Part shown: positions 1-59,177 of the stretch, piece after piece
Layout: each line of letters begins with the position of its first letter
How positions within the stretch are numbered: position 1 is the first letter of the stretch
From: a virus
Taxonomy: Duplodnaviria; Caudoviricetes
Strand: one strand, 5' to 3'
Virus record (IMG/VR): IMGVR_UViG_3300024999_000117
Span: 1 to 59,177 of that record
Length of the DNA: 59,177 nucleotides
The notes under the pieces: generated by a model
Seen by the model: the letters and a program-made list of their open reading frames with translations, nothing else
Database searches by the model: none
Told to the model about the DNA's origin: nothing
Program-made: the position numbers and the translations under genes

Positions 1-45
1 GTCTAGAGTTTGTTTACTCCAGAGATTTGATCCCCCCTACCGTAC
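1..45 (-). other. Probable cos-adjacent genome end (other end near 59120-59177)
   Basis: Minus strand GGGGGGATCAAATCTCT...CTAGAC just downstream of the HNH gene; the opposite window end lies just upstream of terS, the usual cos position in HNH-terminase phages. Confidence 0.55.
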
Positions 46-71
46 ATCAAATAATATATAAGTTTATCTAA

Positions 72-440
72 TTATTTTCCTAGTCCTCCATCAACCAGCA
101 CAGTCTTCCTGCTATGACAGGCATGACAAAGCGCCTGATGGTTACTAGGTTTCCAAAACCCTGAATCATTAGGACCACTCACAGCTACGATATGATCAAC
201 GTCTGTCGATGGTGTTAGTTTTCCCTTAGCTTCACACTTAACACAAAGTGGATTCTCACAAAGAAATCTTTTCCTGTATCGCTGCCATCTAAAGCCGTAA
301 CCTCGCTGTGCTGAACTACCTCTGCGCTCGTCATATCGTTTAGCTTCCTGCTTCTTATGCTCCTCGCAGAATCTTTCAGTGGTTAACTGGTTACATCCGG
401 GATAGCTACAAGGTCTTTGGCTTCTCGGTGGCAATATCAT
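72..440 (-). CDS. HNH endonuclease (terminase-associated, HK97 gp74-like)
   Basis: CSYPGC..C..H N-terminus, CVKC, VDHI, N and LCHACH motifs; GAGGTG RBS places the start near 434-440. Confidence 0.9.
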   Translation of the reverse strand: MILPPRSQRPCSYPGCNQLTTERFCEEHKKQEAKRYDERRGSSAQRGYGFRWQRYRKRFLCENPLCVKCEAKGKLTPSTDVDHIVAVSGPNDSGFWKPSNHQALCHACHSRKTVLVDGGLGK

Positions 441-536
441 CACCTCAAAAGAAATAAGACTCGGCACTGGACCGAATCTTTTGACGAATATATAATATCA
501 CATTTTTAGGTGCCAAAACTCCCGACTTTACACCAC

Positions 537-992
537 TTAGTTATAAACTTTATAACCTTTGTACAAAGCAACCAGCAATAAGAAGTTCTCTCGCCACTTC
601 CAGAAGGTTGTCTCAGAGACATGGAGTTTTAGTTGTATTCCTTTGGGTGTCAAGGTTCTGTTAAAGAACATCTCCTGGATAAATTCAGCTTTCTTACTAT
701 CTCCTACAGGAAATTCTCTCATGGCCCGCTCAATGGCGTATACTGTCTTTTCCATATCACGTATGGCCGTAGTGGTCATAAGCTTTATAGCCGTGTTGTA
801 TGTCGTATCGCTTATGTCTGTTCCTCTCGGGCCATCCTGCACTGAATAATTTCTCTGCATCAGAATATTATTTCTAGCTTCTTCAAGCTCAACTTTAATA
901 ATTTCAAAAACCCTTACTTCTTCTTCCAGGTGTTTAAGTTGACTTTTCTTAAGAGACGCATACCAGGCTCTTTTACTCTCTTTCTTAGTCAT
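537..992 (-). CDS. RinA/ArpU-like late transcriptional activator
   Basis: C-terminal HTH (IQLKLHVSETTFWKWR); last early gene before HNH/terminase; RBS GGAGGTG before MTKKES. Confidence 0.7.
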   Translation of the reverse strand: MTKKESKRAWYASLKKSQLKHLEEEVRVFEIIKVELEEARNNILMQRNYSVQDGPRGTDISDTTYNTAIKLMTTTAIRDMEKTVYAIERAMREFPVGDSKKAEFIQEMFFNRTLTPKGIQLKLHVSETTFWKWRENFLLLVALYKGYKVYN

Positions 993-993
993 A

Positions 994-2373
994 TCACACC
1001 TCCTGACTGATTCTTTCAATCCGTGCTTTAACTGCCTCCATCAAAGCCTCTTGCCCTGCTGCTTTTCGTTCCAAAGCAGCCACAGCCTCTTCATCCATTG
1101 TTCCCTCGGCCACCAGTCGCATAACTACGATTCTCTGCGTCTGCCCCTGCCTGTGTACTCTCGCATTAGCCTGCTGATCTTCTTCAAGGCTCCATATATC
1201 GTCAAACCATACGACAGTCTGACAACTAGACTCCTGCAAGTTTAAACCGTGTCCAGCTGACTTAGGATGCAACAGCAGTATGGGTATTCCATCACTGTTC
1301 CAGTCAGCTATATCCTGATTTCCGTCTTTACCCTTCCGCAAGATTCGCGCTTGCGGAAATCTCTTCTGAATCCTAGCCAAACTATGCTTGAAGTTATAAA
1401 ACACCATGACCGGCTTGCCGTTTGCAGCCTCGATAATGTCTTCCAAAGCATCCAGCTTAGCACTGTGTATCTGCTTGACACCTTTATCCTCGTCATAAAC
1501 TGCACCGGAAGCCATTTGCAGAAGCTTATTGCTCAGTACAGCCGCCGTAGTCGCTACAACATCAGCATCTTGATACGGTAATAACAAATCACGTTCTAAC
1601 TTTTTGTACAGCTCCCGCGCTTGCGCCGAAAGTTTAATTCGGATAGTCCGGTCAATTCTCTCTGGCAACTCCAACCAATCGGCAGATTTCATACTCACAG
1701 CAATATCACTGATCGCCTCGTAAATCCTCTGCTCTGACTCTTTTTTCTGGTGCCACTTGTAAACCACATGCCCGCTACGCTCTCCCGGTGTAAAATATCT
1801 GTCCCGATAACCCGTGATAGTTTTACCAAGGCGCTCTCCTTGGTCAGCTAAGTATACCTGTGGCCACAAGTCTATAAGACCATTTGGTGCAGGTGTACCC
1901 GTTAACTCAACTAATCTTTTAATCAACGGTCGTACTCTACGTAATGCTCGAAAACGTTTTGCTTGGTGATTTTTAAAACTGCTCGACTCGTCAATCACTA
2001 CCATATCGAACTTCCACTTTGTGCCTAACTCACTAACTAACCACTCAACGTTTTCACGATTTATTATATGGATATCGGCTTGCCTGTTAAGTGCATTTAA
2101 ACGCTCTTTCCGTGAACCTAATATCTTTGATACCTGAAGATGTTTTAAATGCTCCCATTTGCCAATCTCACCACTCCAAGTAGATTCTGCAACTCTAAGA
2201 GGTGCTATAACTAACACTTTGCTTACATCGAAGTAATCATTCAGCAATAAATCTATCGCTGTTAGTGTAGACACTGTTTTTCCTAAGCCCATTTCCAAAA
2301 ACAGTAATAACATCGGACAATCAATTATTTTTTGGGTCGCGTGTTGCTGGTACATATGCGGTTTATATTTCAC
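994..2373 (-). CDS. SNF2-family helicase
   Basis: EMGLGKT, VIDESS, LTGTP, GHGLNLQ and ARVHRQGQ motifs. Confidence 0.92.
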   Translation of the reverse strand: MKYKPHMYQQHATQKIIDCPMLLLFLEMGLGKTVSTLTAIDLLLNDYFDVSKVLVIAPLRVAESTWSGEIGKWEHLKHLQVSKILGSRKERLNALNRQADIHIINRENVEWLVSELGTKWKFDMVVIDESSSFKNHQAKRFRALRRVRPLIKRLVELTGTPAPNGLIDLWPQVYLADQGERLGKTITGYRDRYFTPGERSGHVVYKWHQKKESEQRIYEAISDIAVSMKSADWLELPERIDRTIRIKLSAQARELYKKLERDLLLPYQDADVVATTAAVLSNKLLQMASGAVYDEDKGVKQIHSAKLDALEDIIEAANGKPVMVFYNFKHSLARIQKRFPQARILRKGKDGNQDIADWNSDGIPILLLHPKSAGHGLNLQESSCQTVVWFDDIWSLEEDQQANARVHRQGQTQRIVVMRLVAEGTMDEEAVAALERKAAGQEALMEAVKARIERISQEV

Positions 2374-2650
2374 CGGCTTTCACCTTTCCAATAAATTCAT
2401 CTACGCCCTCACGAGAATCTATTTTAAAAACTTTGTGGCCTAATCCTTGGAGTATTTTTACCCATCGCTCCTGAAGAGGTTCCAGTGCTTTACCTGGTGC
2501 TTTCATTTCGACGAATGCGATCATACCATCAGGGAGTATGATTATTCTATCGGGTACGCCTCTATTTCCTGGCGATGCCCATTTAGGTGCCCGGCCCCCG
2601 ATTCGTTCTACCTCACAAACCAGGTATCTTTCCAATGTTGATTCTCTCAT
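2363..2650 (-). CDS. VRR-NUC domain nuclease
   Basis: MRESTLE...GVPDRI...FVEMKAPG...LQ PD-(D/E)xK pattern. Confidence 0.9.
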   Translation of the reverse strand: MRESTLERYLVCEVERIGGRAPKWASPGNRGVPDRIIILPDGMIAFVEMKAPGKALEPLQERWVKILQGLGHKVFKIDSREGVDEFIGKVKAGEI

Positions 2651-2669
2651 AGTACTCTCCTTTTTGGGA

Positions 2670-2940
2670 GTTGCCGTGGTTGCCCCTTACACGCGCGTAC
2701 TCGTAATTATAGGCGTTTAACCTATTTAACCTATAATTACATTGCCTACGCATAGGTTAATTATATATTTTATTTATTTATATATATATTACGGCAACTA
2801 AGGCAACCTATATGCGTGAAGCCTTGGTATTATTGGTTGCCGTGAGGTTGCCGTGACTAAGTATTTTACGGCAACCTCACGGCAACCACGGCAACCTCAC
2901 GGCAACCACGGCAACCTTGCGGCAACCGTTTACGGCAACC
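2670..2940. repeat. Iteron-like ACGGCAACC array with AT-rich tract; probable replication origin
   Basis: Direct copies at about 2791, 2868, 2879, 2888, 2899, 2908, 2919 and 2932; inverted copies at about 2670, 2835 and 2846; A/T-only run at 2757-2790; directly downstream of the primase/VirE gene. Confidence 0.75.
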
Positions 2941-5280
2941 TCAAATGATACGTTCAAATACTCTCTGAACACCGTAACCTGGTATTTTAGCCTTACCTTT
3001 TCGCTCCTTCCATCCTGGCATTTGCCTCATAATATCCATGATTTCTTTTGCTTCCCACGTGCGTATGGATCCTTTTTTGTTGTTTAAACATTCCGCCCAT
3101 ATCTGCGCGACACATACACGGCTTTTTAATTGTCCTGAAGTACGTTCCATGAAGTCTGTTTCTTCTGAGTCAAGCCATTCCTGAATTATCCCTTCGCGGG
3201 TATCCAATTCCGTGTGTAAGGCTTGTTGCCGCTCAGCTTCCTCTCTCGCTTCGTTATCCACCTCCAACGTTTCATCTGCATTAAACCAACTTAAAACCTC
3301 AGCCCATATCTGCCCGACAAGCTCATCAGTTAAGTGATCCCAATGACTCAATTCAGCTTTTTCGGGATTAACCTCAACCGGCCAAAAGCGACGATTACCT
3401 GTTGTGTCCCGTAGAAAATCCTTAGTGTTCGTAGTACCGAAAAAAATACATTTTCGCGGGAAGTCAGATACCTGTCTATCGTACGCAACCCGATATCGAT
3501 CCTCAGTCTTAGATAAAAAAGCTTTAACTTCCTCTACTTCTGACTTTTTAAGCGCTGATAACTCACCAATTTCAAATATCCACCCTGCCTGTAAATGTTC
3601 TCCCGCTTCTTTATTTTCAAAAGTTCTTAAAGAATCACTAAACCACTCTCGTCCTAACTTTGCCAAAATACTACTTTTACCCGCTCCCTGCGGCCCTATC
3701 AGCACCAACATTTGATCGAATTTACAACCAGGTACGTATAACCTTTTCACTGCAGCGAGTAACATTTTACGGGTAACTTGTCTCACGTAATGGTTATCAG
3801 CGGCCCCCAGATAAGTTATAAATACGTGTTCAGCTCTAGTTACCCCATCCCAAACGTTAGACTCGAGGTAAGCTTTAATGGGGTGAAATTCGAACTTATG
3901 AACCACTTCTGTAAAAGCGTTTTGTATAAGCTTTGTACTATTTATTCTATAAACTTTAGCAAACCAGTGTTGCAGGCGTTTATCGTCAGATCCAAGCCAA
4001 GGCTCGTACTTTTTACCTACCCTACTCCTATCTCTCCAAGGTAGATCTTTTCGTAAGACTTCTGTATTACCGAAAGAATCGTAGGCTAAAACACCCCACC
4101 AGGGGCCGTGTGTCAATAACAGTTCAATATTACCGGCTGTAGGTAAAGGTAATCCTGTTTTATGATGGTTCTCTAATTTAGTGGTCCAATTGTCATCCTC
4201 CGGATCTTCATTTTCGTAATCGGTAAACGTTTCCCCACATTCTGCTTGCCGTTCTAATGCGCCGAACTTTTTAACTTCGGGTAAGGTTACAACGTAATGC
4301 TCCATAGCCAAAAAACTAGGTTTTTTATTGTCAGGTGTAAATTCTTTAACGTTCTCATCTAAATACCCAAACTTATGCACCCGTACCAGGTCAAAAACGT
4401 TATAGGTTCTACCATCAGCAATAGGATCGCTATCTTGGTATGAGTAGACCAAACCTTGATCCGGGAACACTTCTAAACCATTTGCGGATGTACCGTTAAC
4501 ATACGTATACCGATTCGGCATTGATCCAGCCACATATGACTCACTTAAGAAAGTTTCTATACCTTCCTCGATTGCGTAAGCCCGGCAGAATAATCCTATC
4601 GTGCCGAACTTTTCACGAGGATCCTGAGCCTTCTTGCTGATTAATTGGCCGCCTGTTTTATCCTTTGGGTGCCTTGGCCACTGTGATACGTCAGTCCAGT
4701 CATCATACTCAGCTAGTAGCCCATCGACACTAATCGGCTTTCCCTCGTGAACGTCAAATACCATTTCCGCATCTTTGCTGCAACTAGGAAGATACATGAG
4801 CCTATGTACTTCAAACGTCGTTTTATCAAAATAGTGCATCCCGATTTGCTCTGCCAGTTTACGGCTAATAGCCGAATATTCATCGGGTGATATAGGTCTG
4901 TCTATAAGCACAATAAGCCTGTATCTAGGGCTAGTTGATCTGTGGCTGTGAGTAGAATATATGAGATATGTACAGCCACCTAAAACCAAATCTACATCAG
5001 GTAAGAATTCTTCAGTCACATTATCCACATCAAATGTTATGACACTTCGTGTATCAATGTTCTCTTTTTTTCTTCGACCACCCCGGACGAGCCCGCCAAC
5101 AAAAGCGGGTCCATCCTTGATTTTACCCTTTGCGTTCTTATCCATTGCGTCATATTGAGCCATTGTTTCGGGTGTGCGTCGTACTTTACTTAATCTGTCT
5201 ATGAACTCATCCCAGGTTAAGTACTCTGGTTTCCAGTTCGTATCTGTTCGATGCCTACCAAAGCTGATATCAAGTTCCAT
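2941..5280 (-). CDS. Primase-helicase, VirE/VapE family
   Basis: N-terminal primase-like region (FDVD, STHSH, RYRL); C-terminal P-loop GPQGAGKS and TGNRRFWPV. Confidence 0.9.
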   Translation of the reverse strand: MELDISFGRHRTDTNWKPEYLTWDEFIDRLSKVRRTPETMAQYDAMDKNAKGKIKDGPAFVGGLVRGGRRKKENIDTRSVITFDVDNVTEEFLPDVDLVLGGCTYLIYSTHSHRSTSPRYRLIVLIDRPISPDEYSAISRKLAEQIGMHYFDKTTFEVHRLMYLPSCSKDAEMVFDVHEGKPISVDGLLAEYDDWTDVSQWPRHPKDKTGGQLISKKAQDPREKFGTIGLFCRAYAIEEGIETFLSESYVAGSMPNRYTYVNGTSANGLEVFPDQGLVYSYQDSDPIADGRTYNVFDLVRVHKFGYLDENVKEFTPDNKKPSFLAMEHYVVTLPEVKKFGALERQAECGETFTDYENEDPEDDNWTTKLENHHKTGLPLPTAGNIELLLTHGPWWGVLAYDSFGNTEVLRKDLPWRDRSRVGKKYEPWLGSDDKRLQHWFAKVYRINSTKLIQNAFTEVVHKFEFHPIKAYLESNVWDGVTRAEHVFITYLGAADNHYVRQVTRKMLLAAVKRLYVPGCKFDQMLVLIGPQGAGKSSILAKLGREWFSDSLRTFENKEAGEHLQAGWIFEIGELSALKKSEVEEVKAFLSKTEDRYRVAYDRQVSDFPRKCIFFGTTNTKDFLRDTTGNRRFWPVEVNPEKAELSHWDHLTDELVGQIWAEVLSWFNADETLEVDNEAREEAERQQALHTELDTREGIIQEWLDSEETDFMERTSGQLKSRVCVAQIWAECLNNKKGSIRTWEAKEIMDIMRQMPGWKERKGKAKIPGYGVQRVFERII

Positions 5281-5287
5281 TTGGGTA

Positions 5288-5869
5288 TCACCCTTTTAGT
5301 TCGTCGGTCAGTTTGTGAAACATTTCAATAAATTGCTTTTTTGCTTCCTGCGGCGATAACCCTAAAACAGGTTTAAGCTTTAGATCTAAACCAGTTATAC
5401 TCTTTGCCCAATTCTGATTATTAGGCATGATATTTTTGGCTTCATACTTTAAAAGAGCGTTATCAATATCCCTGAGCATGTACGATAAATGGTTTTTGGT
5501 CTCCGGGGTTAAACCGAAAGCCTCAAATATAGCTTTTTGTACTTTATACTCTAACCCGACATAGTAACCGATATGCCGTTTAATAGGTCTAGGTATATCG
5601 CAAATGTATGCCTCTGCCGCGTCGTGTAACAATCCTCTAAGTTGCACTCCAGGGTAATAATCTCTAGCTGCTAACTCCTTAGCAACAATGATACTATGCT
5701 CAGCAACGCTATAAAACCTTGAACAGTGACCATTGAAACGACACTGCATAGATAACGAATGAGCAATATCCGAAATATCAACGTCCTCTGGCCTCGGGTC
5801 TAAAGGCCAGAACTGCTTACCTGTAAATGTTTCTATAAAGTCACCGATACGTTCAGTCAAACTGGCCAC
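5288..5869 (-). CDS. HD-domain phosphohydrolase (YfbR-like deoxynucleotidase)
   Basis: DIAHSLS..CRFNGH..FYSVAEHS and LLHDAAEAY motifs. Confidence 0.85.
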   Translation of the reverse strand: MASLTERIGDFIETFTGKQFWPLDPRPEDVDISDIAHSLSMQCRFNGHCSRFYSVAEHSIIVAKELAARDYYPGVQLRGLLHDAAEAYICDIPRPIKRHIGYYVGLEYKVQKAIFEAFGLTPETKNHLSYMLRDIDNALLKYEAKNIMPNNQNWAKSITGLDLKLKPVLGLSPQEAKKQFIEMFHKLTDELKG

Positions 5870-6315
5870 CTCCTGAATATAACAACCATACTGGGAAACG
5901 GTGCACTATTTTTAGCACCACCAAACTTAAGTCGGCCTTTTAAAAATCTCAACTCTATCCCGGGTCGTGTCTGGTGTTTTTCACAATCCCAAATATACCT
6001 GTGAAAATACTTTGTGTCAGTTCTGGCAGGTAAGAGCATAACAACGGTAGTCCCAATCTTAGATTCAGTTACCGCTTTCTCTATCCACAGACCAATTTCT
6101 TTACCGTAAGGCGGGTTACACCAACAGGATCTAAAAAGCCACCAGTCCTGAGACAATCCGTCGTCCGAAAAGTTGAAATAGGTTTCACATTTAGCGTTGT
6201 TTGCCTCAGCGCAAACATCTACATCAAAGTTAAATTCAAAATTCAATTGGTCAAATAGCTCCTGTGGCGTCTCCCATTCTGAACTGTCCGAGGAAAACAA
6301 AGCTTTATCTACCAC
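5857..6315 (-). CDS. Phage N6-adenine DNA methyltransferase
   Basis: EWETP, DVCA, WCNPPY, LLPARTDT and RLKF..APFPS motifs. Confidence 0.88.
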   Translation of the reverse strand: MVDKALFSSDSSEWETPQELFDQLNFEFNFDVDVCAEANNAKCETYFNFSDDGLSQDWWLFRSCWCNPPYGKEIGLWIEKAVTESKIGTTVVMLLPARTDTKYFHRYIWDCEKHQTRPGIELRFLKGRLKFGGAKNSAPFPSMVVIFRRWPV

Positions 6316-6327
6316 AAATTCACCCCA

Positions 6328-7287
6328 CTATGACAGTAAATCATCTATTTCTTTTTTAATCTCCTCTACAGCAATATCTAAATTGCTAACCGATTGATTG
6401 AAATATGATTCTTTTAACTCAATACCGACAAATTTTCTACCTAATCCTAAGGTTGGATAACCCTCGCTACCGATACCAGCAAACGGGCTACAAACGATAT
6501 CTCCAGGGTTAGACCACAATTTAACTGCCCTCTCCACAACGTCAAGTTGCAACGGGCAAATATGCTTTTCGTCCTGGTCATCACGGGCCAGTTTGCAGTT
6601 CAGTACGTTCATTTGGTTTATATCAAACCATACCGCGATTGACGGAAAGTTCTTAATAAAATCCTTAGTAACGTTTATATCCTTATCGTCGAACCAAAGA
6701 GGAGAAGCGTAATTCTGCCAATCACTGAGTGGAAAAGTTTCCTCAGTATGAGTGACCGGCTCAGGGTCTACGTAGTCATCTGCCCATTTCCTAAAAAGCA
6801 ACAAGTAATCTGGCAGGCCTGTCCTACTATAGCAGCTATCCTTCCTGAGCTGTTTATACAGTAGGCCGTGGCTTTTTGTCCTCTGCATTTCTGTAACTGG
6901 ACTTTTCCAAATCAGCACTTCCGCATGGTAGGTAAAACCGTGCTTTTGATGTAACCGGATAATCTCACCCCGGAAGTCCCTAAGTCCTGCCTTGCCATCC
7001 CTACCCTTGTAGTTAACCAGTTGCTTACAGTGGACTGCTGCAAGCCGGCCAGGAACCAAAGTCCTGTATGTTTCGCCTACCAGATAATTATAGTGTTTAA
7101 AGAACTCTTCGTCGTTCTTGCTGTTACCCATGTCTGCAATACTACTACTGTAGATATATAAACTACTGAAAGGTGGTGAGTATAAATGTAAGTGGACACT
7201 ATCGCTTGGTAACCCTTTCAGCACTTCACACGAATCACCATTATACATAGTGTAGAAATCTGTTATTTTTTGGTCTAATACTTTCAC
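6328..7287 (-). CDS. N4/N6 (beta-class) DNA methyltransferase
   Basis: SPPF catalytic motif, HICPLQ, SPFAGIGSEG SAM motif, GIELK; GTG start at 7287 overlaps the upstream stop. Confidence 0.85.
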   Translation of the reverse strand: MKVLDQKITDFYTMYNGDSCEVLKGLPSDSVHLHLYSPPFSSLYIYSSSIADMGNSKNDEEFFKHYNYLVGETYRTLVPGRLAAVHCKQLVNYKGRDGKAGLRDFRGEIIRLHQKHGFTYHAEVLIWKSPVTEMQRTKSHGLLYKQLRKDSCYSRTGLPDYLLLFRKWADDYVDPEPVTHTEETFPLSDWQNYASPLWFDDKDINVTKDFIKNFPSIAVWFDINQMNVLNCKLARDDQDEKHICPLQLDVVERAVKLWSNPGDIVCSPFAGIGSEGYPTLGLGRKFVGIELKESYFNQSVSNLDIAVEEIKKEIDDLLS

Positions 7288-8654
7288 GTGACACCCCCAA
7301 TTAACCACTCGGGTAGTAGCATTTTTAAAGTTGGGCAATAGTCAAGTCTGTGTTTTTTGTCCTGCATAAGAGCGTGGTTTTTCAGCATCCCACCAACCAT
7401 ACCCTTTTTCATTTCCTCAAATAAAGTTTCTTTGGTCCGGACGATATCAAGGATCTGCTTTTCTGTTTCACCAATAACTATGTGGCAGTTAACCACTTTG
7501 TCCTGACCAAAACGCCAAAACCTTCTAGTCGCCTGGTAGAAAGATTCATAGCTAAAACTTAACCCGCAAAATACAACATTACGGCAGTTCTGAAAATTTA
7601 ACCCAAAACCGAATATTGAAGGTTTGCTAATTAACACTCTTATTTTCCCAAACCTGAAATCCTTAGCTGCCGTTTCTTTTTTAATCGTGCTGTCACTGCC
7701 GCGAACGTCTACAGCATCAGGAATGGTTTTTTTCAGAGCGTCGGCCTCATAGTTTGTATCACACCAGATTGTATATTGTTCATCTGTCCGACTAACTATC
7801 TCCGCGCACTTAGCTACCCTATCGAGTAAAGTTTGCCGCTTCTCTCTGTGGTAGGTAGTAGCATTTAGCTTTGTCAGTTGGGACGGTTCAGCTATAGGTA
7901 AAATCTCTTCGATAATATTGAGTGGAGGTAAAGTATATCCCTCGTCTGAATAGCCCAGGTCACTCGGCCTGGATATACTGACAGCCCAATCTGATACCCA
8001 GTTCCAAAAGTCGTCTACAGCATGGCCTTTGAGCTTGTACTTACCCATGTTCATTGTATCGTTTATAAACCATACCGCCAGGGCCTCATGGCTTTCCATC
8101 ACATTTAAGAAAGCCGCATGATTCAATATTTCCATGTGGTCATTAGGCGAAGGTGTGGCTGTACAAGCCAACTTAAACTCAGTATGTTTAAAGGCTCTAA
8201 TAATCTGTTGTTTAATTTTCCCGCTGTAGGATTTCAGTATTGACGATTCATCTAACACAACACCGGCAAACTGGTCAGGATCGAACTTATGCAACATCTC
8301 GTAATTCGCTATGTTGACACCTGGTCTTACATCTGCTTGTTCCCGGCATATAGTTGTCTCAATCCCAAACTTTACACCTTCGTCGTGGGTCTGCTGTGCT
8401 ACAGACAGTGGTGCTAGAACCAGTACATCACCAAAAGTATCTTTACACACTTGGTCTCCCCATTCAAGCTGCATAGCGGTTTTACCAAGTCCGCAATCAG
8501 CGAAAACAGCAGCCTTTCCTTTCCCAATTGCCCATTTCACAATATCCTTTTGAAAAGGGAATAGTTTAGGATTAATGTCTTCCGGATAAATATTAAAACC
8601 TTTGTTCTGTACCAATATCTTTTTGCTTTCAAGAAAAGCCTCGTAATCAGTCAA
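7284..8654 (-). CDS. SF2 helicase-like protein coupled to the methyltransferase
   Basis: DCGLGKT, LDESS, TATP, GFGLNFQ and RRFWRFGQ motifs. Confidence 0.85.
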   Translation of the reverse strand: MTDYEAFLESKKILVQNKGFNIYPEDINPKLFPFQKDIVKWAIGKGKAAVFADCGLGKTAMQLEWGDQVCKDTFGDVLVLAPLSVAQQTHDEGVKFGIETTICREQADVRPGVNIANYEMLHKFDPDQFAGVVLDESSILKSYSGKIKQQIIRAFKHTEFKLACTATPSPNDHMEILNHAAFLNVMESHEALAVWFINDTMNMGKYKLKGHAVDDFWNWVSDWAVSISRPSDLGYSDEGYTLPPLNIIEEILPIAEPSQLTKLNATTYHREKRQTLLDRVAKCAEIVSRTDEQYTIWCDTNYEADALKKTIPDAVDVRGSDSTIKKETAAKDFRFGKIRVLISKPSIFGFGLNFQNCRNVVFCGLSFSYESFYQATRRFWRFGQDKVVNCHIVIGETEKQILDIVRTKETLFEEMKKGMVGGMLKNHALMQDKKHRLDYCPTLKMLLPEWLIGGVT

Positions 8655-8669
8655 TCAACCATCACCTCA

Positions 8670-8999
8670 TTAAGACAACAGGTCATCTATATCATCAACC
8701 GGCTCAGCAGTTTCTTGTTTTAATTTCTTAACTACTTCCCTAAAATCCAGCTTCATAATGTCTTTTTTCATCTGAGCCAAGTAGTCAAGTATTTGCCTAA
8801 CACCTACCAACTCGGAAGTCTTCAGACCATGATTAGCTAAGAATTTAAACAGAGATTCGTCAAACATTGAATAGTAACCGGCAGTAGTCCAATGCTCTTC
8901 TCCGACGTTTTCACCCTCAGTTTTAATTTTTCGCTGTTCAATGATGTAGTTAAATCGGTCAGAGGTTATTTTGAAATTTTCACCTACAAACAGTTCCAT
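8670..8999 (-). CDS. Hypothetical phage protein
   Basis: ORF packed in operon; ends DIDDLLS like nearby genes. Confidence 0.65.
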   Translation of the reverse strand: MELFVGENFKITSDRFNYIIEQRKIKTEGENVGEEHWTTAGYYSMFDESLFKFLANHGLKTSELVGVRQILDYLAQMKKDIMKLDFREVVKKLKQETAEPVDDIDDLLS

Positions 9000-9443
9000 T
9001 TAATCATCTCCATATAATCCGATAATCGGTAAACTACCGGCCAAACTCCGGTAGCTATTAACGTCATGCAAAACCACATAACCCTTGCGCTCTTTATTCC
9101 AAGACTTCTGATAATCAATTCGCAAATCAAAACCATCAATTCCTGCCCTAACAGTTTGATGTTTAGCTAAACTTCTATACATTTGCTTCAACAATTCATA
9201 ATCAAGCAGTATCGAATCACCCAACACCTTCACGGTCACAGGCGATCCTTTTATGAGTAGTTCTTGTAAATGCTCCCGTTCACGTTCCAGTCGCCTAAGC
9301 TCCTTGGAACTGCTATCCGATTTACGAAGTTTAGTAATTTGCTTTGTCAGTTCCTTGCTTTGTTCTTTTATTGATTTGTTAGCTAATTCCTTGACTTGCT
9401 TAATTTTATCCCCAGCGGTGAGGGGTCTAACATACATGGTCAA
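9000..9443 (-). CDS. Hypothetical protein (coiled-coil N-terminus)
   Basis: ORF with GGAG RBS, abutting neighbours. Confidence 0.65.
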   Translation of the reverse strand: MTMYVRPLTAGDKIKQVKELANKSIKEQSKELTKQITKLRKSDSSSKELRRLEREREHLQELLIKGSPVTVKVLGDSILLDYELLKQMYRSLAKHQTVRAGIDGFDLRIDYQKSWNKERKGYVVLHDVNSYRSLAGSLPIIGLYGDD

Positions 9444-9454
9444 TCAACTCCAAC

Positions 9455-11212
9455 TTATACAACGTTTCTAACATCTGAGCATAACTCCGGTAAATTTGCC
9501 CCAACAAGGTGCTCGGCTAACTGCGGTGGTACGGCATTTCCGCATCTAGCTACTTGGTTAGCTTTAGAAAATTTATTACCCTCCGCGTCACGGTCGATAA
9601 TATAAGTCTCTGGAAATCCTTGCGCCGCGAAAAGCTCGTGCGGCTCCAGCATCCTCATTCCGATATCAACTATTTGGTATTCCTGTCCTTGAACAGTTAC
9701 CAGTCCAAACCTGTGTTTTGTCGTAATAGTGTGAAGTGGCTCAGTAAGTACCTGCCCTGTATCTGCCCCATAGTATTTCAGCAGGAACGCCCTAACTTCT
9801 CCCATATGGGTACCACCAGCGGAAACCGTGTGAAGTGGCTCCTTAACTGGTTGACCTATATTCATACCAGGACCGGTACCGCGGAATTTAATTAGGTGAC
9901 TGGTTACAAGAGCAAAACGGTTAGACGTGTCAACTGTTTTTATTGGTTCGTCAGGCAGTTGCCCTCTGACTCCAGTTCCAGGCGTTTCACCGTGATACTT
10001 CGAGAGAAAAGCGGTTACCAGAGCGTTGTGGTCAGTGGTCGTAACTGTGTGTATCGGCTCCCCTAAGCTACTACCAGGACCTGTATAATTGCCGCCGTAG
10101 TGTTTAGCTAAAAAAGCTGTAACTAACTGTGATTTGCCCATGCCTCCAGCTGTGATTGTCCCCAGCGGGTCAGTTACGCTGTGACCAACGCTTTGCCCGA
10201 ATTGACGGGCTATCACAGGAGTAATCAGTAAATGCTCTGCCTTTGTCGTGACTGTGGTCAATGGCTGTTCTACCTGGTACTGCATCCGATCACCGCCAAA
10301 ACCTGTCTGGCCAATTCGCACTATAAACGGCTTGGGATTATCTATAACAAACTTCTGGATACCCCTGGCAATACGCCGCATAGTGTTCTCAGCCAGTGGC
10401 CTTTTTCGCTCAAAAATACTCGGGCAGGGTAAGGACCAGTCAATAATCTCGGCAGCCGTCCTCCAAGGCAGAAGTTTACCAGATTTCACCTCTGCGCTCT
10501 CTGGATTGCCGTGTGTTGGCTTTGGCCAAACAATCGGCCTGCCGTCGCATCGAGCAATTAGGAAAAACCTCTTTCGGATAGTAGGCGCCCCATAATCACA
10601 AGCCCGTAACTCTTTATGCTCTACCTGATAACCTTGCCGCTTAAGCGCATTGATGAAAGAATTAAACGTCCGGCCTTTTTGTTTCGGATCTGGGATAAGT
10701 ATGCTTTGGTCGGGCGGAACAACTTCTCCTGATTCGGATACGATGATTTTGTCATCCTCGTCTTCATCTTCAGAACGTATGAGCTTTAACATTCGTCCTG
10801 TTTTTAGATCTGTCTTTGCAATTAGTGGTCCCCATGTTTTGAATTCCTCGACATTTTCGAGAATAATCACTCGGGGTCGGACGGTGGCTGCCCATCTGAC
10901 AGCTACCCATGCAAGCCCTCGGATATGCTTCTCAACCGGCTTGCCACCTTTGGCCTTTGAAAAATGTTTACAGTCCGGACTGAACCAACATAACGCAACT
11001 GGCCTGCCTTTCGTAGCTTTTCTTGGGTCTACATCCCAAACAGATTCACAAAAATGCTCGGTGTCAGGATGATTTACCTTGTGCATGGCAATAGCTACAG
11101 GATCATGGTTTATGGCTATGTCTACCGACATACCTATTGCCAGTTCAATTCCTGTCGATGCCCCGCCACCTCCAGCGAAGTTGTCCACAATAATCTCTCT
11201 AATTCTTATCAC
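9455..11212 (-). CDS. C5-cytosine DNA methyltransferase with repeated variable region
   Basis: Motif I FAGGGG, catalytic SPDC, ENV, RKR, QGFP and GNAV motifs. Confidence 0.92.
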   Translation of the reverse strand: MIRIREIIVDNFAGGGGASTGIELAIGMSVDIAINHDPVAIAMHKVNHPDTEHFCESVWDVDPRKATKGRPVALCWFSPDCKHFSKAKGGKPVEKHIRGLAWVAVRWAATVRPRVIILENVEEFKTWGPLIAKTDLKTGRMLKLIRSEDEDEDDKIIVSESGEVVPPDQSILIPDPKQKGRTFNSFINALKRQGYQVEHKELRACDYGAPTIRKRFFLIARCDGRPIVWPKPTHGNPESAEVKSGKLLPWRTAAEIIDWSLPCPSIFERKRPLAENTMRRIARGIQKFVIDNPKPFIVRIGQTGFGGDRMQYQVEQPLTTVTTKAEHLLITPVIARQFGQSVGHSVTDPLGTITAGGMGKSQLVTAFLAKHYGGNYTGPGSSLGEPIHTVTTTDHNALVTAFLSKYHGETPGTGVRGQLPDEPIKTVDTSNRFALVTSHLIKFRGTGPGMNIGQPVKEPLHTVSAGGTHMGEVRAFLLKYYGADTGQVLTEPLHTITTKHRFGLVTVQGQEYQIVDIGMRMLEPHELFAAQGFPETYIIDRDAEGNKFSKANQVARCGNAVPPQLAEHLVGANLPELCSDVRNVV

Positions 11213-11336
11213 CTTTTTTCTTACCGAATTTAATGTTTATCTCGCCGCCACGTAACATAATACCGACGAGTATTAACCAAGGTAGGCTCAGTAAAGCAGT
11301 AGTAAAGTAAAGTTCTAATTTTTCCATAGACATAAA

Positions 11337-13292
11337 TCAATCATCCTTTTTATAGTACATTCCTGAAAATCCGTCAGCAGGAGTAGGAAGATCTGGCGCC
11401 CACTTGATAGGCTGTCCCATGATCTCGTTAAGCTCCTTCAAGCTGCCCCAACCTACCGGCACATCACAAACTATTTCATCGTGCACATGTGCCGCAATCC
11501 GATAACCCGCAGCATCAACCCTGATAAGTGCTTCGGCAAGGCAATCTCTGGCTATTGCTTGAATTACATTTTCCACCAATTTGCCTCCGTATGTGTCAAC
11601 CTTCGACCAAACCTTTTTCACTTGATCCATGCCCCAGTAAGTCAATTTTGGTCTATTGAATCGTGTGTCGTTTTCAATTGCTGCTTTGCAATACGCCAAT
11701 CTCCTGCCCGATGGTAGCTTGATGAACAAAATACCTGACTCAAAACTAAACGTAACGCCGTACTGCAGTTGCACTACCTTCCTGTCTTTGACGGCTGATA
11801 TGGCTGCCTTCTCTACATCTTTCCACAGGCGCACTATGGCTGGATTAGCTGCCCTCCAGGTACTGACCAACTCAGGCAGTTCTTCCTCAGTCAAACCCAT
11901 TTTCAAAGCACCCATTGTTACCAATGCCCCAACGCCGCCTTGGTAGCCAAGGGCCAGCTCAGAGATCTTACCTTTTTGCCTCAAAGGGTTTGCCTTCGTG
12001 ATAGACTCCAAGGGAACCTTAAACATTTGGGAAGCAGACGCTTCATATATCTTGCCGTGTGTCCTGAACACTTTCATGCGCCACTGTTCACTGGCCAGCC
12101 AAGCTATAACTCGGGCTTCAATTGCACTGAAATCTGAAACGATAAATCGGCAACCAGCAGACGGGATGAAAGCGGTTCTAATTAGTTGGGATAAGACATT
12201 TGGGACGCTATCAAACAACATTTCCAGTATTTCATAATCACCCGATAGTAGGAAATTACGCGCCATGTCCAAGTCACGCATACTGTTTTTGGGCAAGTTC
12301 TGAAACTGAACAATTCTTCCAGCCCATCTCCAGGTTCTATTAGCACCGCAAAACTGAAACAAACCTCTGACCTTGCCATCCTCTCTGACGGCTCTTATCA
12401 TAGCGTCATATTTCTTTACTGAGGTTTTAGCCATAGTTTGACGTAATATCAGCATCTTTTTAACCGTGTTATTTTTAGTGGTTTTAATCAGTTCTGCTAC
12501 GGTTTCCTTATCCAGGCTGTCAACCTCTATACCTTCTTGTTCAAATATCCAGTTTTTAAGTTGCGCAACGCTATTCGGATTGTCTAAATCTGTCAGCTTT
12601 TTAGTTTCTTCTGTTTTTCGTGCTTGAAACTGCAGATCACACTCAATGGCGTTTTCAACTAACTTTCTGTCTATCTTAATCCCTGTATCGTTAATCTTTT
12701 GGTCTAAGCACCAGAGTTTATGTTCGTGTTCAGGAACGGGAAACTTCTCAAGTTTCTTTCTTATATCACGTTCTACAACAACGTCCTGCCTGCAGTATTC
12801 CTTGAATTGTTCCCATTTTTCCGGGCTATGTTCAGGCAGGTTCCTTGTCCTCCTACCGTTGGCTTTTGTAGGTTTGCAAGGAGTGCAGAAATATTTAATT
12901 AGCGCCTTTCCTGCCGTGTCTTTTTGCTGCTCCAAGCCCAGCACCTTAGCAACATCCTCTAACCTTCCAGGCAGCCCTAAAGTTAACGCATGAACTGCCG
13001 TACAGCGCCAAAACATAGGATCAACTGGTAACCATAGGTGTTCGTTAATACATAGCCGTTCAAAATTTGCGTTATAGGCTGTTTTGATAATGTTCGGGTC
13101 AATCAAAGCATCTGTAACATCTTTGTGTAGTGACTCGCCGCTGGCCAGGTCAACAACCTGGACTGGATCATCATCAAAAGCAAATCCGAACAAGATTATT
13201 TCAAAATCCGGCGAAGCTACGTATTTGTAGGCACCCGAGGTTTTTATATCTACACTGCTAAAAGTTTCTAAATCTATACTGAGAATAGTCAA
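11337..13292 (-). CDS. Phage DNA polymerase, family A
   Basis: Exonuclease DLET, YNANFE and YCRQD; polymerase DFSAIEAR, RQKGKISELALGY and HVHDE. Confidence 0.95.
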   Translation of the reverse strand: MTILSIDLETFSSVDIKTSGAYKYVASPDFEIILFGFAFDDDPVQVVDLASGESLHKDVTDALIDPNIIKTAYNANFERLCINEHLWLPVDPMFWRCTAVHALTLGLPGRLEDVAKVLGLEQQKDTAGKALIKYFCTPCKPTKANGRRTRNLPEHSPEKWEQFKEYCRQDVVVERDIRKKLEKFPVPEHEHKLWCLDQKINDTGIKIDRKLVENAIECDLQFQARKTEETKKLTDLDNPNSVAQLKNWIFEQEGIEVDSLDKETVAELIKTTKNNTVKKMLILRQTMAKTSVKKYDAMIRAVREDGKVRGLFQFCGANRTWRWAGRIVQFQNLPKNSMRDLDMARNFLLSGDYEILEMLFDSVPNVLSQLIRTAFIPSAGCRFIVSDFSAIEARVIAWLASEQWRMKVFRTHGKIYEASASQMFKVPLESITKANPLRQKGKISELALGYQGGVGALVTMGALKMGLTEEELPELVSTWRAANPAIVRLWKDVEKAAISAVKDRKVVQLQYGVTFSFESGILFIKLPSGRRLAYCKAAIENDTRFNRPKLTYWGMDQVKKVWSKVDTYGGKLVENVIQAIARDCLAEALIRVDAAGYRIAAHVHDEIVCDVPVGWGSLKELNEIMGQPIKWAPDLPTPADGFSGMYYKKDD

Positions 13293-14188
13293 TTGGTCAC
13301 TTCCTTTAAAGCCTGAAGGTATACGTTAATATTGTGAACGGCCCTACCCATGTTACGCTCGTTACTGCCCATCTCTCTTGTGTCTAAACCTATCGAACGG
13401 ATAACCTCACAGGCAGGGCAGTTGCATATCGGTATTTGTTCTTTAGCTAATTCTTTAACACTGTATTTTTTAATGCCGCCACCACCACTACTGAGGTCTA
13501 AAGCGTAGTAACTCGCTCCAGTAAAAGCACTAAAAAACATTGAACTTCCGTCAAAGCTGTCTATGCAGTACTGCTTATACTCCCGTACCCAACGGATTGA
13601 TGAAATACCTAAGACGTGTATTTTGAAAGGTTGCTGCTGTCTTAGTTTACATACCGCTTCTAGTACAGAATGGATATATTTTTTCGCCCCGGCTCTACCG
13701 GCCACACCACCTATGGCTAGATATTTGTAACCCATCTCTAAGAGTTCCTGAGCCGCCATAAGGCGTGTATCCAAACTATTGCCGTGTATTACACCAACCG
13801 GTATTACACCCTTAGGAACTAACTTTATAAACTCTCTCGCATTGTCTAAAGTTATATTGAGTCTGTACAGTTCTTCCTCTGGCGTATGGTTCCTTAAAAC
13901 CATGTGGTCAGGTGAAGCAACCATATCACCAGGGCAGGCTAGTTTCCTATACATAGCAGCGCACCCTGCCGGACCCCATTTCGGTTCCGGTAGATGCTTG
14001 TAACTCCAGGCACCGCAATCAAAAAATATTTGTTTCGCATGAGGTGGCAGCGGTAAATTTTTACTATAGATAAGGGATGTTAAAAACTGCTCCGGAAAAG
14101 GATTAATATATTTCCAAATTGGTTCTTTAACCCCGTTTATTTTTAGATGATCCCTATTCCCGATAACGCAAAAGAATCTAGGTTTCAT
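13289..14188 (-). CDS. TGT-fold (queuine tRNA-ribosyltransferase/DpdA-like) base-exchange enzyme
   Basis: FDCGAWSY, PDH, VIHG, AIGG, HVLG, DSFDGSS and CNCPAC...HN Zn site in TGT order. Confidence 0.75.
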   Translation of the reverse strand: MKPRFFCVIGNRDHLKINGVKEPIWKYINPFPEQFLTSLIYSKNLPLPPHAKQIFFDCGAWSYKHLPEPKWGPAGCAAMYRKLACPGDMVASPDHMVLRNHTPEEELYRLNITLDNAREFIKLVPKGVIPVGVIHGNSLDTRLMAAQELLEMGYKYLAIGGVAGRAGAKKYIHSVLEAVCKLRQQQPFKIHVLGISSIRWVREYKQYCIDSFDGSSMFFSAFTGASYYALDLSSGGGGIKKYSVKELAKEQIPICNCPACEVIRSIGLDTREMGSNERNMGRAVHNINVYLQALKEVTN

Positions 14189-15015
14189 CTCAACAGATCT
14201 TCCAATTCTCTAGCCTGCCGGTCACGCTCAACGAGTGCTTTGTACCTATCCACATCAACCTTCTGAACAATCCAGTCCTTTGCCTTGGTAGAAGTCTCAA
14301 CAAACCCGGCAACCTTAGCAACTCCGTACCCCCTCACAGTATGGCACACAACCGGGTCATCAATCTTTAGATCCAAGTCAGTGAAGAAGTCATATTTGAC
14401 TTCGTTATTTCCCGCAAAAGTGACTTGAGCTATTTTCTTAACATCGACTAATACATCGCTACCTGATAATTTCTCATTATCTCGTCTAAGTTCGTGAATA
14501 GCGGAAGTTAGTGATTTACATTTATCCTCAAAACCGCACATACTACAAGGGATGTTACAACTTAGTGCGTCCATATATTGATCTTTAATAGGACATAGTT
14601 TTAACCTGCAATTTCCTTCACAATCATCAGTATTCAGCGGATGGTTACAAAAAACTAATACAGGAGAGGAACGATCTTCTACCCCATCTAAATCCTTCTC
14701 AAACATACAATTTTGATGTTTGCAACCTTTACCATACCACTCTCTCAATTTATCAACTCCCAAACTATTAGCTAATTTAGCTAAAACATCACCGTGGCAA
14801 AGTTTTGGTTTACACCAGCATCCAAGCGTCTTTCCTTTCAAATCATGTAGATCATTCAGCAAATCCGGTCTCAACAAGATGTGTTTTTCGTACTTGCCAA
14901 TAACCTCTTGCCGGGATCCATCCCTACCAATCAGAAAAGGGTTGCCCCACTTTGATGGCCTGCCGATGTAAACATCAAACTTTTTACGTTTGCAATGAAC
15001 TACTTTAGTTTTCAA
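14185..15015 (-). CDS. DUF4326-like domain fused to Cys-rich and further domains
   Basis: VYIGRPSKWGNPF...LGCWCKP..CHGDVL N-terminus; Cys-rich middle. Confidence 0.75.
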   Translation of the reverse strand: MKTKVVHCKRKKFDVYIGRPSKWGNPFLIGRDGSRQEVIGKYEKHILLRPDLLNDLHDLKGKTLGCWCKPKLCHGDVLAKLANSLGVDKLREWYGKGCKHQNCMFEKDLDGVEDRSSPVLVFCNHPLNTDDCEGNCRLKLCPIKDQYMDALSCNIPCSMCGFEDKCKSLTSAIHELRRDNEKLSGSDVLVDVKKIAQVTFAGNNEVKYDFFTDLDLKIDDPVVCHTVRGYGVAKVAGFVETSTKAKDWIVQKVDVDRYKALVERDRQARELEDLLR

Positions 15016-15299
15016 GGCAATCTATTGCACCAGTCTTTAAATTCAGATATCAGGACTTCCAGAAACCTAGCTTCGTGCTTCATAGGTTCAAGGTATGCTT
15101 TAGAACTACATTCATGCGAACCGCCCATATGAAACATCTTGTCACGTAATTTATCTTCAAGGTTCTTAACAACCCGGCCCATCATATCTTTAGCACCAAA
15201 ATGGCGGTTTTTATCGCTTAGATCTGCCACCTTAGCCAGCAGATTAGACATTTCATTGATTATTATTTTTAATTCTTTAGGAGGCTCCAAACAGTTCAA
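15012..15299 (-). CDS. Hypothetical protein
   Basis: Overlapping stop/start with the next gene. Confidence 0.55.
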   Translation of the reverse strand: MNCLEPPKELKIIINEMSNLLAKVADLSDKNRHFGAKDMMGRVVKNLEDKLRDKMFHMGGSHECSSKAYLEPMKHEARFLEVLISEFKDWCNRLP

Positions 15300-15312
15300 A
15301 TCCTTTCATCAC

Positions 15313-15341
15313 AGGCGGGTAGCGGTTTTGTTACCCGCCTG
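15313..15341. terminator. GC-rich hairpin after the SSB gene
   Basis: CAGGCGGGTA...TACCCGCCTG inverted repeat. Confidence 0.5.
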
Positions 15342-15353
15342 CTTATTAACTAT

Positions 15354-16055
15354 TTAGTTTAGGAAGTCATCCTCAGAACCATCCTGTACAGCGTCAAAAT
15401 CATCCTCAGCACGACTCTTACCTGCCAGTGCCTCACCGTCTGCAAATTTCTGCACGTTATTCAACCCACAACCAACGCCTCGGTTTCCCTTAGCATCGAA
15501 CGGAAAGAAGTTCAAACTTACACGGACGTAACAACCGGGGTAAATTTCAGACTGGTCAAGTATCTGCTGAACATTTTTATCCACGATACCAGGCTTCTGC
15601 TTACTACTGGCATTCAAGAAGTAGTGGCCTGCGTATTCCGGACTATCTTCCCTCTCAGTGTCGCCATCACGAAGCGGGGTCTTAAGGTTTCCCGGCAGTT
15701 TGCCTTTCCATTTTGAAGAAATACCTTCCTGTTTAGCTGCTTCAACTGCAGCCTTAATTTTGCGTAAAGTTTCAACATCAGACTTCGGAATCAACAGACA
15801 GGCTGAATATTTTTCCTCGCCCTCGTCGTTGATCTTAGTAGGCGTAAACAAATGCGGGTAGGATAATCTCACTTTACCGGTTACAACCTTTGTACTAACT
15901 GTTTTTTGCTGTGTTGACAATTTGCATTTCTCCTTTTCGTCGTCTTCTTCTAGTATTCCAAGCGGGCACGGCTCATCCGGAAACAAATCATCGGGGCACT
16001 CGTAGCCGTAGGCAGGTACACCTTTGCAGCCTTCAGGACATTTCCAATCACTCAT
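15354..16055 (-). CDS. Single-stranded DNA-binding protein (DUF2815/gp2.5-like) with Cys-rich N-terminal extension
   Basis: VRLSYPHLF, KYSACLLIPK, PLRDGD, GLNNVQK and acidic tail ending DDFLN. Confidence 0.85.
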   Translation of the reverse strand: MSDWKCPEGCKGVPAYGYECPDDLFPDEPCPLGILEEDDEKEKCKLSTQQKTVSTKVVTGKVRLSYPHLFTPTKINDEGEEKYSACLLIPKSDVETLRKIKAAVEAAKQEGISSKWKGKLPGNLKTPLRDGDTEREDSPEYAGHYFLNASSKQKPGIVDKNVQQILDQSEIYPGCYVRVSLNFFPFDAKGNRGVGCGLNNVQKFADGEALAGKSRAEDDFDAVQDGSEDDFLN

Positions 16056-16261
16056 AACGTGGCACCTAAGAAAAAACTACCTACTATCAAAATTAATGTC
16101 AGAACGTAATACTTAACTTGGATGCATAATCCGCCGATATGCAGTTGTAGCCAAGGCGACCATGGATAGCGGCCGGTTCCAACCATCCAATTTGTAATTC
16201 CGTAGCCTTTCATTTGGTCTGAGTAAGATACACGTACGGGTTTATTCCATGGTTTAAACAA
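16052..16261 (-). CDS. Small membrane protein
   Basis: C-terminal hydrophobic helix; GAGGTG RBS. Confidence 0.55.
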   Translation of the reverse strand: MFKPWNKPVRVSYSDQMKGYGITNWMVGTGRYPWSPWLQLHIGGLCIQVKYYVLTLILIVGSFFLGATL

Positions 16262-16273
16262 ATTGTTTCACCT

Positions 16274-17446
16274 CTAATCCAAAACGCTGCTAAAATCGTC
16301 TTCTGCCGAAGCAACACTGGAAATCTCCGGCCTTTTATCGTTCTCCGGCGCGAGTGTCGGCTTGCCTGCCGGTTTAACAATCAAATCACTAAGTAGCTCG
16401 CTAAATTTCTTTTTACCTATCAATTTTTCAAGTGCTGTAATACCAAGCATTTCTTTTGGCTTGTGTATCAAATCATCAGCAAAACCACTTACTATGAGTT
16501 TGTCAGCGGCATCAATAGGATCGGTTATTGTCCGTTTGCTCCTACCCTCGACAAGTTTCCAACCTGGGAACTTAACGTTATGGTTAACAGCTTGGTCTAA
16601 TGCGTATTCGTCAACATCCTTAACCCAGCTTTGAAGTTCAGCAATCTTGCCTAGGATTTCTGCTATCTCGTCATGTGACAAAAGCGGCGGTTCTTTAAAT
16701 TCGTACTGTGCGAGCTTCAAATTTTCTTCAGCCCTGGCTCTACAGGTAAATCTAGCCCGGCAGAATCTGCAATGTTCACCGGCGCAAAATTCACCTTCGC
16801 CGGCAAAAGCTTGTTTTGCCTTTGGTACTACCTCAGCGTCTGCCCATTCAAGCAGTTCTTGCACAGTCAGTTCCTCAGTTGATGTACTATCAAGTCTAGG
16901 TTGAATAATGGTCATTCTGACTACAGAGAAGTCATACAGCATTTCGTAAGTATCAATAGCACCTAACCCATACAGCCTCATTTGTGGATTGTTTTCAGCG
17001 CTAACAGGTACACCTTTACCATACTTCAAATCAATAACCTCGATGGCTCCATCGGAAATAATAACCACGTCACCAGTGCCAAAACCTTTAGGTACCCACT
17101 TGCTATAATCAAGTTTTTGTTCCAGTAGTGCTAACGTACTAGGATATTTAGACTTAGCAGCCATGTAAATCTCAGATACTTGACTAACATAATCGTCTAC
17201 ATAATCACCCATCTCAGCAGAGTACATAGGATTAGCCTGAAGCTCAGCCAGCTTCTTTTTGAACGCTGAAGGCTTGATACTATTAGCTATCTGCCTACCA
17301 AGCCTCAAATCAGCTATAGCGTGGGCATGACTACCTTCTGCAGCGTATTCGCTTTGTTCGTTTGGGAATTGCTGTTCTAACCTAGCACTAGGGGTACATG
17401 ACATCCAACGTTTAGCTCCCGAAGCGGAAAGTGTAGCATGTGCCAT
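16274..17446 (-). CDS. DUF2800 Cas4-like PD-(D/E)xK exonuclease
   Basis: HATLSASGAKRW..C, GTGD, IDLKYGKG, QMRLY and HCRFC..C; probable start MAHAT at 17446. Confidence 0.88.
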   Translation of the reverse strand: MAHATLSASGAKRWMSCTPSARLEQQFPNEQSEYAAEGSHAHAIADLRLGRQIANSIKPSAFKKKLAELQANPMYSAEMGDYVDDYVSQVSEIYMAAKSKYPSTLALLEQKLDYSKWVPKGFGTGDVVIISDGAIEVIDLKYGKGVPVSAENNPQMRLYGLGAIDTYEMLYDFSVVRMTIIQPRLDSTSTEELTVQELLEWADAEVVPKAKQAFAGEGEFCAGEHCRFCRARFTCRARAEENLKLAQYEFKEPPLLSHDEIAEILGKIAELQSWVKDVDEYALDQAVNHNVKFPGWKLVEGRSKRTITDPIDAADKLIVSGFADDLIHKPKEMLGITALEKLIGKKKFSELLSDLIVKPAGKPTLAPENDKRPEISSVASAEDDFSSVLD

Positions 17447-17447
17447 A

Positions 17448-17924
17448 TTAAAGTGCCTCCGCTGCAACCCACAGGTCATGTAATTTTTCTGTCGGCACAT
17501 CGGATACTTTAGCAACACCAAAACTTTGTATCAGTGCTTTGACAGCTGCCTGCTTACCTGCTTGGGCAAGAGCCCCCAGCTTAGTTTTCACATCATCGAG
17601 AGCGATTACCGGAGTATCTTTCTTGACATCCGTTTCCGGTTTATCTGTAGAAGTTTCTACACCATTGCCAGCAGCAGGCTCAGAGTTTTCGGCAGTAACA
17701 GGCTTATCAGCGTTTTCTGCCTTATCAGTAGCACCTGCAGCGTCAGCTAGTTTAAAGTTAAAGTCAGATTTAGTTTTATCAGCGGACTTAGATGTATCAT
17801 CTATGGCAGAAGTTATAGTAACCCGAGGTACGGGAACATTAGACATAGCACTGGCCAAGTTATTAAGTGCTTCGCATAGTCCCAAAGCGTTTATGTTTAC
17901 GTTCAAATCAACTGTTATTTTCAT
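17448..17924 (-). CDS. Conserved phage replication-module protein
   Basis: Low-complexity linker plus C-terminal helical domain (VKALIQSFGVAKVSDV), typical upstream of DUF2800. Confidence 0.7.
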   Translation of the reverse strand: MKITVDLNVNINALGLCEALNNLASAMSNVPVPRVTITSAIDDTSKSADKTKSDFNFKLADAAGATDKAENADKPVTAENSEPAAGNGVETSTDKPETDVKKDTPVIALDDVKTKLGALAQAGKQAAVKALIQSFGVAKVSDVPTEKLHDLWVAAEAL

Positions 17925-18097
17925 TTTAGGTAAACCTCCGTTATAATTAGTGTGGGTATTTTTTTGTTGGCGCCTCTAGCCGCGACAACGGACCGAGGCG
18001 CTCTTTTTAATTTCTGTAAGTTTATAAGTGTTGAGGAGATACTTAGTGGTTACATAAGATTTGCACCTCCTTAAGTTAGTACCACGAAACCAATCAG

Positions 18098-18385
18098 CTA
18101 TTTATCTAACAAAGCAATCAGTCCGTTTTCGTACTTAAGAATTATTTCAGCATTCTTACCCCCTACACCAATGCGGTCCAAGATATTACCGGCACTACAG
18201 CAACCACGCATAACGGTTTTAATGCTGTTAGCTACATAACCAACGTGCTTATCACTAAACAGCACTTTAACTGCCTCCAAGTCATAGGCGTTTTCAGGTT
18301 CTTTCACCAGTATAACTTTATCACCCACATCTAAGATGTTAGGTTGGATGAGGTGATTAACGCCCACAATACTAACTAATCTCAT
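18098..18385 (-). CDS. HIRAN domain protein
   Basis: LVKEPENAYDLEAVKV...VGYV pattern. Confidence 0.8.
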   Translation of the reverse strand: MRLVSIVGVNHLIQPNILDVGDKVILVKEPENAYDLEAVKVLFSDKHVGYVANSIKTVMRGCCSAGNILDRIGVGGKNAEIILKYENGLIALLDK

Positions 18386-18408
18386 GTACTTATACCCTCC
18401 TAAGCTAA

Positions 18409-19128
18409 CTACTCAGTCACAATCAATCTATCCAAAAGAATCAGGTCAGCAAGCTTGTCCTCAAAATAGGACTTAACGTTCTTCCGTGCCTGCATCCTCC
18501 AAGCACCCCCGTCTGCCTCAAACAAGGCTGCTTTAGGACCATTCTGCAAGCGTAACAGGAACTCGCCCTCGGGTTGCTCTACTTCAATGAAGGTTCTGTA
18601 AGGAGCCAGCTTAACAATGGGGTCGATAGTTACCTTCGAAACAGTAGCAATGCCAGTTTTTGCAGTAACCGTTTGGGTTATTCCATCATCGGTACTAGTC
18701 TTAATTGCTTCTTCAACGACACCACCAAGCAGCTTGACCAATGCATCCCTAGCTTCCGATTCTACAAAAGTGGATTTAAGCCTGATAATCATGTCTTCGA
18801 GGTCGGTATACATGCCTAACTTCTGTGCAGGTATTTCGGCTTTGGCTACGTACAGAAGGAACCTTCCAAAGTCATCTCTCAAGCAGGAATGTACTTCTAC
18901 CAACTCCGGACCAACAACGTGTATAATTAAACCGTTTAGCCTGTTGTGCTCATATTCTTTATTGATTAAATCAACAATACTGAGCAACGACTTTGTGGTA
19001 AACGGTTCGGGTGATACTTCAGGTACACGGTAAAGTGTTTTGGTCTGGTACTTCAACCCATCAATTTCAACTGTTTCAAGTTCTTTCAACGACATTAGAT
19101 ATTGCAGCCCATCCCTATTTAAACTCAA
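18409..19128 (-). CDS. Conserved phage hypothetical protein
   Basis: LAPYRTFIEVEQP and LFEADGGAW motifs. Confidence 0.75.
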   Translation of the reverse strand: MSLNRDGLQYLMSLKELETVEIDGLKYQTKTLYRVPEVSPEPFTTKSLLSIVDLINKEYEHNRLNGLIIHVVGPELVEVHSCLRDDFGRFLLYVAKAEIPAQKLGMYTDLEDMIIRLKSTFVESEARDALVKLLGGVVEEAIKTSTDDGITQTVTAKTGIATVSKVTIDPIVKLAPYRTFIEVEQPEGEFLLRLQNGPKAALFEADGGAWRMQARKNVKSYFEDKLADLILLDRLIVTE

Positions 19129-19129
19129 A

Positions 19130-19471
19130 TTAGTTCACACTCCTCAATTGAAATATTTCTGCCTTGTTACTGTCAGGACTGTCCTTGACATATTCAACCG
19201 CCACAGCGTTACCTTTGCGGTCAGTGTCAAGGTTCAGTCTGGTCAAAATAGGCTTGACCGGTGCTAAAGTAGCTTTTGCCTGTGCTGAACATGCCACACT
19301 TTCCCTGTTTTCGTCTACCTCGAAAACCAGAGTAACGACTAACTTTCTTTTGTCCTTGGTGCTGGTATTCGGATCAACTAAGTTATTTAAAACCCGGCCC
19401 AGCTCGTTTGTAATCTGCTCCTGGATTGCGCCTTTTGCGAGTTCTAAAACGTTGATTTCTTTACCTACCAT
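19130..19471 (-). CDS. Conserved phage protein, partner of the downstream gene
   Basis: GAIQEQ...NLVDPNT..KRKL pattern. Confidence 0.7.
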   Translation of the reverse strand: MVGKEINVLELAKGAIQEQITNELGRVLNNLVDPNTSTKDKRKLVVTLVFEVDENRESVACSAQAKATLAPVKPILTRLNLDTDRKGNAVAVEYVKDSPDSNKAEIFQLRSVN

Positions 19472-19693
19472 TTATCTTTTTCACCTCCTTAAATTAGTAC
19501 ATATAACTTATAATATTAAGTTCTTCGAGTTCCCTGAATTGTTCGTAAGTTATTAGTCTTTCAGCGAAAGCCTTGCATATCAGGTCCCAAAAATTTTCTG
19601 AACCTAATTTACTAAGTAACTTCTGATATGTTTTAACCACCCTCTTAATTAACTCTTGGGGTTTTACGGGTCGCCCCCAAACCGATAAACTTA

Positions 19694-20164
19694 CTATGCT
19701 TCTTTTAGCGCTTTGTACGCATCTCCGGCGTTTTTATCCCTTTTTAAAGCCTCGCCATCTTGCGTCCAGTCCACACCCGCCATGCATTTAGTTACGGCTT
19801 TAACGATTGTTTTCATAGACTTAAAATCCCTGGTGGTTAAACGCCATCCGCTCTTTTCATGTGATACCGTGTAAGTGGATTTATTAAGTTCGCGGTGAAT
19901 CATAACCCCCGCAAAATCAGGATTACGATATACTGTAAGTTCCACCTCTCCGCCATCTGTATACCTCACTTTACCTTTCCCTTTAGTCCAACCAGCCACT
20001 GCAATATTGGTTTCAACCTCGTCAACCAGCTGCCTGACAAGCATTGTTGCAGATACATTGTCTTTGTCCAGATACGCCTTTATCTCAACCGGCAGTTTAC
20101 TTTGATCAAGAATCTCCCACTGGTGCTGCAGAAGGTTTTGTATTTCGATAAGTTTTTTAAGCAT
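19694..20164 (-). CDS. Hypothetical protein
   Basis: ORF in early operon. Confidence 0.6.
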   Translation of the reverse strand: MLKKLIEIQNLLQHQWEILDQSKLPVEIKAYLDKDNVSATMLVRQLVDEVETNIAVAGWTKGKGKVRYTDGGEVELTVYRNPDFAGVMIHRELNKSTYTVSHEKSGWRLTTRDFKSMKTIVKAVTKCMAGVDWTQDGEALKRDKNAGDAYKALKEA

Positions 20165-20369
20165 ACCGGCGATTCTTCTGCTTAGACGCTTTAGCCATTT
20201 TCCTTTTACGCCTCTTTATTTCAGTTTTACTAACAATCCTTTTGCCGGCTGCTGTCCTGGGGTGGTTGTGCATAAGTTTAATAAATTTCTTTACAGGTTT
20301 ATCCTGGTTAACAGCTATATCGACACCACCAATCAAGGGTAAACATTCTTTCAGTTTTCTTAAATACAT
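20157..20369 (-). CDS. Small basic hypothetical protein
   Basis: GGAGG RBS before MYLRK; K/R-rich C-terminus. Confidence 0.55.
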   Translation of the reverse strand: MYLRKLKECLPLIGGVDIAVNQDKPVKKFIKLMHNHPRTAAGKRIVSKTEIKRRKRKMAKASKQKNRRYA

Positions 20370-20382
20370 ATTTCTATACCTC

Positions 20383-21357
20383 CTAACTAATTTTGTCTTC
20401 CCAACCAACCCCGATATAGTTCAGTACCTTACCCCAGCCCCATTTGTACATCCAAAAATTCCACTCAGCAGGTGAATCTTCTCTGAGTCTATCGAATCTA
20501 TGCGGCCGCTTTTCCATATGGATGCCGAAGCCACACATTGTGCAGCCGGTTCTCTTTGCCCTCGTGGTGTCCAAAGTTCCGTTCGGCAGTAGAACTATTT
20601 CTCCGTATATCTCAGGTACCGGAACATCTAATTCTAAAGCTAATCTCAGTAAATCGGATTTTGAGAATATCGCAAACGGGCAACTTCGCGTAACTGTTTT
20701 CCCGAAATAGTTGCAACCGTTTTTCCGTAGCCCCTTCTCCCTTTGTCCTCCCTCTGAAGCCATTAGGCCCATATACGGGAAAAGCTTATTTTTCTTAGCA
20801 AAATCATTACATGGTTTTTCCTTCATATGGTAGCAACAATCTGCGCTAACCCTAAATGGCGCTGTTTTGCAAATTAATTCCGGCCTGTGGTGGTTATACA
20901 GCCCCCCGAATAATTTTATCCATTTTTCAGGTAGCTTGATTTTGTTACTATGCTTAAATCCTCCCTGAGCACCCATATCACCAGTCATAATAGCGTGAAT
21001 AAAGGTCTGTTTTGGGCTGTCAGGAATCTGAAGTATACTTATCTTTTTGGCTTTTTCTTTACTCACGACAGGATAGCCGAATTCTTTTATAACCTGCGTT
21101 TTTAACTTTCCAGGCCTTAAAAAGACTATATTACTAAGCTGTCTGTGTATTTTTTGTATACTTCGGTCTTCTAAAGCAGATACAGACGCCCCAGGAATGT
21201 CCTTATTAACGTGTTTTTGCAGAAATAATAAGAGAGTGATGCTGTCTAGTCCACCAACCGAACAGTAAACCTTACCACCCAGTTTTTCATAAAACTCACG
21301 AGCTATGAGCTTTGCGTGTTCTATTTTCATTTCATATGGCAATGTCTGTCTAAACAT
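20383..21357 (-). CDS. PAPS reductase-like protein
   Basis: SVGGLDS PP-loop, CC..MKE and RTGCTMCGF Fe-S motif. Confidence 0.8.
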   Translation of the reverse strand: MFRQTLPYEMKIEHAKLIAREFYEKLGGKVYCSVGGLDSITLLLFLQKHVNKDIPGASVSALEDRSIQKIHRQLSNIVFLRPGKLKTQVIKEFGYPVVSKEKAKKISILQIPDSPKQTFIHAIMTGDMGAQGGFKHSNKIKLPEKWIKLFGGLYNHHRPELICKTAPFRVSADCCYHMKEKPCNDFAKKNKLFPYMGLMASEGGQREKGLRKNGCNYFGKTVTRSCPFAIFSKSDLLRLALELDVPVPEIYGEIVLLPNGTLDTTRAKRTGCTMCGFGIHMEKRPHRFDRLREDSPAEWNFWMYKWGWGKVLNYIGVGWEDKIS

Positions 21358-21378
21358 AAAATCCTGTGAATTCGTATA

Positions 21379-21579
21379 TCACACCTCCAGCATTTTGTTT
21401 CCTTTCATCACAGCCTGTAGCATCCTAACAAGCGGTTGTCTACGCTTTGCCCTGGTTGTGCCGTCTTGATAGCCTGTCCTATATTGCTGCTTGTCTACTG
21501 GATCACTTGGTAAACACCTGGCCACCCCAATAAATCCATGATTAAAACCTACCTGATAATACCCACCTTCTTTCCACAC
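21379..21579 (-). CDS. Hypothetical protein
   Basis: GGAGG RBS; short ORF in operon. Confidence 0.5.
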   Translation of the reverse strand: MWKEGGYYQVGFNHGFIGVARCLPSDPVDKQQYRTGYQDGTTRAKRRQPLVRMLQAVMKGNKMLEV

Positions 21580-21590
21580 ATAAAACCCTC

Positions 21591-21743
21591 CTAAGTTTTA
21601 ATAATTTTTCTACCTGGTGTTACTCTATGCACTATGTGCAACTCACCGGGTAAATCTTTAACAACTAACCAGTTATTCGGGTTTAATTTGCTTGCTTTGA
21701 TTATTTCTTTCTGTTTACGGGTAGGATTTTTTCCGTGTTTCAT
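21591..21743 (-). CDS. Small phage protein of 50 aa (MKHGKNPTRKQK...NWLVVK), absent from ORF track
   Basis: Hand translation; ATG overlaps upstream stop; resembles a common small Firmicutes phage family. Confidence 0.65.
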   Translation of the reverse strand: MKHGKNPTRKQKEIIKASKLNPNNWLVVKDLPGELHIVHRVTPGRKIIKT

Positions 21744-21878
21744 ATAGCTGTTTCCTTCCGTAAATCGTGATATTCAAATTCGTTATGTCTACAGTCAAAT
21801 GATATTACAGGGTTTTCACGGCAAACTATTCCACAACTGATAGTCTTGGCACCGCTTGAGCATGTCCCACATTTGGAC

Positions 21879-22330
21879 TTAATCAGTTCCCTCTTTTCCT
21901 GGACAAGCTGCTTCCAGCGTTCCTTCGGAGTCAATAACAGCACCTCCCTGTTCAGATTCCCAGCAGTCAAAGCCATCACAAGCGTTACAGGGGTAATCTT
22001 CACTGCCTACAACTTTGTGTTTGCAGTTATCGCAGTTACGTTCAGCAGGTATGTTCTGGACATCAATCTCTAACTGAAGCAAGCAGTACCCAAGTTTATC
22101 TGCAACCGGGTTTTCTTCTTGCAAATCCGGCTCAGTGGCGTATCTCATGTTCTTGTCAAAGTCTCTAACAAGAAACAGCATCCTGCCGTATTGCTCTGGC
22201 TCAATTCCGCTAGGAAAAAGAAGTTGCAGGTAAGCTTCCGACTTTGCGTAAGAGTCACCATATTTTTTATTCTTCTTTGCCACTAAGTTAGCGATGTTAA
22301 CGGCATGTGGCATCCATTTATTTTCTATCA
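21879..22330 (-). CDS. Nucleotide-modification-associated (DUF1599-like) protein with C-terminal Cys cluster
   Basis: KKNKKYGDSY...DK..R...DKLGY pattern; CDNC...C..C..C tail. Confidence 0.6.
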
Positions 22331-22581
22331 TAATATCCCCTCTCACGGTTCTTCTTGATCATAAATTGCCTGCCTTCCTCAATACTCACACCGCTCTGTT
22401 CCTCTCGCATACGTTGAAGTGTTTCAACACTCTGCCCAATGTCATGTAGTTCAACATCCATATCGCCAAGCATACCTTCGTTGAAGGCTTTTATCGCCTC
22501 AGTGACTTCGGATAAGATGTGCTGCAATTGCTGTTCTACAGTGTTGGTGTCAGCAAACTTAATGCGTGGGTATTTGTACAT
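22318..22581 (-). CDS. MazG-like all-alpha protein
   Basis: QLQHILSEVTEA...VELHD...KNRERGYY pattern. Confidence 0.55.
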   Translation of the reverse strand: MYKYPRIKFADTNTVEQQLQHILSEVTEAIKAFNEGMLGDMDVELHDIGQSVETLQRMREEQSGVSIEEGRQFMIKKNRERGYYDRK

Positions 22582-22862
22582 CAACAACCTGCTTTCTTAG
22601 CTAACCAGTTACAACACTTACCCCAAACAGTCTGATTCTCTATTCGATAAATCCTTTCGAGTAAAGACTTGTAGCAGGTATTTAATATAAAAACTTTACT
22701 TTTAAGCCACTTAATATCAGTTTTAACTTGAGATATTCGGTTCCCCTGGTCAATGCAAACTCGTCCTTGTACTTCAGCTGTTTCACGAAGGTCCTTTAAT
22801 TCGGCTTTCACCCGCAGGAGTTGACTTTCTAAGCGCTGGATACGTGAGTTTGTTTTTCCCAA
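22581..22862 (-). CDS. Coiled-coil hypothetical protein
   Basis: GGAGGG RBS, heptad pattern. Confidence 0.55.
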   Translation of the reverse strand: MGKTNSRIQRLESQLLRVKAELKDLRETAEVQGRVCIDQGNRISQVKTDIKWLKSKVFILNTCYKSLLERIYRIENQTVWGKCCNWLAKKAGC

Positions 22863-22878
22863 CTTTCGCCCCTCCCAA

Positions 22879-23157
22879 TTACTTCTTAAATCTTTTAGTT
22901 GTGTTCAAGCTACCGTAAGTACCATCGACTATAGACTTTATCCTCTTACCGTTACTGTTGAATTCTTCAAAGCATTTACGCTCCTTAACTATGTCAATTT
23001 TGTGCAACTTCACCAGGCGCGATATGAAACTTTTACTTACTCCATATTGTTGCGCCACCTGGTTTAAAGTTAATTTTTGTTTAACAAGTCGCTCTCTGAG
23101 TTTTTCTTTCGTCAACTCTGCTTTGACTTTATCACCTTTGGTTTTAACCAAGATCAC
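22879..23157 (-). CDS. HTH DNA-binding protein
   Basis: LTLNQVAQQYGVSKSFISR. Confidence 0.7.
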   Translation of the reverse strand: MILVKTKGDKVKAELTKEKLRERLVKQKLTLNQVAQQYGVSKSFISRLVKLHKIDIVKERKCFEEFNSNGKRIKSIVDGTYGSLNTTKRFKK

Positions 23158-23270
23158 CTCCGCAAATGTTTGGCATATTTCCCAGGTTATCTAGTATACA
23201 TAGACTAGAGAGGTGTTTGTTTCCAACATAAAAGATTATTTTTTAAGTGGCCCAAAATCCCGGCCACACT

Positions 23271-23498
23271 CTACCAGTATTTATTCAGATTTTTGTAATA
23301 ATCAAAACTGCCTTGCTTGCGTAACTTTTTTATCTTGCTCTTCACAGCAGGTACCGTCCTGCCCAGAGCTAAAGACATGATTTCTGAGCCATCAATCTCG
23401 TAATATTTGCAAAGGTACTCAACTTCATAGTCGGTAAATGGTTCTCCCTGATTACCATACAGTTCAGGGTCGTAGGCGGTTAGTGTTGTTGTATCCAT
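23271..23498 (-). CDS. Small conserved phage protein (HTH-like)
   Basis: FT..E.EYLCKYY...MSLALGRT pattern. Confidence 0.65.
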   Translation of the reverse strand: MDTTTLTAYDPELYGNQGEPFTDYEVEYLCKYYEIDGSEIMSLALGRTVPAVKSKIKKLRKQGSFDYYKNLNKYW

Positions 23499-23604
23499 AA
23501 CCTGTTTAACCTAAGCCACCGACGAAACTCTTTTACAGTGCCTTTAAAAGCTATAAGTTTATACAACATCTTTTTAACACTCCTTATTAGTTATTAATTT
23601 TCCT

Positions 23605-23820
23605 TTAACAACCTAGTTGATCGGTATTGCCTTCACCCACAACAACTATATAATCCATCGCAAACCTAACGCTTTTAGCAATAAGCTTGACCGTTGGGAC
23701 ACCGGTCTGAACGCTCAACTCTTTAAGTATCGAGTGCGTTTCACTGTCTACCAATGCTGGCTTATATCCTGAGTTACTTTTCTCAACTGTAATTAATAAT
23801 TTAGGCTTGGAATCACTCAA
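23605..23820 (-). CDS. Ribbon-helix-helix-like small protein
   Basis: VDSETHSILKELSVQTGVP pattern. Confidence 0.55.
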   Translation of the reverse strand: MSDSKPKLLITVEKSNSGYKPALVDSETHSILKELSVQTGVPTVKLIAKSVRFAMDYIVVVGEGNTDQLGC

Positions 23821-23838
23821 AATATCACCGCCTTTTAC

Positions 23839-24054
23839 TTATTTAGGCCCCAGAACCATAGCCTTGTATTCTTCGTAAATCCCATTGTAGTTATCCAAGT
23901 TAAAATGAATTGCAACTACAAACCAGGCCCCTATCGCTCCCATAACTTCACCTTGGTAATAATCCGTGTCACCTTTATTTGTTGCCCAGAACTTAGCGCT
24001 CCGCATTATGTGGTTGTGAAGTGCTTCAAAGAGTTTTTGAGTGTTGTCTGGCAT
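23839..24054 (-). CDS. Hypothetical protein
   Basis: GGAGG RBS before MPDNTQ. Confidence 0.5.
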   Translation of the reverse strand: MPDNTQKLFEALHNHIMRSAKFWATNKGDTDYYQGEVMGAIGAWFVVAIHFNLDNYNGIYEEYKAMVLGPK

Positions 24055-24067
24055 TTCAGTAAACCTC

Positions 24068-24286
24068 CTATCCGTAATTTCCATGTTTGACCGGGCAATT
24101 TTCGCAGTACCTACAAGCAACCTCTCGACCGTAAACCTTAGCCATTGCGCTTACTTCATCGGGGCTGGGAATCTTTTTACCGCCCTCTATACGGGCCAGT
24201 GTCCTTTCCCCGATGGGTATATGCTCCGCTGCCTCCAACCTACTTCGAAATCCTGCCTGTATCCGGGCCTGTCTGTAGATGTTCAC
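24068..24286 (-). CDS. XRE-family HTH protein with CxxC tail
   Basis: YRQARIQAG...GERTLARIEGG...C.YC..CP. Confidence 0.75.
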   Translation of the reverse strand: MNIYRQARIQAGFRSRLEAAEHIPIGERTLARIEGGKKIPSPDEVSAMAKVYGREVACRYCENCPVKHGNYG

Positions 24287-24446
24287 TTACATCTTCCCCT
24301 TTCGCCAAACCACGTAGACGGTTTGCATAAAACCGTGCCAGCCCATCAATTTGCTCATCAAAGCTACCAGGCACCTGCCCGATGACTTCACGTTTAATAG
24401 TTTCTAAGGTATCCCGCCTGGAAGTGTATTTAACGATTACGAGCAT
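24240..24446 (-). CDS. Hypothetical protein
   Basis: GAGGGG RBS before MLVIVK; exact end uncertain because of overlap with the next gene. Confidence 0.45.
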   Translation of the reverse strand: MLVIVKYTSRRDTLETIKREVIGQVPGSFDEQIDGLARFYANRLRGLAKGEDVSEHLQTGPDTGRISK

Positions 24447-24478
24447 AATAATTACCTGCCCCTCTGTGCCTATTAGGT

Positions 24479-25165
24479 TTAAGCTGTAGCAATTAACTTG
24501 CATCTACTAGCTACTATTTTTTTAAAGTGATTTTCTAAAGCATTTTTCCGCTGTTGAAAATCTGAAATAGCTAGGATAAGCCCAATGTCACAGCGTTGCA
24601 ATGTTTCTACAGCCTGGATTTGATTTAATGTTAGATGTGGCTTAATCACTGCTCCTTTTTCTATGCCGTGAGCTTCTCGAAACTTCTTGGCATCCATGCC
24701 CAGCACAATGCGGTAAATCATGTTAATTTCATTTGAAAAATGATAGTGCTTTGGTTCTTCGTGAGCTGACATAATTGCATCGGTAAAAGCAGGAAATTCT
24801 ATTTTAGTTGCAAGTAATGATTTGATGAAGGCTTCCATGTTGTTAAAGCGTTTAATATAGGCAATTTTAAATCTAAGTGCCTTTTCCCCAGTAAAACCCA
24901 TAGTTAAAAGGGTAAATCCGTCGCGGGATAATAGATACTCTGGGTATTTCTTTCCGCGCTCTTTGTAGGATGATTCAATGAAGTTGTTTTTCCAATCTGA
25001 CTCCTCAATTTTGAGGAGCGAATCTATGGTATTTTCTATATCCCGTAGAACATTGTCATGCCTTTTATTAAAACTTTCCGCTACCTGACGACTACTACAA
25101 AAGACCAGACCGTTACGTTCATAAAGGTTAAATTCTGGATTAAGGGCTAATTTAGCTATCTTCAT
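24479..25165 (-). CDS. rha: Rha-family regulatory protein
   Basis: SSRQVAESFNKRHDNVLRDI...DGFTLLTMGFTGEKALRFKIAYIKRFN. Confidence 0.9.
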   Translation of the reverse strand: MKIAKLALNPEFNLYERNGLVFCSSRQVAESFNKRHDNVLRDIENTIDSLLKIEESDWKNNFIESSYKERGKKYPEYLLSRDGFTLLTMGFTGEKALRFKIAYIKRFNNMEAFIKSLLATKIEFPAFTDAIMSAHEEPKHYHFSNEINMIYRIVLGMDAKKFREAHGIEKGAVIKPHLTLNQIQAVETLQRCDIGLILAISDFQQRKNALENHFKKIVASRCKLIATA

Positions 25166-25349
25166 CACCCCTTAAATTTTGGTTACATGTGTGAGCGTCC
25201 CTACGAAGCACCTTAGCCAGATACTCAGTTGCTGGGGCTAAATAGTCCTCTAACGAACCAGTGGAAGGTCGAATGTTAGCGTAAGTAGTGCTAATTTCTT
25301 TACCTGTTTTCCTGTCGATTCTGACGATTGCTGTGGCGTCGTATAACAT
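25152..25349 (-). CDS. Hypothetical protein
   Basis: AGGTG RBS; first gene after cro. Confidence 0.55.
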   Translation of the reverse strand: MLYDATAIVRIDRKTGKEISTTYANIRPSTGSLEDYLAPATEYLAKVLRRDAHTCNQNLRGDEDS

Positions 25350-25415
25350 ATAGATTCACCTTCTAGTTGACAAACCGTATACATTTAGTATATAGTTTTA
25401 ATAAGTTTTTGTTGC

Positions 25416-25676
25416 TCAAACGCACTTGTCTATGTACTCAGTACACGTTTCAGGCATGAAAATATCCCCTACTTCACACTGTAGACATTGTGCTATTTTA
25501 AATTGTAGCTGCATTGATGGGAAACGATCACCGCGAATTATTTTGAATAAATGGTCAGGTGTCACACCTACAGTTTTAGCAAGTCCTGCAATCGTTATTT
25601 TGTTAGATTGAGTGCTGTTTATTTTGAGTATTTGCTTTTTAATATTATTTTTAATATTTATCTTTTGCGTATGCAT
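25416..25676 (-). CDS. Cro-like XRE HTH protein
   Basis: LAKTVGVTPDHLFKIIRG..PS; divergent from the repressor. Confidence 0.85.
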   Translation of the reverse strand: MHTQKINIKNNIKKQILKINSTQSNKITIAGLAKTVGVTPDHLFKIIRGDRFPSMQLQFKIAQCLQCEVGDIFMPETCTEYIDKCV

Positions 25677-25695
25677 AATTTTATCACCACCTGTA

Positions 25696-25758
25696 TATAC
25701 TTAGAGTACATGTCCTGCACATAGTATAGACTAATAGTACACATAGACGCAAAGTACA
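25696..25758. promoter_or_regulatory. Three putative immunity operators TAKAC-N5-GTAYA in the CI/Cro intergenic region
   Basis: TATAC-TTAGA-GTACA (25696), TAGAC-TAATA-GTACA (25727) and TAGAC-GCAAA-GTACA (25744); a further copy at 25378-25392. Confidence 0.6.
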
Positions 25759-25858
25759 TTTAAGCCTATATTTGCTTATTTTTTGTGTTTATTTTTACCA
25801 TCATCAATATATCTATTATTTGCTTAAAATTACTTTAAAAAAAGGTTGTGTTAAATTT

Positions 25859-26512
25859 ATGGACTTAGGAAGCAAAATCGATAAAATAAGAAATAACCTT
25901 AGTTATATTGATTTTTCTAAGGCCATTGAGCAAAAGACAGGGCACGAAATAAGTCCTTCAAGCCTCCATAAATACATTACGAATCAAAGGAATCCATCTT
26001 ACAAGATGCTTGAAACCATAGCATTGTATGGTGATGTACCAATAACCTTTTTCTTCGATAAAGGTAACCCTATTTACAAAAAAGTTCAGAGATTAGATAA
26101 ATTAAAACAGCTAAAGAAAGATTACAATGACCTTAAAACAATAAAGGAAATACCTATTTTAGGAGAGGTACCAGCTGGCGAACCAAACTTACATCCTGAA
26201 ATATTTGAAGGTAACTATCCTCTCCCAATGTCAATTTACAATAATGAATCATTTGCCTTGCGTATCAAAGGAGATAGTATGCTTGACGTAGGTATTGAGC
26301 ACGGTGATTTAGTATTGGTTCGTAAGCAACCTACAGCAGAAATGGGACAAACTATAATTGCAAGAATAGGTGATGAAGTAACCTGTAAACGATTTTATAT
26401 TAAAAACGGACTTCCGGTATTGGAACCAGCCAACTCAAAGTATAAAACGATAGAGCCAAGGGAATTAGAGATAGTAGGAATAGTAACAAAAATAATCAAG
26501 GAGTTGGAGTAG
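25859..26512 (+). CDS. CI/LexA-like repressor (HTH plus S24 peptidase)
   Basis: N-terminal HTH; VPAG cleavage site, GDSM serine, TCKR lysine; likely start MDLG at 25859. Confidence 0.9.
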   Translation: MDLGSKIDKIRNNLSYIDFSKAIEQKTGHEISPSSLHKYITNQRNPSYKMLETIALYGDVPITFFFDKGNPIYKKVQRLDKLKQLKKDYNDLKTIKEIPILGEVPAGEPNLHPEIFEGNYPLPMSIYNNESFALRIKGDSMLDVGIEHGDLVLVRKQPTAEMGQTIIARIGDEVTCKRFYIKNGLPVLEPANSKYKTIEPRELEIVGIVTKIIKELE

Positions 26513-26513
26513 T

Positions 26514-28121
26514 GTGTTACGGGGAGTAATTTACGCCAGGTATTCATCAGACAACCAAAGAGAAGAATCTATAGATGCCCAGGTGTATGAAATAAAAGAA
26601 TACGCCCGGGCAAATAATATTTCTATAGTAAAAATATATACTGATGAAGCCAGATCCGCTACAACCGATAATCGGCCTGGCTTTCTTAAAATGATAGACG
26701 ATGCAAATAAAGGCATATTTGAGGTTATACTAATCCATAAGTTGGACAGGTTTGCCCGGAATAGATATGACAGTGCCTTCTATAAAAGAGAATTAAAAAC
26801 GGCAGGGGTTAAGCTTATAAGCATCACCGAGAAACTTGACGATAGCCCGGAAAGTGTTATTTTGGAAAGTCTCTTAGAAGGAATGGCTGAATACTACTCC
26901 AAGAACCTGGCTAGGGAGGCCATGAAGGGGCTAAAAGAGAATGCCCGGAGCTGTAAGCATAATGGTGGTCGTCCACCCCTAGGATTGGACGTAGACCCTG
27001 CTACAAAGCAATATATTATTAGTGCTAATACTAAAGAAGTTGAAGCCGTTAAATTGATTTTTGAACTTTATGATCAAGGATTAGGTTATGGTACCCTGAT
27101 AAAGGAATTACATTTAAGGGGTTATACTACAAAGCTTGGTGGTAAATTTGCTAAAAATAGTCTATACGAACTTCTTCGTAATGAGAAATATATTGGGACA
27201 TATCTTTATAACAGAAGTGCCAGTAAATCTGACGGAAAAAGAAATAACCATAAATCAAAATCAGAGGAAGAAATTATAAAAGTTGAAAATGCCTTTCCGG
27301 CAATCATTGACAAAGACTTATTTGAGAGGGTGCAAGAAAAGATGGATACGCGTAAACATGCTAAAGCCAGGAACAAAGCAAAAGTTAATTATTTACTACA
27401 AGGCTTAGTTTATTGTAATGAATGCGAAGCTGCCATGGTAGGAAATAGCGGATCCTACAAAACAAAAACCGAAACCGTAAGATACTCTTATTATGAGTGC
27501 AATAAACGTAACCGACAAAAAGATTGTAGTAACCCACGCATTCGGAAAGAAATTCTTGAGAATATCGTATTGGACAAACTCTACCAAGAAATATTTGTTC
27601 CGGAGAGAGTTTCAATATTAGTACAAAAGATTAACGAATACAATCAAAAAACTACTACAGAAAGAAATGCAGAATTGGAATTACTTGAAACGGAGCTTAA
27701 AGAAACAAAAAAGCAAATTGATAACCTGGTGATGGCTGTAGCTAATGGAGCACCGTTTGCAAGTTTTTCAGATAAACTAAATGAACTGGAAAATAAAAAA
27801 GCCATGCTCGAAACTCGTTTAGAAGAGTCTCGAACTCTGGCTTTAAGATCATTGATTACTGAGGATATGATTATTAATTATTTAAACCAGCATCGTCAGG
27901 CCGTAGAAGACAAAGACATTGACGCTTGCAAGAAGTTCATAGGCAATTATGTAGAAAAAGTTGTTGTAAGCACTGATTTTATTGACATTCACTTCTACCT
28001 AAAATTTTTGGATATTGATGGTGGAGGCGGGGCGTACCGTTCAATATCCAAAATAAATAAAAAAGATATAAACGCAAAACCTGTAGGTGCTATTCCTACA
28101 GGTTTATTATTTCTTCAGTAA
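26514..28121 (+). CDS. Large serine recombinase (integrase)
   Basis: YARYSS catalytic serine, DRFARN, recombinase domain, CNEC...C...C Zn ribbon and coiled coil. Confidence 0.95.
   Translation: MLRGVIYARYSSDNQREESIDAQVYEIKEYARANNISIVKIYTDEARSATTDNRPGFLKMIDDANKGIFEVILIHKLDRFARNRYDSAFYKRELKTAGVKLISITEKLDDSPESVILESLLEGMAEYYSKNLAREAMKGLKENARSCKHNGGRPPLGLDVDPATKQYIISANTKEVEAVKLIFELYDQGLGYGTLIKELHLRGYTTKLGGKFAKNSLYELLRNEKYIGTYLYNRSASKSDGKRNNHKSKSEEEIIKVENAFPAIIDKDLFERVQEKMDTRKHAKARNKAKVNYLLQGLVYCNECEAAMVGNSGSYKTKTETVRYSYYECNKRNRQKDCSNPRIRKEILENIVLDKLYQEIFVPERVSILVQKINEYNQKTTTERNAELELLETELKETKKQIDNLVMAVANGAPFASFSDKLNELENKKAMLETRLEESRTLALRSLITEDMIINYLNQHRQAVEDKDIDACKKFIGNYVEKVVVSTDFIDIHFYLKFLDIDGGGGAYRSISKINKKDINAKPVGAIPTGLLFLQ
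28006..28053. other. Putative attP inside the integrase 3' end
   Basis: Perfect 13-bp inverted arms TTTTGGATATTGA / TCAATATCCAAAA around a 22-bp centre TGGTGGAGGCGGGGCGTACCGT. Confidence 0.65.
28077..28105. terminator. Bidirectional intrinsic terminator
   Basis: AAACCTGTAGG-7-CCTACAGGTTT between convergent genes. Confidence 0.7.
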
Positions 28122-28293
28122 TATAATCTGATAATTCAAGCATATTATTGATTTCTTGCTCTTCTTTTTCTATGATAGATCCCAAGTTATCCATTTCTAC
28201 TAAGCCCTTTATCCCAAGTTCAGCTGCTCTTTCCAAAATAGATTCTAATTTTTTTCTCAATAACTTGTACCTCCATAATTTGATGATGGTCAA
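28096..28293 (-). CDS. Hypothetical protein
   Basis: Short AT-rich ORF converging on the integrase. Confidence 0.4.
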   Translation of the reverse strand: MTIIKLWRYKLLRKKLESILERAAELGIKGLVEMDNLGSIIEKEEQEINNMLELSDYITEEIINL

Positions 28294-28676
28294 GAAACGA
28301 TAAATGAATTTATGTTGCTATTTAGATAGATTAAATCATTAATTGTATATAAATATACCCTTTATTTAAAGATATTTAAACTAATATAAAGTTTTAATAT
28401 CTTTTTTGATCTTGTTGACACTTGCAATAATAAATCACCTCGGTTTTTTAATTACTTAACTATGAATATTTTAACACACTTTAATTCTATAGTAGGGGGC
28501 TTTTGTAAATATTTTAGATAAAATAAAATGATTGATAAAGATATTATAAATTTAACTTATACGCCAATCAACTACCTAGCTATATAAAAGCTAGGTGTGT
28601 CATAGGAAGGTATTGTAATAACATACATAGAAAAATAAAAACTTAAAGTTATTTTAGTGTATACCAAGGAGCCTAT

Positions 28677-28907
28677 ATGAAAATCAGAATCAAACAATAT
28701 CGATTAAAAAGAATACCTAAAATTCTACAAGATGAATTAGCAGAACACATAAACATGAAACCTGCACAAATATCACAAATGGAAAATGGTCATTATATAC
28801 CATCATTAAAAGTTGCATTGACTGTGGCTAAATCTTTTTCCGATTTATTAGGGGAACGTGTTCATGTAGATGATCTTTGGATTATTGAAAAAAATGATTT
28901 AAAATAA
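28677..28907 (+). CDS. XRE-family HTH protein
   Basis: QDELAEHI....QISQMENG..PSL; AGGAG RBS. Confidence 0.85.
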   Translation: MKIRIKQYRLKRIPKILQDELAEHINMKPAQISQMENGHYIPSLKVALTVAKSFSDLLGERVHVDDLWIIEKNDLK

Positions 28908-29016
28908 TAAGATTTTTAAAAAACTATCATAGACAGCTATGTTTTTAAACATATTCTACAATTATTTTCTTTTTCCTCTAATAATATTTCGACTTATTAT
29001 GACATTAAAATAATAC

Positions 29017-29028
29017 AAACATATGTTC
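29017..29028. promoter_or_regulatory. Possible LexA (Cheo/SOS) box
   Basis: AAAC-ATAT-GTTC, one mismatch to GAAC-N4-GTTC. Confidence 0.4.
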
Positions 29029-29155
29029 AGTATTTTAAGGATACTACATTATATAATATTGTAAGTTAATTAGCAACTTTTGTTAGTGGAAGTATGTTAA
29101 TTAATAGTATATCGTTTTGTAAATGTAAATACAATAATACCTACCCTAATACATA

Positions 29156-29187
29156 AATACCCCATCCTCTTTTAAGAATGGGGTATT
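29156..29187. terminator. Intrinsic terminator ending the ATPase operon
   Basis: AATACCCCAT...ATGGGGTATT stem. Confidence 0.6.
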
Positions 29188-29240
29188 AAGCAGTTTTTAT
29201 TTTTTCTTCTTAGCCTCCCTTAACCTCCGCCTGCCTTTGC

Positions 29241-29702
29241 TTATTTATTGAACCATCTCTCGTCAACTTTAGTTTTAGTTGCCTGTTTTTTCATGTCCTT
29301 TAGAAATTTTTCGTATTTTTCTACCGTATTCATACTATCCATGCGGCTATCAAAAACGGCTTTTTCTTCAACATCTAAACTCTCATACAATTCATACATA
29401 GAGATAGAATCTTCGGTGTGCCTTCCCATGCCTGACTCTTCCCAGTTCAATACCTCGCCGTCTTTTCTGAATACCACAACTCCGTCAAGCCAATCCATTG
29501 TATGCTCGCTTGGGTTTTCCTGTATATCAACATAGGTATAGATCATACTTTTGTTGGTTTCGTCTATAATTTCATAATATCCGTCATTTCTATAAACTAC
29601 AGATTTGTTATTGTCGCTAATATTATTTAAGCCAGACATCATCATAATGCCAGCCATGATTAAACCAACTATCTTTGTCGCGGCGGGTACTTGTATGAGC
29701 AT
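29241..29702 (-). CDS. Membrane-anchored or secreted protein
   Basis: N-terminal hydrophobic segment; acidic soluble domain. Confidence 0.7.
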   Translation of the reverse strand: MLIQVPAATKIVGLIMAGIMMMSGLNNISDNNKSVVYRNDGYYEIIDETNKSMIYTYVDIQENPSEHTMDWLDGVVVFRKDGEVLNWEESGMGRHTEDSISMYELYESLDVEEKAVFDSRMDSMNTVEKYEKFLKDMKKQATKTKVDERWFNK

Positions 29703-29705
29703 AAT

Positions 29706-32396
29706 CTAATCCCCCTTTTTGCTTTTCTTTTGGGCTTTGGCCTCAGCCTGCCGTTCCTCCCGCCAAGCCTCATCCTGCAAGGTAATTCTACGTTTCCCCT
29801 GAATGTACTCAGTAACCTCTTTCCAGTGCCGGCCAAACTGCTTAGAACATTCTGCCCGCCGATAGCTCCTATCCTTAACCGGCTTTGGCGGGGCCGTCAT
29901 GTGGCAGATAAAAGCAGGTAGTGAATCAGTACCAGGCAACTCCATCTTGCAAGCAGCAACCCAACGCTTTGGCAACTGCTCATAAAGACTGCGGGCTTCC
30001 AACGGAGTTAATTTCTCTGCATGGTCAGTAAAGGTTTTCTGTAGCTCCGTCTTAAAAAAGTTAAAGAACGGCCCCCCGGCGTAAATGCCTGCTTTATACT
30101 TACCGAACTGCTCTGCGCTGTGAGCAAGGAAAATCATCTTATTTCTGTACTTCCGGGCCTCCACCCCGATCTCGCCGTCCAACAACGGGCCCGTGCCTTC
30201 AAGACAGTTGTGGGGCTCATCAATGATTGTGTAGAACGGTTTGCGATCTTTCTGTGCCGTGTCCAGACGCGATAATGTTGCCAGCCAGATTTTTGCCATC
30301 AAGAATGAAGCTACCCGATTAACTCCGTCTTTGCCTAACTCTGCTTTGGGGATGCGTAACCCGACGAAATACCCTCCTTCGTCCATCATCTGCCTAAAAT
30401 CCAAAACAGGCTTGCCGTCGGCTTTCAGCTTCTCCTGCTGCAGAAAAATGTTAGCCAGCGTCCTTTTACCAGCCAACAAATTCAGCCGGTCAAGGATGGG
30501 CTGCACTAAAGTTTTATCCGTACCTTTCACGGCTTTGGCTTGTAACTCTCTAAGCACGTCAACAACTTCCGACTGAGACTGGATAACCGGGTCCTGCAAT
30601 AACTCCTCTCTGTAAACTGGGGACGATAAAGCCAGCACCACGTCTAGTAACCCTCGGCGCGGATCTGTGAGTACACCTTTGCCGACAGGACTAAGAAAAT
30701 ACTCCATGCGGTCTGAAAACTCGCTGGAAGCTAACTGGTTTATAAAAGTGTGCAGGTAGTCAGTCATTTTTTCCGCTGCGTCTAAAGCGTCTAATTCATC
30801 CCCAGCGCTCCCCCGGATAGCTATATCAGTCAAGGTTAAAGGTATTGGCCAGTGCTTGTCTCCAAAGTCTAGGTCAAGTATTTTTGAATCAGGTATATCG
30901 CTTGACAAGCTATCCCGGACAGCATCAATAGCGGCACCATCGGCCATATCAAAGAAAAATACCGTCCGCCCGTTTTTAACACCGTTGACAGCAAGCACAA
31001 TCCCCCTCCCTGTCTTACCGGAGCCCATATTGCCATAATTGATCTCTCCTTTACACTCAATGTCGTGGTCGTGAATAGGTAATTTAGCTTCCCGGGTGAC
31101 TCCACGGTCAGTAACCCTGCCCAAGGGAATACCGGTATTGCCGAAAAGCTCAGCCGGCAGAGTGACTTCCTGGAGTTTAATCCCCTGCACCTGCGGGTAA
31201 TCCTCTTGCAGTTCCCGGCCCGGAATCTGAATTAACTTCCCGGCCTCGGCAGTGCTTAAAATACTGTAGTTAAATTTCAGTTTGGGCAGGCGTTTAGTCA
31301 GCATAGATTCGATAACTGCGGCCTTCTTCTTCCGATTCTTAATCTCCCGGGTCTCAAATTCGTTATCAGCGGCCAAGTCAGCAAAAGCACTGGCAAGCGT
31401 CCTGGCTGTCGATTCCCTGCGGCCCTGATCGTCAGACTGAGAGATTATCCAAAGGTAAGTCCTGAGCGCACCCATGCCACCTTTGCGCTTTGTGGCGCTG
31501 GTTAGATTTTCTATAGCAAACAGTCCTGCTTCGGGGTCAACTTCCTTCTTGGCGTACCTATTTTCCTGCTTATCTGACTTGATCATGTCTCCGATACCGA
31601 CCATAACCTCCTGCATCAGCTGGCCAGTGCAGGTCAAACCTAAACGGAAATAGCCTCGAGCATCACCGTTCCTTTTTATCGGCTGTCTGCCGTTCCTGAG
31701 CATTTCCCAAGCCTCTTGGTATGTCGCGTTCCAGTCAAGCCTACCAACAGGGTCAAACAGGATAAAAACTTTTGCCTTGTCGCCTACCTCGAGAGATTTA
31801 ACACCCTGCAGGAGTGATGGCAGAGGTAAGTTGTTTTTCGCGTCGGTAAGCAACGAATACATATCATGCTTTCTTAGCACCAGTTCATAGATAACGGTCG
31901 TTTCTTTATCCCAGGCTTCGCTGTAGTCATCATCGACTGTGATAGTTGACTTATCCCAAATGCCAGACAGTCGCCGCACCCAACTATCTACCCGATCCCC
32001 CGGCACTGTTAGTAGAAAATCTATAGTGTCGGAGGCATAATCTATCTCCCAAGTGGCCCGGTCAGGTTGCCGGTACCGGAGCTTCCAACCGTCCTCAAAG
32101 TAAAACCTATCTAACGGGATTTTAAAAGCATCTGTGATAGTTTTCGCTATATCCTCGGTGTACCAGTTCCTGGCCGATGTATCCGGCCGGATGCGGATAA
32201 CTCGATGTGGTGGAGCAACGATCTGGTAGTGACTGCGGAGATTAAAACGCTGTTTTTGCTCAGTTTCGTACCATTCTGCGTCTATGTAATCCTGCTGACC
32301 ATTTTGCTGATGTCGGCAATATGGTTTATTTTGGGGCAACTGCTTACCCGGGGTAAGTGCTGGGACAGAGGGAAGCGACGGTAGATATTTTCTCAT
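29706..32396 (-). CDS. VirB4/TraG/HerA-FtsK superfamily P-loop ATPase
   Basis: Walker A GNMGSGKT, Walker B YTIIDEPH, EARKY arginine-finger-like motif, LAH. Confidence 0.8.
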   Translation of the reverse strand: MRKYLPSLPSVPALTPGKQLPQNKPYCRHQQNGQQDYIDAEWYETEQKQRFNLRSHYQIVAPPHRVIRIRPDTSARNWYTEDIAKTITDAFKIPLDRFYFEDGWKLRYRQPDRATWEIDYASDTIDFLLTVPGDRVDSWVRRLSGIWDKSTITVDDDYSEAWDKETTVIYELVLRKHDMYSLLTDAKNNLPLPSLLQGVKSLEVGDKAKVFILFDPVGRLDWNATYQEAWEMLRNGRQPIKRNGDARGYFRLGLTCTGQLMQEVMVGIGDMIKSDKQENRYAKKEVDPEAGLFAIENLTSATKRKGGMGALRTYLWIISQSDDQGRRESTARTLASAFADLAADNEFETREIKNRKKKAAVIESMLTKRLPKLKFNYSILSTAEAGKLIQIPGRELQEDYPQVQGIKLQEVTLPAELFGNTGIPLGRVTDRGVTREAKLPIHDHDIECKGEINYGNMGSGKTGRGIVLAVNGVKNGRTVFFFDMADGAAIDAVRDSLSSDIPDSKILDLDFGDKHWPIPLTLTDIAIRGSAGDELDALDAAEKMTDYLHTFINQLASSEFSDRMEYFLSPVGKGVLTDPRRGLLDVVLALSSPVYREELLQDPVIQSQSEVVDVLRELQAKAVKGTDKTLVQPILDRLNLLAGKRTLANIFLQQEKLKADGKPVLDFRQMMDEGGYFVGLRIPKAELGKDGVNRVASFLMAKIWLATLSRLDTAQKDRKPFYTIIDEPHNCLEGTGPLLDGEIGVEARKYRNKMIFLAHSAEQFGKYKAGIYAGGPFFNFFKTELQKTFTDHAEKLTPLEARSLYEQLPKRWVAACKMELPGTDSLPAFICHMTAPPKPVKDRSYRRAECSKQFGRHWKEVTEYIQGKRRITLQDEAWREERQAEAKAQKKSKKGD

Positions 32397-32500
32397 TTAA
32401 CCCTACCCCCGAATTTTCTAATAAACGGGCCAAATATAACGGTAATAAACCCGCCCAAACACATACAGATTAAACCGAAATAACATAAGTCAGCTAACAA
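32393..32500 (-). CDS. Single-TM peptide of 35 aa (MLADLCYFGLICMCLGGFITVIFGPFIRKFGGRVK), absent from ORF track
   Basis: GGAGGGG RBS, TTG start, stop overlaps the ATPase ATG. Confidence 0.55.
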   Translation of the reverse strand: MLADLCYFGLICMCLGGFITVIFGPFIRKFGGRVK

Positions 32501-32512
32501 AATTACCCCTCC

Positions 32513-32746
32513 TTAAATTGCTTTACCTAATACCTGCACCACTACAAACAACGCCACCGAAAACAGTACACCCTTCCGGGCCAGCGAAAACCCGAACATC
32601 GAGAACAGTAATGACACCATAGCACCCATCAGGCAGATCTCAAAACTGTAGTAGTAGAACGCTGTCCCGGCGGCTGCCAACGTAGCTACCCAACCGGCAG
32701 CTTTCTTTAGTCCCATGCCGACCAACCAAGCAGCTATTCCAGGCAA
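32513..32746 (-). CDS. Small multi-TM membrane protein
   Basis: Almost entirely hydrophobic, 77 aa. Confidence 0.7.
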   Translation of the reverse strand: MPGIAAWLVGMGLKKAAGWVATLAAAGTAFYYYSFEICLMGAMVSLLFSMFGFSLARKGVLFSVALFVVVQVLGKAI

Positions 32747-33316
32747 TTAAGCCACCCCCAGCAGCCCCATAGCCAACGGCATCACCGACAAGGCACCCTT
32801 GATCTGATAGAAAAAGAACGGAATGATAAACACCCCGATATAGCCAAGCATGGCATACTTGATTTTGTCCTTGCCTCCTGGATTGCCTATGATAATCTCG
32901 ATAAGCCCCCATATAGCCATACCGATTCCGACGGGGAGGGCAAGTTCCTGCAACATACTGATAACGGGCTGTAGTGCCGGTGCTATGCCCATATACGTCT
33001 TTGCTGCTACTGGTACGGCCTGAGTTGCTACGCTGTATTGCCCTGCTAATGTGCTTATCGGGGCCATGGCCAGGAGGTTTATGCCCGTTGTCAGTGGTAA
33101 TATGTGACGTTTGGCGGCCTCGCGGATACGGGCCAGTCTGTCGCGTAAAGTTTCTGTTTCTGTTTTTGGCTGTGCCGTTTCAGGTTTTTGCGGAATAGTA
33201 ACGTTTTCGGGTTCTTTGGTAACGCTTTTCCAGGAAAAAGTATCGTTTTTTATAGGCTTAGTAACGGCTGTATTATAATTTACAACACGACCATTTATTT
33301 TTACTATCATCGGCAT
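32747..33316 (-). CDS. Membrane protein with TrbC/VirB2 pilin-like C-terminal two-TM hairpin
   Basis: LQELALPVGIGMAIWGLIEIIIGNP-GKDKIKYAMLGYIGVFIIP pattern. Confidence 0.6.
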   Translation of the reverse strand: MPMIVKINGRVVNYNTAVTKPIKNDTFSWKSVTKEPENVTIPQKPETAQPKTETETLRDRLARIREAAKRHILPLTTGINLLAMAPISTLAGQYSVATQAVPVAAKTYMGIAPALQPVISMLQELALPVGIGMAIWGLIEIIIGNPGGKDKIKYAMLGYIGVFIIPFFFYQIKGALSVMPLAMGLLGVA

Positions 33317-33409
33317 TTCCCCCTTGTAGCTAATTTGATACGGTGATTAAATCTTATTCGCTACAACTTGTCCGATATAACCAATAAAAATAACCCGCTT
33401 AGCGGTAAT

Positions 33410-33814
33410 TTATTCCTCCGCCGTAACGGGTTCTAGGTAAAATAGCTCCTTGATTTTTTCAGTAGGGACTCTTAGGGATTCCAAGAGCAATAACAAAACA
33501 ACCACCGAAGGCTCACATTGTTCATTTATAACTTTACTGAGATAAACACGATTAACGCCTATTTCTTTTGCTACTTGAGTAATAGTTTTCCCGCTTGCAT
33601 CTATGGCTACCTTGACACTATTTTTTAGCATGACATTGCTTCTTTTGGTAGATATTTTTTCTTCTTGCCTCCCATACGGCTCCAACCACTCCATTATTAC
33701 CTGTCTTACAAACGAATCTTGATCAATTTTAGGGTTATGCTTTGCCGCCTTTTGATATATGGCAGCCAGTGTCTGAGCTAAGTCTTTCGGTAGTTGGATT
33801 TGCTCAAAGTTCAA
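33410..33814 (-). CDS. RHH-like plus XRE HTH regulator
   Basis: TITQVAKEIGVNRVYLSKVIN..PS; GGAGG RBS. Confidence 0.8.
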   Translation of the reverse strand: MNFEQIQLPKDLAQTLAAIYQKAAKHNPKIDQDSFVRQVIMEWLEPYGRQEEKISTKRSNVMLKNSVKVAIDASGKTITQVAKEIGVNRVYLSKVINEQCEPSVVVLLLLLESLRVPTEKIKELFYLEPVTAEE

Positions 33815-33878
33815 AGTACCACCTCCTGTATAGTATATGTTACGAATTGCAGGTTAATAATACAGTTGAGGTGATAAT

Positions 33879-34010
33879 GTGATTTCTCTTTTGAATTTAA
33901 AATACAAAGACAAGGCTTGCGACCGCGACAGCTACGACATCAACAAAGCCGCCAAAGACATAGCCGACAAGACCAAAAAAGAACAAAAAATAAGCCCTAC
34001 GAAGGCTTAA
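33879..34010 (+). CDS. Peptide of 43 aa (MISLLNLKYKDKACDRDSYDINKAAKDIADKTKKEQKISPTKA), absent from ORF track
   Basis: GAGGTG RBS and GTG start; divergent from the HTH gene. Confidence 0.45.
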   Translation: MISLLNLKYKDKACDRDSYDINKAAKDIADKTKKEQKISPTKA

Positions 34011-34144
34011 AGTAGATATACTTTGGGTTCTTAGTGCCAGTAAGAACATAATAATATAATTCGTCATGCAAAACAAATGTCCTCCCCTGGTACGCATTAT
34101 CAAGAGGCGCGGGAGGATCTGTTGGGTATATTATAGCCTATTTT

Positions 34145-34176
34145 CAGTAGGGCCACAACTGCCCTACTGCTTTTTT
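34145..34176 (+). terminator. Intrinsic terminator
   Basis: CAGTAGGGC-7-GCCCTACTG followed by a T run. Confidence 0.75.
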
Positions 34177-34280
34177 GCGTTACTCTTAACTTCGTTAATG
34201 CGTTACTCAAAAGCTATTCGGTAACGGGTTAAAATATGCGTGTTTTGTGGAATAAAAATAACCGCCCGGAGGCGGCTAAA

Positions 34281-34412
34281 CTATCTGTGACAGTCCCACA
34301 TAGCTTTTGTTTCAGTATACATCCACAGTGTTTCCTCTGTTGCCAAAAACCAACCCTGCGCCCAAGGTACAAAATTTCTGTAGCAATTTGATATATAAAT
34401 AAGAGTATCCAT
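34281..34412 (-). CDS. Peptide of 43 aa (MDTLIYISNCYRNFVPWAQGWFLATEETLWMYTETKAMWDCHR), absent from ORF track
   Basis: Same RBS/start block as the upstream gene; followed by a terminator-like hairpin near 34255-34277. Confidence 0.55.
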   Translation of the reverse strand: MDTLIYISNCYRNFVPWAQGWFLATEETLWMYTETKAMWDCHR

Positions 34413-34799
34413 CAAAATTCCCCCTCTGATTTATTTTCCTCCTAGAGCTAATTTTTCCGAACGGTATTCTGTCCAGGAAAATAACTCCTTTAGTTTTTCC
34501 AAAAATAATATTCCCTTAGCGTTCTCCCCGTCGTCCATCGGAACACCATAGTTTACTACTAAGCGCCGGTCTATTTTAGCAGCATAGTAGCGTGGGCAAC
34601 TAGCATCCCACCTTGTGGGTACAAACAGCACTTCACAAATATATTGACCGTTGCCACACGTTTTTCCCGTAGACGCTTTTCCCATTTCCTCTTCTGTCAT
34701 AAATATTTCTACATACGCCCCGCCTCCGGGGTTGGTTCCTTTGTCGAAAGTTCTGTTATTTATTAGAAGATTCATCAAAATTCCCCCTCTGATTTATTT
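34410..34799 (-). repeat. 27-bp exact direct repeat of RBS plus start codon
   Basis: CATCAAAATTCCCCCTCTGATTTATTT at 34410-34436 and 34773-34799. Confidence 0.9.
34431..34775 (-). CDS. Hypothetical protein
   Basis: GAGGGGG RBS within the repeat. Confidence 0.7.
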   Translation of the reverse strand: MNLLINNRTFDKGTNPGGGAYVEIFMTEEEMGKASTGKTCGNGQYICEVLFVPTRWDASCPRYYAAKIDRRLVVNYGVPMDDGENAKGILFLEKLKELFSWTEYRSEKLALGGK

Positions 34800-34838
34800 C
34801 CTGGCGGGGCTTTTTCGGCTAACCCCAAGCCGTTGGAA

Positions 34839-35120
34839 CTAATCGCACTCGCATTCCCGAAATAACTTACCGCATCGTAGGCAGGTTGTTGTTTCCTGTC
34901 TTTCTAGTATTTTTTTTAACTTAGAACTGGCTATTTCTTGCTCAATTGCGGCCAGTTCTAAAAACAAATCTCTTCTTTGAATGTAGTCTGGAGCTTCGTC
35001 TGGTTCTGCTTCTACGAGACCTAGACATTCGAGTAAATCTTTTCTGGCGTTCAAAAGACTACTACCCCAAACTTTATTTTTTAGTTCGGTATAATCTAGC
35101 ATGACGATGTCTGATTTCAT
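34839..35120 (-). CDS. Hypothetical protein with C-terminal CxxC-CxC
   Basis: Ends CLRCGKLFRECECD; first gene after the promoter at 35168. Confidence 0.7.
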   Translation of the reverse strand: MKSDIVMLDYTELKNKVWGSSLLNARKDLLECLGLVEAEPDEAPDYIQRRDLFLELAAIEQEIASSKLKKILERQETTTCLRCGKLFRECECD

Positions 35121-35167
35121 TAATTTTCCCCCTTAACCGGTTCTCCCGGCTGTTTTCTACTGATATA

Positions 35168-35196
35168 AGTATATCACTGGTGCAACACCTAGTCAA
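35168..35196 (-). promoter_or_regulatory. Strong sigma-A promoter with palindromic spacer
   Basis: TTGACT-17-TATACT; spacer contains GGTG-N3-CACC. Confidence 0.8.
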
Positions 35197-35350
35197 CACC
35201 TTTTTCAATTTCTTTGACGTGCTTTTCTAAAATAATAGTTAAATACATCGACAGTGTTCTTTTGTCAAGCTCAGCCAACTCTCTGAGCTTTTTTGCCAAC
35301 TCGCGCGGAAAAGTGATCGGTACGCGCTCATTTTCTGGTGCTATTCCCAT
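35189..35350 (-). CDS. Ribbon-helix-helix regulator (53 aa)
   Basis: MGIAPENERVPITFPRELAKKLRELAELDKRTLSMYLTIILEKHV; GGAGGA RBS. Confidence 0.8.
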   Translation of the reverse strand: MGIAPENERVPITFPRELAKKLRELAELDKRTLSMYLTIILEKHVKEIEKGVD

Positions 35351-35402
35351 GATGTCCTCCTGTGCGGCCCGCCCGATGAGCGGAACGGGCCTGGTTTTTG
35401 TG

Positions 35403-36386
35403 TTATAACATGTTTTTGTAAAGAGAAATTTTCTCAGGTTCAATGTCGCTAATCTTGTCTCTCGACCATCCATCCTGGTTAGCCAGATGCTGGTCATCGC
35501 GCCCTGCTGTATATATCGCTTCACCGTCGCGGAACAGGTATTCAACTTTCCAGTTGCCAGCCTCGAAGTTTTCCATGTCTTCATTGTCGCATGAGTTTTG
35601 CTCGTCTGAGACAAAATCATCCATAATGTCATGCAGAACGTCGTATACTTCCTCGTCATTTTCCTTAACCCAGTCGGTGTCTGTTGTGAAGCTAACGTGG
35701 TCAAGGAGAATATCTTCCGAGTAAATTTCCATGTCTGCACCGGTGCCGCATTGTTCCGTTTTACTGTACCAACTGCCTTCCTCCTCCACGTACATGCTGG
35801 CATCGTGCAGGTTTAGAACTGCATCCTCAGGTATTTCTACTTCAACTGTGGTTTTCGCTGGGATGATTGTATCTCCCAGGTCTGTTACTATTGTGATGTT
35901 GATGTTTTCGCCGTTGTAAATTTTCATGTTTCTGTTTCCGTTTGCATCACGCAACCTTGTCAACTCGGTGCAAAAATCATCAATATTGCCCCATGCTGTG
36001 CTTGTATCGTTTTCACACTCGTCCATAATATCTGAGTGACCATAAACCTTATACCCGCCTACCCTGATCTGCTCGTCTTCTGGTTCCAGTTCTGCCGCCT
36101 CTTCTTCGTGTCCGTCCCATCCCTCGGTAGTGCCATCCACCATAAAATCGTGATAGTGTTCGGCTGCCTGCTTAGGATTTTGATAGTAGTGCGAAAATCC
36201 AGGCAGTTGCAGCGTAACCCCACCAGCGTTATCAAAAATAATCTGGGTATTATTTAAGTTATTTTCGATCTGTATACAATCAGGACAAAGGTTAGTATCG
36301 CTCTTAAGTCCAACCACTCCAATACCCTCCAAAAAATTATCCGTCCCATCATCCCATAATTTGCCACATTTTTTACATTTTATCAT
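35403..36386 (-). CDS. Highly acidic multi-segment protein with N-terminal Zn ribbon
   Basis: CKKC...CPDC; very D/E-rich sequence. Confidence 0.75.
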   Translation of the reverse strand: MIKCKKCGKLWDDGTDNFLEGIGVVGLKSDTNLCPDCIQIENNLNNTQIIFDNAGGVTLQLPGFSHYYQNPKQAAEHYHDFMVDGTTEGWDGHEEEAAELEPEDEQIRVGGYKVYGHSDIMDECENDTSTAWGNIDDFCTELTRLRDANGNRNMKIYNGENINITIVTDLGDTIIPAKTTVEVEIPEDAVLNLHDASMYVEEEGSWYSKTEQCGTGADMEIYSEDILLDHVSFTTDTDWVKENDEEVYDVLHDIMDDFVSDEQNSCDNEDMENFEAGNWKVEYLFRDGEAIYTAGRDDQHLANQDGWSRDKISDIEPEKISLYKNML

Positions 36387-36445
36387 AATATTCTATCTCC
36401 CTCCGGCTCCCGCCGTGTTATTTTGTTTCCCTCTTCTTGTATATA

Positions 36446-36474
36446 AGTATACCACAGGTGGTACACCTAGTCAA
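36446..36474 (-). promoter_or_regulatory. Strong sigma-A promoter, second copy
   Basis: TTGACT-17-TATACT with extended TG; spacer palindrome AGGTG-N3-CACCT. Confidence 0.8.
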
Positions 36475-36537
36475 CACTTATTTTATAAAGTTGGACAAAA
36501 TAAAAAGCCCCGACCGCATAGGCCAGGGCTAAACTAA

Positions 36538-36810
36538 CTAATCAATATCAGGCAATTCTACAGTTTTATTCGCCAGTTCATGAAAACAATCACTAAGAAA
36601 TTGTATTTTCCCTTCACTCACGAAACTATGGCATCTTGAGCCAGAATCATGTTGATTAACTAGCATAGACGGTGAAAATGTGGGTTTTTCAAAATCACCA
36701 TTAAATGACCATCTACTGTCAAATAAATGATGTGTTTTACAGCCCGGACAAAATATCAAATACCCGCCAAACTCACCACTGGAATTATTAATAACCTCTG
36801 TTTTGGGCAT
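36538..36810 (-). CDS. DUF6527-like Cys/His protein
   Basis: CPGC..H...W.FNGD..KPTFSPS...CHSFV..G.IQFL.DC.H pattern. Confidence 0.7.
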   Translation of the reverse strand: MPKTEVINNSSGEFGGYLIFCPGCKTHHLFDSRWSFNGDFEKPTFSPSMLVNQHDSGSRCHSFVSEGKIQFLSDCFHELANKTVELPDID

Positions 36811-36811
36811 C

Positions 36812-37531
36812 CTATCCCCTCGCCTTCAATGCGTTCAACGCAACCTTGAGTAAAAACCAGGCAGTAACCGGCTCATCCGGATTATGATCCCCGACAATCA
36901 GACCGGCCTTCTTTGCTTCCTCCATAATATCAATCTTCCATTGCTCCTGGCCCGGTTGTTTCGGTGCAGGTTCCGGCAGTTCTACTCCAAGAAAATCACA
37001 TATCCCTCGAGCGATAGCCATAGCAGCCCTGTTCTGAAAATCTTCCGACTGCAGTAATTTTTCCTCTACTGAATTTGATATGAAAGCTAACTCCACTAAT
37101 GCAGATGGCATTTTACTCTGCCTAAGAACGGCAAAGTTTGACTGTTTTGTTCCCCGGTCAGCTAAGCCCAGGGCAGGAACTAAACGATCCTGCAAGCATT
37201 GAGCAAGTACAGCGCCTTTTACGCTGCCTGGATAGCAGTGTGTTTCCGTGCCATGCGCCGTTGCATCAGCAGCAGCATTGCAGTGAATCGAAACAAAAAC
37301 ATCGGCACCGGACTGATTTGCTTTATTCGCCCTGGCAGATAAGTCACCACCAAGGCTTGAACCAAGAGCATAATTAGCGTCTCTTGTCAAAATTGCGGTC
37401 ATCACCGGTTGTAAAAGTTCGCTTACTTTTCTCGCTACTGCCAGATTTACGTCCGCTTCATGCACTCCTGTCGGGCCGATGGCACCAGGGTCTTTTCCGC
37501 CATGCCCGGGATCTATTGTTACTCTAAACAT
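36812..37531 (-). CDS. Endolysin, N-acetylmuramoyl-L-alanine amidase (Amidase_3)
   Basis: IDPGHGG.DPGA, E, FVSIHCNA and LVELAFISN motifs. Confidence 0.95.
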   Translation of the reverse strand: MFRVTIDPGHGGKDPGAIGPTGVHEADVNLAVARKVSELLQPVMTAILTRDANYALGSSLGGDLSARANKANQSGADVFVSIHCNAAADATAHGTETHCYPGSVKGAVLAQCLQDRLVPALGLADRGTKQSNFAVLRQSKMPSALVELAFISNSVEEKLLQSEDFQNRAAMAIARGICDFLGVELPEPAPKQPGQEQWKIDIMEEAKKAGLIVGDHNPDEPVTAWFLLKVALNALKARG

Positions 37532-37937
37532 TTTCCTTTTCCTCCTTGCCGCCTGACTTCCCTTTTAAAATCTCAACGGCCTGCTTAATAATGTCCGGCA
37601 CCGGCAGTCCGATCCTGCCGGAATTTTCGACTATACTCAGGAGTTCGTTGGACAGGTAAAAAAATATAACTGCATCCCTGAATACGTGTCCCTGAGCAAT
37701 AGCTGTGTCTACTAGGTGGGCCACTGCCACCATACCGAAAATAAATACTTTTCTAGCTATGCCTTTCAGCCCGACAGAACTTGACAGCACTCCTTCGATA
37801 GCAGCCGCCACCATACCTGAGAGATAATCCATAACCACAAAGGCCAGCAACACGCCCAGCAGTGTTGACCAACCGCCGAAGAAAAAGGACACCGCTGCCC
37901 CACTTACTGCTACTAGAGTTTTAAATGTGTTTTCCAT
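37524..37937 (-). CDS. Phage holin (toxin secretion/phage lysis family)
   Basis: DYLSG, GLKGIARK and NELLSIVEN..IGLPVP; GGAGGTG RBS before MENTFK. Confidence 0.9.
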   Translation of the reverse strand: MENTFKTLVAVSGAAVSFFFGGWSTLLGVLLAFVVMDYLSGMVAAAIEGVLSSSVGLKGIARKVFIFGMVAVAHLVDTAIAQGHVFRDAVIFFYLSNELLSIVENSGRIGLPVPDIIKQAVEILKGKSGGKEEKENV

Positions 37938-38043
37938 CTTGCACCTCCTGTTTAAATTAAAATAACCCCCGTTTTGGAGGTATACTTTCAAGCCTTGATT
38001 TCACTGAGGTATACATAGGTATACTTGTATACTTTTTGTATAC

Positions 38044-39759
38044 CTAAGATAATATTTTAGATTTAACCGTCCCCGCCGAAATCTGCTTCAAATAGTCCGA
38101 CAATAGCGGTTTATTAATCTTGCCACCACTGTCCACGGTAAACTGAGTATAAAACCCATCTTTGCCAAATCTGTGTGTCACCGTTGTAATAGTACCCAGC
38201 AAATTAGGCCCGTCCTCGTCGACGATCTGCGCTGCATCCCCCGGCATCACCTGCGGTCGGATCGGCCCAACAAATTCTTCTACCTCACCAGAGTTACTTA
38301 GCTGTTCAGCTATCTCAGTAGCCAATGCCGCCGCCTGGATCGATGTAGTACCATCCGGGCACTGCTGATATAGCGTTTTCTGTGCAGGAGGTAGCCAGCC
38401 CAGATTTGACGATACTGGCCTATATGCCTTAACTGCGAAATCTGAGGTATGCACGCACACCCGCCCATACGTGTTGTTGTCATCCTTCGTAACTGACCTG
38501 GAGAATACGTCCCGGTTCCGGTAAAATGTATACGTCCCAGGCTGTGTAAACGCTTCATCTGTGCGCTCTGCAATGACTACCTTGCCGTCTGGTTCCTCTC
38601 GAATCATCCAGTCCCGGACAGTCGTTAAAACGTCATTAATGCCGCTCAGAATATCCTGGTTGGGTGAAAATTCCATGCCTAACTCAGCAGTTTCAGGACC
38701 GACATAATAGTTTGTTATACCGGCACCTGTGAGGATTTGGGTTAGTAATGACTGAGTAACTACTTTGGAATAAACATTTCTCTCATCAAATGTCTGGTCT
38801 TTGAGATACTTCCCAATACTATTCCGTGCATCCACTGACACATTTGCCCTGCCTACGGCAAAATTTGTCCTGTCAACGTAAAAAGATCCCATCAGTAGGG
38901 GATCTGAGTCGCCAGCTTTGAAATTTAGTTTTATTTTTGATGCTGGCGGGTAATTTGGGATATATTCATTTATTATAAAATTTTGCCAAACAAAATATGG
39001 GTACCGGTTGTTATAGTAATTATCTATTTTCCAAATCCCATCAAAATCCCAATCAATAAATGTGGCTTGATTATGCATTTCGCTAGTTGTCTTACCTTCC
39101 CCACCTGCGCTTGTTGATTGACCAGACACCTCTGTGTCCCAGTAAGAGTTGATTACCGTAACACCTGATGCTACGCTGCCAATCATCCCTCCTGTATCAG
39201 TTGAACCAATTACAAGACCAACTGAGTATGAATTAGTAATTTGTGACTGATATCCCCTACCAACTACTCCTCCAACGTGTTGCGTGCCCATAACGGTACA
39301 AAAGGATTGACAATTAGCGACAGTACCTGACGTAAAGAGATAACCAGCTACTCCTCCAACGTATAAACTACCGTTTATCGCACCCGTACAAAAACATTCT
39401 GAAATATCTATTGCAACAAGTCCTCCAAATACACCTACATAATTAGCACCCGTTATGTCTACGTTAACGAGTCCTAATTGATGGACGGTTCCACTTCCAG
39501 AACCAATAAAAAGACCACTTTGATCTGAAGTTCTATTTATATATAGACCTGATATTTTATAACCCATGCCTTCAATTGTTCCGTTAAATGTCCCTATTGG
39601 AATCCAACCTGCGCCGTTATTCCAAGTCTCTGTCTCTGATGCGTCTATGTCAGCCGTTAGCTTGTAGTGTGCGCTTAGATAATTTCTGATATTATTCAAA
39701 TCTGTCAAGTTAGAAATTAGATAGGGATCTGCTATTGTTCCCAATCCACCACTAAACAT
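38044..39759 (-). CDS. Tail protein: GLUG-repeat N-terminus plus baseplate hub-like C-terminus
   Basis: G.GT..DPYLI, VGG..G repeats; C-terminal hub-like region. Confidence 0.7.
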   Translation of the reverse strand: MFSGGLGTIADPYLISNLTDLNNIRNYLSAHYKLTADIDASETETWNNGAGWIPIGTFNGTIEGMGYKISGLYINRTSDQSGLFIGSGSGTVHQLGLVNVDITGANYVGVFGGLVAIDISECFCTGAINGSLYVGGVAGYLFTSGTVANCQSFCTVMGTQHVGGVVGRGYQSQITNSYSVGLVIGSTDTGGMIGSVASGVTVINSYWDTEVSGQSTSAGGEGKTTSEMHNQATFIDWDFDGIWKIDNYYNNRYPYFVWQNFIINEYIPNYPPASKIKLNFKAGDSDPLLMGSFYVDRTNFAVGRANVSVDARNSIGKYLKDQTFDERNVYSKVVTQSLLTQILTGAGITNYYVGPETAELGMEFSPNQDILSGINDVLTTVRDWMIREEPDGKVVIAERTDEAFTQPGTYTFYRNRDVFSRSVTKDDNNTYGRVCVHTSDFAVKAYRPVSSNLGWLPPAQKTLYQQCPDGTTSIQAAALATEIAEQLSNSGEVEEFVGPIRPQVMPGDAAQIVDEDGPNLLGTITTVTHRFGKDGFYTQFTVDSGGKINKPLLSDYLKQISAGTVKSKILS

Positions 39760-41734
39760 ATTGATCGCCGCCTAATCCATTGACTTCCAAGGATACAGAT
39801 ATAACCGGCGTATCCTGCCGAATCGTAATACTACCGCTGACCAGCCCCAATACCTCTTCCACCTCTATCGTCTCATCTTGTGGGAATATTCTGTGCTGCC
39901 CTCTCGAACGCCAGGCAAGCCAGGTTTTGCCGTCAAAATACTTAGCTATCAGGTGCGAAATATAGCTATCTGAGGCCATGTTCACAACGACACCAAAGGC
40001 AAGCGTTCCCCAGTCATTCGAAAAAGCAGCTTCGCTCTTGGACATTGACTGTACCGCATTGACATAATACATCTTAGGCACGTCTTCTACTGTTTGAATC
40101 AAGTTTCCGCATGTCCCAGGAGGTAACGTTTTTGTATATTCAATCGTCATACTGTCTTCCTCTGTGAGTGCCAGTGTCATAACCCCATCAACATCGGCAA
40201 CAAACCCTATCCTATCATCGTTTGTTTTGAACGTACCCAGCGTGTCAGTACCGGCAGGCAATTCGGTCACTTCTACCGCTGCCGCCCAACTTGTACCATC
40301 GAATTTGCGGTAATATGTCGCCCCATCAATCGCATAAGCACAAACCAAACCTTGTGTTGCACTGCCTTTTATAGCCGAAATAACAATTCCCAGCGGGTCG
40401 TAGAAAATTTTCAGAATCGGGTAAGGACTTTCATCCTGATCGATCACAAAGTAATAGTCGAAACTAAACCAGTCCTCCTGGAATGTAGTTTCTATTCCTA
40501 GTTCGTTTGTAGTTTTTCCTTCCCCGCCATGGGTATTTGACGCAGTATTTGTGTCACTGTTGTAGTATGCCGGTGTTTCGTATGTTATGGTGCCTATCGG
40601 GTCTTCAGGGAAATACGGTGCTCCGCGATAGCCAATGATTGCCCCTCTCCTACTGCCGGTCACAGAGCCTGTGCAATAGACGTTTCTAAAGTCCAAATAA
40701 TAGGGAAATACATAACCTATTACGCCGCCAACATGCCCTGTTGCTGACACATTGCCCTGGGCAAAGGAATTAGCTATGTTTGGCGATCTATACCCGCCGC
40801 TATTGCCAGCACCAACCAGGCCTCCTGCACGATATATACCGATCACATCGCCAAGCGCATAACATCTATCAATTAGCTCAAAATCCATGAAGCCGACAAG
40901 TCCACCGACACCGATGAGACTTGTATTCCAAATCTCAGGTTCTGTAATTATCTCAGTGCCGGTTACATCACCTTCGGCATAGGATTTTCTAACCAGTGAC
41001 CTATTGCCAGCATAGCCGATTAAACCACCGACACATTTTTTTCCGGTGACTACTCCTGTCGCATAAGCAAACTCACAAGGGCAGTCAAAATAATACCCTA
41101 CTAGACCACCTACTATGTCGCCGCCTGCAATAATTCCTGTTGCATGAGACTGGTATAATTTGAGATATTTTAGGTACCCGACAAGACCACCGATATTCTC
41201 GCCAGATCCGGTTACGGCTGCCAGAGAGTAGCAAGAAGCTATTCTGCCGATTCGGTAATAATCTTCGTCTCCGTAGTCTACTCCTGCCTCAACGCCTTCG
41301 GCATAACCGACAAGGCCGCCCGCGTTAGTTCTGCCGCTTACAGTGCCTGTCGACGAACAATTTTCAGCTAGGTTAAAACCGTTTGTCGTATATTGCGTTG
41401 TTGTTATTTTCCCAGCCAGTACTCCAACATTATCCTGACCGGTAATATTGGCTCCTGTGATGTTTACATTCTTTATATTCGGAGCATTAGCCAAAACATC
41501 AAATTCGCATACGCCGAAAAGTCCTACATTGTCCGTACTCGCCCGGTCAATTGTCAGGTTAGATATTGTATATGGAGATCCGTCTAATTTGCCCGTGAAC
41601 GGTGCTGCTGTGGTTCCGATAGGCACCCAGTTAGCGTATCCTACCAGGTCTATGTCAGCGCCAAGGACGTAATCACCGTCAAGGTTAGAACGTATTGCAT
41701 CAAGGTCTGCTGGAGTTAAAATTGTAGTCGCCAC
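39752..41734 (-). CDS. Tail protein with GLUG repeats (candidate adsorption protein)
   Basis: Many V.G...GGLVG repeats; YVLGADIDL..W.PIG start. Confidence 0.75.
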   Translation of the reverse strand: MATTILTPADLDAIRSNLDGDYVLGADIDLVGYANWVPIGTTAAPFTGKLDGSPYTISNLTIDRASTDNVGLFGVCEFDVLANAPNIKNVNITGANITGQDNVGVLAGKITTTQYTTNGFNLAENCSSTGTVSGRTNAGGLVGYAEGVEAGVDYGDEDYYRIGRIASCYSLAAVTGSGENIGGLVGYLKYLKLYQSHATGIIAGGDIVGGLVGYYFDCPCEFAYATGVVTGKKCVGGLIGYAGNRSLVRKSYAEGDVTGTEIITEPEIWNTSLIGVGGLVGFMDFELIDRCYALGDVIGIYRAGGLVGAGNSGGYRSPNIANSFAQGNVSATGHVGGVIGYVFPYYLDFRNVYCTGSVTGSRRGAIIGYRGAPYFPEDPIGTITYETPAYYNSDTNTASNTHGGEGKTTNELGIETTFQEDWFSFDYYFVIDQDESPYPILKIFYDPLGIVISAIKGSATQGLVCAYAIDGATYYRKFDGTSWAAAVEVTELPAGTDTLGTFKTNDDRIGFVADVDGVMTLALTEEDSMTIEYTKTLPPGTCGNLIQTVEDVPKMYYVNAVQSMSKSEAAFSNDWGTLAFGVVVNMASDSYISHLIAKYFDGKTWLAWRSRGQHRIFPQDETIEVEEVLGLVSGSITIRQDTPVISVSLEVNGLGGDQYV

Positions 41735-41738
41735 ATTA

Positions 41739-42203
41739 TCACCTCGCCACTGAAACTAATTCTGTACCTGCCGGTTGCGTACCGGTTCCGTCCCACTGCA
41801 GCGCCCAAATCTTATCATAACTCACGCCTCTCTCTACCCAAAAGAGCCAGGGCAGTTCACCATCGAAGGTAATCGACACATCCCTGACCTTCGCATCAAC
41901 TTCCTCAGTGGCAAGGGTGAATGTCCTGTCAGGCGCAGTAAAATCAATCGTTTCGGCATAGGTATAGACATTTACGACAGCTTGACCACTCACAACAGCA
42001 ACGATCCATATTTCAGTTGCGGCATCGACTACGATTTTGGGGGCTAAGTCAACGCTACCCAGGGTTCCGCTACGAATTGTTTGGATGTCAAGGGTACGGT
42101 TTGCTTTGACTATTACGGCCTCCATACGCGGATCGGCGTTATTGTAGATGGTTTGCTGAACTAGGTTTATGCGGGCCTGGATATCAGCGGGTAAAGCTCT
42201 CAT
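41739..42203 (-). CDS. Minor tail protein
   Basis: Likely start MRALPAD after a GAGGAGG RBS; position after the Dit-like gene. Confidence 0.6.
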   Translation of the reverse strand: MRALPADIQARINLVQQTIYNNADPRMEAVIVKANRTLDIQTIRSGTLGSVDLAPKIVVDAATEIWIVAVVSGQAVVNVYTYAETIDFTAPDRTFTLATEEVDAKVRDVSITFDGELPWLFWVERGVSYDKIWALQWDGTGTQPAGTELVSVAR

Positions 42204-42547
42204 ACTGTGCCCTCCTCGGAGACAATCAGGGTAAAGCTTGTTTTGTAAGTTCCAGGCGCTAACTTTTCCCACTTCGGACTGCCGCGAATTATGCCTGTGT
42301 AATAATTGCCGTCTGCGGTGACTTTTACGGGCGTTTTTAGCGACTTATAGACGTCTATACTGTTCTTGTCGGTTACAGATGTGACAATTAATGCAACTTC
42401 ACAAATCCGCGCCGGACTGCCTATAGTTTGGATATGGATTGAATTATCAAGCAGCTTATTTTCAACCTCTTGGGTTTCGTAGTCTGGAATAACGGAGGTG
42501 ACGCGATCTGTAATAAGCACATCGGCAGAAGTGTATAAACTTGCCAC
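42200..42547 (-). CDS. Distal tail-like protein
   Basis: Position immediately after tape measure; beta-rich. Confidence 0.55.
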   Translation of the reverse strand: MASLYTSADVLITDRVTSVIPDYETQEVENKLLDNSIHIQTIGSPARICEVALIVTSVTDKNSIDVYKSLKTPVKVTADGNYYTGIIRGSPKWEKLAPGTYKTSFTLIVSEEGTV

Positions 42548-45500
42548 TAGATACGCACCTCCCGGCGAAGTTGATCCATGATAATATCTACAGCACCCAT
42601 TAGCTGATTCTGATTATTTACACCTTCTACACGTATAGTTCCGGTGTGGTTGACTGTTTGCGCAGTTGACTCACCTTCCGGAATCACTCTTTCACCATTC
42701 GCGAGCAAAGCCAATCCTTCAACTTGCCCGAAGGGTGCCTTAAATATACCTCCTCCGTGTAGTACGGGTATATTAGCTATATTCACTCCCCAAGTTTTGT
42801 TTTGAATGCTATTGGGAAGAATATCCCAGTCGGGGGTAGACACACTTATGGTATTTAAACCATCAATAACATAATTTATACCTTCGATCATAACATTTAA
42901 AACTGATTTTATAGGTTCCCACATACCTTCCCACAGACCGATAAAGAAATCTCCAAAACCATTCCAAACATCTTCGAAATAGTCAGCGGTTGCCCTCATT
43001 GGCTCTAGCATACTTTCCCATAGATCAGTAAAAAATACCTTAAAGCCTTGCCATGCCTCCGTAAAATAATCTACCGTTGCTTTTACCGTATCAGCCATCA
43101 TTCCGACTAGTGCAACGATTGCATCTGCGTAAGTTACCGTGTTTTTGTCTTTTGCTGAATTATCAGGAGACTTGTCTTCGTTGTCTGCGTCCTTGGTTTT
43201 AACGCCTAATTCTCCCTTCAATTCATCTATCTTATCTTTCTCATTATCGTATCTTTCATTTACGGATTCAGTTATAGCCTCGTATGCTTCTTTAGCAGCT
43301 AGTTCCTGTTCCTCGTATGTTTTCTTAATTCTTTCAAGATTTTCGTTGGCTAAATTTGTTTCTATCTCATATGATGACTCTATTTTTTCTATCTTGATGT
43401 CCGTTTCAGTTTCAAGTGCATTAGTATCTGCTTTGTGTATTTTTTCGGCCTCAGCCAGACTATTTTCAGCAAGTTTCTTTTTCTGCTCAAAAGAATTCCT
43501 TACGGTATCCATCTGACTGCGGATACTTTCCTTGTTTTTATCTACTTCCTGTTTCCTAGTCCATTCGGCAAGTTCAGCAATAGCCTTTGCCTTGTCTTCT
43601 GCGGTTTCTGCTTCATCTATCGCCTTTTGCAGTCTGCTACGCTCGGCATCCTGATCCCTCTTCTTTTCCTCCGCATCTATGGAATCCAGTTGTCCCTGTA
43701 GTGCCGCCAGATCGCCGTCCCTTGATAATTCCGCTGCTTCAATTATTTTGGCGTAGCTATCTTTAGCTTTTTCGTATATCTGATCATAATAATCCTTCTG
43801 CTTGTCAGCATAATCTTTAGCCGCTTCAACCTTTTCATCTCTTGCTTTTTTGGCTAAGTCTATGCTCTTTTCAATCATTTCTTTCTCTGCCTCATACGCT
43901 TCTTTTGAAGCCTTTTGGCTTTCTTCGTAGTTAATTTTAGCTAGTTCTTTGTCATCAACTTTAATTTCAACCTGCTCTATTCCGATACCGTCAAGCCTAT
44001 CTTTTAGCTGCTCAGAAGTATACGCGGCATGTTCTAACTGCGAACTATCCACAGGTATTGGTGTTTTATTTTCAGCTAACTTATCTTTTTGTACCTTCAA
44101 TTCTTGCGCTTTAATTTTTGCGCTGTCAATTTTAGCTGGATCAACTTCTACCTTTTTTTTCTCTTCGAGTAAGCCCAATTTACCCCTTACCCATTCGATA
44201 CCCTTGTCTATCTTTTTAAATAACCATCCCAGGGCATCAATTAAAGGTTGTATCGGTTTGGTGATGTAATTCCATGCCGCCACCATGAAACTTTTAAAGC
44301 CGCTAAATCTTGCATCTATGGCGTTTACCGTACCGATAATAATGCTTTTAATGCCGTTCCAGACAGCCATTCCAATTTTTTTGACATCATCCCAATGTTT
44401 AAGCAGTTGATAGCCGATAGTAATTAAAATAGCTATTGCGGCTACAATAAGACCTTGGGGAGTTAATAGAAATGCCAGCATTGCCCTGCCTAAAGCAGTT
44501 ACTGCCGCTGTAAGCATTGGCAAAACGACAGATCCAAGAGAGGTAAATAAAAGTATTATTGCCCTTATTGGAGTCGTTAGCCTTGTCAACCAAGTCATCA
44601 ACAAAGGAGCGTTGGCCGTTACCCACAAAAAACTTGCTGCAAGTTTGGCAAAGTAACCGACAAATATCATAAATATGCCACCGGTGATTAGCAAACCTGC
44701 TCCCAGTGCGACAATTACTGTTATAGTACTCTTTACCCACTCAGGAAGCGAACCAAAAGCGTTAGCTAGTACGGTTAAGCCTTTTACGATATTATTTAGT
44801 AGCGGCAAGAATGTGTTACCGATGGATATTTGCAAATCCTCTATCGAACTAGAAAATATTTTTAGGCTACCTTTATAGTTATCCAATTGCTTTTTGGCTA
44901 TTTCTGCCGCCTTGCCAGTGCTGTTTTCAAGTTCTTTTGTATACTCCCGAAGTTTTTCTGGCCCAGCATCAAGTAACGCTAACATTGCCGGAGCACCACG
45001 CGCACCAGCTAAATACGCTGCTACTGCAAGTTTCTGTTTATCTGTAGCATTAGCTGTAGCATCAGCTATTCTTTGGATTATATCGGGGAATGGAAGTATC
45101 TTGCCGTTTGCGTCCTCTATGCTTATGCCAAGTGCCTTCATCGTTTTTACTACTGCGCTTGGTTCGGTTGATAGTCTTAGGAAGATATTCCTGAGAGCAG
45201 TACCGGCCATATCAGCCTTTATCCCAACATCTCCAAGTATCCCAGCAGCTGCGGCAACCTGCTCTAATGATACCCCAGCAGCCCTAGCAACAGGCCCGAC
45301 ATATTTCATCGTCTGACCAAGTGTTTCCAATGTAGTGTTTGACGTGACAAAGGTTTTTGTCAAAACATCAGCCACTCTGTTCATTTCGCTTGCTTCTATG
45401 CCGTATGCTCTTAGGACATTGCTTGCGATATCCGCAGTTTCAGCCAAAGCCACCTGTCCAGCAGCCGCCATGTCAAGGAGTCCAGGCATTGCCGATATCG

Positions 45501-45918
45501 TCTCGCTTACTTTAAAACCTGCCATCGAAAGTGACTGCATCGCCTGCGCTGCTTCAGTAGCGGTATAAGCGGTATCCCTACCTAACTGCCTTGCCGTTTC
45601 TGTTAACTTAGCTAATTCTTCTTCTGTTGCGCCGCTTATCGCACCTACGCGCGCAACCGCATACTCAAAATCAGCCGCAACATTAACTGACGAACCAAGC
45701 ACAGCGCCTATGCCTAAACCCATAGCAGTTACGCCTATGCCTATTTGCTTAATAGAATTCAGTACATCGCGGTTCATCTGATTAATGTTTCTTGTCACTC
45801 TACTTTGTACATTAGAGCTGAATCGCGTTATATCCAAAGTTGCACGCTGTAAATTAGCTTGGAAATTTTCAGTATTAAGACCAAGCGCGACAACTAAACT
45901 AGGTAGTTTTGATGCCAA
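42547..45918 (-). CDS. Tape measure protein (TP901 family)
   Basis: VGAISGAT...YTATEAAQAM..LSMAG, AGTALRNI; TM and coiled-coil regions; 1123 aa. Confidence 0.95.
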   Translation of the reverse strand: MASKLPSLVVALGLNTENFQANLQRATLDITRFSSNVQSRVTRNINQMNRDVLNSIKQIGIGVTAMGLGIGAVLGSSVNVAADFEYAVARVGAISGATEEELAKLTETARQLGRDTAYTATEAAQAMQSLSMAGFKVSETISAMPGLLDMAAAGQVALAETADIASNVLRAYGIEASEMNRVADVLTKTFVTSNTTLETLGQTMKYVGPVARAAGVSLEQVAAAAGILGDVGIKADMAGTALRNIFLRLSTEPSAVVKTMKALGISIEDANGKILPFPDIIQRIADATANATDKQKLAVAAYLAGARGAPAMLALLDAGPEKLREYTKELENSTGKAAEIAKKQLDNYKGSLKIFSSSIEDLQISIGNTFLPLLNNIVKGLTVLANAFGSLPEWVKSTITVIVALGAGLLITGGIFMIFVGYFAKLAASFLWVTANAPLLMTWLTRLTTPIRAIILLFTSLGSVVLPMLTAAVTALGRAMLAFLLTPQGLIVAAIAILITIGYQLLKHWDDVKKIGMAVWNGIKSIIIGTVNAIDARFSGFKSFMVAAWNYITKPIQPLIDALGWLFKKIDKGIEWVRGKLGLLEEKKKVEVDPAKIDSAKIKAQELKVQKDKLAENKTPIPVDSSQLEHAAYTSEQLKDRLDGIGIEQVEIKVDDKELAKINYEESQKASKEAYEAEKEMIEKSIDLAKKARDEKVEAAKDYADKQKDYYDQIYEKAKDSYAKIIEAAELSRDGDLAALQGQLDSIDAEEKKRDQDAERSRLQKAIDEAETAEDKAKAIAELAEWTRKQEVDKNKESIRSQMDTVRNSFEQKKKLAENSLAEAEKIHKADTNALETETDIKIEKIESSYEIETNLANENLERIKKTYEEQELAAKEAYEAITESVNERYDNEKDKIDELKGELGVKTKDADNEDKSPDNSAKDKNTVTYADAIVALVGMMADTVKATVDYFTEAWQGFKVFFTDLWESMLEPMRATADYFEDVWNGFGDFFIGLWEGMWEPIKSVLNVMIEGINYVIDGLNTISVSTPDWDILPNSIQNKTWGVNIANIPVLHGGGIFKAPFGQVEGLALLANGERVIPEGESTAQTVNHTGTIRVEGVNNQNQLMGAVDIIMDQLRREVRI

Positions 45919-45991
45919 ATATATTCACCTTCTTTCTATGAAGGGATTTTTTCTCTTTTAACGAATAGGTTATAAAAAGGAGTGATGCGTA

Positions 45992-46378
45992 ATGGTAAAA
46001 AAATATAAACCTGGGGAATTGGGCACTGAATCAAAACCAGTAAAAACAAAAGGCTGTTTGATTGCGTTTGGATTATTCGTACTCTTTGCAATATTGGTTT
46101 CATCATGTGTTAAACCGGAACCAAAAGACAGTGCACTAAGTGCCTATATAATCTCCCAGCAATTTGTTGAAGAAAAACTAAGATCACCATCTACTGCAAA
46201 ATTCCCGATGTTTCGAGAGGCACACGTCACTAATATAGATGAAGGTAAATACATTGTAATTGCTTACGTAGATGCTCAAAATCATTTTGGTGCCACGGTT
46301 CGGAGTAATTTTAGTGCTACAGTTAAGTACGCAGGAGACAACAACTGGAATTGCGAAGCATTAAATATGTGGGAGTAG
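45992..46378 (+). CDS. Membrane or lipoprotein moron, opposite strand
   Basis: Hydrophobic stretch ending VSSC; LRSPSTAKF..VDAQNHFGA; AGGAG RBS. Confidence 0.8.
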   Translation: MVKKYKPGELGTESKPVKTKGCLIAFGLFVLFAILVSSCVKPEPKDSALSAYIISQQFVEEKLRSPSTAKFPMFREAHVTNIDEGKYIVIAYVDAQNHFGATVRSNFSATVKYAGDNNWNCEALNMWE

Positions 46379-46383
46379 GCAGG

Positions 46384-47078
46384 TTAATCCCCTGCCTTCG
46401 TTTCATCCTCCCCGCCATAAGCAATATTAAGCAGTTTCACCATTTCCAGCTGATCTTCCCATTTTTGCTTTTTCTTATCTACATCTTTTTTAGGTATAAA
46501 ATCGCTGGGGGTAAACGCTCTCGGATTTTTATCCTTATTCCTGTTGCAGTTAGCTATTACCGATGCAACGATACCAAATCGGAAAAACTCCCGATCTTCG
46601 CGTATATTGTAGCCTTCAATAATACCCATCCATTCTTTCGGAGTTAAACACCAGAATTCCCAAGGTTTTAGGCCAATTATGTATGCCGATTTCTCGGCTT
46701 TTTCGATGGAATCAGAAAAGCGAAGGTCAGTTAATGCACCGCCTCCGCTGTCGGGTTTCCCTCTTCTTTATCCTCGCCCAAAACGCCGGACATTTTAAGA
46801 GCAACGCCGATAAAATTAGAAATTGTATCAAGGGTGCCGCCGTTTTCGATAAATCTCTGAATAATACTGCCTGTGCGTTCAATGGTAAGCCCCTTGTCCT
46901 GCCATTTAAGACCTGCCCAAGTCAACATTCTTATGGTGGACATACCCGCTTTTTCTTCGGACAAAAATTTACCTATACCAAAACCAGATTTATCCTCCAG
47001 ATCCGCTATGGCATTAAAGTCGTAGCGGAGTTTCCTTAACTTGTCCAGTTCAATTTCAACACCTCTGTTTTCGATCAT
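46384..47078 (-). CDS. Tail assembly chaperone G (46731-47078) and -1 frameshift GT extension
   Basis: Slippery G GGA AAC at 46755-46761; -1 frame open through GLKPWEFWCLTPKE into ORF 46384-46629. Confidence 0.85.
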
Positions 47079-47080
47079 GA

Positions 47081-47302
47081 CTAATTCTCCTTATGTGAAA
47101 ACTTTTCAATCAAAATTTTAGCTTCTCCCTCATACTCCAATTCTCCTATTAAACTAAGAGTAACTATCGGAGTCTCACACGCCACTGCCTTAATTTCAGT
47201 CGCTCTTATGCCTTCTATCTTTACCCCGTTTATTTCAACGGTTCCAAATCCATTACAATCAAGCACTACTTTAATTTTAGCTAAATCCATAGGTTTAGCC
47301 AC
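47081..47302 (-). CDS. Hypothetical tail-region protein
   Basis: Short ORF between major tail and chaperone. Confidence 0.6.
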   Translation of the reverse strand: MAKPMDLAKIKVVLDCNGFGTVEINGVKIEGIRATEIKAVACETPIVTLSLIGELEYEGEAKILIEKFSHKEN

Positions 47303-47303
47303 C

Positions 47304-48020
47304 CTACGAAGCTGCCCTAGACAGATATATCGTATATGTCTTGGTGCTCTTATTAGTTTCAGTAACAGTTATCGTAATCGTAGTAACACTTCCTGCCGCT
47401 CCTAATGTGATCGCGCTTGATTCCACTCCGGTTGCTACTGTATTTCCGTTTACAGTTATTACGCCTGCCGATGCTGTCGGGGTTACGGTTACGCTTGTTA
47501 CACCTGTTAAAACAGTTGCTACATAAGTAGTCGTTGCCTGCGCCTTGGTCGGGGTGACTACCGCACTCTCAGAAATAACAAAGAAAGGGGTTGTCAGACC
47601 TGCAGATGCAGAAGTCGCCAGAGTCGGCTTGCCGGTAATTTTCAGCGTTGCGTTAAAAGTGAGTTTCCCGTCGATGGGAGCATCAGAAGCCTTGAACCCG
47701 GTAACAAGTGCGCTAAAACTCCAAGATATGCCGGTTGCAGTGGGAAATGTAATAACAAAAGCAGATACTGACTTTGCGTTCATCGCTGTTAGCAATGCCG
47801 ATTGACCCGCATTGCCGGGATAAAAGTTGCCTTCAATTGGCACCTCTCCAGCATCTAGGACAGTTCCGATGAATTCGCGATACGAGTTTGCGCTGTCGTG
47901 GTTTGTTGCATCAATAGTTGCAAGTTTTGCGTCAATGCCGCCGATATTGGCTAATTCTGCAACGGCAACGCCGCCGATAGTTAACGCTGTTCCGAAAGCT
48001 GAACTTGCTGTTGTGGTCAT
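47304..48020 (-). CDS. Major tail tube protein with C-terminal cadherin/Ig-like domain
   Basis: IDATNHDS...EFIG..D.GE tube motif; YVATV..VTVTPT..ITVNG...YTI beta sandwich. Confidence 0.85.
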   Translation of the reverse strand: MTTTASSAFGTALTIGGVAVAELANIGGIDAKLATIDATNHDSANSYREFIGTVLDAGEVPIEGNFYPGNAGQSALLTAMNAKSVSAFVITFPTATGISWSFSALVTGFKASDAPIDGKLTFNATLKITGKPTLATSASAGLTTPFFVISESAVVTPTKAQATTTYVATVLTGVTSVTVTPTASAGVITVNGNTVATGVESSAITLGAAGSVTTITITVTETNKSTKTYTIYLSRAAS

Positions 48021-48157
48021 GATTTTACCCCCTGTTTAATTTTTTCTAGCATAGCAATTATTTTGTCTAAGGTTTTGTTGTGCTTTCTATGCTCAAAATA
48101 AAGAGACAAGAAAAGAACAATATTTAAAGTTAGTGAGAAAAATAAAATACAGGACAT
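48017..48157 (-). CDS. Single-TM peptide of 46 aa, absent from ORF track
   Basis: MSCILFFSLTLNIVLFLSLYFEHRK...; GGAGG RBS; ATGA overlap with the major tail gene. Confidence 0.45.
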   Translation of the reverse strand: MSCILFFSLTLNIVLFLSLYFEHRKHNKTLDKIIAMLEKIKQGVKS

Positions 48158-48161
48158 GCTT

Positions 48162-48569
48162 TTACGCCTCCCTGTAATGAATTAAAACGTCAATCGGTAC
48201 GTGGTACTCATCCACGTTATCATAGTACGTATCTGACACATCTTCGTAGGCATCAGAACCATCATTGCAAAAAACGGCCTGGACTTTAGGGTTATCTTGT
48301 GGCAATTTTTCAAGAGCGGCGATCACTAAATCGGATAGGTCTTTTGCTTCTTCGTATGTACCGCCGTAGCAGTCAACCTGTATTCTTGGAGTAGATAGGT
48401 TACTTGCTCCACCGTGCGTATACTGCCTTCCAGGACTAACCTTGAAATAGGTGGCGTAGGGTGTAGTTACCTCCTGTGCGGCAACAACAGGGTAAATCTT
48501 GTCACCGATAAGAGCAATTAAATCAGCATCGGCAGACAGGCAATCATAAACTGCTTTCTCAACACTCAC
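48162..48569 (-). CDS. Tail terminator/completion protein (DUF3168-like)
   Basis: IYPVVA..PYATY...RIQVDCYG pattern. Confidence 0.8.
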   Translation of the reverse strand: MSVEKAVYDCLSADADLIALIGDKIYPVVAAQEVTTPYATYFKVSPGRQYTHGGASNLSTPRIQVDCYGGTYEEAKDLSDLVIAALEKLPQDNPKVQAVFCNDGSDAYEDVSDTYYDNVDEYHVPIDVLIHYREA

Positions 48570-48985
48570 CTGCCTACCTCCTCAATAATTCTTATTGCCC
48601 CGTCTTCAATGATCCTTAGTGCCTCATTTCTTTTAGCATCAACGGCAGGACGAAAGAAAGGGTACGCCTTAACCTTGCCACGTTTCTGTCCTTTAATTAT
48701 AAGTCTGTGTCCGTATTCAACTAAATGCGCATGAGGGGATATTTTATAATCAACCGCTGATAAATATATAGTTTGATATCCTTTTGATATCCATTTTTTT
48801 GTTACAATACCCTTTTTAAGATTTCCAGTTACGCCTACCGGGGCGTTCTCCTTTGCCTGTTTAGTTATGATGTCGGCAGCTTTTTCGATAATATTTTCTA
48901 TTTTGCTAGGCGCAAATTTGCCGGCCAAAGCCTTAATTTCTTCATATAATTCCTTATCACCGCTGATACTTAAGATGTTTGCCAT
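48566..48985 (-). CDS. HK97 gp10-like neck protein
   Basis: APV..TGNLKK, HLVEYGH and PFFRPA motifs. Confidence 0.88.
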   Translation of the reverse strand: MANILSISGDKELYEEIKALAGKFAPSKIENIIEKAADIITKQAKENAPVGVTGNLKKGIVTKKWISKGYQTIYLSAVDYKISPHAHLVEYGHRLIIKGQKRGKVKAYPFFRPAVDAKRNEALRIIEDGAIRIIEEVGR

Positions 48986-49311
48986 CAGACCACTTCCTTA
49001 CACATGACATACAACTCCCGCCGCCTACCGTCCGGATCATTCGCTCCAATAACATCATAGGTCCTGCCATCGTAAACAACTTGCATTTTAGCGTTTACAC
49101 CGGCAAGGTAACGAATAACAAACAAATCCGTTGTCTCAGCATTAATCTTCTGCGCGGCAAAAAACTCCCTGGATGCTTGGTGCACCTTCTGAGCGTGAAC
49201 AGTCGCAAAAGTTGACCAAGTTTTTACAACCCCACCTAGACTGCCTTTAGAGGTGGTCAGTTGCTGGATCGTTATTCTGTGTCTGTATTTACCTGCTCCC
49301 ACAACTACCAC
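48985..49311 (-). CDS. Head closure (head-tail joining) protein
   Basis: RHRITIQ, W...A, IRY and YDVI pattern. Confidence 0.88.
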   Translation of the reverse strand: MVVVGAGKYRHRITIQQLTTSKGSLGGVVKTWSTFATVHAQKVHQASREFFAAQKINAETTDLFVIRYLAGVNAKMQVVYDGRTYDVIGANDPDGRRRELYVMCKEVV

Positions 49312-49314
49312 CCC

Positions 49315-50082
49315 CTAGACTAAAATAATTTTATCCTGGCCAAGCAGAGCCGAAACTGTAAACGGTATTTCTCCGCTGACGGTTCCGTCTACTATGGGTT
49401 CCCGTTTCTCGTTCCAGTGTGATACTAAAAACAATATCGCCTGCTTAATTTTCTGCGGTAAATCGTTAGTAATGTAATTTTTACTTGTCTGCGTCCCTGC
49501 CGTAGCGGTAAGTGTTAAAGCATCAACGCTGGCAACAGACGCGATAGTATACATAACGCCATCAATCTCGATAGCCTTACCTGCTGGCCAGTTGACATTA
49601 AATTCACTGCCGCTTACCCGCGTTACCGCCGTGCCGTTGGTGCTTACAACGCCCGTATAGGACGGAAAGCCTGCAGTAAAACGCACACAGACAGCATTTG
49701 CGGGGCGCAATGTCTCGGTAGGCCATAACTTACTGTATCCCAGCGAAACGCGCCCAGGTTCACTCACAACGTCAACGAAATAGTCAGTTGCTGGCATGGT
49801 ATGCTCAACATTTTCGGTGTCATAGTATTTCACCGATGCAACAGACTGCATAGGCGGTCTAGGGATACTGATATAGTCTCGACAAGGCCAATCATCCAGC
49901 CAGAGATCCCATGTCTGCGGCAGATAAGCCAACCGCTGACTAGCTTCACAATAACCTGTAGCGGCGGTAATTAAAGCAGAAATATAGGCTTCATTGTCCG
50001 TATCATCGATAACACAATGTTTTTTTGCCTCGGCAAGTGTTACTGGTTCTGTTGTCGCTGGTGTTATTAATTTTAAGGCAAT
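49315..50082 (-). CDS. Head-tail connector (gp6-like); frame extends 50 codons upstream of the track ORF to an ATT codon
   Basis: Upstream in-frame IALKLITPATTEPVTLAEAKKHC..; GAGGTG RBS 7 nt before ATT; C-terminal IKQAILFLVSHW.E.RE. Confidence 0.8.
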   Translation of the reverse strand: MALKLITPATTEPVTLAEAKKHCVIDDTDNEAYISALITAATGYCEASQRLAYLPQTWDLWLDDWPCRDYISIPRPPMQSVASVKYYDTENVEHTMPATDYFVDVVSEPGRVSLGYSKLWPTETLRPANAVCVRFTAGFPSYTGVVSTNGTAVTRVSGSEFNVNWPAGKAIEIDGVMYTIASVASVDALTLTATAGTQTSKNYITNDLPQKIKQAILFLVSHWNEKREPIVDGTVSGEIPFTVSALLGQDKIILV

Positions 50083-50097
50083 TTTAAGTCACCTCTA

Positions 50098-50940
50098 TTA
50101 TCTGAAATATTTATTATACTCCTGCCGCCGACGCTCCCCGGAGAGTTGGGCGTAAATCATCGTAGTGCTGATTCTGGCATGGCCCAGGTTCGACATAATA
50201 ACTTCCATAGGAGCCCCATTGTTCAACATCGTGGTAGCCATGCTGTGGCGCCATCTATGCGGGTAGACGTTAGTGGTTACCTCAGAATGCTGGGCAATAG
50301 CCTTGACCACCTCTCTGATTCTGGCTATAGACATTCTACGAATTGGCTTTCTGATAGTCACAAACAGGGCTTCGTGGTCATCGGTACGGGATTTTATATA
50401 CTTGTCCAGCCAAATTTTACACTTAATCGTAAAGTATACTTCCCTTTGCTTGTCACCTTTTCCGATGACTGAAGCCGAACGATCATCCCAGTTAATATCT
50501 CTGCGGTTTAATCCAAAAACCTCACCGATGCGGCAGCCGGTGCTAAAGAAAAATTCTGTGAGAGCTTTTTCCAGCAGTGAATCACAGCTATCCCTCAGCA
50601 GTTCGATTTCCTCATCATTGAGAAACTTAGGAATTCTTTTACCCTGCTTGGGCTCTCTTAGTTTGGCAGCTACGTTCCGATCAATAAATCCCTCTTCGTG
50701 TAAATAACGAAATAGCGATCTGATAAACTTTATCCTGTGGCCGATGCTGGCCGGCTTAAGGTGCTCTTGTTTGATGAGGTATTCCTTTAGGTTCACATAA
50801 GAAACATCTCCTATCTCTACGTCCCCAAGTTCCCTGATTAGTAAATTGGCCTGTATTTGGTAGGCTGTAAGCGTGTGGGGAGAATAACCTAAAAGCTTCT
50901 TATCAGCCTCGTAAAGTTGCCATGCCTTCGATAATAACAA
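50098..50940 (-). CDS. XerC/D-like tyrosine recombinase
   Basis: Intact catalytic set: GCRIGE (R), GKG.K (K), HRWRH (HxxR), LGH (H), TMIY (Y); N-terminal SAM-like domain starting MLLSKAW. Confidence 0.93.
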   Translation of the reverse strand: MLLSKAWQLYEADKKLLGYSPHTLTAYQIQANLLIRELGDVEIGDVSYVNLKEYLIKQEHLKPASIGHRIKFIRSLFRYLHEEGFIDRNVAAKLREPKQGKRIPKFLNDEEIELLRDSCDSLLEKALTEFFFSTGCRIGEVFGLNRRDINWDDRSASVIGKGDKQREVYFTIKCKIWLDKYIKSRTDDHEALFVTIRKPIRRMSIARIREVVKAIAQHSEVTTNVYPHRWRHSMATTMLNNGAPMEVIMSNLGHARISTTMIYAQLSGERRRQEYNKYFR

Positions 50941-50961
50941 GATCAACACCCCCTACAATGC

Positions 50962-51046
50962 GACACTTATTTAGTGTCTACATCATACCACATACACTAA
51001 TTTAGAGTCAATAATATTATATAGAAATTGACACTTATTTAGTGTA
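50962..51046. promoter_or_regulatory. Divergent promoter region with three palindromic operators
   Basis: GACACT-TATTT-AGTGTC (50962), TACACT-AATTT-AGAGTC (50993), GACACT-TATTT-AGTGTA (51030); minus-strand TTGACT-18-TATGAT at 50982-51011. Confidence 0.75.
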
Positions 51047-51061
51047 TAATGATTTAAGGAG

Positions 51062-51280
51062 GTGTATGCTGTGCAGCTTAAGTCAAATCTAAAAGAAATA
51101 ATTGATAGTCGCGGTCTGTCCATCAGGCAGTTAGCAAAAGATATTGACTACCGTTTTGAAACTGTTCGTCAACTCTATAACAACGACACAAAGCAATTTC
51201 CCCGTGATTTACTAGTAAAACTATGCGCTTACCTCGAAATTGATATTTCCGATTTATTAAAGCTAGACCGTCAGGATTAA
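51062..51280 (+). CDS. Cro/C1-type HTH regulator
   Basis: LSIRQLAKDIDYRFETVRQLYN...LCAYL; AGGAGG RBS. Confidence 0.88.
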   Translation: MYAVQLKSNLKEIIDSRGLSIRQLAKDIDYRFETVRQLYNNDTKQFPRDLLVKLCAYLEIDISDLLKLDRQD

Positions 51281-51290
51281 CCTGGCGGTC
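51266..51290. terminator. Hairpin at end of the HTH gene
   Basis: GACCGTCAGG-ATTAA-CCTGGCGGTC. Confidence 0.5.
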
Positions 51291-51320
51291 GTTTATGTCC
51301 CTTCCCGGCCCGTTCATCAG

Positions 51321-51346
51321 CCAACTAACGCACCTTCGTTAGTTGG
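51321..51346. other. Putative recombinase core site (perfect inverted repeat)
   Basis: CCAACTAACG-CACCTT-CGTTAGTTGG; no U-tract on either side. Confidence 0.55.
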
Positions 51347-51351
51347 GTAAA

Positions 51352-51579
51352 CTAGCAAGGAATTTTACCTTCACTTACAAGATAATCAAAAAACAATATC
51401 AATCCGTCACTTGATGTTGCTTCTTTCATTTCTGTTGCAATTGAGTATTGCCCAAAAACTGCATTTAAGAAGTCAATTGATATGCCACCAGCAATCCAAT
51501 TACCCTCGGCATCTTTTCCAGCATAAGGAAATTCAGCATTTCCAAAATCATCTACTATTAGGATAGTAGAAAAATCCAT
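51352..51579 (-). CDS. Small acidic hypothetical protein
   Basis: Start overlaps the upstream stop; ends 5 bp before the inverted repeat. Confidence 0.7.
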   Translation of the reverse strand: MDFSTILIVDDFGNAEFPYAGKDAEGNWIAGGISIDFLNAVFGQYSIATEMKEATSSDGLILFFDYLVSEGKIPC

Positions 51580-52160
51580 TATTTTATACCCCCCACAACA
51601 ACGTCATAAACATGGTCAACCGTATCACTGTTTTGTACTCTAGTATCAGCCCATAAAGCGGCCATATCTAAAGCAGAAACAGAGGCTATTTTAACACCTG
51701 TAGCAGTTGTACTTTTAATACTTGGATATTTTGACATACCTAGAGTGGCTTCATTATCTAGTTGATCTAGGTTAATAGTAAAATTGTGGTTCGTATCCGT
51801 GAGTGCATACGCATAAACTTTAGATAAATTAGTTGTACTCAGAAAGGACGTACTAAACATACTTAATGTTGCACCGGCGGTAACAGTTACGTTCCGTCTT
51901 ACCCCTAATATAACATTTCTACCAGTTAGTTTGCAAGGGACCGGGTTTAAGTCAGCAACATCAGCGTCACCGACCTGCATATTCACATCACCTATCATTC
52001 TCTTTACGTTCCAGTTCCCAGCACTGTTTAGAACATACAGCCGTCCAGTATCGGATTGAAAAAAGGTACTACCGGCAGGCACTTCTGTAACAGCTAGCGC
52101 CGCCATTTCTACGGCAGTACCGATAAATCTTTTTATTGTTGTTACTAAAGTAGCAGCCAT
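51579..52160 (-). CDS. Putative virion (head decoration) protein with apparently modular C-terminus
   Basis: Third gene after major capsid; internal AAACTAAC at codons K77-T79. Confidence 0.7.
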   Translation of the reverse strand: MAATLVTTIKRFIGTAVEMAALAVTEVPAGSTFFQSDTGRLYVLNSAGNWNVKRMIGDVNMQVGDADVADLNPVPCKLTGRNVILGVRRNVTVTAGATLSMFSTSFLSTTNLSKVYAYALTDTNHNFTINLDQLDNEATLGMSKYPSIKSTTATGVKIASVSALDMAALWADTRVQNSDTVDHVYDVVVGGIK

Positions 52161-52181
52161 CTTTTTCGGCCCCTCCTTTTA

Positions 52182-52898
52182 CTACGAATTAATCTGAATG
52201 CATTTGATCCAGTCAATAGTCATAGACTTAGCACCAGCGGAACCACTCAAAAATTGAATGGATGGGGTTAAATCCTCATCATCCGGCAGGTTGGTCATTG
52301 CCAATCTTGTCTGCAGGACACCATCGACATAACAATCGACGTTAGTTCCGTCAAAGCAAAATTCCAGGGTTACGTTAGTTGCAGCGGCCAAAACTCCGAC
52401 ATTTGCGGCAGTCGCTGTGCTGTTTTTATTTAGTTCAAACTGTATCGCAGTAGCTCCGTCAACCTTCTTGAAGCCGATAGAGTCTGTTACACCACCCAAA
52501 ATATCGGTATCGGTAATAGCCAGACCTATAAAAAAGTCAGATTGTGTTGCCTCAGAAGCTTGGAATTTAGTCCCAAAGTAAAGCGGTTTGCCGGATGCTA
52601 GTTTGAACGCCTCACCCAATAGCTGCAGGTTTGCACCGTCATTTTCATTTGCATCGGTGGTAATTACTACCGCTCCACCAGTCCAACTGGACACGAGAGC
52701 AACAGTTGTATCCCCGGCACCGGCTTCAACCAAAGTAGTTGTCCATCCAGCGGGACTGTCTGCGCCAGCAAAGGGAGTACCTACAAAGTCTTCAAGTAAT
52801 TTACATACTCCAGGACCGATAGCATCAAGCCATCTTTGCTTGTTTGCGCTGTCCACAAATACGAGATTCCCGTTTACGTACTTACTATTTACACCCAT
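52182..52898 (-). CDS. Putative head-associated beta-sandwich (lectin-like) protein
   Basis: Beta-rich; CYVDG and MTIDWI end; post-capsid position. Confidence 0.6.
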   Translation of the reverse strand: MGVNSKYVNGNLVFVDSANKQRWLDAIGPGVCKLLEDFVGTPFAGADSPAGWTTTLVEAGAGDTTVALVSSWTGGAVVITTDANENDGANLQLLGEAFKLASGKPLYFGTKFQASEATQSDFFIGLAITDTDILGGVTDSIGFKKVDGATAIQFELNKNSTATAANVGVLAAATNVTLEFCFDGTNVDCYVDGVLQTRLAMTNLPDDEDLTPSIQFLSGSAGAKSMTIDWIKCIQINS

Positions 52899-52955
52899 CG
52901 TTTTTACCTCCTTCGCTCAATTAAGAGCGCCCGGCTAATGCCGGGCAAATTTGGT

Positions 52956-53429
52956 TTATGCTATTGCTGTGGCCGATTCTGTACCGCCATAGCGGGCACC
53001 TGAGAGAATGGCCACGGCAGATCCATATGTTGCACCACCACATGCAGACCATTTTAGTTCCAAACAAGGAAAACCGTCAGAAAGTTGGGCAGCGTCAATT
53101 TCAATAACATAAGTAGTGTTGTCGTTAGCTGATACGTCGATACCTGTTGCCGCTACTGCAGCCGTGCGGGCACCTAAAGTATCACCAGCGGCGGTTGTTT
53201 CTGCGTAATAGCTAAAGTCGATGGCAGTATCATTGCTGGGAGTAAAGTTATCACACTCCTCAATCGTGATATTGCCAGCATCAGCGTTTGTGGCACCACA
53301 AGTTACAATAATTGTGGCGTGAGCATAGTTTTTCATAGAGAAAACATCCGAACTAACACCGGCAGAAACGTCCTGCGGCGGGAGTATATTTACTACGTGT
53401 CCTTGTTCTGCAATTGTGATTCCAGGCAT
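52956..53429 (-). CDS. Putative capsid decoration protein
   Basis: Directly after major capsid with strong RBS. Confidence 0.65.
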   Translation of the reverse strand: MPGITIAEQGHVVNILPPQDVSAGVSSDVFSMKNYAHATIIVTCGATNADAGNITIEECDNFTPSNDTAIDFSYYAETTAAGDTLGARTAAVAATGIDVSANDNTTYVIEIDAAQLSDGFPCLELKWSACGGATYGSAVAILSGARYGGTESATAIA

Positions 53430-53498
53430 TGATATTCCTCCTTAGACTTTTGAGTTTTTAGGCGTGTTTTTAGACAGGTTTTTATGCCTGCTTTTTAA

Positions 53499-54767
53499 TT
53501 AAGCGCGAGTATCTAAAGCAACAAAGGACGAAGTAGTATCGGATCCGTTAGCTGGTGTCAGCGGAGTTGATCTAACAGGTTGACCGTCTGCGCGATAGGT
53601 AAATCTGAAACAACTCTCGTCGTAAATAAATCTTACGTGAATGGAAATAGCGGTATTAATACCGCCTTTGTCGATAAACATATAGTCTCCGAAATCAGCT
53701 AAGATGATATCGCCCTTTGTACCAAGCGTTTTGCACTGCTCCATAGGATTAACAGGTAAACCAAGCAAGGTATTATAAGGTTTACCACTCAAACCCCCGG
53801 CAGGCATAAATATAGGCGCCCCACCAGTGCCTACCGCAAGGCTCATGGTGAATAATTGCGGTATCGTATCTTTGTTGATGTACCATTCAGCCATTTCACT
53901 GGCACAACGTGCATACATCTTGATGATATTTTCAGCTAATATGGTTTTAGCAGCTTGGCCATTCTCTTTAGCTATTGTTACAAGTGATCCGCTCTGTAAA
54001 ATACCGAGTGGTTTACCTACTCCGTTACCGTTTATCAGTGCATCGTCAATTAACCAACCAAACTCACTAGAAAAAGTTTTAGTTATAAAAGCCTCTAACT
54101 GCTGCGAATCTTGCAACATTTCATCGGTGGCGTAACAGAGACCGGTTAACTTACGAAGGTTAAGCTCAATCTGTCTAAATTTAGGTTTTGATCCGGTGAA
54201 TTGATCCGCTTCACCCTCCCAAAAAGCTTGTACACCACCAAAGCGTGATCCTGTGGCCCGAGAAGTTTCGTCAACACCGTTAATCTTAGTTCCGTTAGCA
54301 TTTGTGCTTAACGGTAATTTATTGCATTTAGACGCTAACTTACCCGTTTTATATGTTTCCTGCAACAAAGTGGCAATAAAATCCTGTTGCACTAAAAATC
54401 CACCATCACTCGGCACTGATTCATTCATACCAGAAGCGGCATTCTTTACCATTAGCCTGTTATCGAAACTACCACCGGGCCTTGCAGCTTCCGCTACTGC
54501 CCTTAGCTGTTCCCCAAAATTATTAAATTTCTCGTTACTGTTCACGACTTCAACGTGCACAGGTTTATTGACCGGGGTATTCATTTTGGTCTGCTGGTCA
54601 TTTAGCTTTTTAGCTGCCTCAGCAGATTGCTCCAGGTTACCAACCTCAGTCAATAACGCATTAACCCTTGACACTTCTTCTTCCGTCATCGGTCTGTTTT
54701 CGGCTATGGCCTTATTGTTAATAGCCTCTGCCTCATCCAATTTAGCTTTAATCATTGCTCCGTACAT
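53499..54767 (-). CDS. HK97-fold major capsid protein
   Basis: N-terminal delta coiled coil, DGGFLV, GNGVGKPLGIL and RADGQP. Confidence 0.93.
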   Translation of the reverse strand: MYGAMIKAKLDEAEAINNKAIAENRPMTEEEVSRVNALLTEVGNLEQSAEAAKKLNDQQTKMNTPVNKPVHVEVVNSNEKFNNFGEQLRAVAEAARPGGSFDNRLMVKNAASGMNESVPSDGGFLVQQDFIATLLQETYKTGKLASKCNKLPLSTNANGTKINGVDETSRATGSRFGGVQAFWEGEADQFTGSKPKFRQIELNLRKLTGLCYATDEMLQDSQQLEAFITKTFSSEFGWLIDDALINGNGVGKPLGILQSGSLVTIAKENGQAAKTILAENIIKMYARCASEMAEWYINKDTIPQLFTMSLAVGTGGAPIFMPAGGLSGKPYNTLLGLPVNPMEQCKTLGTKGDIILADFGDYMFIDKGGINTAISIHVRFIYDESCFRFTYRADGQPVRSTPLTPANGSDTTSSFVALDTRA

Positions 54768-55572
54768 TATTTTTCCTCCTCTTAATTTCTATCATTGCCT
54801 GATAGGTATTATTCATATCAACCGGCGCTTGTTTAGGCGGTTCCGGTTTGTTTTCGATTATACCGTCGGGGTCTTTTCTTTTTTCCATCTCTTTGAGCTT
54901 TTGAGCATAACCATCAAAGAGGCGATCCATGCTTTGCTTAACGCTGTTCTGTATGGCTAGTCCGCTAAACATGAACGAGTTTTCTACCGGATCGACTACT
55001 TCTGTATTATCGTACATAACACCATCAACGAAACCCTCTTTTACAGCTGTTTTTGCACTCATCCAAGTTTCGTTATCCATCATTTCTGCTATTTTCTTAC
55101 GTGATCTACCCGTTTTAGCCTGATATGCGTTTATGATCGACTCCTTAACCTCATCAAGTATGTCTGCCATGTGGCGCATATCTTTCGACTCGCCTCTGAC
55201 ACCGCTCCAAGGATTATGGATCATCATAATACCAACAGGGGAAATCTGTATTTCTTCACCGGCCATAGCGATAACAGAACCAGCGGACACGGCCTTACCG
55301 TCAATTTTTACGGTAACTTTGCCCTTATGCTCTTTTAGAGCGTTGTAGATGCCTGCTGCTGCTGTAGTGTCGCCACCCCAACTATCTATCCAGACGTTGA
55401 TATTCTTACCGCTATGCTCTGCCAGTGCTTGCCTAAATGCGTTTGGTGTCGCACACGGAATACCGAACCACTCATAGATCCAACCATCGTCGTCACTTAC
55501 AATCTCGCCTTCAATCCTGAGTTCTACTTCTTCCGGATTAGCTTCGTTTTTTACGAAATTCCAAAATGGCAT
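54748..55572 (-). CDS. ClpP-like prohead protease
   Basis: IDSWGGD, AVSAGSVIAMAG, MMIHNP and ETWMSA motifs. Confidence 0.93.
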   Translation of the reverse strand: MPFWNFVKNEANPEEVELRIEGEIVSDDDGWIYEWFGIPCATPNAFRQALAEHSGKNINVWIDSWGGDTTAAAGIYNALKEHKGKVTVKIDGKAVSAGSVIAMAGEEIQISPVGIMMIHNPWSGVRGESKDMRHMADILDEVKESIINAYQAKTGRSRKKIAEMMDNETWMSAKTAVKEGFVDGVMYDNTEVVDPVENSFMFSGLAIQNSVKQSMDRLFDGYAQKLKEMEKRKDPDGIIENKPEPPKQAPVDMNNTYQAMIEIKRRKNNVRSND

Positions 55573-55590
55573 TTTATTTTCACCGCCTTT

Positions 55591-56862
55591 CTACGCTGCT
55601 TTACTCTGTAGCATTTTGTAAATTTCCTCAGCCGTGGCCTTGATGTTATCCTGGACTTTACCAGCTTCAACCATATTAAGAGGCTCCAGGTATATATCGC
55701 CGTTAGCTATAGAGTTCATATTCTCTAGTTTTCTTATGTCATTAACTGACATCCAACCCCACTGTCTAGCTATGGAGTAAGCCTCTGCCCGGCTTTTTGC
55801 GTCGCCTCGAAGCAACGAATCAATCTTGAATTCCAGATAATAACCAGCCATGCGCTCTTGTTGCGTCAGGAGTTGCATGTTAATGTTTTCCTCCCAGCGT
55901 TTAAACCAGGGAAGCATTGTATACATTACAAATTCAAGGCTTTGCTGTTCAATATTGGAAAATGTTGCTTTGTCAAGATTCTGTATCAAGTGCAACGGCA
56001 CGCGGTAAATTCTTGCCACGTCTTCAATTTGGAACTTTTTATTGCCCAACAGCTCGGCATCAACCGGCTTGATAGTAAACGGCTTAAAGTCCATGCCCTC
56101 TTCGAGTATCATCGGCTTTCCGGTATTAGCCAAACCCGTATAGTTTTTAGTTAAGTCTGCTTTTAATCTCTCAAAAGCGATATCGCTTAACGAATTAGGA
56201 TGCGTAAAAGCACCACTTGCGTTAGCTCCGTTGTTAAAAAAACTATTCCCGAACTGTTCGTAGGACAATCCCAAGCATATAGCTGATCCTGCATACTCAA
56301 TTGGGGTCATACCGATAACACCGTCAAAACTTAAACCAGGTATATGAAATACCTGCGACCTGTCTAACTCTCTTAACTTAGTCCCATCCCTAATCTTATA
56401 CACCAGTCGTCCAGTCTCTTTGTTACGGTCTATCTGTACCATAGACCACGGATAGGGGTATAGTCCAACTAATTGGCCATACCGATTAACCAGACGCTCA
56501 CAGACAGCGTTGCCACCAGTGTTCAAGGCTACCATGCAGGCTTCTTTAAAATTAAACGGCGACATTTCATCGTTCGGAGCATTGTGCAAAATATCGTATA
56601 CCGCTAAATCGTTCTTGGATTCTCGGTCACCATCCGTTTTTTTGCGATACAGCATAATCGGCATTGATGCAAGTGTCTCGGATAACACCCGCACACAAGC
56701 AAAAACAGCCGTGTATTTCATGGCTGTTTGAGTGTTGATGTTCGTATAACCGGGTGTGCCGGGTACATCGTCGCCCCGGAGGAATGACCTTACATATTCA
56801 TCAAACCAGTTGTTTTTAAAAATTATACGGCTGGCCATACCTAATCTTTGCCTTAACTTCAA
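55591..56862 (-). CDS. HK97-family portal protein
   Basis: VFACVRVLSET, ATFSNIEQQ and LLRGDAKSR motifs. Confidence 0.95.
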   Translation of the reverse strand: MKLRQRLGMASRIIFKNNWFDEYVRSFLRGDDVPGTPGYTNINTQTAMKYTAVFACVRVLSETLASMPIMLYRKKTDGDRESKNDLAVYDILHNAPNDEMSPFNFKEACMVALNTGGNAVCERLVNRYGQLVGLYPYPWSMVQIDRNKETGRLVYKIRDGTKLRELDRSQVFHIPGLSFDGVIGMTPIEYAGSAICLGLSYEQFGNSFFNNGANASGAFTHPNSLSDIAFERLKADLTKNYTGLANTGKPMILEEGMDFKPFTIKPVDAELLGNKKFQIEDVARIYRVPLHLIQNLDKATFSNIEQQSLEFVMYTMLPWFKRWEENINMQLLTQQERMAGYYLEFKIDSLLRGDAKSRAEAYSIARQWGWMSVNDIRKLENMNSIANGDIYLEPLNMVEAGKVQDNIKATAEEIYKMLQSKAA

Positions 56863-56874
56863 ATACTCACCTCC

Positions 56875-58605
56875 TCACAGCGACCTCATTCCGCGTTTTT
56901 CATAAACCGAAGATTTATCCTCATTTACCATTGCCCGAGCATGGGCATTAATCAGTGACGCAACCGGGTCAATTTTATCGGAAGCTTTCGATTTATCTAA
57001 CATTATGTTTTCACTTGGGCCTTTTCTAACTACTGCGTTTCCTATGGCCCAAGTCAAAACCGGATTATTGTTGTGGAATATTTTTTTGTTATATGCCTTA
57101 GCCCTAAAATCCTTTGTTGCTACACTTAGTCCCGTAAAAGACTGCGGTATGTCTACCGGGATAAATCCAAGTAGATCAAGTTCATGTGACAACCATGTAG
57201 CAAGCGCCCGGTCAAAACATACTTCACCTTTGGGCCATTTGTATTCTTCAAAAGTTTTCACCAAATAATCTAAAATAAAGTGATAATCGACTTCAGCCTC
57301 AGGCGTAACCGTTAACCATCCCTGATCTTTCCATAAGTCAAACCTAATCTTACCCTCCCTTACCCTTGCTTCGTAAGTTTCCTCGGGCATAAATGAGTGC
57401 GATAAAACAGCATAACATCCATCTGAAAGAGGGATATCAAAGGATAAGCTTGTTAGGTCAAGTGTTGATGCAAGGTCAATTCCAGGATAAACTTTCATAC
57501 CCGTAACATCCGGGAAAGGTCTGCCGTCATTTGTACTACATTGTTTCCACTTTGCCATATTCATGTAGCCAGCAGCACGTTGGTTAATCCAAATATTAAA
57601 TGTCTTAGTCAGGACATCACGCATTTTCTCAGGCTTGTCCTGGGCCTCCATAATGTCGTATTCAATAGACTCTTTACCTACGACGGTATTGCCGATGATA
57701 GGGTTTGACTTAAGCCTGGCGGCTTCACTGTTTATATCGTCTATCATCTTGCCGTTTTCGTCAGTTTCGGCCTCACATATCGCAACGTAGTAGCGGTCGT
57801 TTTCAACGGGATTATCAGGGTCAAGTATCTTACTAACGTAGTCATATTCAACACGGTAGCAAGGGTTGTTTAATTCAAAACCGGCAGTTGATATGATTGA
57901 CAATAGAGGCTGCAGTCTGGTTTTCATACCCGATGAAGCTAAGTCGTAATATTCCGTTGTTTCGTGCTGGTGATATTCGTCCAGAACAACAAACTGCGGA
58001 TTGGTGCCATCACCATTCTTTTTATCTTCTTTGCTTAGCCGGGCAAAAAAAGAACCGCTTTTCTTATGGCGGATAACGGTTGCTTGTAATTCTTGGTCAA
58101 ACTTGGTTACGAATTTATCTTTAAGAAGTTCTGAATTTTGATAAAGCCAGCTAGCTTCACCCCAAACAAACCTTGTATCAGATTTTTTAGTAGCTGCTAC
58201 ATACGCCTCTGCCATCGATTCGCCAAAGGCTGATATTTCATACAGAGCTTGAATACCTTTATCCTGTGACTTTGCGTTTTTCCTTGCCAACTGCTCATAA
58301 GAGCGACGAAACCTTCTTAAGCCAGTTTCGCGGTGTACCCATCCATAAATATTGCCGTAAACGAATAGCTCATATAATGCTGGTTCTTTTTGCTGTCCCG
58401 CAAGTGGCCCTTTGCTATGCTTAAATAGCCGCATCCAGTTAAAATATCTTTTTGCTTTTTCTTCATCGAGTACCCAAGGGAATTCATCTATGCCCTCACG
58501 CTTTATGTCTCTTAGAAAGCGCATGGCAGACCACTTATATTTTTGACAGTAAGCTATATTGTTATTGATTACTTCATCACAGTATTGCTTAAGGTCGTAC
58601 TTCAT
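56875..58605 (-). CDS. Terminase large subunit
   Basis: ARKNAKS Walker A, VLDEYH, ISTAG, GIDLA..DL and KIDP motifs. Confidence 0.95.
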   Translation of the reverse strand: MKYDLKQYCDEVINNNIAYCQKYKWSAMRFLRDIKREGIDEFPWVLDEEKAKRYFNWMRLFKHSKGPLAGQQKEPALYELFVYGNIYGWVHRETGLRRFRRSYEQLARKNAKSQDKGIQALYEISAFGESMAEAYVAATKKSDTRFVWGEASWLYQNSELLKDKFVTKFDQELQATVIRHKKSGSFFARLSKEDKKNGDGTNPQFVVLDEYHQHETTEYYDLASSGMKTRLQPLLSIISTAGFELNNPCYRVEYDYVSKILDPDNPVENDRYYVAICEAETDENGKMIDDINSEAARLKSNPIIGNTVVGKESIEYDIMEAQDKPEKMRDVLTKTFNIWINQRAAGYMNMAKWKQCSTNDGRPFPDVTGMKVYPGIDLASTLDLTSLSFDIPLSDGCYAVLSHSFMPEETYEARVREGKIRFDLWKDQGWLTVTPEAEVDYHFILDYLVKTFEEYKWPKGEVCFDRALATWLSHELDLLGFIPVDIPQSFTGLSVATKDFRAKAYNKKIFHNNNPVLTWAIGNAVVRKGPSENIMLDKSKASDKIDPVASLINAHARAMVNEDKSSVYEKRGMRSL

Positions 58606-59117
58606 ACATTACCAAATCCTTGATCAGCCAAAGGATCGGCAGGTTTTTTATTTTCTTGTTTTGGTACATTCTTAATCCTCGCCGTGGGGTTTAGGAAAAG
58701 TCTGTCCTCCAACTTCACTAGCAGGTCCATCTTTTTTTCAACGCGCTTATCGATTTCAAGTATTCTGTCAGCTAAAGATAAGCGCTCTACGGGATCTCTG
58801 CTCTGTGCGTATTGACTGGTTATATCATTTCTCATATCAACCATTCTTGAATACTCAGAATGTAGTAGGCAGTAACGATTAATCACGTTCTCGTCAAGTC
58901 CCTCAACATACTCAATGGAGCGATAGAGTTTTTTTAACTTCTTAAACATAGCCAGGGCAACCATGTCATTTTCAACCTGTGGGCTTGGCTTATAGTTCTT
59001 TTGTCCGGAGTTAAGTTTTGTTTCCTGTTTTTGGCGAGCGGCAATTTCTTCTTTGGTCAGGTGCCGCTTATTGCCGTTTAGTAGGTGCAACTGTACCGGT
59101 TTAGCTGGTCTGGCCAA
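58602..59117 (-). CDS. Terminase small subunit (P27 family)
   Basis: MARPAKP..L..GNK..LTKEEI..R; LFLNPTAR. Confidence 0.9.
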   Translation of the reverse strand: MARPAKPVQLHLLNGNKRHLTKEEIAARQKQETKLNSGQKNYKPSPQVENDMVALAMFKKLKKLYRSIEYVEGLDENVINRYCLLHSEYSRMVDMRNDITSQYAQSRDPVERLSLADRILEIDKRVEKKMDLLVKLEDRLFLNPTARIKNVPKQENKKPADPLADQGFGNV

Positions 59118-59177
59118 TGCCGATCACCTCCTTACAGGTGCTGAAATTTCATTTCACGAAGTTTATGTGAGGAAAGG

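Follow-up and report, generated by a model that had tools for sequence, protein, structure and literature searches.

The six open reading frames at positions 29241-33814 of the window (the whole 59,177-nucleotide stretch of DNA analysed here) form a reduced type-IV-secretion-like module, in which a VirB2/TrbC-like membrane protein, so classed by its relatives, is encoded together with a predicted VirB4-type ATPase. The region is a reduced copy of a cassette known from the phages SPP1, SPO1 and 0305phi8-36, and is therefore not new. An earlier note, made from the sequence of this DNA, had recognized the conjugation-like machine and implied its novelty; however, two reports had already published both the cassette and the idea of a translocon, as their available text makes clear (PMC3357382, PMC6316719). 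The host element is a complete tailed temperate phage. The source record is a virus rated 100% complete, and the cassette occupies an accessory region between the lysis genes and the integrase, with a holin, an amidase, a LexA-like repressor and a large serine recombinase as its neighbours.

Gene organization

The gene set, listed in the order of transcription, consists of the following features, the first six being open reading frames (ORFs) and the last identified by folding against shuffled sequences.

33410-33814, minus strand: HTH DNA-binding protein, 134 aa
32747-33316, minus strand: p189, putative VirB2/TrbC-like (pilin-like) membrane protein, 189 aa
32513-32746, minus strand: p77, small membrane protein, 77 aa
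32393-32500, minus strand: p35, hydrophobic micro-ORF, 35 aa
29706-32396, minus strand: predicted VirB4-type ATPase, 896 aa
29241-29702, minus strand: p153, N-anchored protein, 153 aa
29156-29187, minus strand: stem-loop with a 14-bp stem, likely terminator

All six ORFs lie where the earlier note had placed them, and the tight coupling that it described holds from the p189 gene onward. The p189 and p77 genes abut (0 nt), 12 nt separate p77 from the 35-aa ORF, the end of this ORF overlaps the ATPase start by 4 nt, and 3 nt lie between the ATPase and p153 genes. A purine-rich, Shine-Dalgarno-like stretch precedes each of the six starts. The hairpin 3′ of the last gene is likely the terminator of the set, as had been proposed; it is strong (-20.8 kcal/mol, z -4.56, none of 200 shuffles as stable), with a poor U-tail. 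A further hairpin, at -5.3 kcal/mol between the HTH and p189 genes, is weak and was equalled by 25 of 200 shuffles.

The earlier statement that no relaxase or other core genes of type IV secretion can be recognized agrees with our searches. Homologues of relaxase, actin-like and M23 proteins were sought in the window by tblastn and none was found (best E 0.072), Pfam scans of the neighbouring ORFs returned no mating-pair-formation or coupling/relaxase families, and no VirB6-like protein was detected, the tape-measure protein being the only window ORF with at least four hydrophobic segments. Relatives have relaxase, actin-like and wall-hydrolase genes that are missing from the window copy. The nickase and actin-like genes appear to be optional, since SPP1 likewise has neither annotated near gene 32.

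The ATPase and its small partners

The ATPase begins with a disordered segment (residues 1-51), followed by a VirB4-like N-domain (residues ~52-405, window 31182-32243), a P-loop motor domain of the FtsK/HerA/VirB4 type (residues ~405-850, window 29847-31184) and a charged C-terminal helix. The Walker motifs noticed earlier, Walker A GNMGSGKT (G455..G460-K461) and Walker B IIDE (D726-E727), are invariant across 16 aligned homologues. Both domains match VirB4 in fold comparisons, by which the protein is classed as a divergent two-domain VirB4-type motor with intact catalytic motifs. At the sequence level, it matches PHROG 5156 over positions 11-811 of 824 (E 6e-131). The curated VirB4 models looked for, which we take to be the Pfam families CagE_TrbE_VirB, AAA_10 and P-loop_TraG, gave no match to the window ATPase at E≤1; no VirB4-type Pfam model was among the matches that 17 diverse members of the family gave at E≤0.01, and no VirB4-type NCBIfam model matched the ATPase. 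The earlier description as "VirB4/TraG-like" is borne out in its first half by the fold of both domains. "TraG-like" is unsupported, since the ATPase lacks a membrane anchor at its N-terminus and has an N-domain of the VirB4 type, and assignment as a VirD4/TraG-type coupling protein was rejected on these grounds. Zero hydrophobic segments were counted in the ATPase; here and below, hydrophobic helices are those of a crude script (Kyte-Doolittle scan, 19-aa window, threshold 1.6), as opposed to a trained predictor.

The protein p189 contains two hydrophobic helices (residues 125-143 and 152-170) linked by a short charged loop, GNPGGKDKIKY, and preceded by a variable N-terminal part. The same architecture is present in 20 aligned relatives, several of which have a hydrophobic stretch with a small-residue end ahead of the mature part. 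Alone, p189 reached no curated Pfam pilin model above its threshold: Maff2 scored 18.9 bits (E 1.4e-3; cut-off 27) and T4SS_pilin 15.9 bits (E 0.014; cut-off 26.6), both sub-threshold, and p189 aligns with phrog_5422 at E 2.1e-6. Among the 20 relatives, collected by position or sequence, T4SS_pilin was matched by 8, TrbC/VirB2 by 5 and Maff2 by 4 (E≤0.05; best pilin-model match 1.4e-5), and no Pfam family other than the T4SS pilin families was found. RefSeq annotates the neighbour of a homologous ATPase on plasmid pCLK as a "TrbC/VirB2 family protein". Kinship with these relatives classes p189 as VirB2/TrbC-like at the level of sequence, in line with the earlier reading of a two-TM protein of this kind.

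The other small proteins likewise have the membrane segments anticipated for them. In p77, a C-terminal helical hairpin (residues 37-55 and 59-77) accompanies a hydrophobic N-terminus; its 18 positional relatives belong to no Pfam family and gave only single chance-level matches. At the position of SPP1 gp31.2, p77 is a candidate membrane adaptor of the ATPase. The hidden peptide p35 has one hydrophobic helix (residues 5-23) and a strong AAGGAGG-type ribosome site. It is kept only in the related viral contig L009 (phmmer E 2.3e-15, 70% identity, synonymous sites saturated), is missing from L010 and is replaced in L004 and L005; the ORF is therefore plausibly real but variable, and outside the wider cassette. 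The soluble C-terminal part of p153 follows a single N-terminal hydrophobic anchor. Only L005/L006 and L009 have homologues directly 3′ of the ATPase, with ~15 near-identical N-terminal residues and 35-37% identity over the remainder; family-profile scans gave no match above noise, and no usable atlas match was obtained. Judged by these homologues, p153 is clade-specific and outside the wider cassette.

The 134-aa protein ahead of the set, earlier described as an HTH regulator, carries a C-terminal Cro/C1-type HTH (residues ~72-120; Pfam HTH_3, E 2.8e-7), its PHROG match is to transcriptional regulators, and homologues occupy the equivalent position in L004, L005, L006 and L009. Its N-terminal ~45 residues align loosely with small DNA-binding-type proteins (SPP1 gp31 type) upstream of the cassettes of other phages. 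Only one of 18 proteins aligned with this part matches RHH_3 strongly, and a ribbon-helix-helix character of this part is suggested from sequence.

Distribution and selection

The cassette is an accessory set conserved among endospore-forming Bacillota, on large plasmids as well as in phages and phage-plasmids, and few unexplained gene sets are as widespread in the phages of Bacillus, Geobacillus, Clostridium and related genera. The profile search with the ATPase retrieved 465 representative clusters with full-length reading frames at E≤1e-30, and tblastn located homologues in 127 phage records (65 covering at least 80% of the protein), among them the lytic phages SPO1, SPP1 and CP-51. A further 58 plasmid records carry homologues. 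With each record assigned by the leading word of its organism name, 126 of the 127 phage and 57 of the 58 plasmid records belong to Bacillus, Geobacillus, Clostridium and similar genera, presumably all endospore formers; the host of phage D6E is, we assume, Geobacillus.

The earlier note had made co-occurrence in other phages a check on its reading, and the cassette genes do co-occur. At least one small hydrophobic protein is encoded immediately upstream of the ATPase in 12 of the 13 named phage loci examined (the exception being phage G), in both plasmid loci and in 10 of the 11 viral contigs that could be evaluated, four more being left out of the count as their ends lie too near the ATPase gene. 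Of 10 proteins scanned, three, those encoded directly 3′ of the ATPase in SPO1, CP-51 and Tsamsa, match Pfam Replic_Relax, and a partition or plasmid-segregation protein is annotated upstream in SPO1 and vB_BboS-125.

The ATPase, p189 and p77, measured against related viral contigs, gave dN/dS values of 0.041-0.055, 0.113-0.116 and 0.111-0.197, respectively. These cassette genes are under purifying selection, which in the window is strong for the core even without a nickase or cytoskeletal partner.

Possible function and comparison with known systems

We infer that the cassette most likely specifies a pilin/VirB4 conduit through the envelope for DNA. The soluble ATPase would dock at the inner face of the membrane via the small membrane proteins (p77, perhaps p35) and use ATP as VirB4 does in type IV secretion, pulling the pilin-like subunit from the bilayer. 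Stacked subunits could then form a short tube through the membrane and the thick wall. The cargo is most likely phage DNA, because in relatives the same core goes with a Replic_Relax-type nickase and a small DNA-binding protein, as well as with genes of actin or tubulin type that position DNA. Such DNA might cross the septum into the forespore from the mother cell, or enter a neighbour in contact, by a route outside virions. The cassette would be an accessory function, dispensable for plaque growth, with the window copy lacking a nickase of its own. Taken as a whole, this accessory conduit for phage DNA is the best explanation at hand, and we put it forward tentatively.

Membrane-level exclusion, in which the membrane proteins and the ATPase, placed in the membrane of a lysogen or infected cell, would block or expel the incoming DNA of other phages or conjugative elements, is a distinctly weaker candidate. 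It would suit the position of the cassette beside repressor and integrase genes, in the accessory/lysogeny region of the window and several temperate relatives, its dispensability for lytic growth in the available text of both reports (PMC3357382, PMC6316719), and the GmrSD-type gene 3′ of the ATPase in MMB025. Anti-phage systems also use HerA-type ATPases with a similar C-domain, to go by PDB titles; the N-domain here, however, is of the VirB4 and not the HerA type, and neither the ATPase nor the membrane proteins have a PADLOC match. Moreover, the strictly lytic SPO1, CP-51 and SPP1 keep the cassette, an early gene set in the accessible part of one report (PMC6316719), and known exclusion proteins need neither a pilin-like partner nor nickase or partition genes. 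Somewhat less probable still is protein export or wall remodelling, with the motor and pilin-like protein exporting or positioning p153 or an M23 peptidase and so altering the envelope before lysis or in lysogeny. Protein secretion is an established ability of type IV systems, the ATPase gene is followed by one for an anchored or secreted protein in the window clade, TP-84 and L015, and M23 peptidases with a C-terminal anchor are encoded directly upstream in three relatives (vB_BboS-125, MMB025 and an Alicyclobacillus plasmid). Yet the downstream protein is conserved no further than the closest clade, the Sec pathway is open to anchored proteins without a dedicated motor, and the recurrent nickase and partition genes indicate DNA.

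That the ATPase is a cytoplasmic HerA/FtsK-type DNA motor for phage replication, recombination or end processing, the adjacent membrane genes being unrelated, we consider improbable. A last reading is a decaying ICE remnant, captured by the phage and devoid of present function; the earlier note had counted a grouping of the ATPase with decayed ICE remnants as a refutation of its own view. Although the core falls short of that of conjugation systems and the G+C content of the ATPase gene (0.49) exceeds the phage average (~0.42), selection and distribution contradict this reading, which we regard as very improbable: the catalytic motifs are invariant, dN/dS is 0.04-0.2 for three genes (~0.05 for the ATPase), reading frames are full-length across the clusters, and the phage and plasmid records with homologues include strictly lytic phages.

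Returning to the DNA conduit, a more specific proposal is that a VirB2-like protein, a VirB4-like motor and one or two tiny membrane proteins suffice without VirB6, VirB8 or a coupling protein, and give phages of spore formers a virion-independent genome route to the forespore or a chain neighbour. We think this unlikely as it stands. If true, no smaller machine derived from type IV secretion would be known, and phages would have a new way of persisting or spreading. More broadly, the cassette may be a minimal secretion machine and may link phage biology to sporulation or cell-to-cell DNA passage; lytic and temperate phages both retain it although it can be dispensed with under laboratory conditions. 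A 2025 preprint (10.64898/2025.12.18.695078), in its available part, reports a VirB2-like protein essential for Gram-positive conjugation, and reliance of that process on overlooked VirB2-like pili makes the phage pilin-plus-VirB4 pair more pointed.

Compared with the HerA, FtsK, VirD4 (TrwB) and DndH translocases, the window ATPase has a predicted VirB4-type N-domain with no HAS-barrel match and no nuclease partner, and it lacks the N-terminal membrane anchor of VirD4 and FtsK. Its predicted two-domain fold is shared by the motor of R388, VirB4 (TrwK; 7O42/8RTD). As in VirB3/VirB4 type IV systems, genes for small membrane proteins immediately precede that of the motor, and p189 resembles VirB2 and the Gram-positive VirB2-like PrgF (10.64898/2025.12.18.695078) in being a small two-helix partner with a charged loop. 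Conjugative type IV secretion differs in having VirB6, VirB8, a coupling protein, a relaxase and a hydrolase, all absent from the window, and the element here is a tailed phage, neither a conjugative plasmid nor an ICE.

Among phages, orf200-207 of 0305phi8-36 and gp27.3-27.9 of SPO1 were named a "DNA translocation operon" by Pathria et al. (2012; PMC3357382), whose available text reports a deletion without growth defect, the operon being dispensable for laboratory growth. The window ATPase is homologous to SPO1 gp27.4 (tblastn 4e-47) and 0305phi8-36 ORF201 (3e-13), and small hydrophobic proteins again lie directly upstream. These operons add a Replic_Relax/MobC-type nickase and an actin-like protein, neither of which the window has. 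In the available text, Pathria et al. called the ATPase a TraG-like coupling protein, whereas our fold comparison sides with VirB4; the window thereby contributes evidence from the fold for a motor that resembles VirB4 in each of its domains. The SPP1 genes 31-32 cassette, described by Godinho et al. (2018; PMC6316719) with the same translocon hypothesis, is non-essential and early in the accessible part of that report. SPP1 is lytic, whereas the window cassette belongs to a temperate phage, between lysis and integration genes. Like the window, SPP1 31/31.1/31.2/32 comprise a small DNA-binding-type protein, two small membrane proteins and a soluble 800-900-aa ATPase. By tblastn, the two ATPases are homologues (E 2e-36, with 24% identity along 85% of the query); p189 aligns with gp31.1-type and p77 with gp31.2-type proteins. 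The window differs in an extra HTH domain in the regulator, a 110-aa N-terminal extension of p189, and the 35-aa ORF and anchored 153-aa protein, which have no SPP1 counterpart. Beside these relatives, the window copy, divergent and pared down, helps to delimit the minimal core.

Organization of the cassette in a temperate phage

The record is linear, 59,177 bases long, with a CheckV completeness of 100%. A run of terminase and structural genes on the minus strand leads to a holin and then to an Amidase_3 endolysin, and a repressor and a recombinase are encoded on the plus strand:

37991–37524, minus strand, holin
37531–36812, minus strand, Amidase_3 endolysin
25772–26512, plus strand, LexA-like S24 repressor
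26514–28121, plus strand, large serine recombinase

The presence of terminase and structural genes, lysis genes, and a repressor and recombinase therefore identifies the window as a temperate tailed phage. The earlier note, which had placed a conjugation-like membrane machine in a tailed phage, is partly borne out: the set derives from a type IV secretion system (T4SS) and is carried by such a phage. The cassette lies on the minus strand between the lysis and integration genes, and all six of the ORFs listed for it were found where that note had put them.

Genes of the cassette, all on the minus strand, in order (hydrophobic segments called by an in-house Kyte-Doolittle script)
134-aa protein, Cro/C1-type HTH (Pfam HTH_3, E 2.8e-7)
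189-aa protein (p189), two C-terminal hydrophobic helices
77-aa protein (p77), helical hairpin
35-aa micro-ORF, hydrophobic
896-aa ATPase, membrane segments absent
153-aa protein, N-terminal anchor

From the 189-aa gene onward the intergenic gaps are 0, 12, -4 and 3 nt, and every start in the cassette has a Shine-Dalgarno-like stretch. A likely terminator closes the cassette: downstream of the last gene there is a strong hairpin with a 14-bp stem (-20.8 kcal/mol, equalled in stability by 0 of 200 shuffles), although its U-tail is poor. A hairpin and T-run between the HTH and pilin-like genes is kept in all four relatives compared. It was rejected as a terminator, being no more stable than shuffles (-5.3 to -2.1 kcal/mol), so that one transcript may cover the HTH gene and the other cassette genes. 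Sigma-70-type promoter matches in the region were in modest excess (25, compared to 14.1 ± 4.1 in shuffles) and inspection by eye revealed no convincing sporulation-type promoter. Scattered Pfam matches provide a lead that the DNA-binding proteins encoded upstream may be of the ribbon-helix-helix type.

The ATPase, p189 and p77 genes are real and under purifying selection, with dN/dS values against related viral contigs of 0.041–0.055 (four comparisons), 0.113–0.116 and 0.111–0.197, respectively. The 35-aa ORF recurs in only one related contig (L009), is absent from another (L010) and is replaced in two more (L004 and L005).

Several features of the surrounding genome were also noted. The repressor and recombinase genes are separated by 1 nt on a common strand and thus look like one transcription unit. 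A DUF6527 protein gene (36538–36810, minus strand) lies directly 3′ of the endolysin gene. The interval between the recombinase and the cassette (28122–29240) is AT-rich (G+C 0.33, compared to ~0.42 phage-wide), contains a 76-aa HTH gene (28677–28907, plus strand) and a 65-aa ORF (28293–28096, minus strand), and is likely to be an attachment-site and regulatory region. The G+C of the ATPase gene, 0.49, is above that of the phage. A TGT-like protein (Pfam TGT, E 4.8e-9) adjoins a DUF4326 protein (13289–14188, minus strand, and 14185–15015), and two methylase genes, one of the C5 cytosine and one of the N6/N4 type, are nearby (9455–11212, and 6328–7338, minus strand). Together these genes suggest that the phage DNA is modified, possibly with deazaguanine. 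The stretch is contained in four DNA runs, all from one study, and no RNA dataset is listed as containing it. A genome scan with a single protein returned only three distant matches, in Patescibacteria-type and other metagenome-assembled genomes. Judged from two named homologues, the host would be Bacillota-like.

The ATPase and its membrane partners

The Walker A (GNMGSGKT) and Walker B (IIDE) motifs are invariant in 16 homologues spanning 19–89% identity. The ATPase matches PHROG 5156, which has no annotated function, from one end to the other (E 6e-131). It goes unrecognised by Pfam, NCBIfam and PADLOC, and the latter two return no match for the membrane proteins of the cassette. A weak Pfam match to Zot (E 0.037) was discarded, as the similarity is confined to the P-loop. 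Searches of solved structures by sequence, with the single protein and with a 16-sequence profile, gave chance-level matches only, so that the relationship to solved structures is visible only by fold.

Fold comparison of the ATPase C-domain (value for each structure)
VirB4 of Thermoanaerobacter (4ag5), 24.3
DndH-C, 23.2
HerA, 23.2
TrwB, 22.8

These values are effectively tied, and thus the C-domain alone cannot separate the four families. By fold, the ATPase is VirB4-like in both domains, and HerA or FtsK identity was rejected. Since a membrane anchor is absent, a coupling protein is also ruled out. The earlier description as VirB4/TraG-like is thus retained in its first half and dropped in its second. 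None of 17 diverse family members matched the three curated VirB4-type Pfam models at E≤0.01, and the protein is best treated as a VirB4-derived family in its own right. Prediction of a complex between alignments of its N-domain (A5) and the 77-aa protein (A6) scored 0.00 both times, which counts neither for nor against their association.

Sub-threshold Pfam matches link p189 to Maff2 and T4SS_pilin, and it also matches phrog_5422. It was aligned with 19 proteins of equivalent position in other loci, eight of the loci being found by sequence from p189 and the others picked by position and architecture. All 20 proteins contain a variable N-terminus and two hydrophobic helices joined by a short charged loop; many also have a hydrophobic segment that terminates in small residues. 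Scanned individually, they matched T4SS_pilin (8/20, best 1.4e-5), TrbC/VirB2 (5/20) and Maff2 (4/20), and no other family across the set, which upholds the proposed pilin-like character. No family match was found for p77, which aligns by architecture with proteins of the SPP1 gp31.2 type.

Homologues of the 153-aa protein are restricted to L005/L006 and L009. The N-terminal ~15 residues are near-identical in three phages (window 29241–29702, minus strand; L005 7610–7966; L009 7656–8312), beyond which identity falls to 35–37% and lengths vary (118, 153 and 218 aa). This pattern suggests that an anchor or signal is conserved and bears swappable outer domains. An ESM Atlas query with it gave no usable match. 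In L005, a tRNA gene (8139–8213) lies ~170 nt past the homologue, possibly marking the end of a prophage or a site of integration beside the cassette.

Distribution among phages and plasmids

By tblastn, the ATPase was found in 127 phage records, with query coverage of at least 80% in 65. Carriers include lytic SPO1-like phages (gp27.4), CP-51, SP-10, SPP1 (gene 32), phage G, a jumbo phage, and 0305phi8-36, together with temperate or plasmid-like phages such as 0105phi7-2, phiCp-D, Basilisk and MMB025. Sorted by organism name, the phage records are from Bacillus (114), Geobacillus (5), Deep-sea thermophilic phage (2) and Lysinibacillus (2), with one each from Alicyclobacillus, Clostridium, Brevibacillus and Microcystis; the 58 plasmid records are from Clostridium (32) and Bacillus (22), with one each from Alicyclobacillus, Aneurinibacillus, Laceyella and Embleya. 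These counts are without denominators, and the link to spore formers that we infer from the host names has one Microcystis and one Embleya outlier. A full profile search yielded 465, 3,192 and 7,328 representative clusters at E≤1e-30, 1e-10 and 1e-3, respectively; a word-based search for homologues, started from a diverse alignment, recovered the close clade only.

Co-occurrence in other phages, which the earlier reading presupposed, was confirmed: small hydrophobic proteins are encoded immediately upstream of the ATPase in 12 of the 13 named phage loci. They are also found in both plasmid loci and in 10 of 11 evaluable viral contigs, four more ending too near the gene to be assessed. The exception among named phages is phage G, where a second T4SS-type ATPase (L028 1198–2847; P-loop_TraG 1.6e-15, AAA_10 4.7e-9) lies directly upstream of the homologous ATPase and replaces the small membrane proteins. 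The 32 Clostridium plasmid records include large plasmids from Clostridium botulinum group I and from C. sporogenes. These carry a bare two-gene version, as in pCLK of C. botulinum (L033 8600–11400), in which the counterpart of p189 is annotated as a TrbC/VirB2 family protein and the ATPase shares 28% identity across 90% of the query.

Other genes are recurrent optional extras: a Replic_Relax nickase after the ATPase (SPO1, CP-51 and Tsamsa), annotated partition or segregation proteins upstream (SPO1, vB_BboS-125 and MMB025) and anchored M23 peptidases (vB_BboS-125, MMB025 and an Alicyclobacillus plasmid). None of these, nor a polytopic VirB6-like protein, was found in the window, in agreement with the earlier note, in which no relaxase or other T4SS core genes were recognisable.

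In the closest relatives, unlike the window, where the genes are contiguous, an insertion of 1.1–2.4 kb made up of small, unrelated genes separates the ATPase gene from the small membrane genes:

L004 1660–4124, insertion site
L005 3474–4794, insertion site
L009 3989–5088, insertion site, including two opposite-strand ORFs (110 and 136 aa)

Three further contigs (L007, L008 and L012) all end 0.9–1.4 kb upstream of the ATPase.

Possible function and relation to published cassettes

The motor of the cassette has the VirB4 fold and intact motifs, its partner is VirB2/TrbC-like, and the small membrane proteins keep a fixed synteny. There is purifying selection, and in relatives the cassette is recurrently linked to genes for nickases, DNA positioning and wall cutting. 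The motor would dock at the membrane via the small proteins, and could extract and stack the pilin-like subunit, as has been proposed for VirB4 in conjugation systems. The stacked subunits would form a short conduit across membrane and wall, with phage DNA as the presumed cargo. We tentatively favour a conduit for DNA, giving it somewhat less than an even chance; the distribution points to the forespore as the destination or to delivery across the septa of chained cells. Exclusion or defence, the latter already raised in the earlier note, is unlikely, and protein export or wall remodelling, to which the M23 peptidases of some relatives are pertinent, slightly more so. A motor acting on DNA in the cytoplasm is improbable, and a junk remnant is scarcely credible given the purifying selection.

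The cassette concept is already known. In Pathria et al. 2012 (PMC3357382), orf200–207 of 0305phi8-36 were named a "DNA translocation operon", comprising a MobC-type relaxase, a "coupling ATPase" (orf201) akin to SPO1 gp27.4 and an MreB-like orf207. The same paper describes a similar operon in SPO1, reports no growth defect upon deletion, and speculates on cell-to-cell propagation in biofilms. The C-terminus of SPP1 gp32 resembles TrwB, VirB4 and FtsK according to Godinho et al. 2018 (PMC6316719). A December 2025 preprint (10.64898/2025.12.18.695078) shows that the VirB2-like PrgF is essential for pCF10 conjugation and that VirB2-like proteins of most Gram-positive conjugative plasmids model as pili on VirB6 pentamers; its text does not mention phages. 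According to the preprint, a VirB2/VirB6 system distinct from the cassette is also modelled for the Clostridium plasmids, so their transfer is not creditable to the cassette. The literature searched, which is not exhaustive, contained no functional study of the phage cassette.

The value of this example lies less in one uncultivated phage than in what the cassette family as a whole does, a question that SPP1 and SPO1 make testable. As a member of that family, the copy in the window is new, divergent and minimal, with 35% identity to the nearest named phage and 22–25% to SPP1 and SPO1.

Follow-up and report, generated by a model that had tools for sequence, protein, structure and literature searches.

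In a groundwater phage, the tip half of a small fibre-like gene is held between two short conserved sites, and a Xer-type recombinase gene adjoins the segment that they flank (Table 1; the window is the whole stretch of phage DNA that was analysed, 59,177 nt). The best reading of this arrangement, and in our judgement a probable one, is site-specific cassette exchange of the fibre tip. The segment between the sites would be a gene cassette, comprising the distal 110 codons of the fibre-like protein and a 75-aa ORF, bounded by two cognate sites of the neighbouring Xer-like recombinase: an in-frame LTGR site (site A) and a palindromic site (site B). The recombinase would swap such cassettes between related genomes, in co-infection or with a prophage, and the constant N-terminal anchor would thereby gain a new distal, probably ligand-binding, domain plus accessory ORF(s). 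A constant anchor joined to exchangeable cassette-borne domains is what the original prediction proposed; homology breakpoints and sites support it, and from them we infer that recombination takes place and that the recombinase cuts sites A and B.

Table 1. Features of the locus in the 59,177-nt window
Feature	Position	Strand	Remarks
Constant part of the 193-aa fibre-like gene (codons 1-76)	51932-52160	-	Compact N-terminal domain at residues 10-52
Site A, in-gene	51912-51931	-	AACTAAC-TGGTAG-AAATGTT, in-frame (K)-L-T-G-R-N-V
Putative cassette: codons 84-193 of the fibre-like gene and the 75-aa ORF (51352-51579)	51347-51911	-	
Site B, outer; perfect inverted repeat (IR)	51321-51346		CCAACTAACG-AAGGTG-CGTTAGTTGG (minus-strand reading)
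Xre/Cro-type HTH gene	51062-51280	+	Own terminator hairpin, 51266-51290
Divergent control region	50950-51061		Three 19-nt operator-like repeats over two promoter-like sites
Xer-like armless tyrosine recombinase, 283 aa	50098-50949	-	Pfam Phage_integrase 1.5e-32
Serine integrase of the same phage	26514-28121		

All features on which the original prediction was built lie where it had placed them, among them the divergent HTH gene (an HTH_26 match) and, in a phage that already has a serine integrase, a second tyrosine recombinase, catalytically intact: R137, K161, H228, R231, H254 and Y263 never vary across its family alignment. A search of the phage collection with the 193-aa protein alone yielded no confirmed locus, and an alignment query yielded 13; in these the gene always lies between those for the major capsid protein and the head-tail adaptor. 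The 193-aa protein is probably a small trimeric-fibre-like protein that would be present in the virion; its distal domain probably binds a ligand (what the tip binds is surmise). AlphaFold assigns pLDDT 96-98 to residues 11-50 and models only residues 10-52 confidently; Foldseek finds weak likeness to collagen XV/XVIII trimerisation domains and to phage tailspike/fibre N-termini (E 0.035-0.1), with no match at E ≤ 0.001 for the weak fibre-protein model, and the Atlas scores for this protein (≤0.84) are leads only. The N-terminal 82 residues matched 85 representative clusters at E ≤ 1e-3, mostly over residues 1-49/54 only: homologues are alike over the N-terminal ~50-80 aa and wholly divergent thereafter, and conservation does not extend across the KLTG junction. 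Neither cassette part (fibre C-part, 75-aa ORF) has a match in Pfam, PHROGs or NCBIfam; a predicted complex of the two scored 0.00, which says nothing either way about binding. Among the 24 units compared, the C-part forms a cluster of its own, and the window's own cassette stands behind no other constant part among them and was found nowhere else; querying deposited phages with the DNA of 48900-54800 brought no match. The predicted compositional step is real but modest: GC is 0.365-0.38 over 51400-51900, 0.41-0.455 over 51800-52100 and 0.44-0.51 over 52200-53300, the segment between the cores being more AT-rich than the 5' part of the gene. Deleting that segment in silico does give an allele ending in KLTKVR-stop, because the IR in that frame reads (Q/K)LTK(V/M)R-stop.

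The core of the IR recurs in direct orientation inside the gene, as GTTAGTT on the plus strand at 51925-51931 (minus-strand AAACTAACTGGTAG, codons K77-L78-T79-G80), 587 nt from the IR copy at 51338-51344. The original prediction allowed this in-gene site only one good arm; it is in fact a conserved site of 13-20 nt with fixed codon choice, perhaps of 7-6-7 form, and to judge from codon usage K77-L78-T79-G80 is a nucleotide-level site. In 20 of the 21 testable loci (IR-bearing contexts with at least 1.5 kb upstream) the IR is preceded, at a distance of 0.5-2.2 kb, by a single copy of AACTAACTGGTAG (≤2 mismatches), against ~0.03 per locus by chance; all 20 are directly oriented and encode, in frame, (Q/K)LTG(S/R). 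The pattern (C/A)AA CTA AC(T/G) GGT AG(T/A) is found in 25 units with unrelated flanking peptides: Leu is CTA in 23/25, Gly GGT in 25/25, Ser AGT in 21/21, Arg AGA in 4/4 and Thr ACT in 20/23. (A technical note: these 25 units were chosen by nucleotide pattern; the unbiased figure is the 20 of 21 loci.)

Might the sites have been kept for other reasons, A as a structural fibre motif and B as a hairpin at the end of an insert, and merely serve general recombination as microhomology, the recombinase module being an unrelated selfish insert in a variable region? Ordinary mosaicism of this sort we regard as unlikely. It would sit well with the fact that xLTGS/xLSGS is also conserved at the protein level in family members that lack the IR (L009, L011); L78 and G80 are invariant in an 8-sequence alignment of the 193-aa protein family. 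What it does not account for is that codons are frozen at site A only: the neighbouring conserved P, S, A and N vary synonymously, as does the N-domain, whose conserved columns use 2-5 synonymous codons in 20 of 20 cases. Nor does it account for the 8-nt core, (C/A)AACTAAC, common to sites A and B, or for the presence of that core around bacterial recombinase homologues in non-fibre, intergenic settings; and 13-26 nt is short for efficient general recombination.

The mosaicism itself is bounded by the cassette. Homology between phages begins and ends at sites A and B, so that the same cassette is found behind unrelated N-parts and unrelated cassettes in related flanks; cassette homology runs from -12 to +1 of site A until the IR. 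Over the whole cassette (-2 to +1768) L029 and L052 have 78% identity, with flanks devoid of homology; L045 and L052 have both flanks in common (91% and 82%) around cassettes of 681 nt and 1736 nt. Homology of L003 to L052, L049, L029 and L048 starts at -12 to +1 of site A, and in 13 pairs downstream homology starts 1-12 nt before the IR. Clustering of the 24 units gives 8 groups of N-parts and 12 of C-parts, variously combined; each phage unit holds a single cassette, and an in-frame continuation of 52-255 codons follows site A in all 24. Between the window and its closest relative (L003), upstream homology gives out 55-103 nt short of site A, and in three other pairs it likewise fails to reach the site; the constant part is therefore subject to ordinary recombination as well. 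The mosaicism alternative can claim these upstream blocks, several of which stop 46-238 nt before site A, and it can also claim the capsid-adaptor interval, which varies in content and in size (0.5-3.9 kb) over the 13 loci with a 193-aa homologue, none of which encodes the recombinase.

Site B is the perfect inverted repeat of the original prediction (CCAACTAACG-N6-CGTTAGTTGG; as a palindrome, AACTAACG-AAGGTG-CGTTAGTT); it adjoins the recombinase module and forms its outer end. The exact pattern, ACTAACGAANNTGCGTTAG, is present in 32 viral stretches, and one variant carries symmetric changes (AGCTAACG...CGTTAGCT). Motif and recombinase family co-occur: the IR is directly upstream of a recombinase homologue in 10 of the 32 stretches, and the core surrounds bacterial homologues. 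The distance to the recombinase is 70-100 nt in variants without the HTH gene (L028, L040, L025) and 372 nt in the window, where the HTH gene lies in between. The IR is not called as a terminator because it has no T run (terminator scan), and Rfam has no match within 49000-53500. Taken alone, the window is at chance level for the core, whose significance comes from the other loci: AACTAAC occurs 15 times against a shuffle mean of 11.2 (15 was reached in 20 of 100 shuffles), and CCAACTAACG at ≤1 mismatch 5 times against 3.28 expected. Each of the sequence-based tests that could have refuted the original prediction (conservation across the KLTG junction, absence of the motif from this recombinase family, lack of a compositional step) was made, and none did so.

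The usual simple tyrosine-recombinase site is a 10-6-10 palindrome, and site B is one; it occurs once in the window, beside a Xer-like recombinase, in a phage that is temperate (serine integrase, S24 repressor). It could thus belong to a self-contained recombinase-and-site system on the lines of Cre/loxP or Xer/dif, serving multimer resolution or a second integration route and unrelated to the fibre gene. This is the least probable of the readings considered here: it leaves unexplained site A, the homology bounded by the cassette and the fact that A is paired with B in direct orientation in 20 of 21 loci, and the module sits within late operons beside fibre-like genes, at three map positions (ahead of the adaptor, Hc1 or tail-chaperone gene).

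The module (IR, HTH gene and Xer-like recombinase, ~1.25 kb) is discrete and is found again in other phage late operons. The stretch over which window DNA is homologous to 13 recombinase loci has the IR (51351/51344) as one exact limit and the stop codon of the recombinase gene (50098/50099) as the other; HTH homologues adjoin the recombinase in 5 of the 13. The module has been gained and lost, a further point for the mosaicism alternative: L003 retains the IR and the final 13 nt of the recombinase gene, and L027 the IR and the final 59 nt, around a foreign 259-aa ORF. Inspection of the module's right end and of these two scars revealed no consistent second recombinase site. A complete recombinase-less phage (G002, 63 kb) still has two cassette units, a point against the cassette reading. 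The HTH gene (Pfam HTH_26, 1.1e-11) has a terminator-like site at its 3' end. The divergent region would be regulatory: its operator-like repeats (50962-50980, 50993-51011 and 51030-51048; repeat family D4, inverted pair I1) overlie promoter-like sites at 51022-51050 (+) and 51011-50982 (-), each matching at 10 of 12 positions, and the HTH protein probably acts through these three repeats as a repressor of the divergent recombinase promoter.

The top matches of the recombinase are the NCBIfam models for XerA (186.5, cut-off 220), XerC (185.5, cut-off 335) and XerD (168.4, cut-off 330), each short of its equivalog cut-off, which sets it apart from the Xer recombinases proper; the closest solved structures are XerD (1a0p), then XerA (4a8e/5hxy), with which it has the fold family in common. 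A search for homologues gave 926, and at least 583 relatives lie in Bacillales genomes; among deposited phages (737 matching records) no relative exceeds 34.6% identity.

How would exchange proceed under the cassette reading? Sites A and B have the left arm in common and spacers that differ and are separately conserved, so that two like-with-like crossovers (A x A', B x B'), as in recombinase-mediated cassette exchange, would be the likeliest route; classical tyrosine recombination between A and B would not tolerate such different spacers, and excision of a 587-bp circle is the less likely route. No recombination product was seen. Neither the 587-bp excision nor the empty-site junction that had been predicted was found, the latter in 28 IR contexts and in the contigs of run X4; an empty-site allele, with a long ORF running into the IR, is present in 0 of the 28. 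Breaks in the Logan contigs of run X4 fall exactly at 51321-51350 and 51919-51948, and contigs match both flanks, jumping 559 or 574 nt. These joints fit replaced cassettes, not excision: all are recorded as "between: not known", with 21-22 letters on the short side, and the jumps of 559, 574 and 1229 nt, in data that are contigs, are not readable as excision.

Could the recombinase instead flip the cassette? Inversion might turn the tip off (...QLTHLR-stop), or the locus might be a shufflon reduced to one segment. The nearest model is the Rin shufflon of Bifidobacterium and Eggerthella lenta prophages, which works by inversion within one genome (PMC6109161, PMC8778435). By these accounts Rin resembles the present locus in 1) a phage-encoded, XerD-like armless tyrosine recombinase separate from the phage integrase, 2) its position next to variable segments that encode the C-terminus of a receptor-binding or fibre protein with a constant N-terminal part, and 3) short crossover sites, one in-gene at the junction and one direct, right after the 3' end. 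This geometry (PMC6109161) is what commends inversion, together with the perfectly symmetric arms of site B, which, being palindromic, holds the core in both orientations. The same accounts give Rin 2-3 further segments and inverted sites; here there are two kinds of site, one cassette per unit and variation seen between genomes. The site sequences also differ (rix TTCCCTAACCC, here AACTAACTGGTAG; the recombinases are compared by description only). The inverted site A 13-mer (≤1 mismatch) occurs in 0 of 27 IR contexts within 2.6 kb, silent inverted segments are absent, each of the 24 units is oriented "on", in frame, and no strand-changing joints are listed in run X4. Of the hallmarks of a shufflon, the locus has the tyrosine recombinase next to variable C-terminal segments and a crossover site where constant and variable parts meet; inverted sites are not found, and the locus is therefore not a shufflon, as predicted. 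Inversion we accordingly think very improbable. The serine invertases Gin, Cin and Min (Mu, P1, p15B) also act by inversion at inverted sites (PMC6109161); in that source they too are associated with a constant N-terminal fibre part and alternative C-terminal parts, which move together with a small ORF downstream. A diversity-generating retroelement (DGR) is not indicated either: no reverse transcriptase (RT) was matched among the 10 proteins of 48985-55572, in line with the prediction. (One relative, L002, carries an RT (RVT_1, 52.5 bits) behind a homologous fibre gene.)

Integrons were the comparison first drawn. An attC site is a long imperfect palindrome ending in RYYYAAC and GTTRRRY, and the predicted resemblance stands to the extent that AACTAAC/GTTAGTT is one position off this consensus; it is a likeness only, and the recombinase fails the integron-integrase model. 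It is not IntI: TIGR02249 gives 73.4 bits against a cut-off of 265 in a partial match (top stretch residues 209-269 only), NF011946 gives 43 against 435, and the Xer models score above both. The likenesses are a tyrosine recombinase with a site beside its gene, and exchangeable cassettes between sites that have in common a 7-nt core resembling GTTRRRY. The differences are simple sites of 20-26 nt in place of folded attC sites of 57-141 nt, and a cassette that is an in-frame 3' gene segment, one per unit, and not a whole promoterless gene. With Xer/dif and Cre/loxP the locus has in common an armless recombinase (here closest to XerD/XerA) and a palindromic site with a short asymmetric spacer, and with engineered recombinase-mediated cassette exchange two heterotypic sites around a segment; we know of no natural Xer or Cre system that swaps gene segments. 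The literature that was searched, from which subscription journals are largely absent, describes neither these sites nor direct-site exchange of fibre cassettes, and contains the site strings only in unrelated papers.

The bacterial relatives come closer to integrons in one respect, having multi-site co-oriented arrays, some of them without a recombinase; such arrays occur around bacterial homologues only. Around the Bacillales homologues of the recombinase, this core recurs in intergenic copies that point the same way. Across 80 bacterial loci, CTAACCTGC was seen 51 times against about 2.7 expected, and on a 7.1-Mb chromosome CTAACKGGCAG occurs 64 times (8 for a control pattern), in clustered, co-oriented, intergenic copies with two recombinase homologues within the clusters. 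The strict palindrome is upstream of the recombinase in 3 of 71 bacterial loci; a looser pattern is found in 13 of the 71 and in 13 of 1246 control windows. It is possible, if by our estimate not probable, that Bacillales have an undescribed gene-cassette system of Xer-like recombinases and simple ~20-nt sites, distinct from IntI/attC, and that the phage unit is its virus-borne, in-frame form. Such a system would consist of a recombinase-proximal site, many co-oriented distal sites separating one to few genes, and recombinase-less arrays; phages would have placed the distal site inside a fibre gene, making whole receptor-binding tips tradable, and recombinase-less phages could borrow the host enzyme.

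Variation in host recognition by phages is known to arise by three routes: inversion (Gin, Cin, Min, Rin), mutagenic retroelements and general recombination. If the cassette reading is true, there would be a fourth, a recombinase dedicated to trading in-frame tip cassettes among genomes; the sharp module boundaries of fibre genes would be explained, and a natural cut-and-swap tool for phage retargeting would be at hand. To our knowledge some bacterial groups have no classical integrons, and the site arrays near the Bacillales recombinases may bear on an analogous cassette system in such groups.

The original prediction placed two short candidate recombination sites, a tyrosine recombinase and an HTH gene beside a virion-protein gene with a putatively exchangeable C-terminus, and all of the sequence features it listed are present in the window at the positions given (table below). 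The record is linear (59,177 b, CheckV 100%), with its late genes on the minus strand: the capsid gene is followed by 157-, 238- and 193-aa ORFs of unknown family, the 75-aa ORF, the HTH gene (+) and the recombinase, beyond which lie a gp6-like head-tail adaptor, Hc1 and tail genes. A serine integrase and an S24 repressor mark the phage as temperate. (Two technical notes. 1) The adaptor gene reaches further upstream than 49932, where its TTG start is listed: Pfam Phage_connect_1 spans residues 13-90 of the longer frame, which has no in-frame ATG, GTG or TTG past the upstream stop; the likeliest start is an ATT 8 bases downstream of GAGGTG, found identically in locus L003, with ATA and TTA codons also present. 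2) A 128-aa ORF on the opposite strand within the tail module, without a Pfam match, has a Cys after its hydrophobic N-terminal stretch, is lipoprotein-like by eye and may be a moron.)

Coordinates of the late genes, the two sites and neighbouring features in the window
Feature	Position	Strand	Remark
Two terminase ORFs	56875-59117	-	small/large naming by position and size only
Portal	55591-56862	-	late gene
ClpP-type protease	54748-55572	-	late gene
HK97-type capsid protein	53499-54767	-	late gene
193-aa fibre-like gene	51579-52160		
Site A (in-gene site)	51912-51931	-	K77-L78-T79-G80
Cassette	51347-51911	-	codons 84-193 plus 75-aa ORF
Site B (perfect inverted repeat, IR)	51321-51346		
HTH gene	51062-51280	+	
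Control region	50950-51061		
Tyrosine recombinase	50098-50949	-	283 aa
gp6-like adaptor	49315-50076	-	
128-aa ORF	45992-46378	+	
Serine integrase	26514-28121		

The 7 relatives of the 193-aa protein found by word-indexed search are alike over the first ~50-80 residues and unalignable beyond, L78 and G80 being invariant; conservation across the KLTG junction, which would have told against the prediction, is not seen. Exhaustive searching with residues 1-82 matches 85 representative clusters, most over residues 1-49/54 only, while residues 54-80 reappear as a repeat within longer proteins. AlphaFold is confident for residues 10-52 only, and Foldseek offers weak pointers from this model to trimerisation domains and tailspike/fibre N-termini. 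In each of 13 related loci, a gene of this family lies between those for capsid and adaptor, its N-terminal part separated from the adaptor by a variable 0.5-3.9 kb; recombinase and HTH gene are absent from all 13. These N-terminal searches, fold results and gene position suggest that the protein is small and fibre-like and has a constant anchor.

The AACTAAC core is present in both sites, but within the window alone their frequency is that of chance (15 copies against a shuffle mean of 11.2, with at least 15 in 20 of 100 shuffles), as is that of the 10-mer IR arm with one mismatch. The compositional step at the cassette is real and small. Comparison with other viruses is more telling. Altogether, 32 viral stretches contain the IR pattern ACTAACGAANNTGCGTTAG, most of them with a small ORF ending directly before it, and the predicted co-occurrence with the recombinase family is borne out: a homologue lies 0.1-1.3 kb past the IR in 10 of the 32 (one being the last 21 codons only), a lower bound, since some stretches stop shortly past the IR. 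Starting without bias from each distinct IR with at least 1.5 kb upstream (n = 21), 20 contexts have exactly one 13-mer within 2 mismatches of AACTAACTGGTAG, directly oriented and 0.5-2.2 kb upstream (calculated chance expectation, about 0.03 hits per locus); in the remaining one, the IR seems to match by chance. No inverted site A copy was found in 27 IR contexts.

Is the conservation at site A that of peptide or of DNA? Searched for as the peptide x-L-[TS]-G-[SRG]-x, with codons disregarded, the junctions of the fibre-like genes turn out to be coded by identical nucleotides, (C/A)AACTAACTGGTAG(T/A), despite unrelated flanking peptides. Among 25 units (site A - cassette - site B), Leu is CTA in 23, Gly is GGT in 25, Ser is AGT in 21/21 and Arg is AGA in 4/4, a count describing only these units, which were chosen by nucleotide pattern; in nine loci, all 20 of 20 conserved N-terminal-domain columns have 2-5 synonymous codons. 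Sites A and B have (C/A)AACTAAC in common, and site B translated in the L-T frame reads (Q/K)LTK(V/M)R-stop. The invariant CTAACTGGTAG of site A (window 51919-51929) has stops in both other frames (TAA, TAG), so that an out-of-frame cassette would end translation at once.

With 600-nt flanks included, pairwise blastn among all 24 units places homology boundaries at the sites (positions relative to site A). L029 and L052 match at 78% identity over the entire cassette, from -2 to +1768 with the IR included, and their flanks lack homology; L003 homology to L052, L049, L029 and L048 starts at -12 to +1. Conversely, L045 and L052 have both flanks in common and cassettes of 681 and 1736 nt, while L035 and L052 match only from -50 to +11 and from IR-7 on. 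In 13 pairs, downstream homology opens at a point 1-12 nt short of the IR. At the protein level, parts before and after site A form 8 N and 12 C clusters in mixed combinations: two N clusters precede one same C cluster, and the window's own N cluster (with L002 and L003) bears three C clusters. Past site A, every unit stays in frame for 52-255 codons. Two observations count against the cassette model: upstream homology between the window and L003 stops 55-103 nt before site A, likewise in three other pairs, and the window's C-part is a singleton among the 24 units. G002, a 63,296-b complete phage with terminal repeats, carries two units 8.6 kb apart (L044, L056) and no recombinase homologue anywhere in its record; the sites can evidently persist without a cis-encoded enzyme.

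Homologues of the recombinase number 926, and 13 viral loci have copies of 74-91% identity wherever the gene is intact (in L025-L027 it is split, cut or a remnant). The window is homologous to these 13 at the DNA level over a stretch bounded by the IR (51351 or 51344) and the recombinase stop codon (50098/50099), so that IR, HTH gene, control region and recombinase form one ~1.25-kb unit. It lies before the adaptor in the window and L022/L023, before Hc1 in L015, and before the tail chaperone in L016-L019, L024 and L026. The control region has three 19-nt repeats, overlapped by two divergent promoter-like sites; the HTH gene carries its own terminator, and the IR is not terminator-like. Decayed modules exist: in L027 (640-1600) a foreign 259-aa ORF with a weak MobC-like match, flanked by the IR and the final 59 nt of the recombinase gene, takes the place of the HTH gene and most of the recombinase gene; in L003 (7900-7996), the window's closest relative (portal 91%, 238-aa protein 97% identical), the IR, the gene's last 13 nt and a terminator are all that is left ahead of the adaptor's ribosome-binding site. 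(The conserved C-terminal YAQLSGE of the recombinase, window 50125-50145 (-), is coded by CAACTCTCCGGGGAG, loosely like site A (CAACTAACTGGTAG), probably by chance.)

Bacillales genomes hold at least 583 relatives (53-58% identical), several alone on 1-4 kb contigs. The recombinase strand of the 80 bacterial loci kept has 51 copies of CTAACCTGC, where about 2.7 are expected, and the opposite strand has 102 of its complement CTAACGGG(T/G). Paenibacillus-type loci have CTAAC(G/T)GGCAG 2-6 times per 10 kb, all co-oriented and intergenic. A 7.1-Mb Paenibacillaceae chromosome (G006; L145, L146, L132) has 64 CTAACKGGCAG against 8 of a control pattern, in a few intergenic clusters of up to about 20, co-oriented per cluster (minus at 0.38-2.12 Mb; plus at 3.7-6.7 Mb, with one exception at 6.60 Mb), the strand changing from one half of the chromosome to the other; two recombinase homologues lie inside clusters, and in two 20-kb stretches copies are 1-6 ORFs apart. 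Each copy sits within a longer imperfect palindrome (...CGGCAGCCTCGTTGAG / CTAACGGGCAG GTTAG...). These could be an integron-like array or a REP-like element. Of 71 loci, 13 have a CTAAC-type site 90-135 nt upstream of the recombinase; among 1246 control windows the number is also 13. Set beside the arrays and this proximal site, site A may correspond to the distal type usual in the family, and site B to the recombinase-proximal type.

The window's stretch is present in four runs of one groundwater study, which may be its source and were examined as contigs. Those of one run (X4) break at 51321-51350 and 51919-51948, and contigs link 51351 with 51911 (depth 127) and 51344 with 51919 (depth 5.5); a single contig links 50093 with 51323 (depth 187), omitting the entire HTH-recombinase unit, and a loose end at 51344 bears an L003-type cassette end. 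Each joint carries the mark "between: not known" and has a short side of 21-22 letters; the joints therefore show co-existing variants at these places and not excision.

The recombinase is Xer-like, falls under every equivalog cut-off, and has XerD and XerA as nearest solved structures; as an integron integrase it fails the relevant models. Deposited phages have no relative above 34.6% identity, and the literature searched describes neither these sites nor an exchange of fibre cassettes through direct sites. The closest published system is the Rin shufflon, which acts by inversion among inverted segments and has the same site geometry as the window's unit (PMC6109161; PMC8778435). The best-supported reading, which we hold to be moderately probable, is that the tip of the fibre-like protein is a cassette, with a putative catalytic step. 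The homologous fibre gene (155 aa) of L002 (6001-9200) has site A and no IR within 5 mismatches; behind it come a 446-aa ORF and a reverse transcriptase of 363 aa (RVT_1, 52.5 bits) whose IGNYTSQ and YVDD motifs look, by eye, DGR-like. A second kind of diversifier may thus use the same slot.
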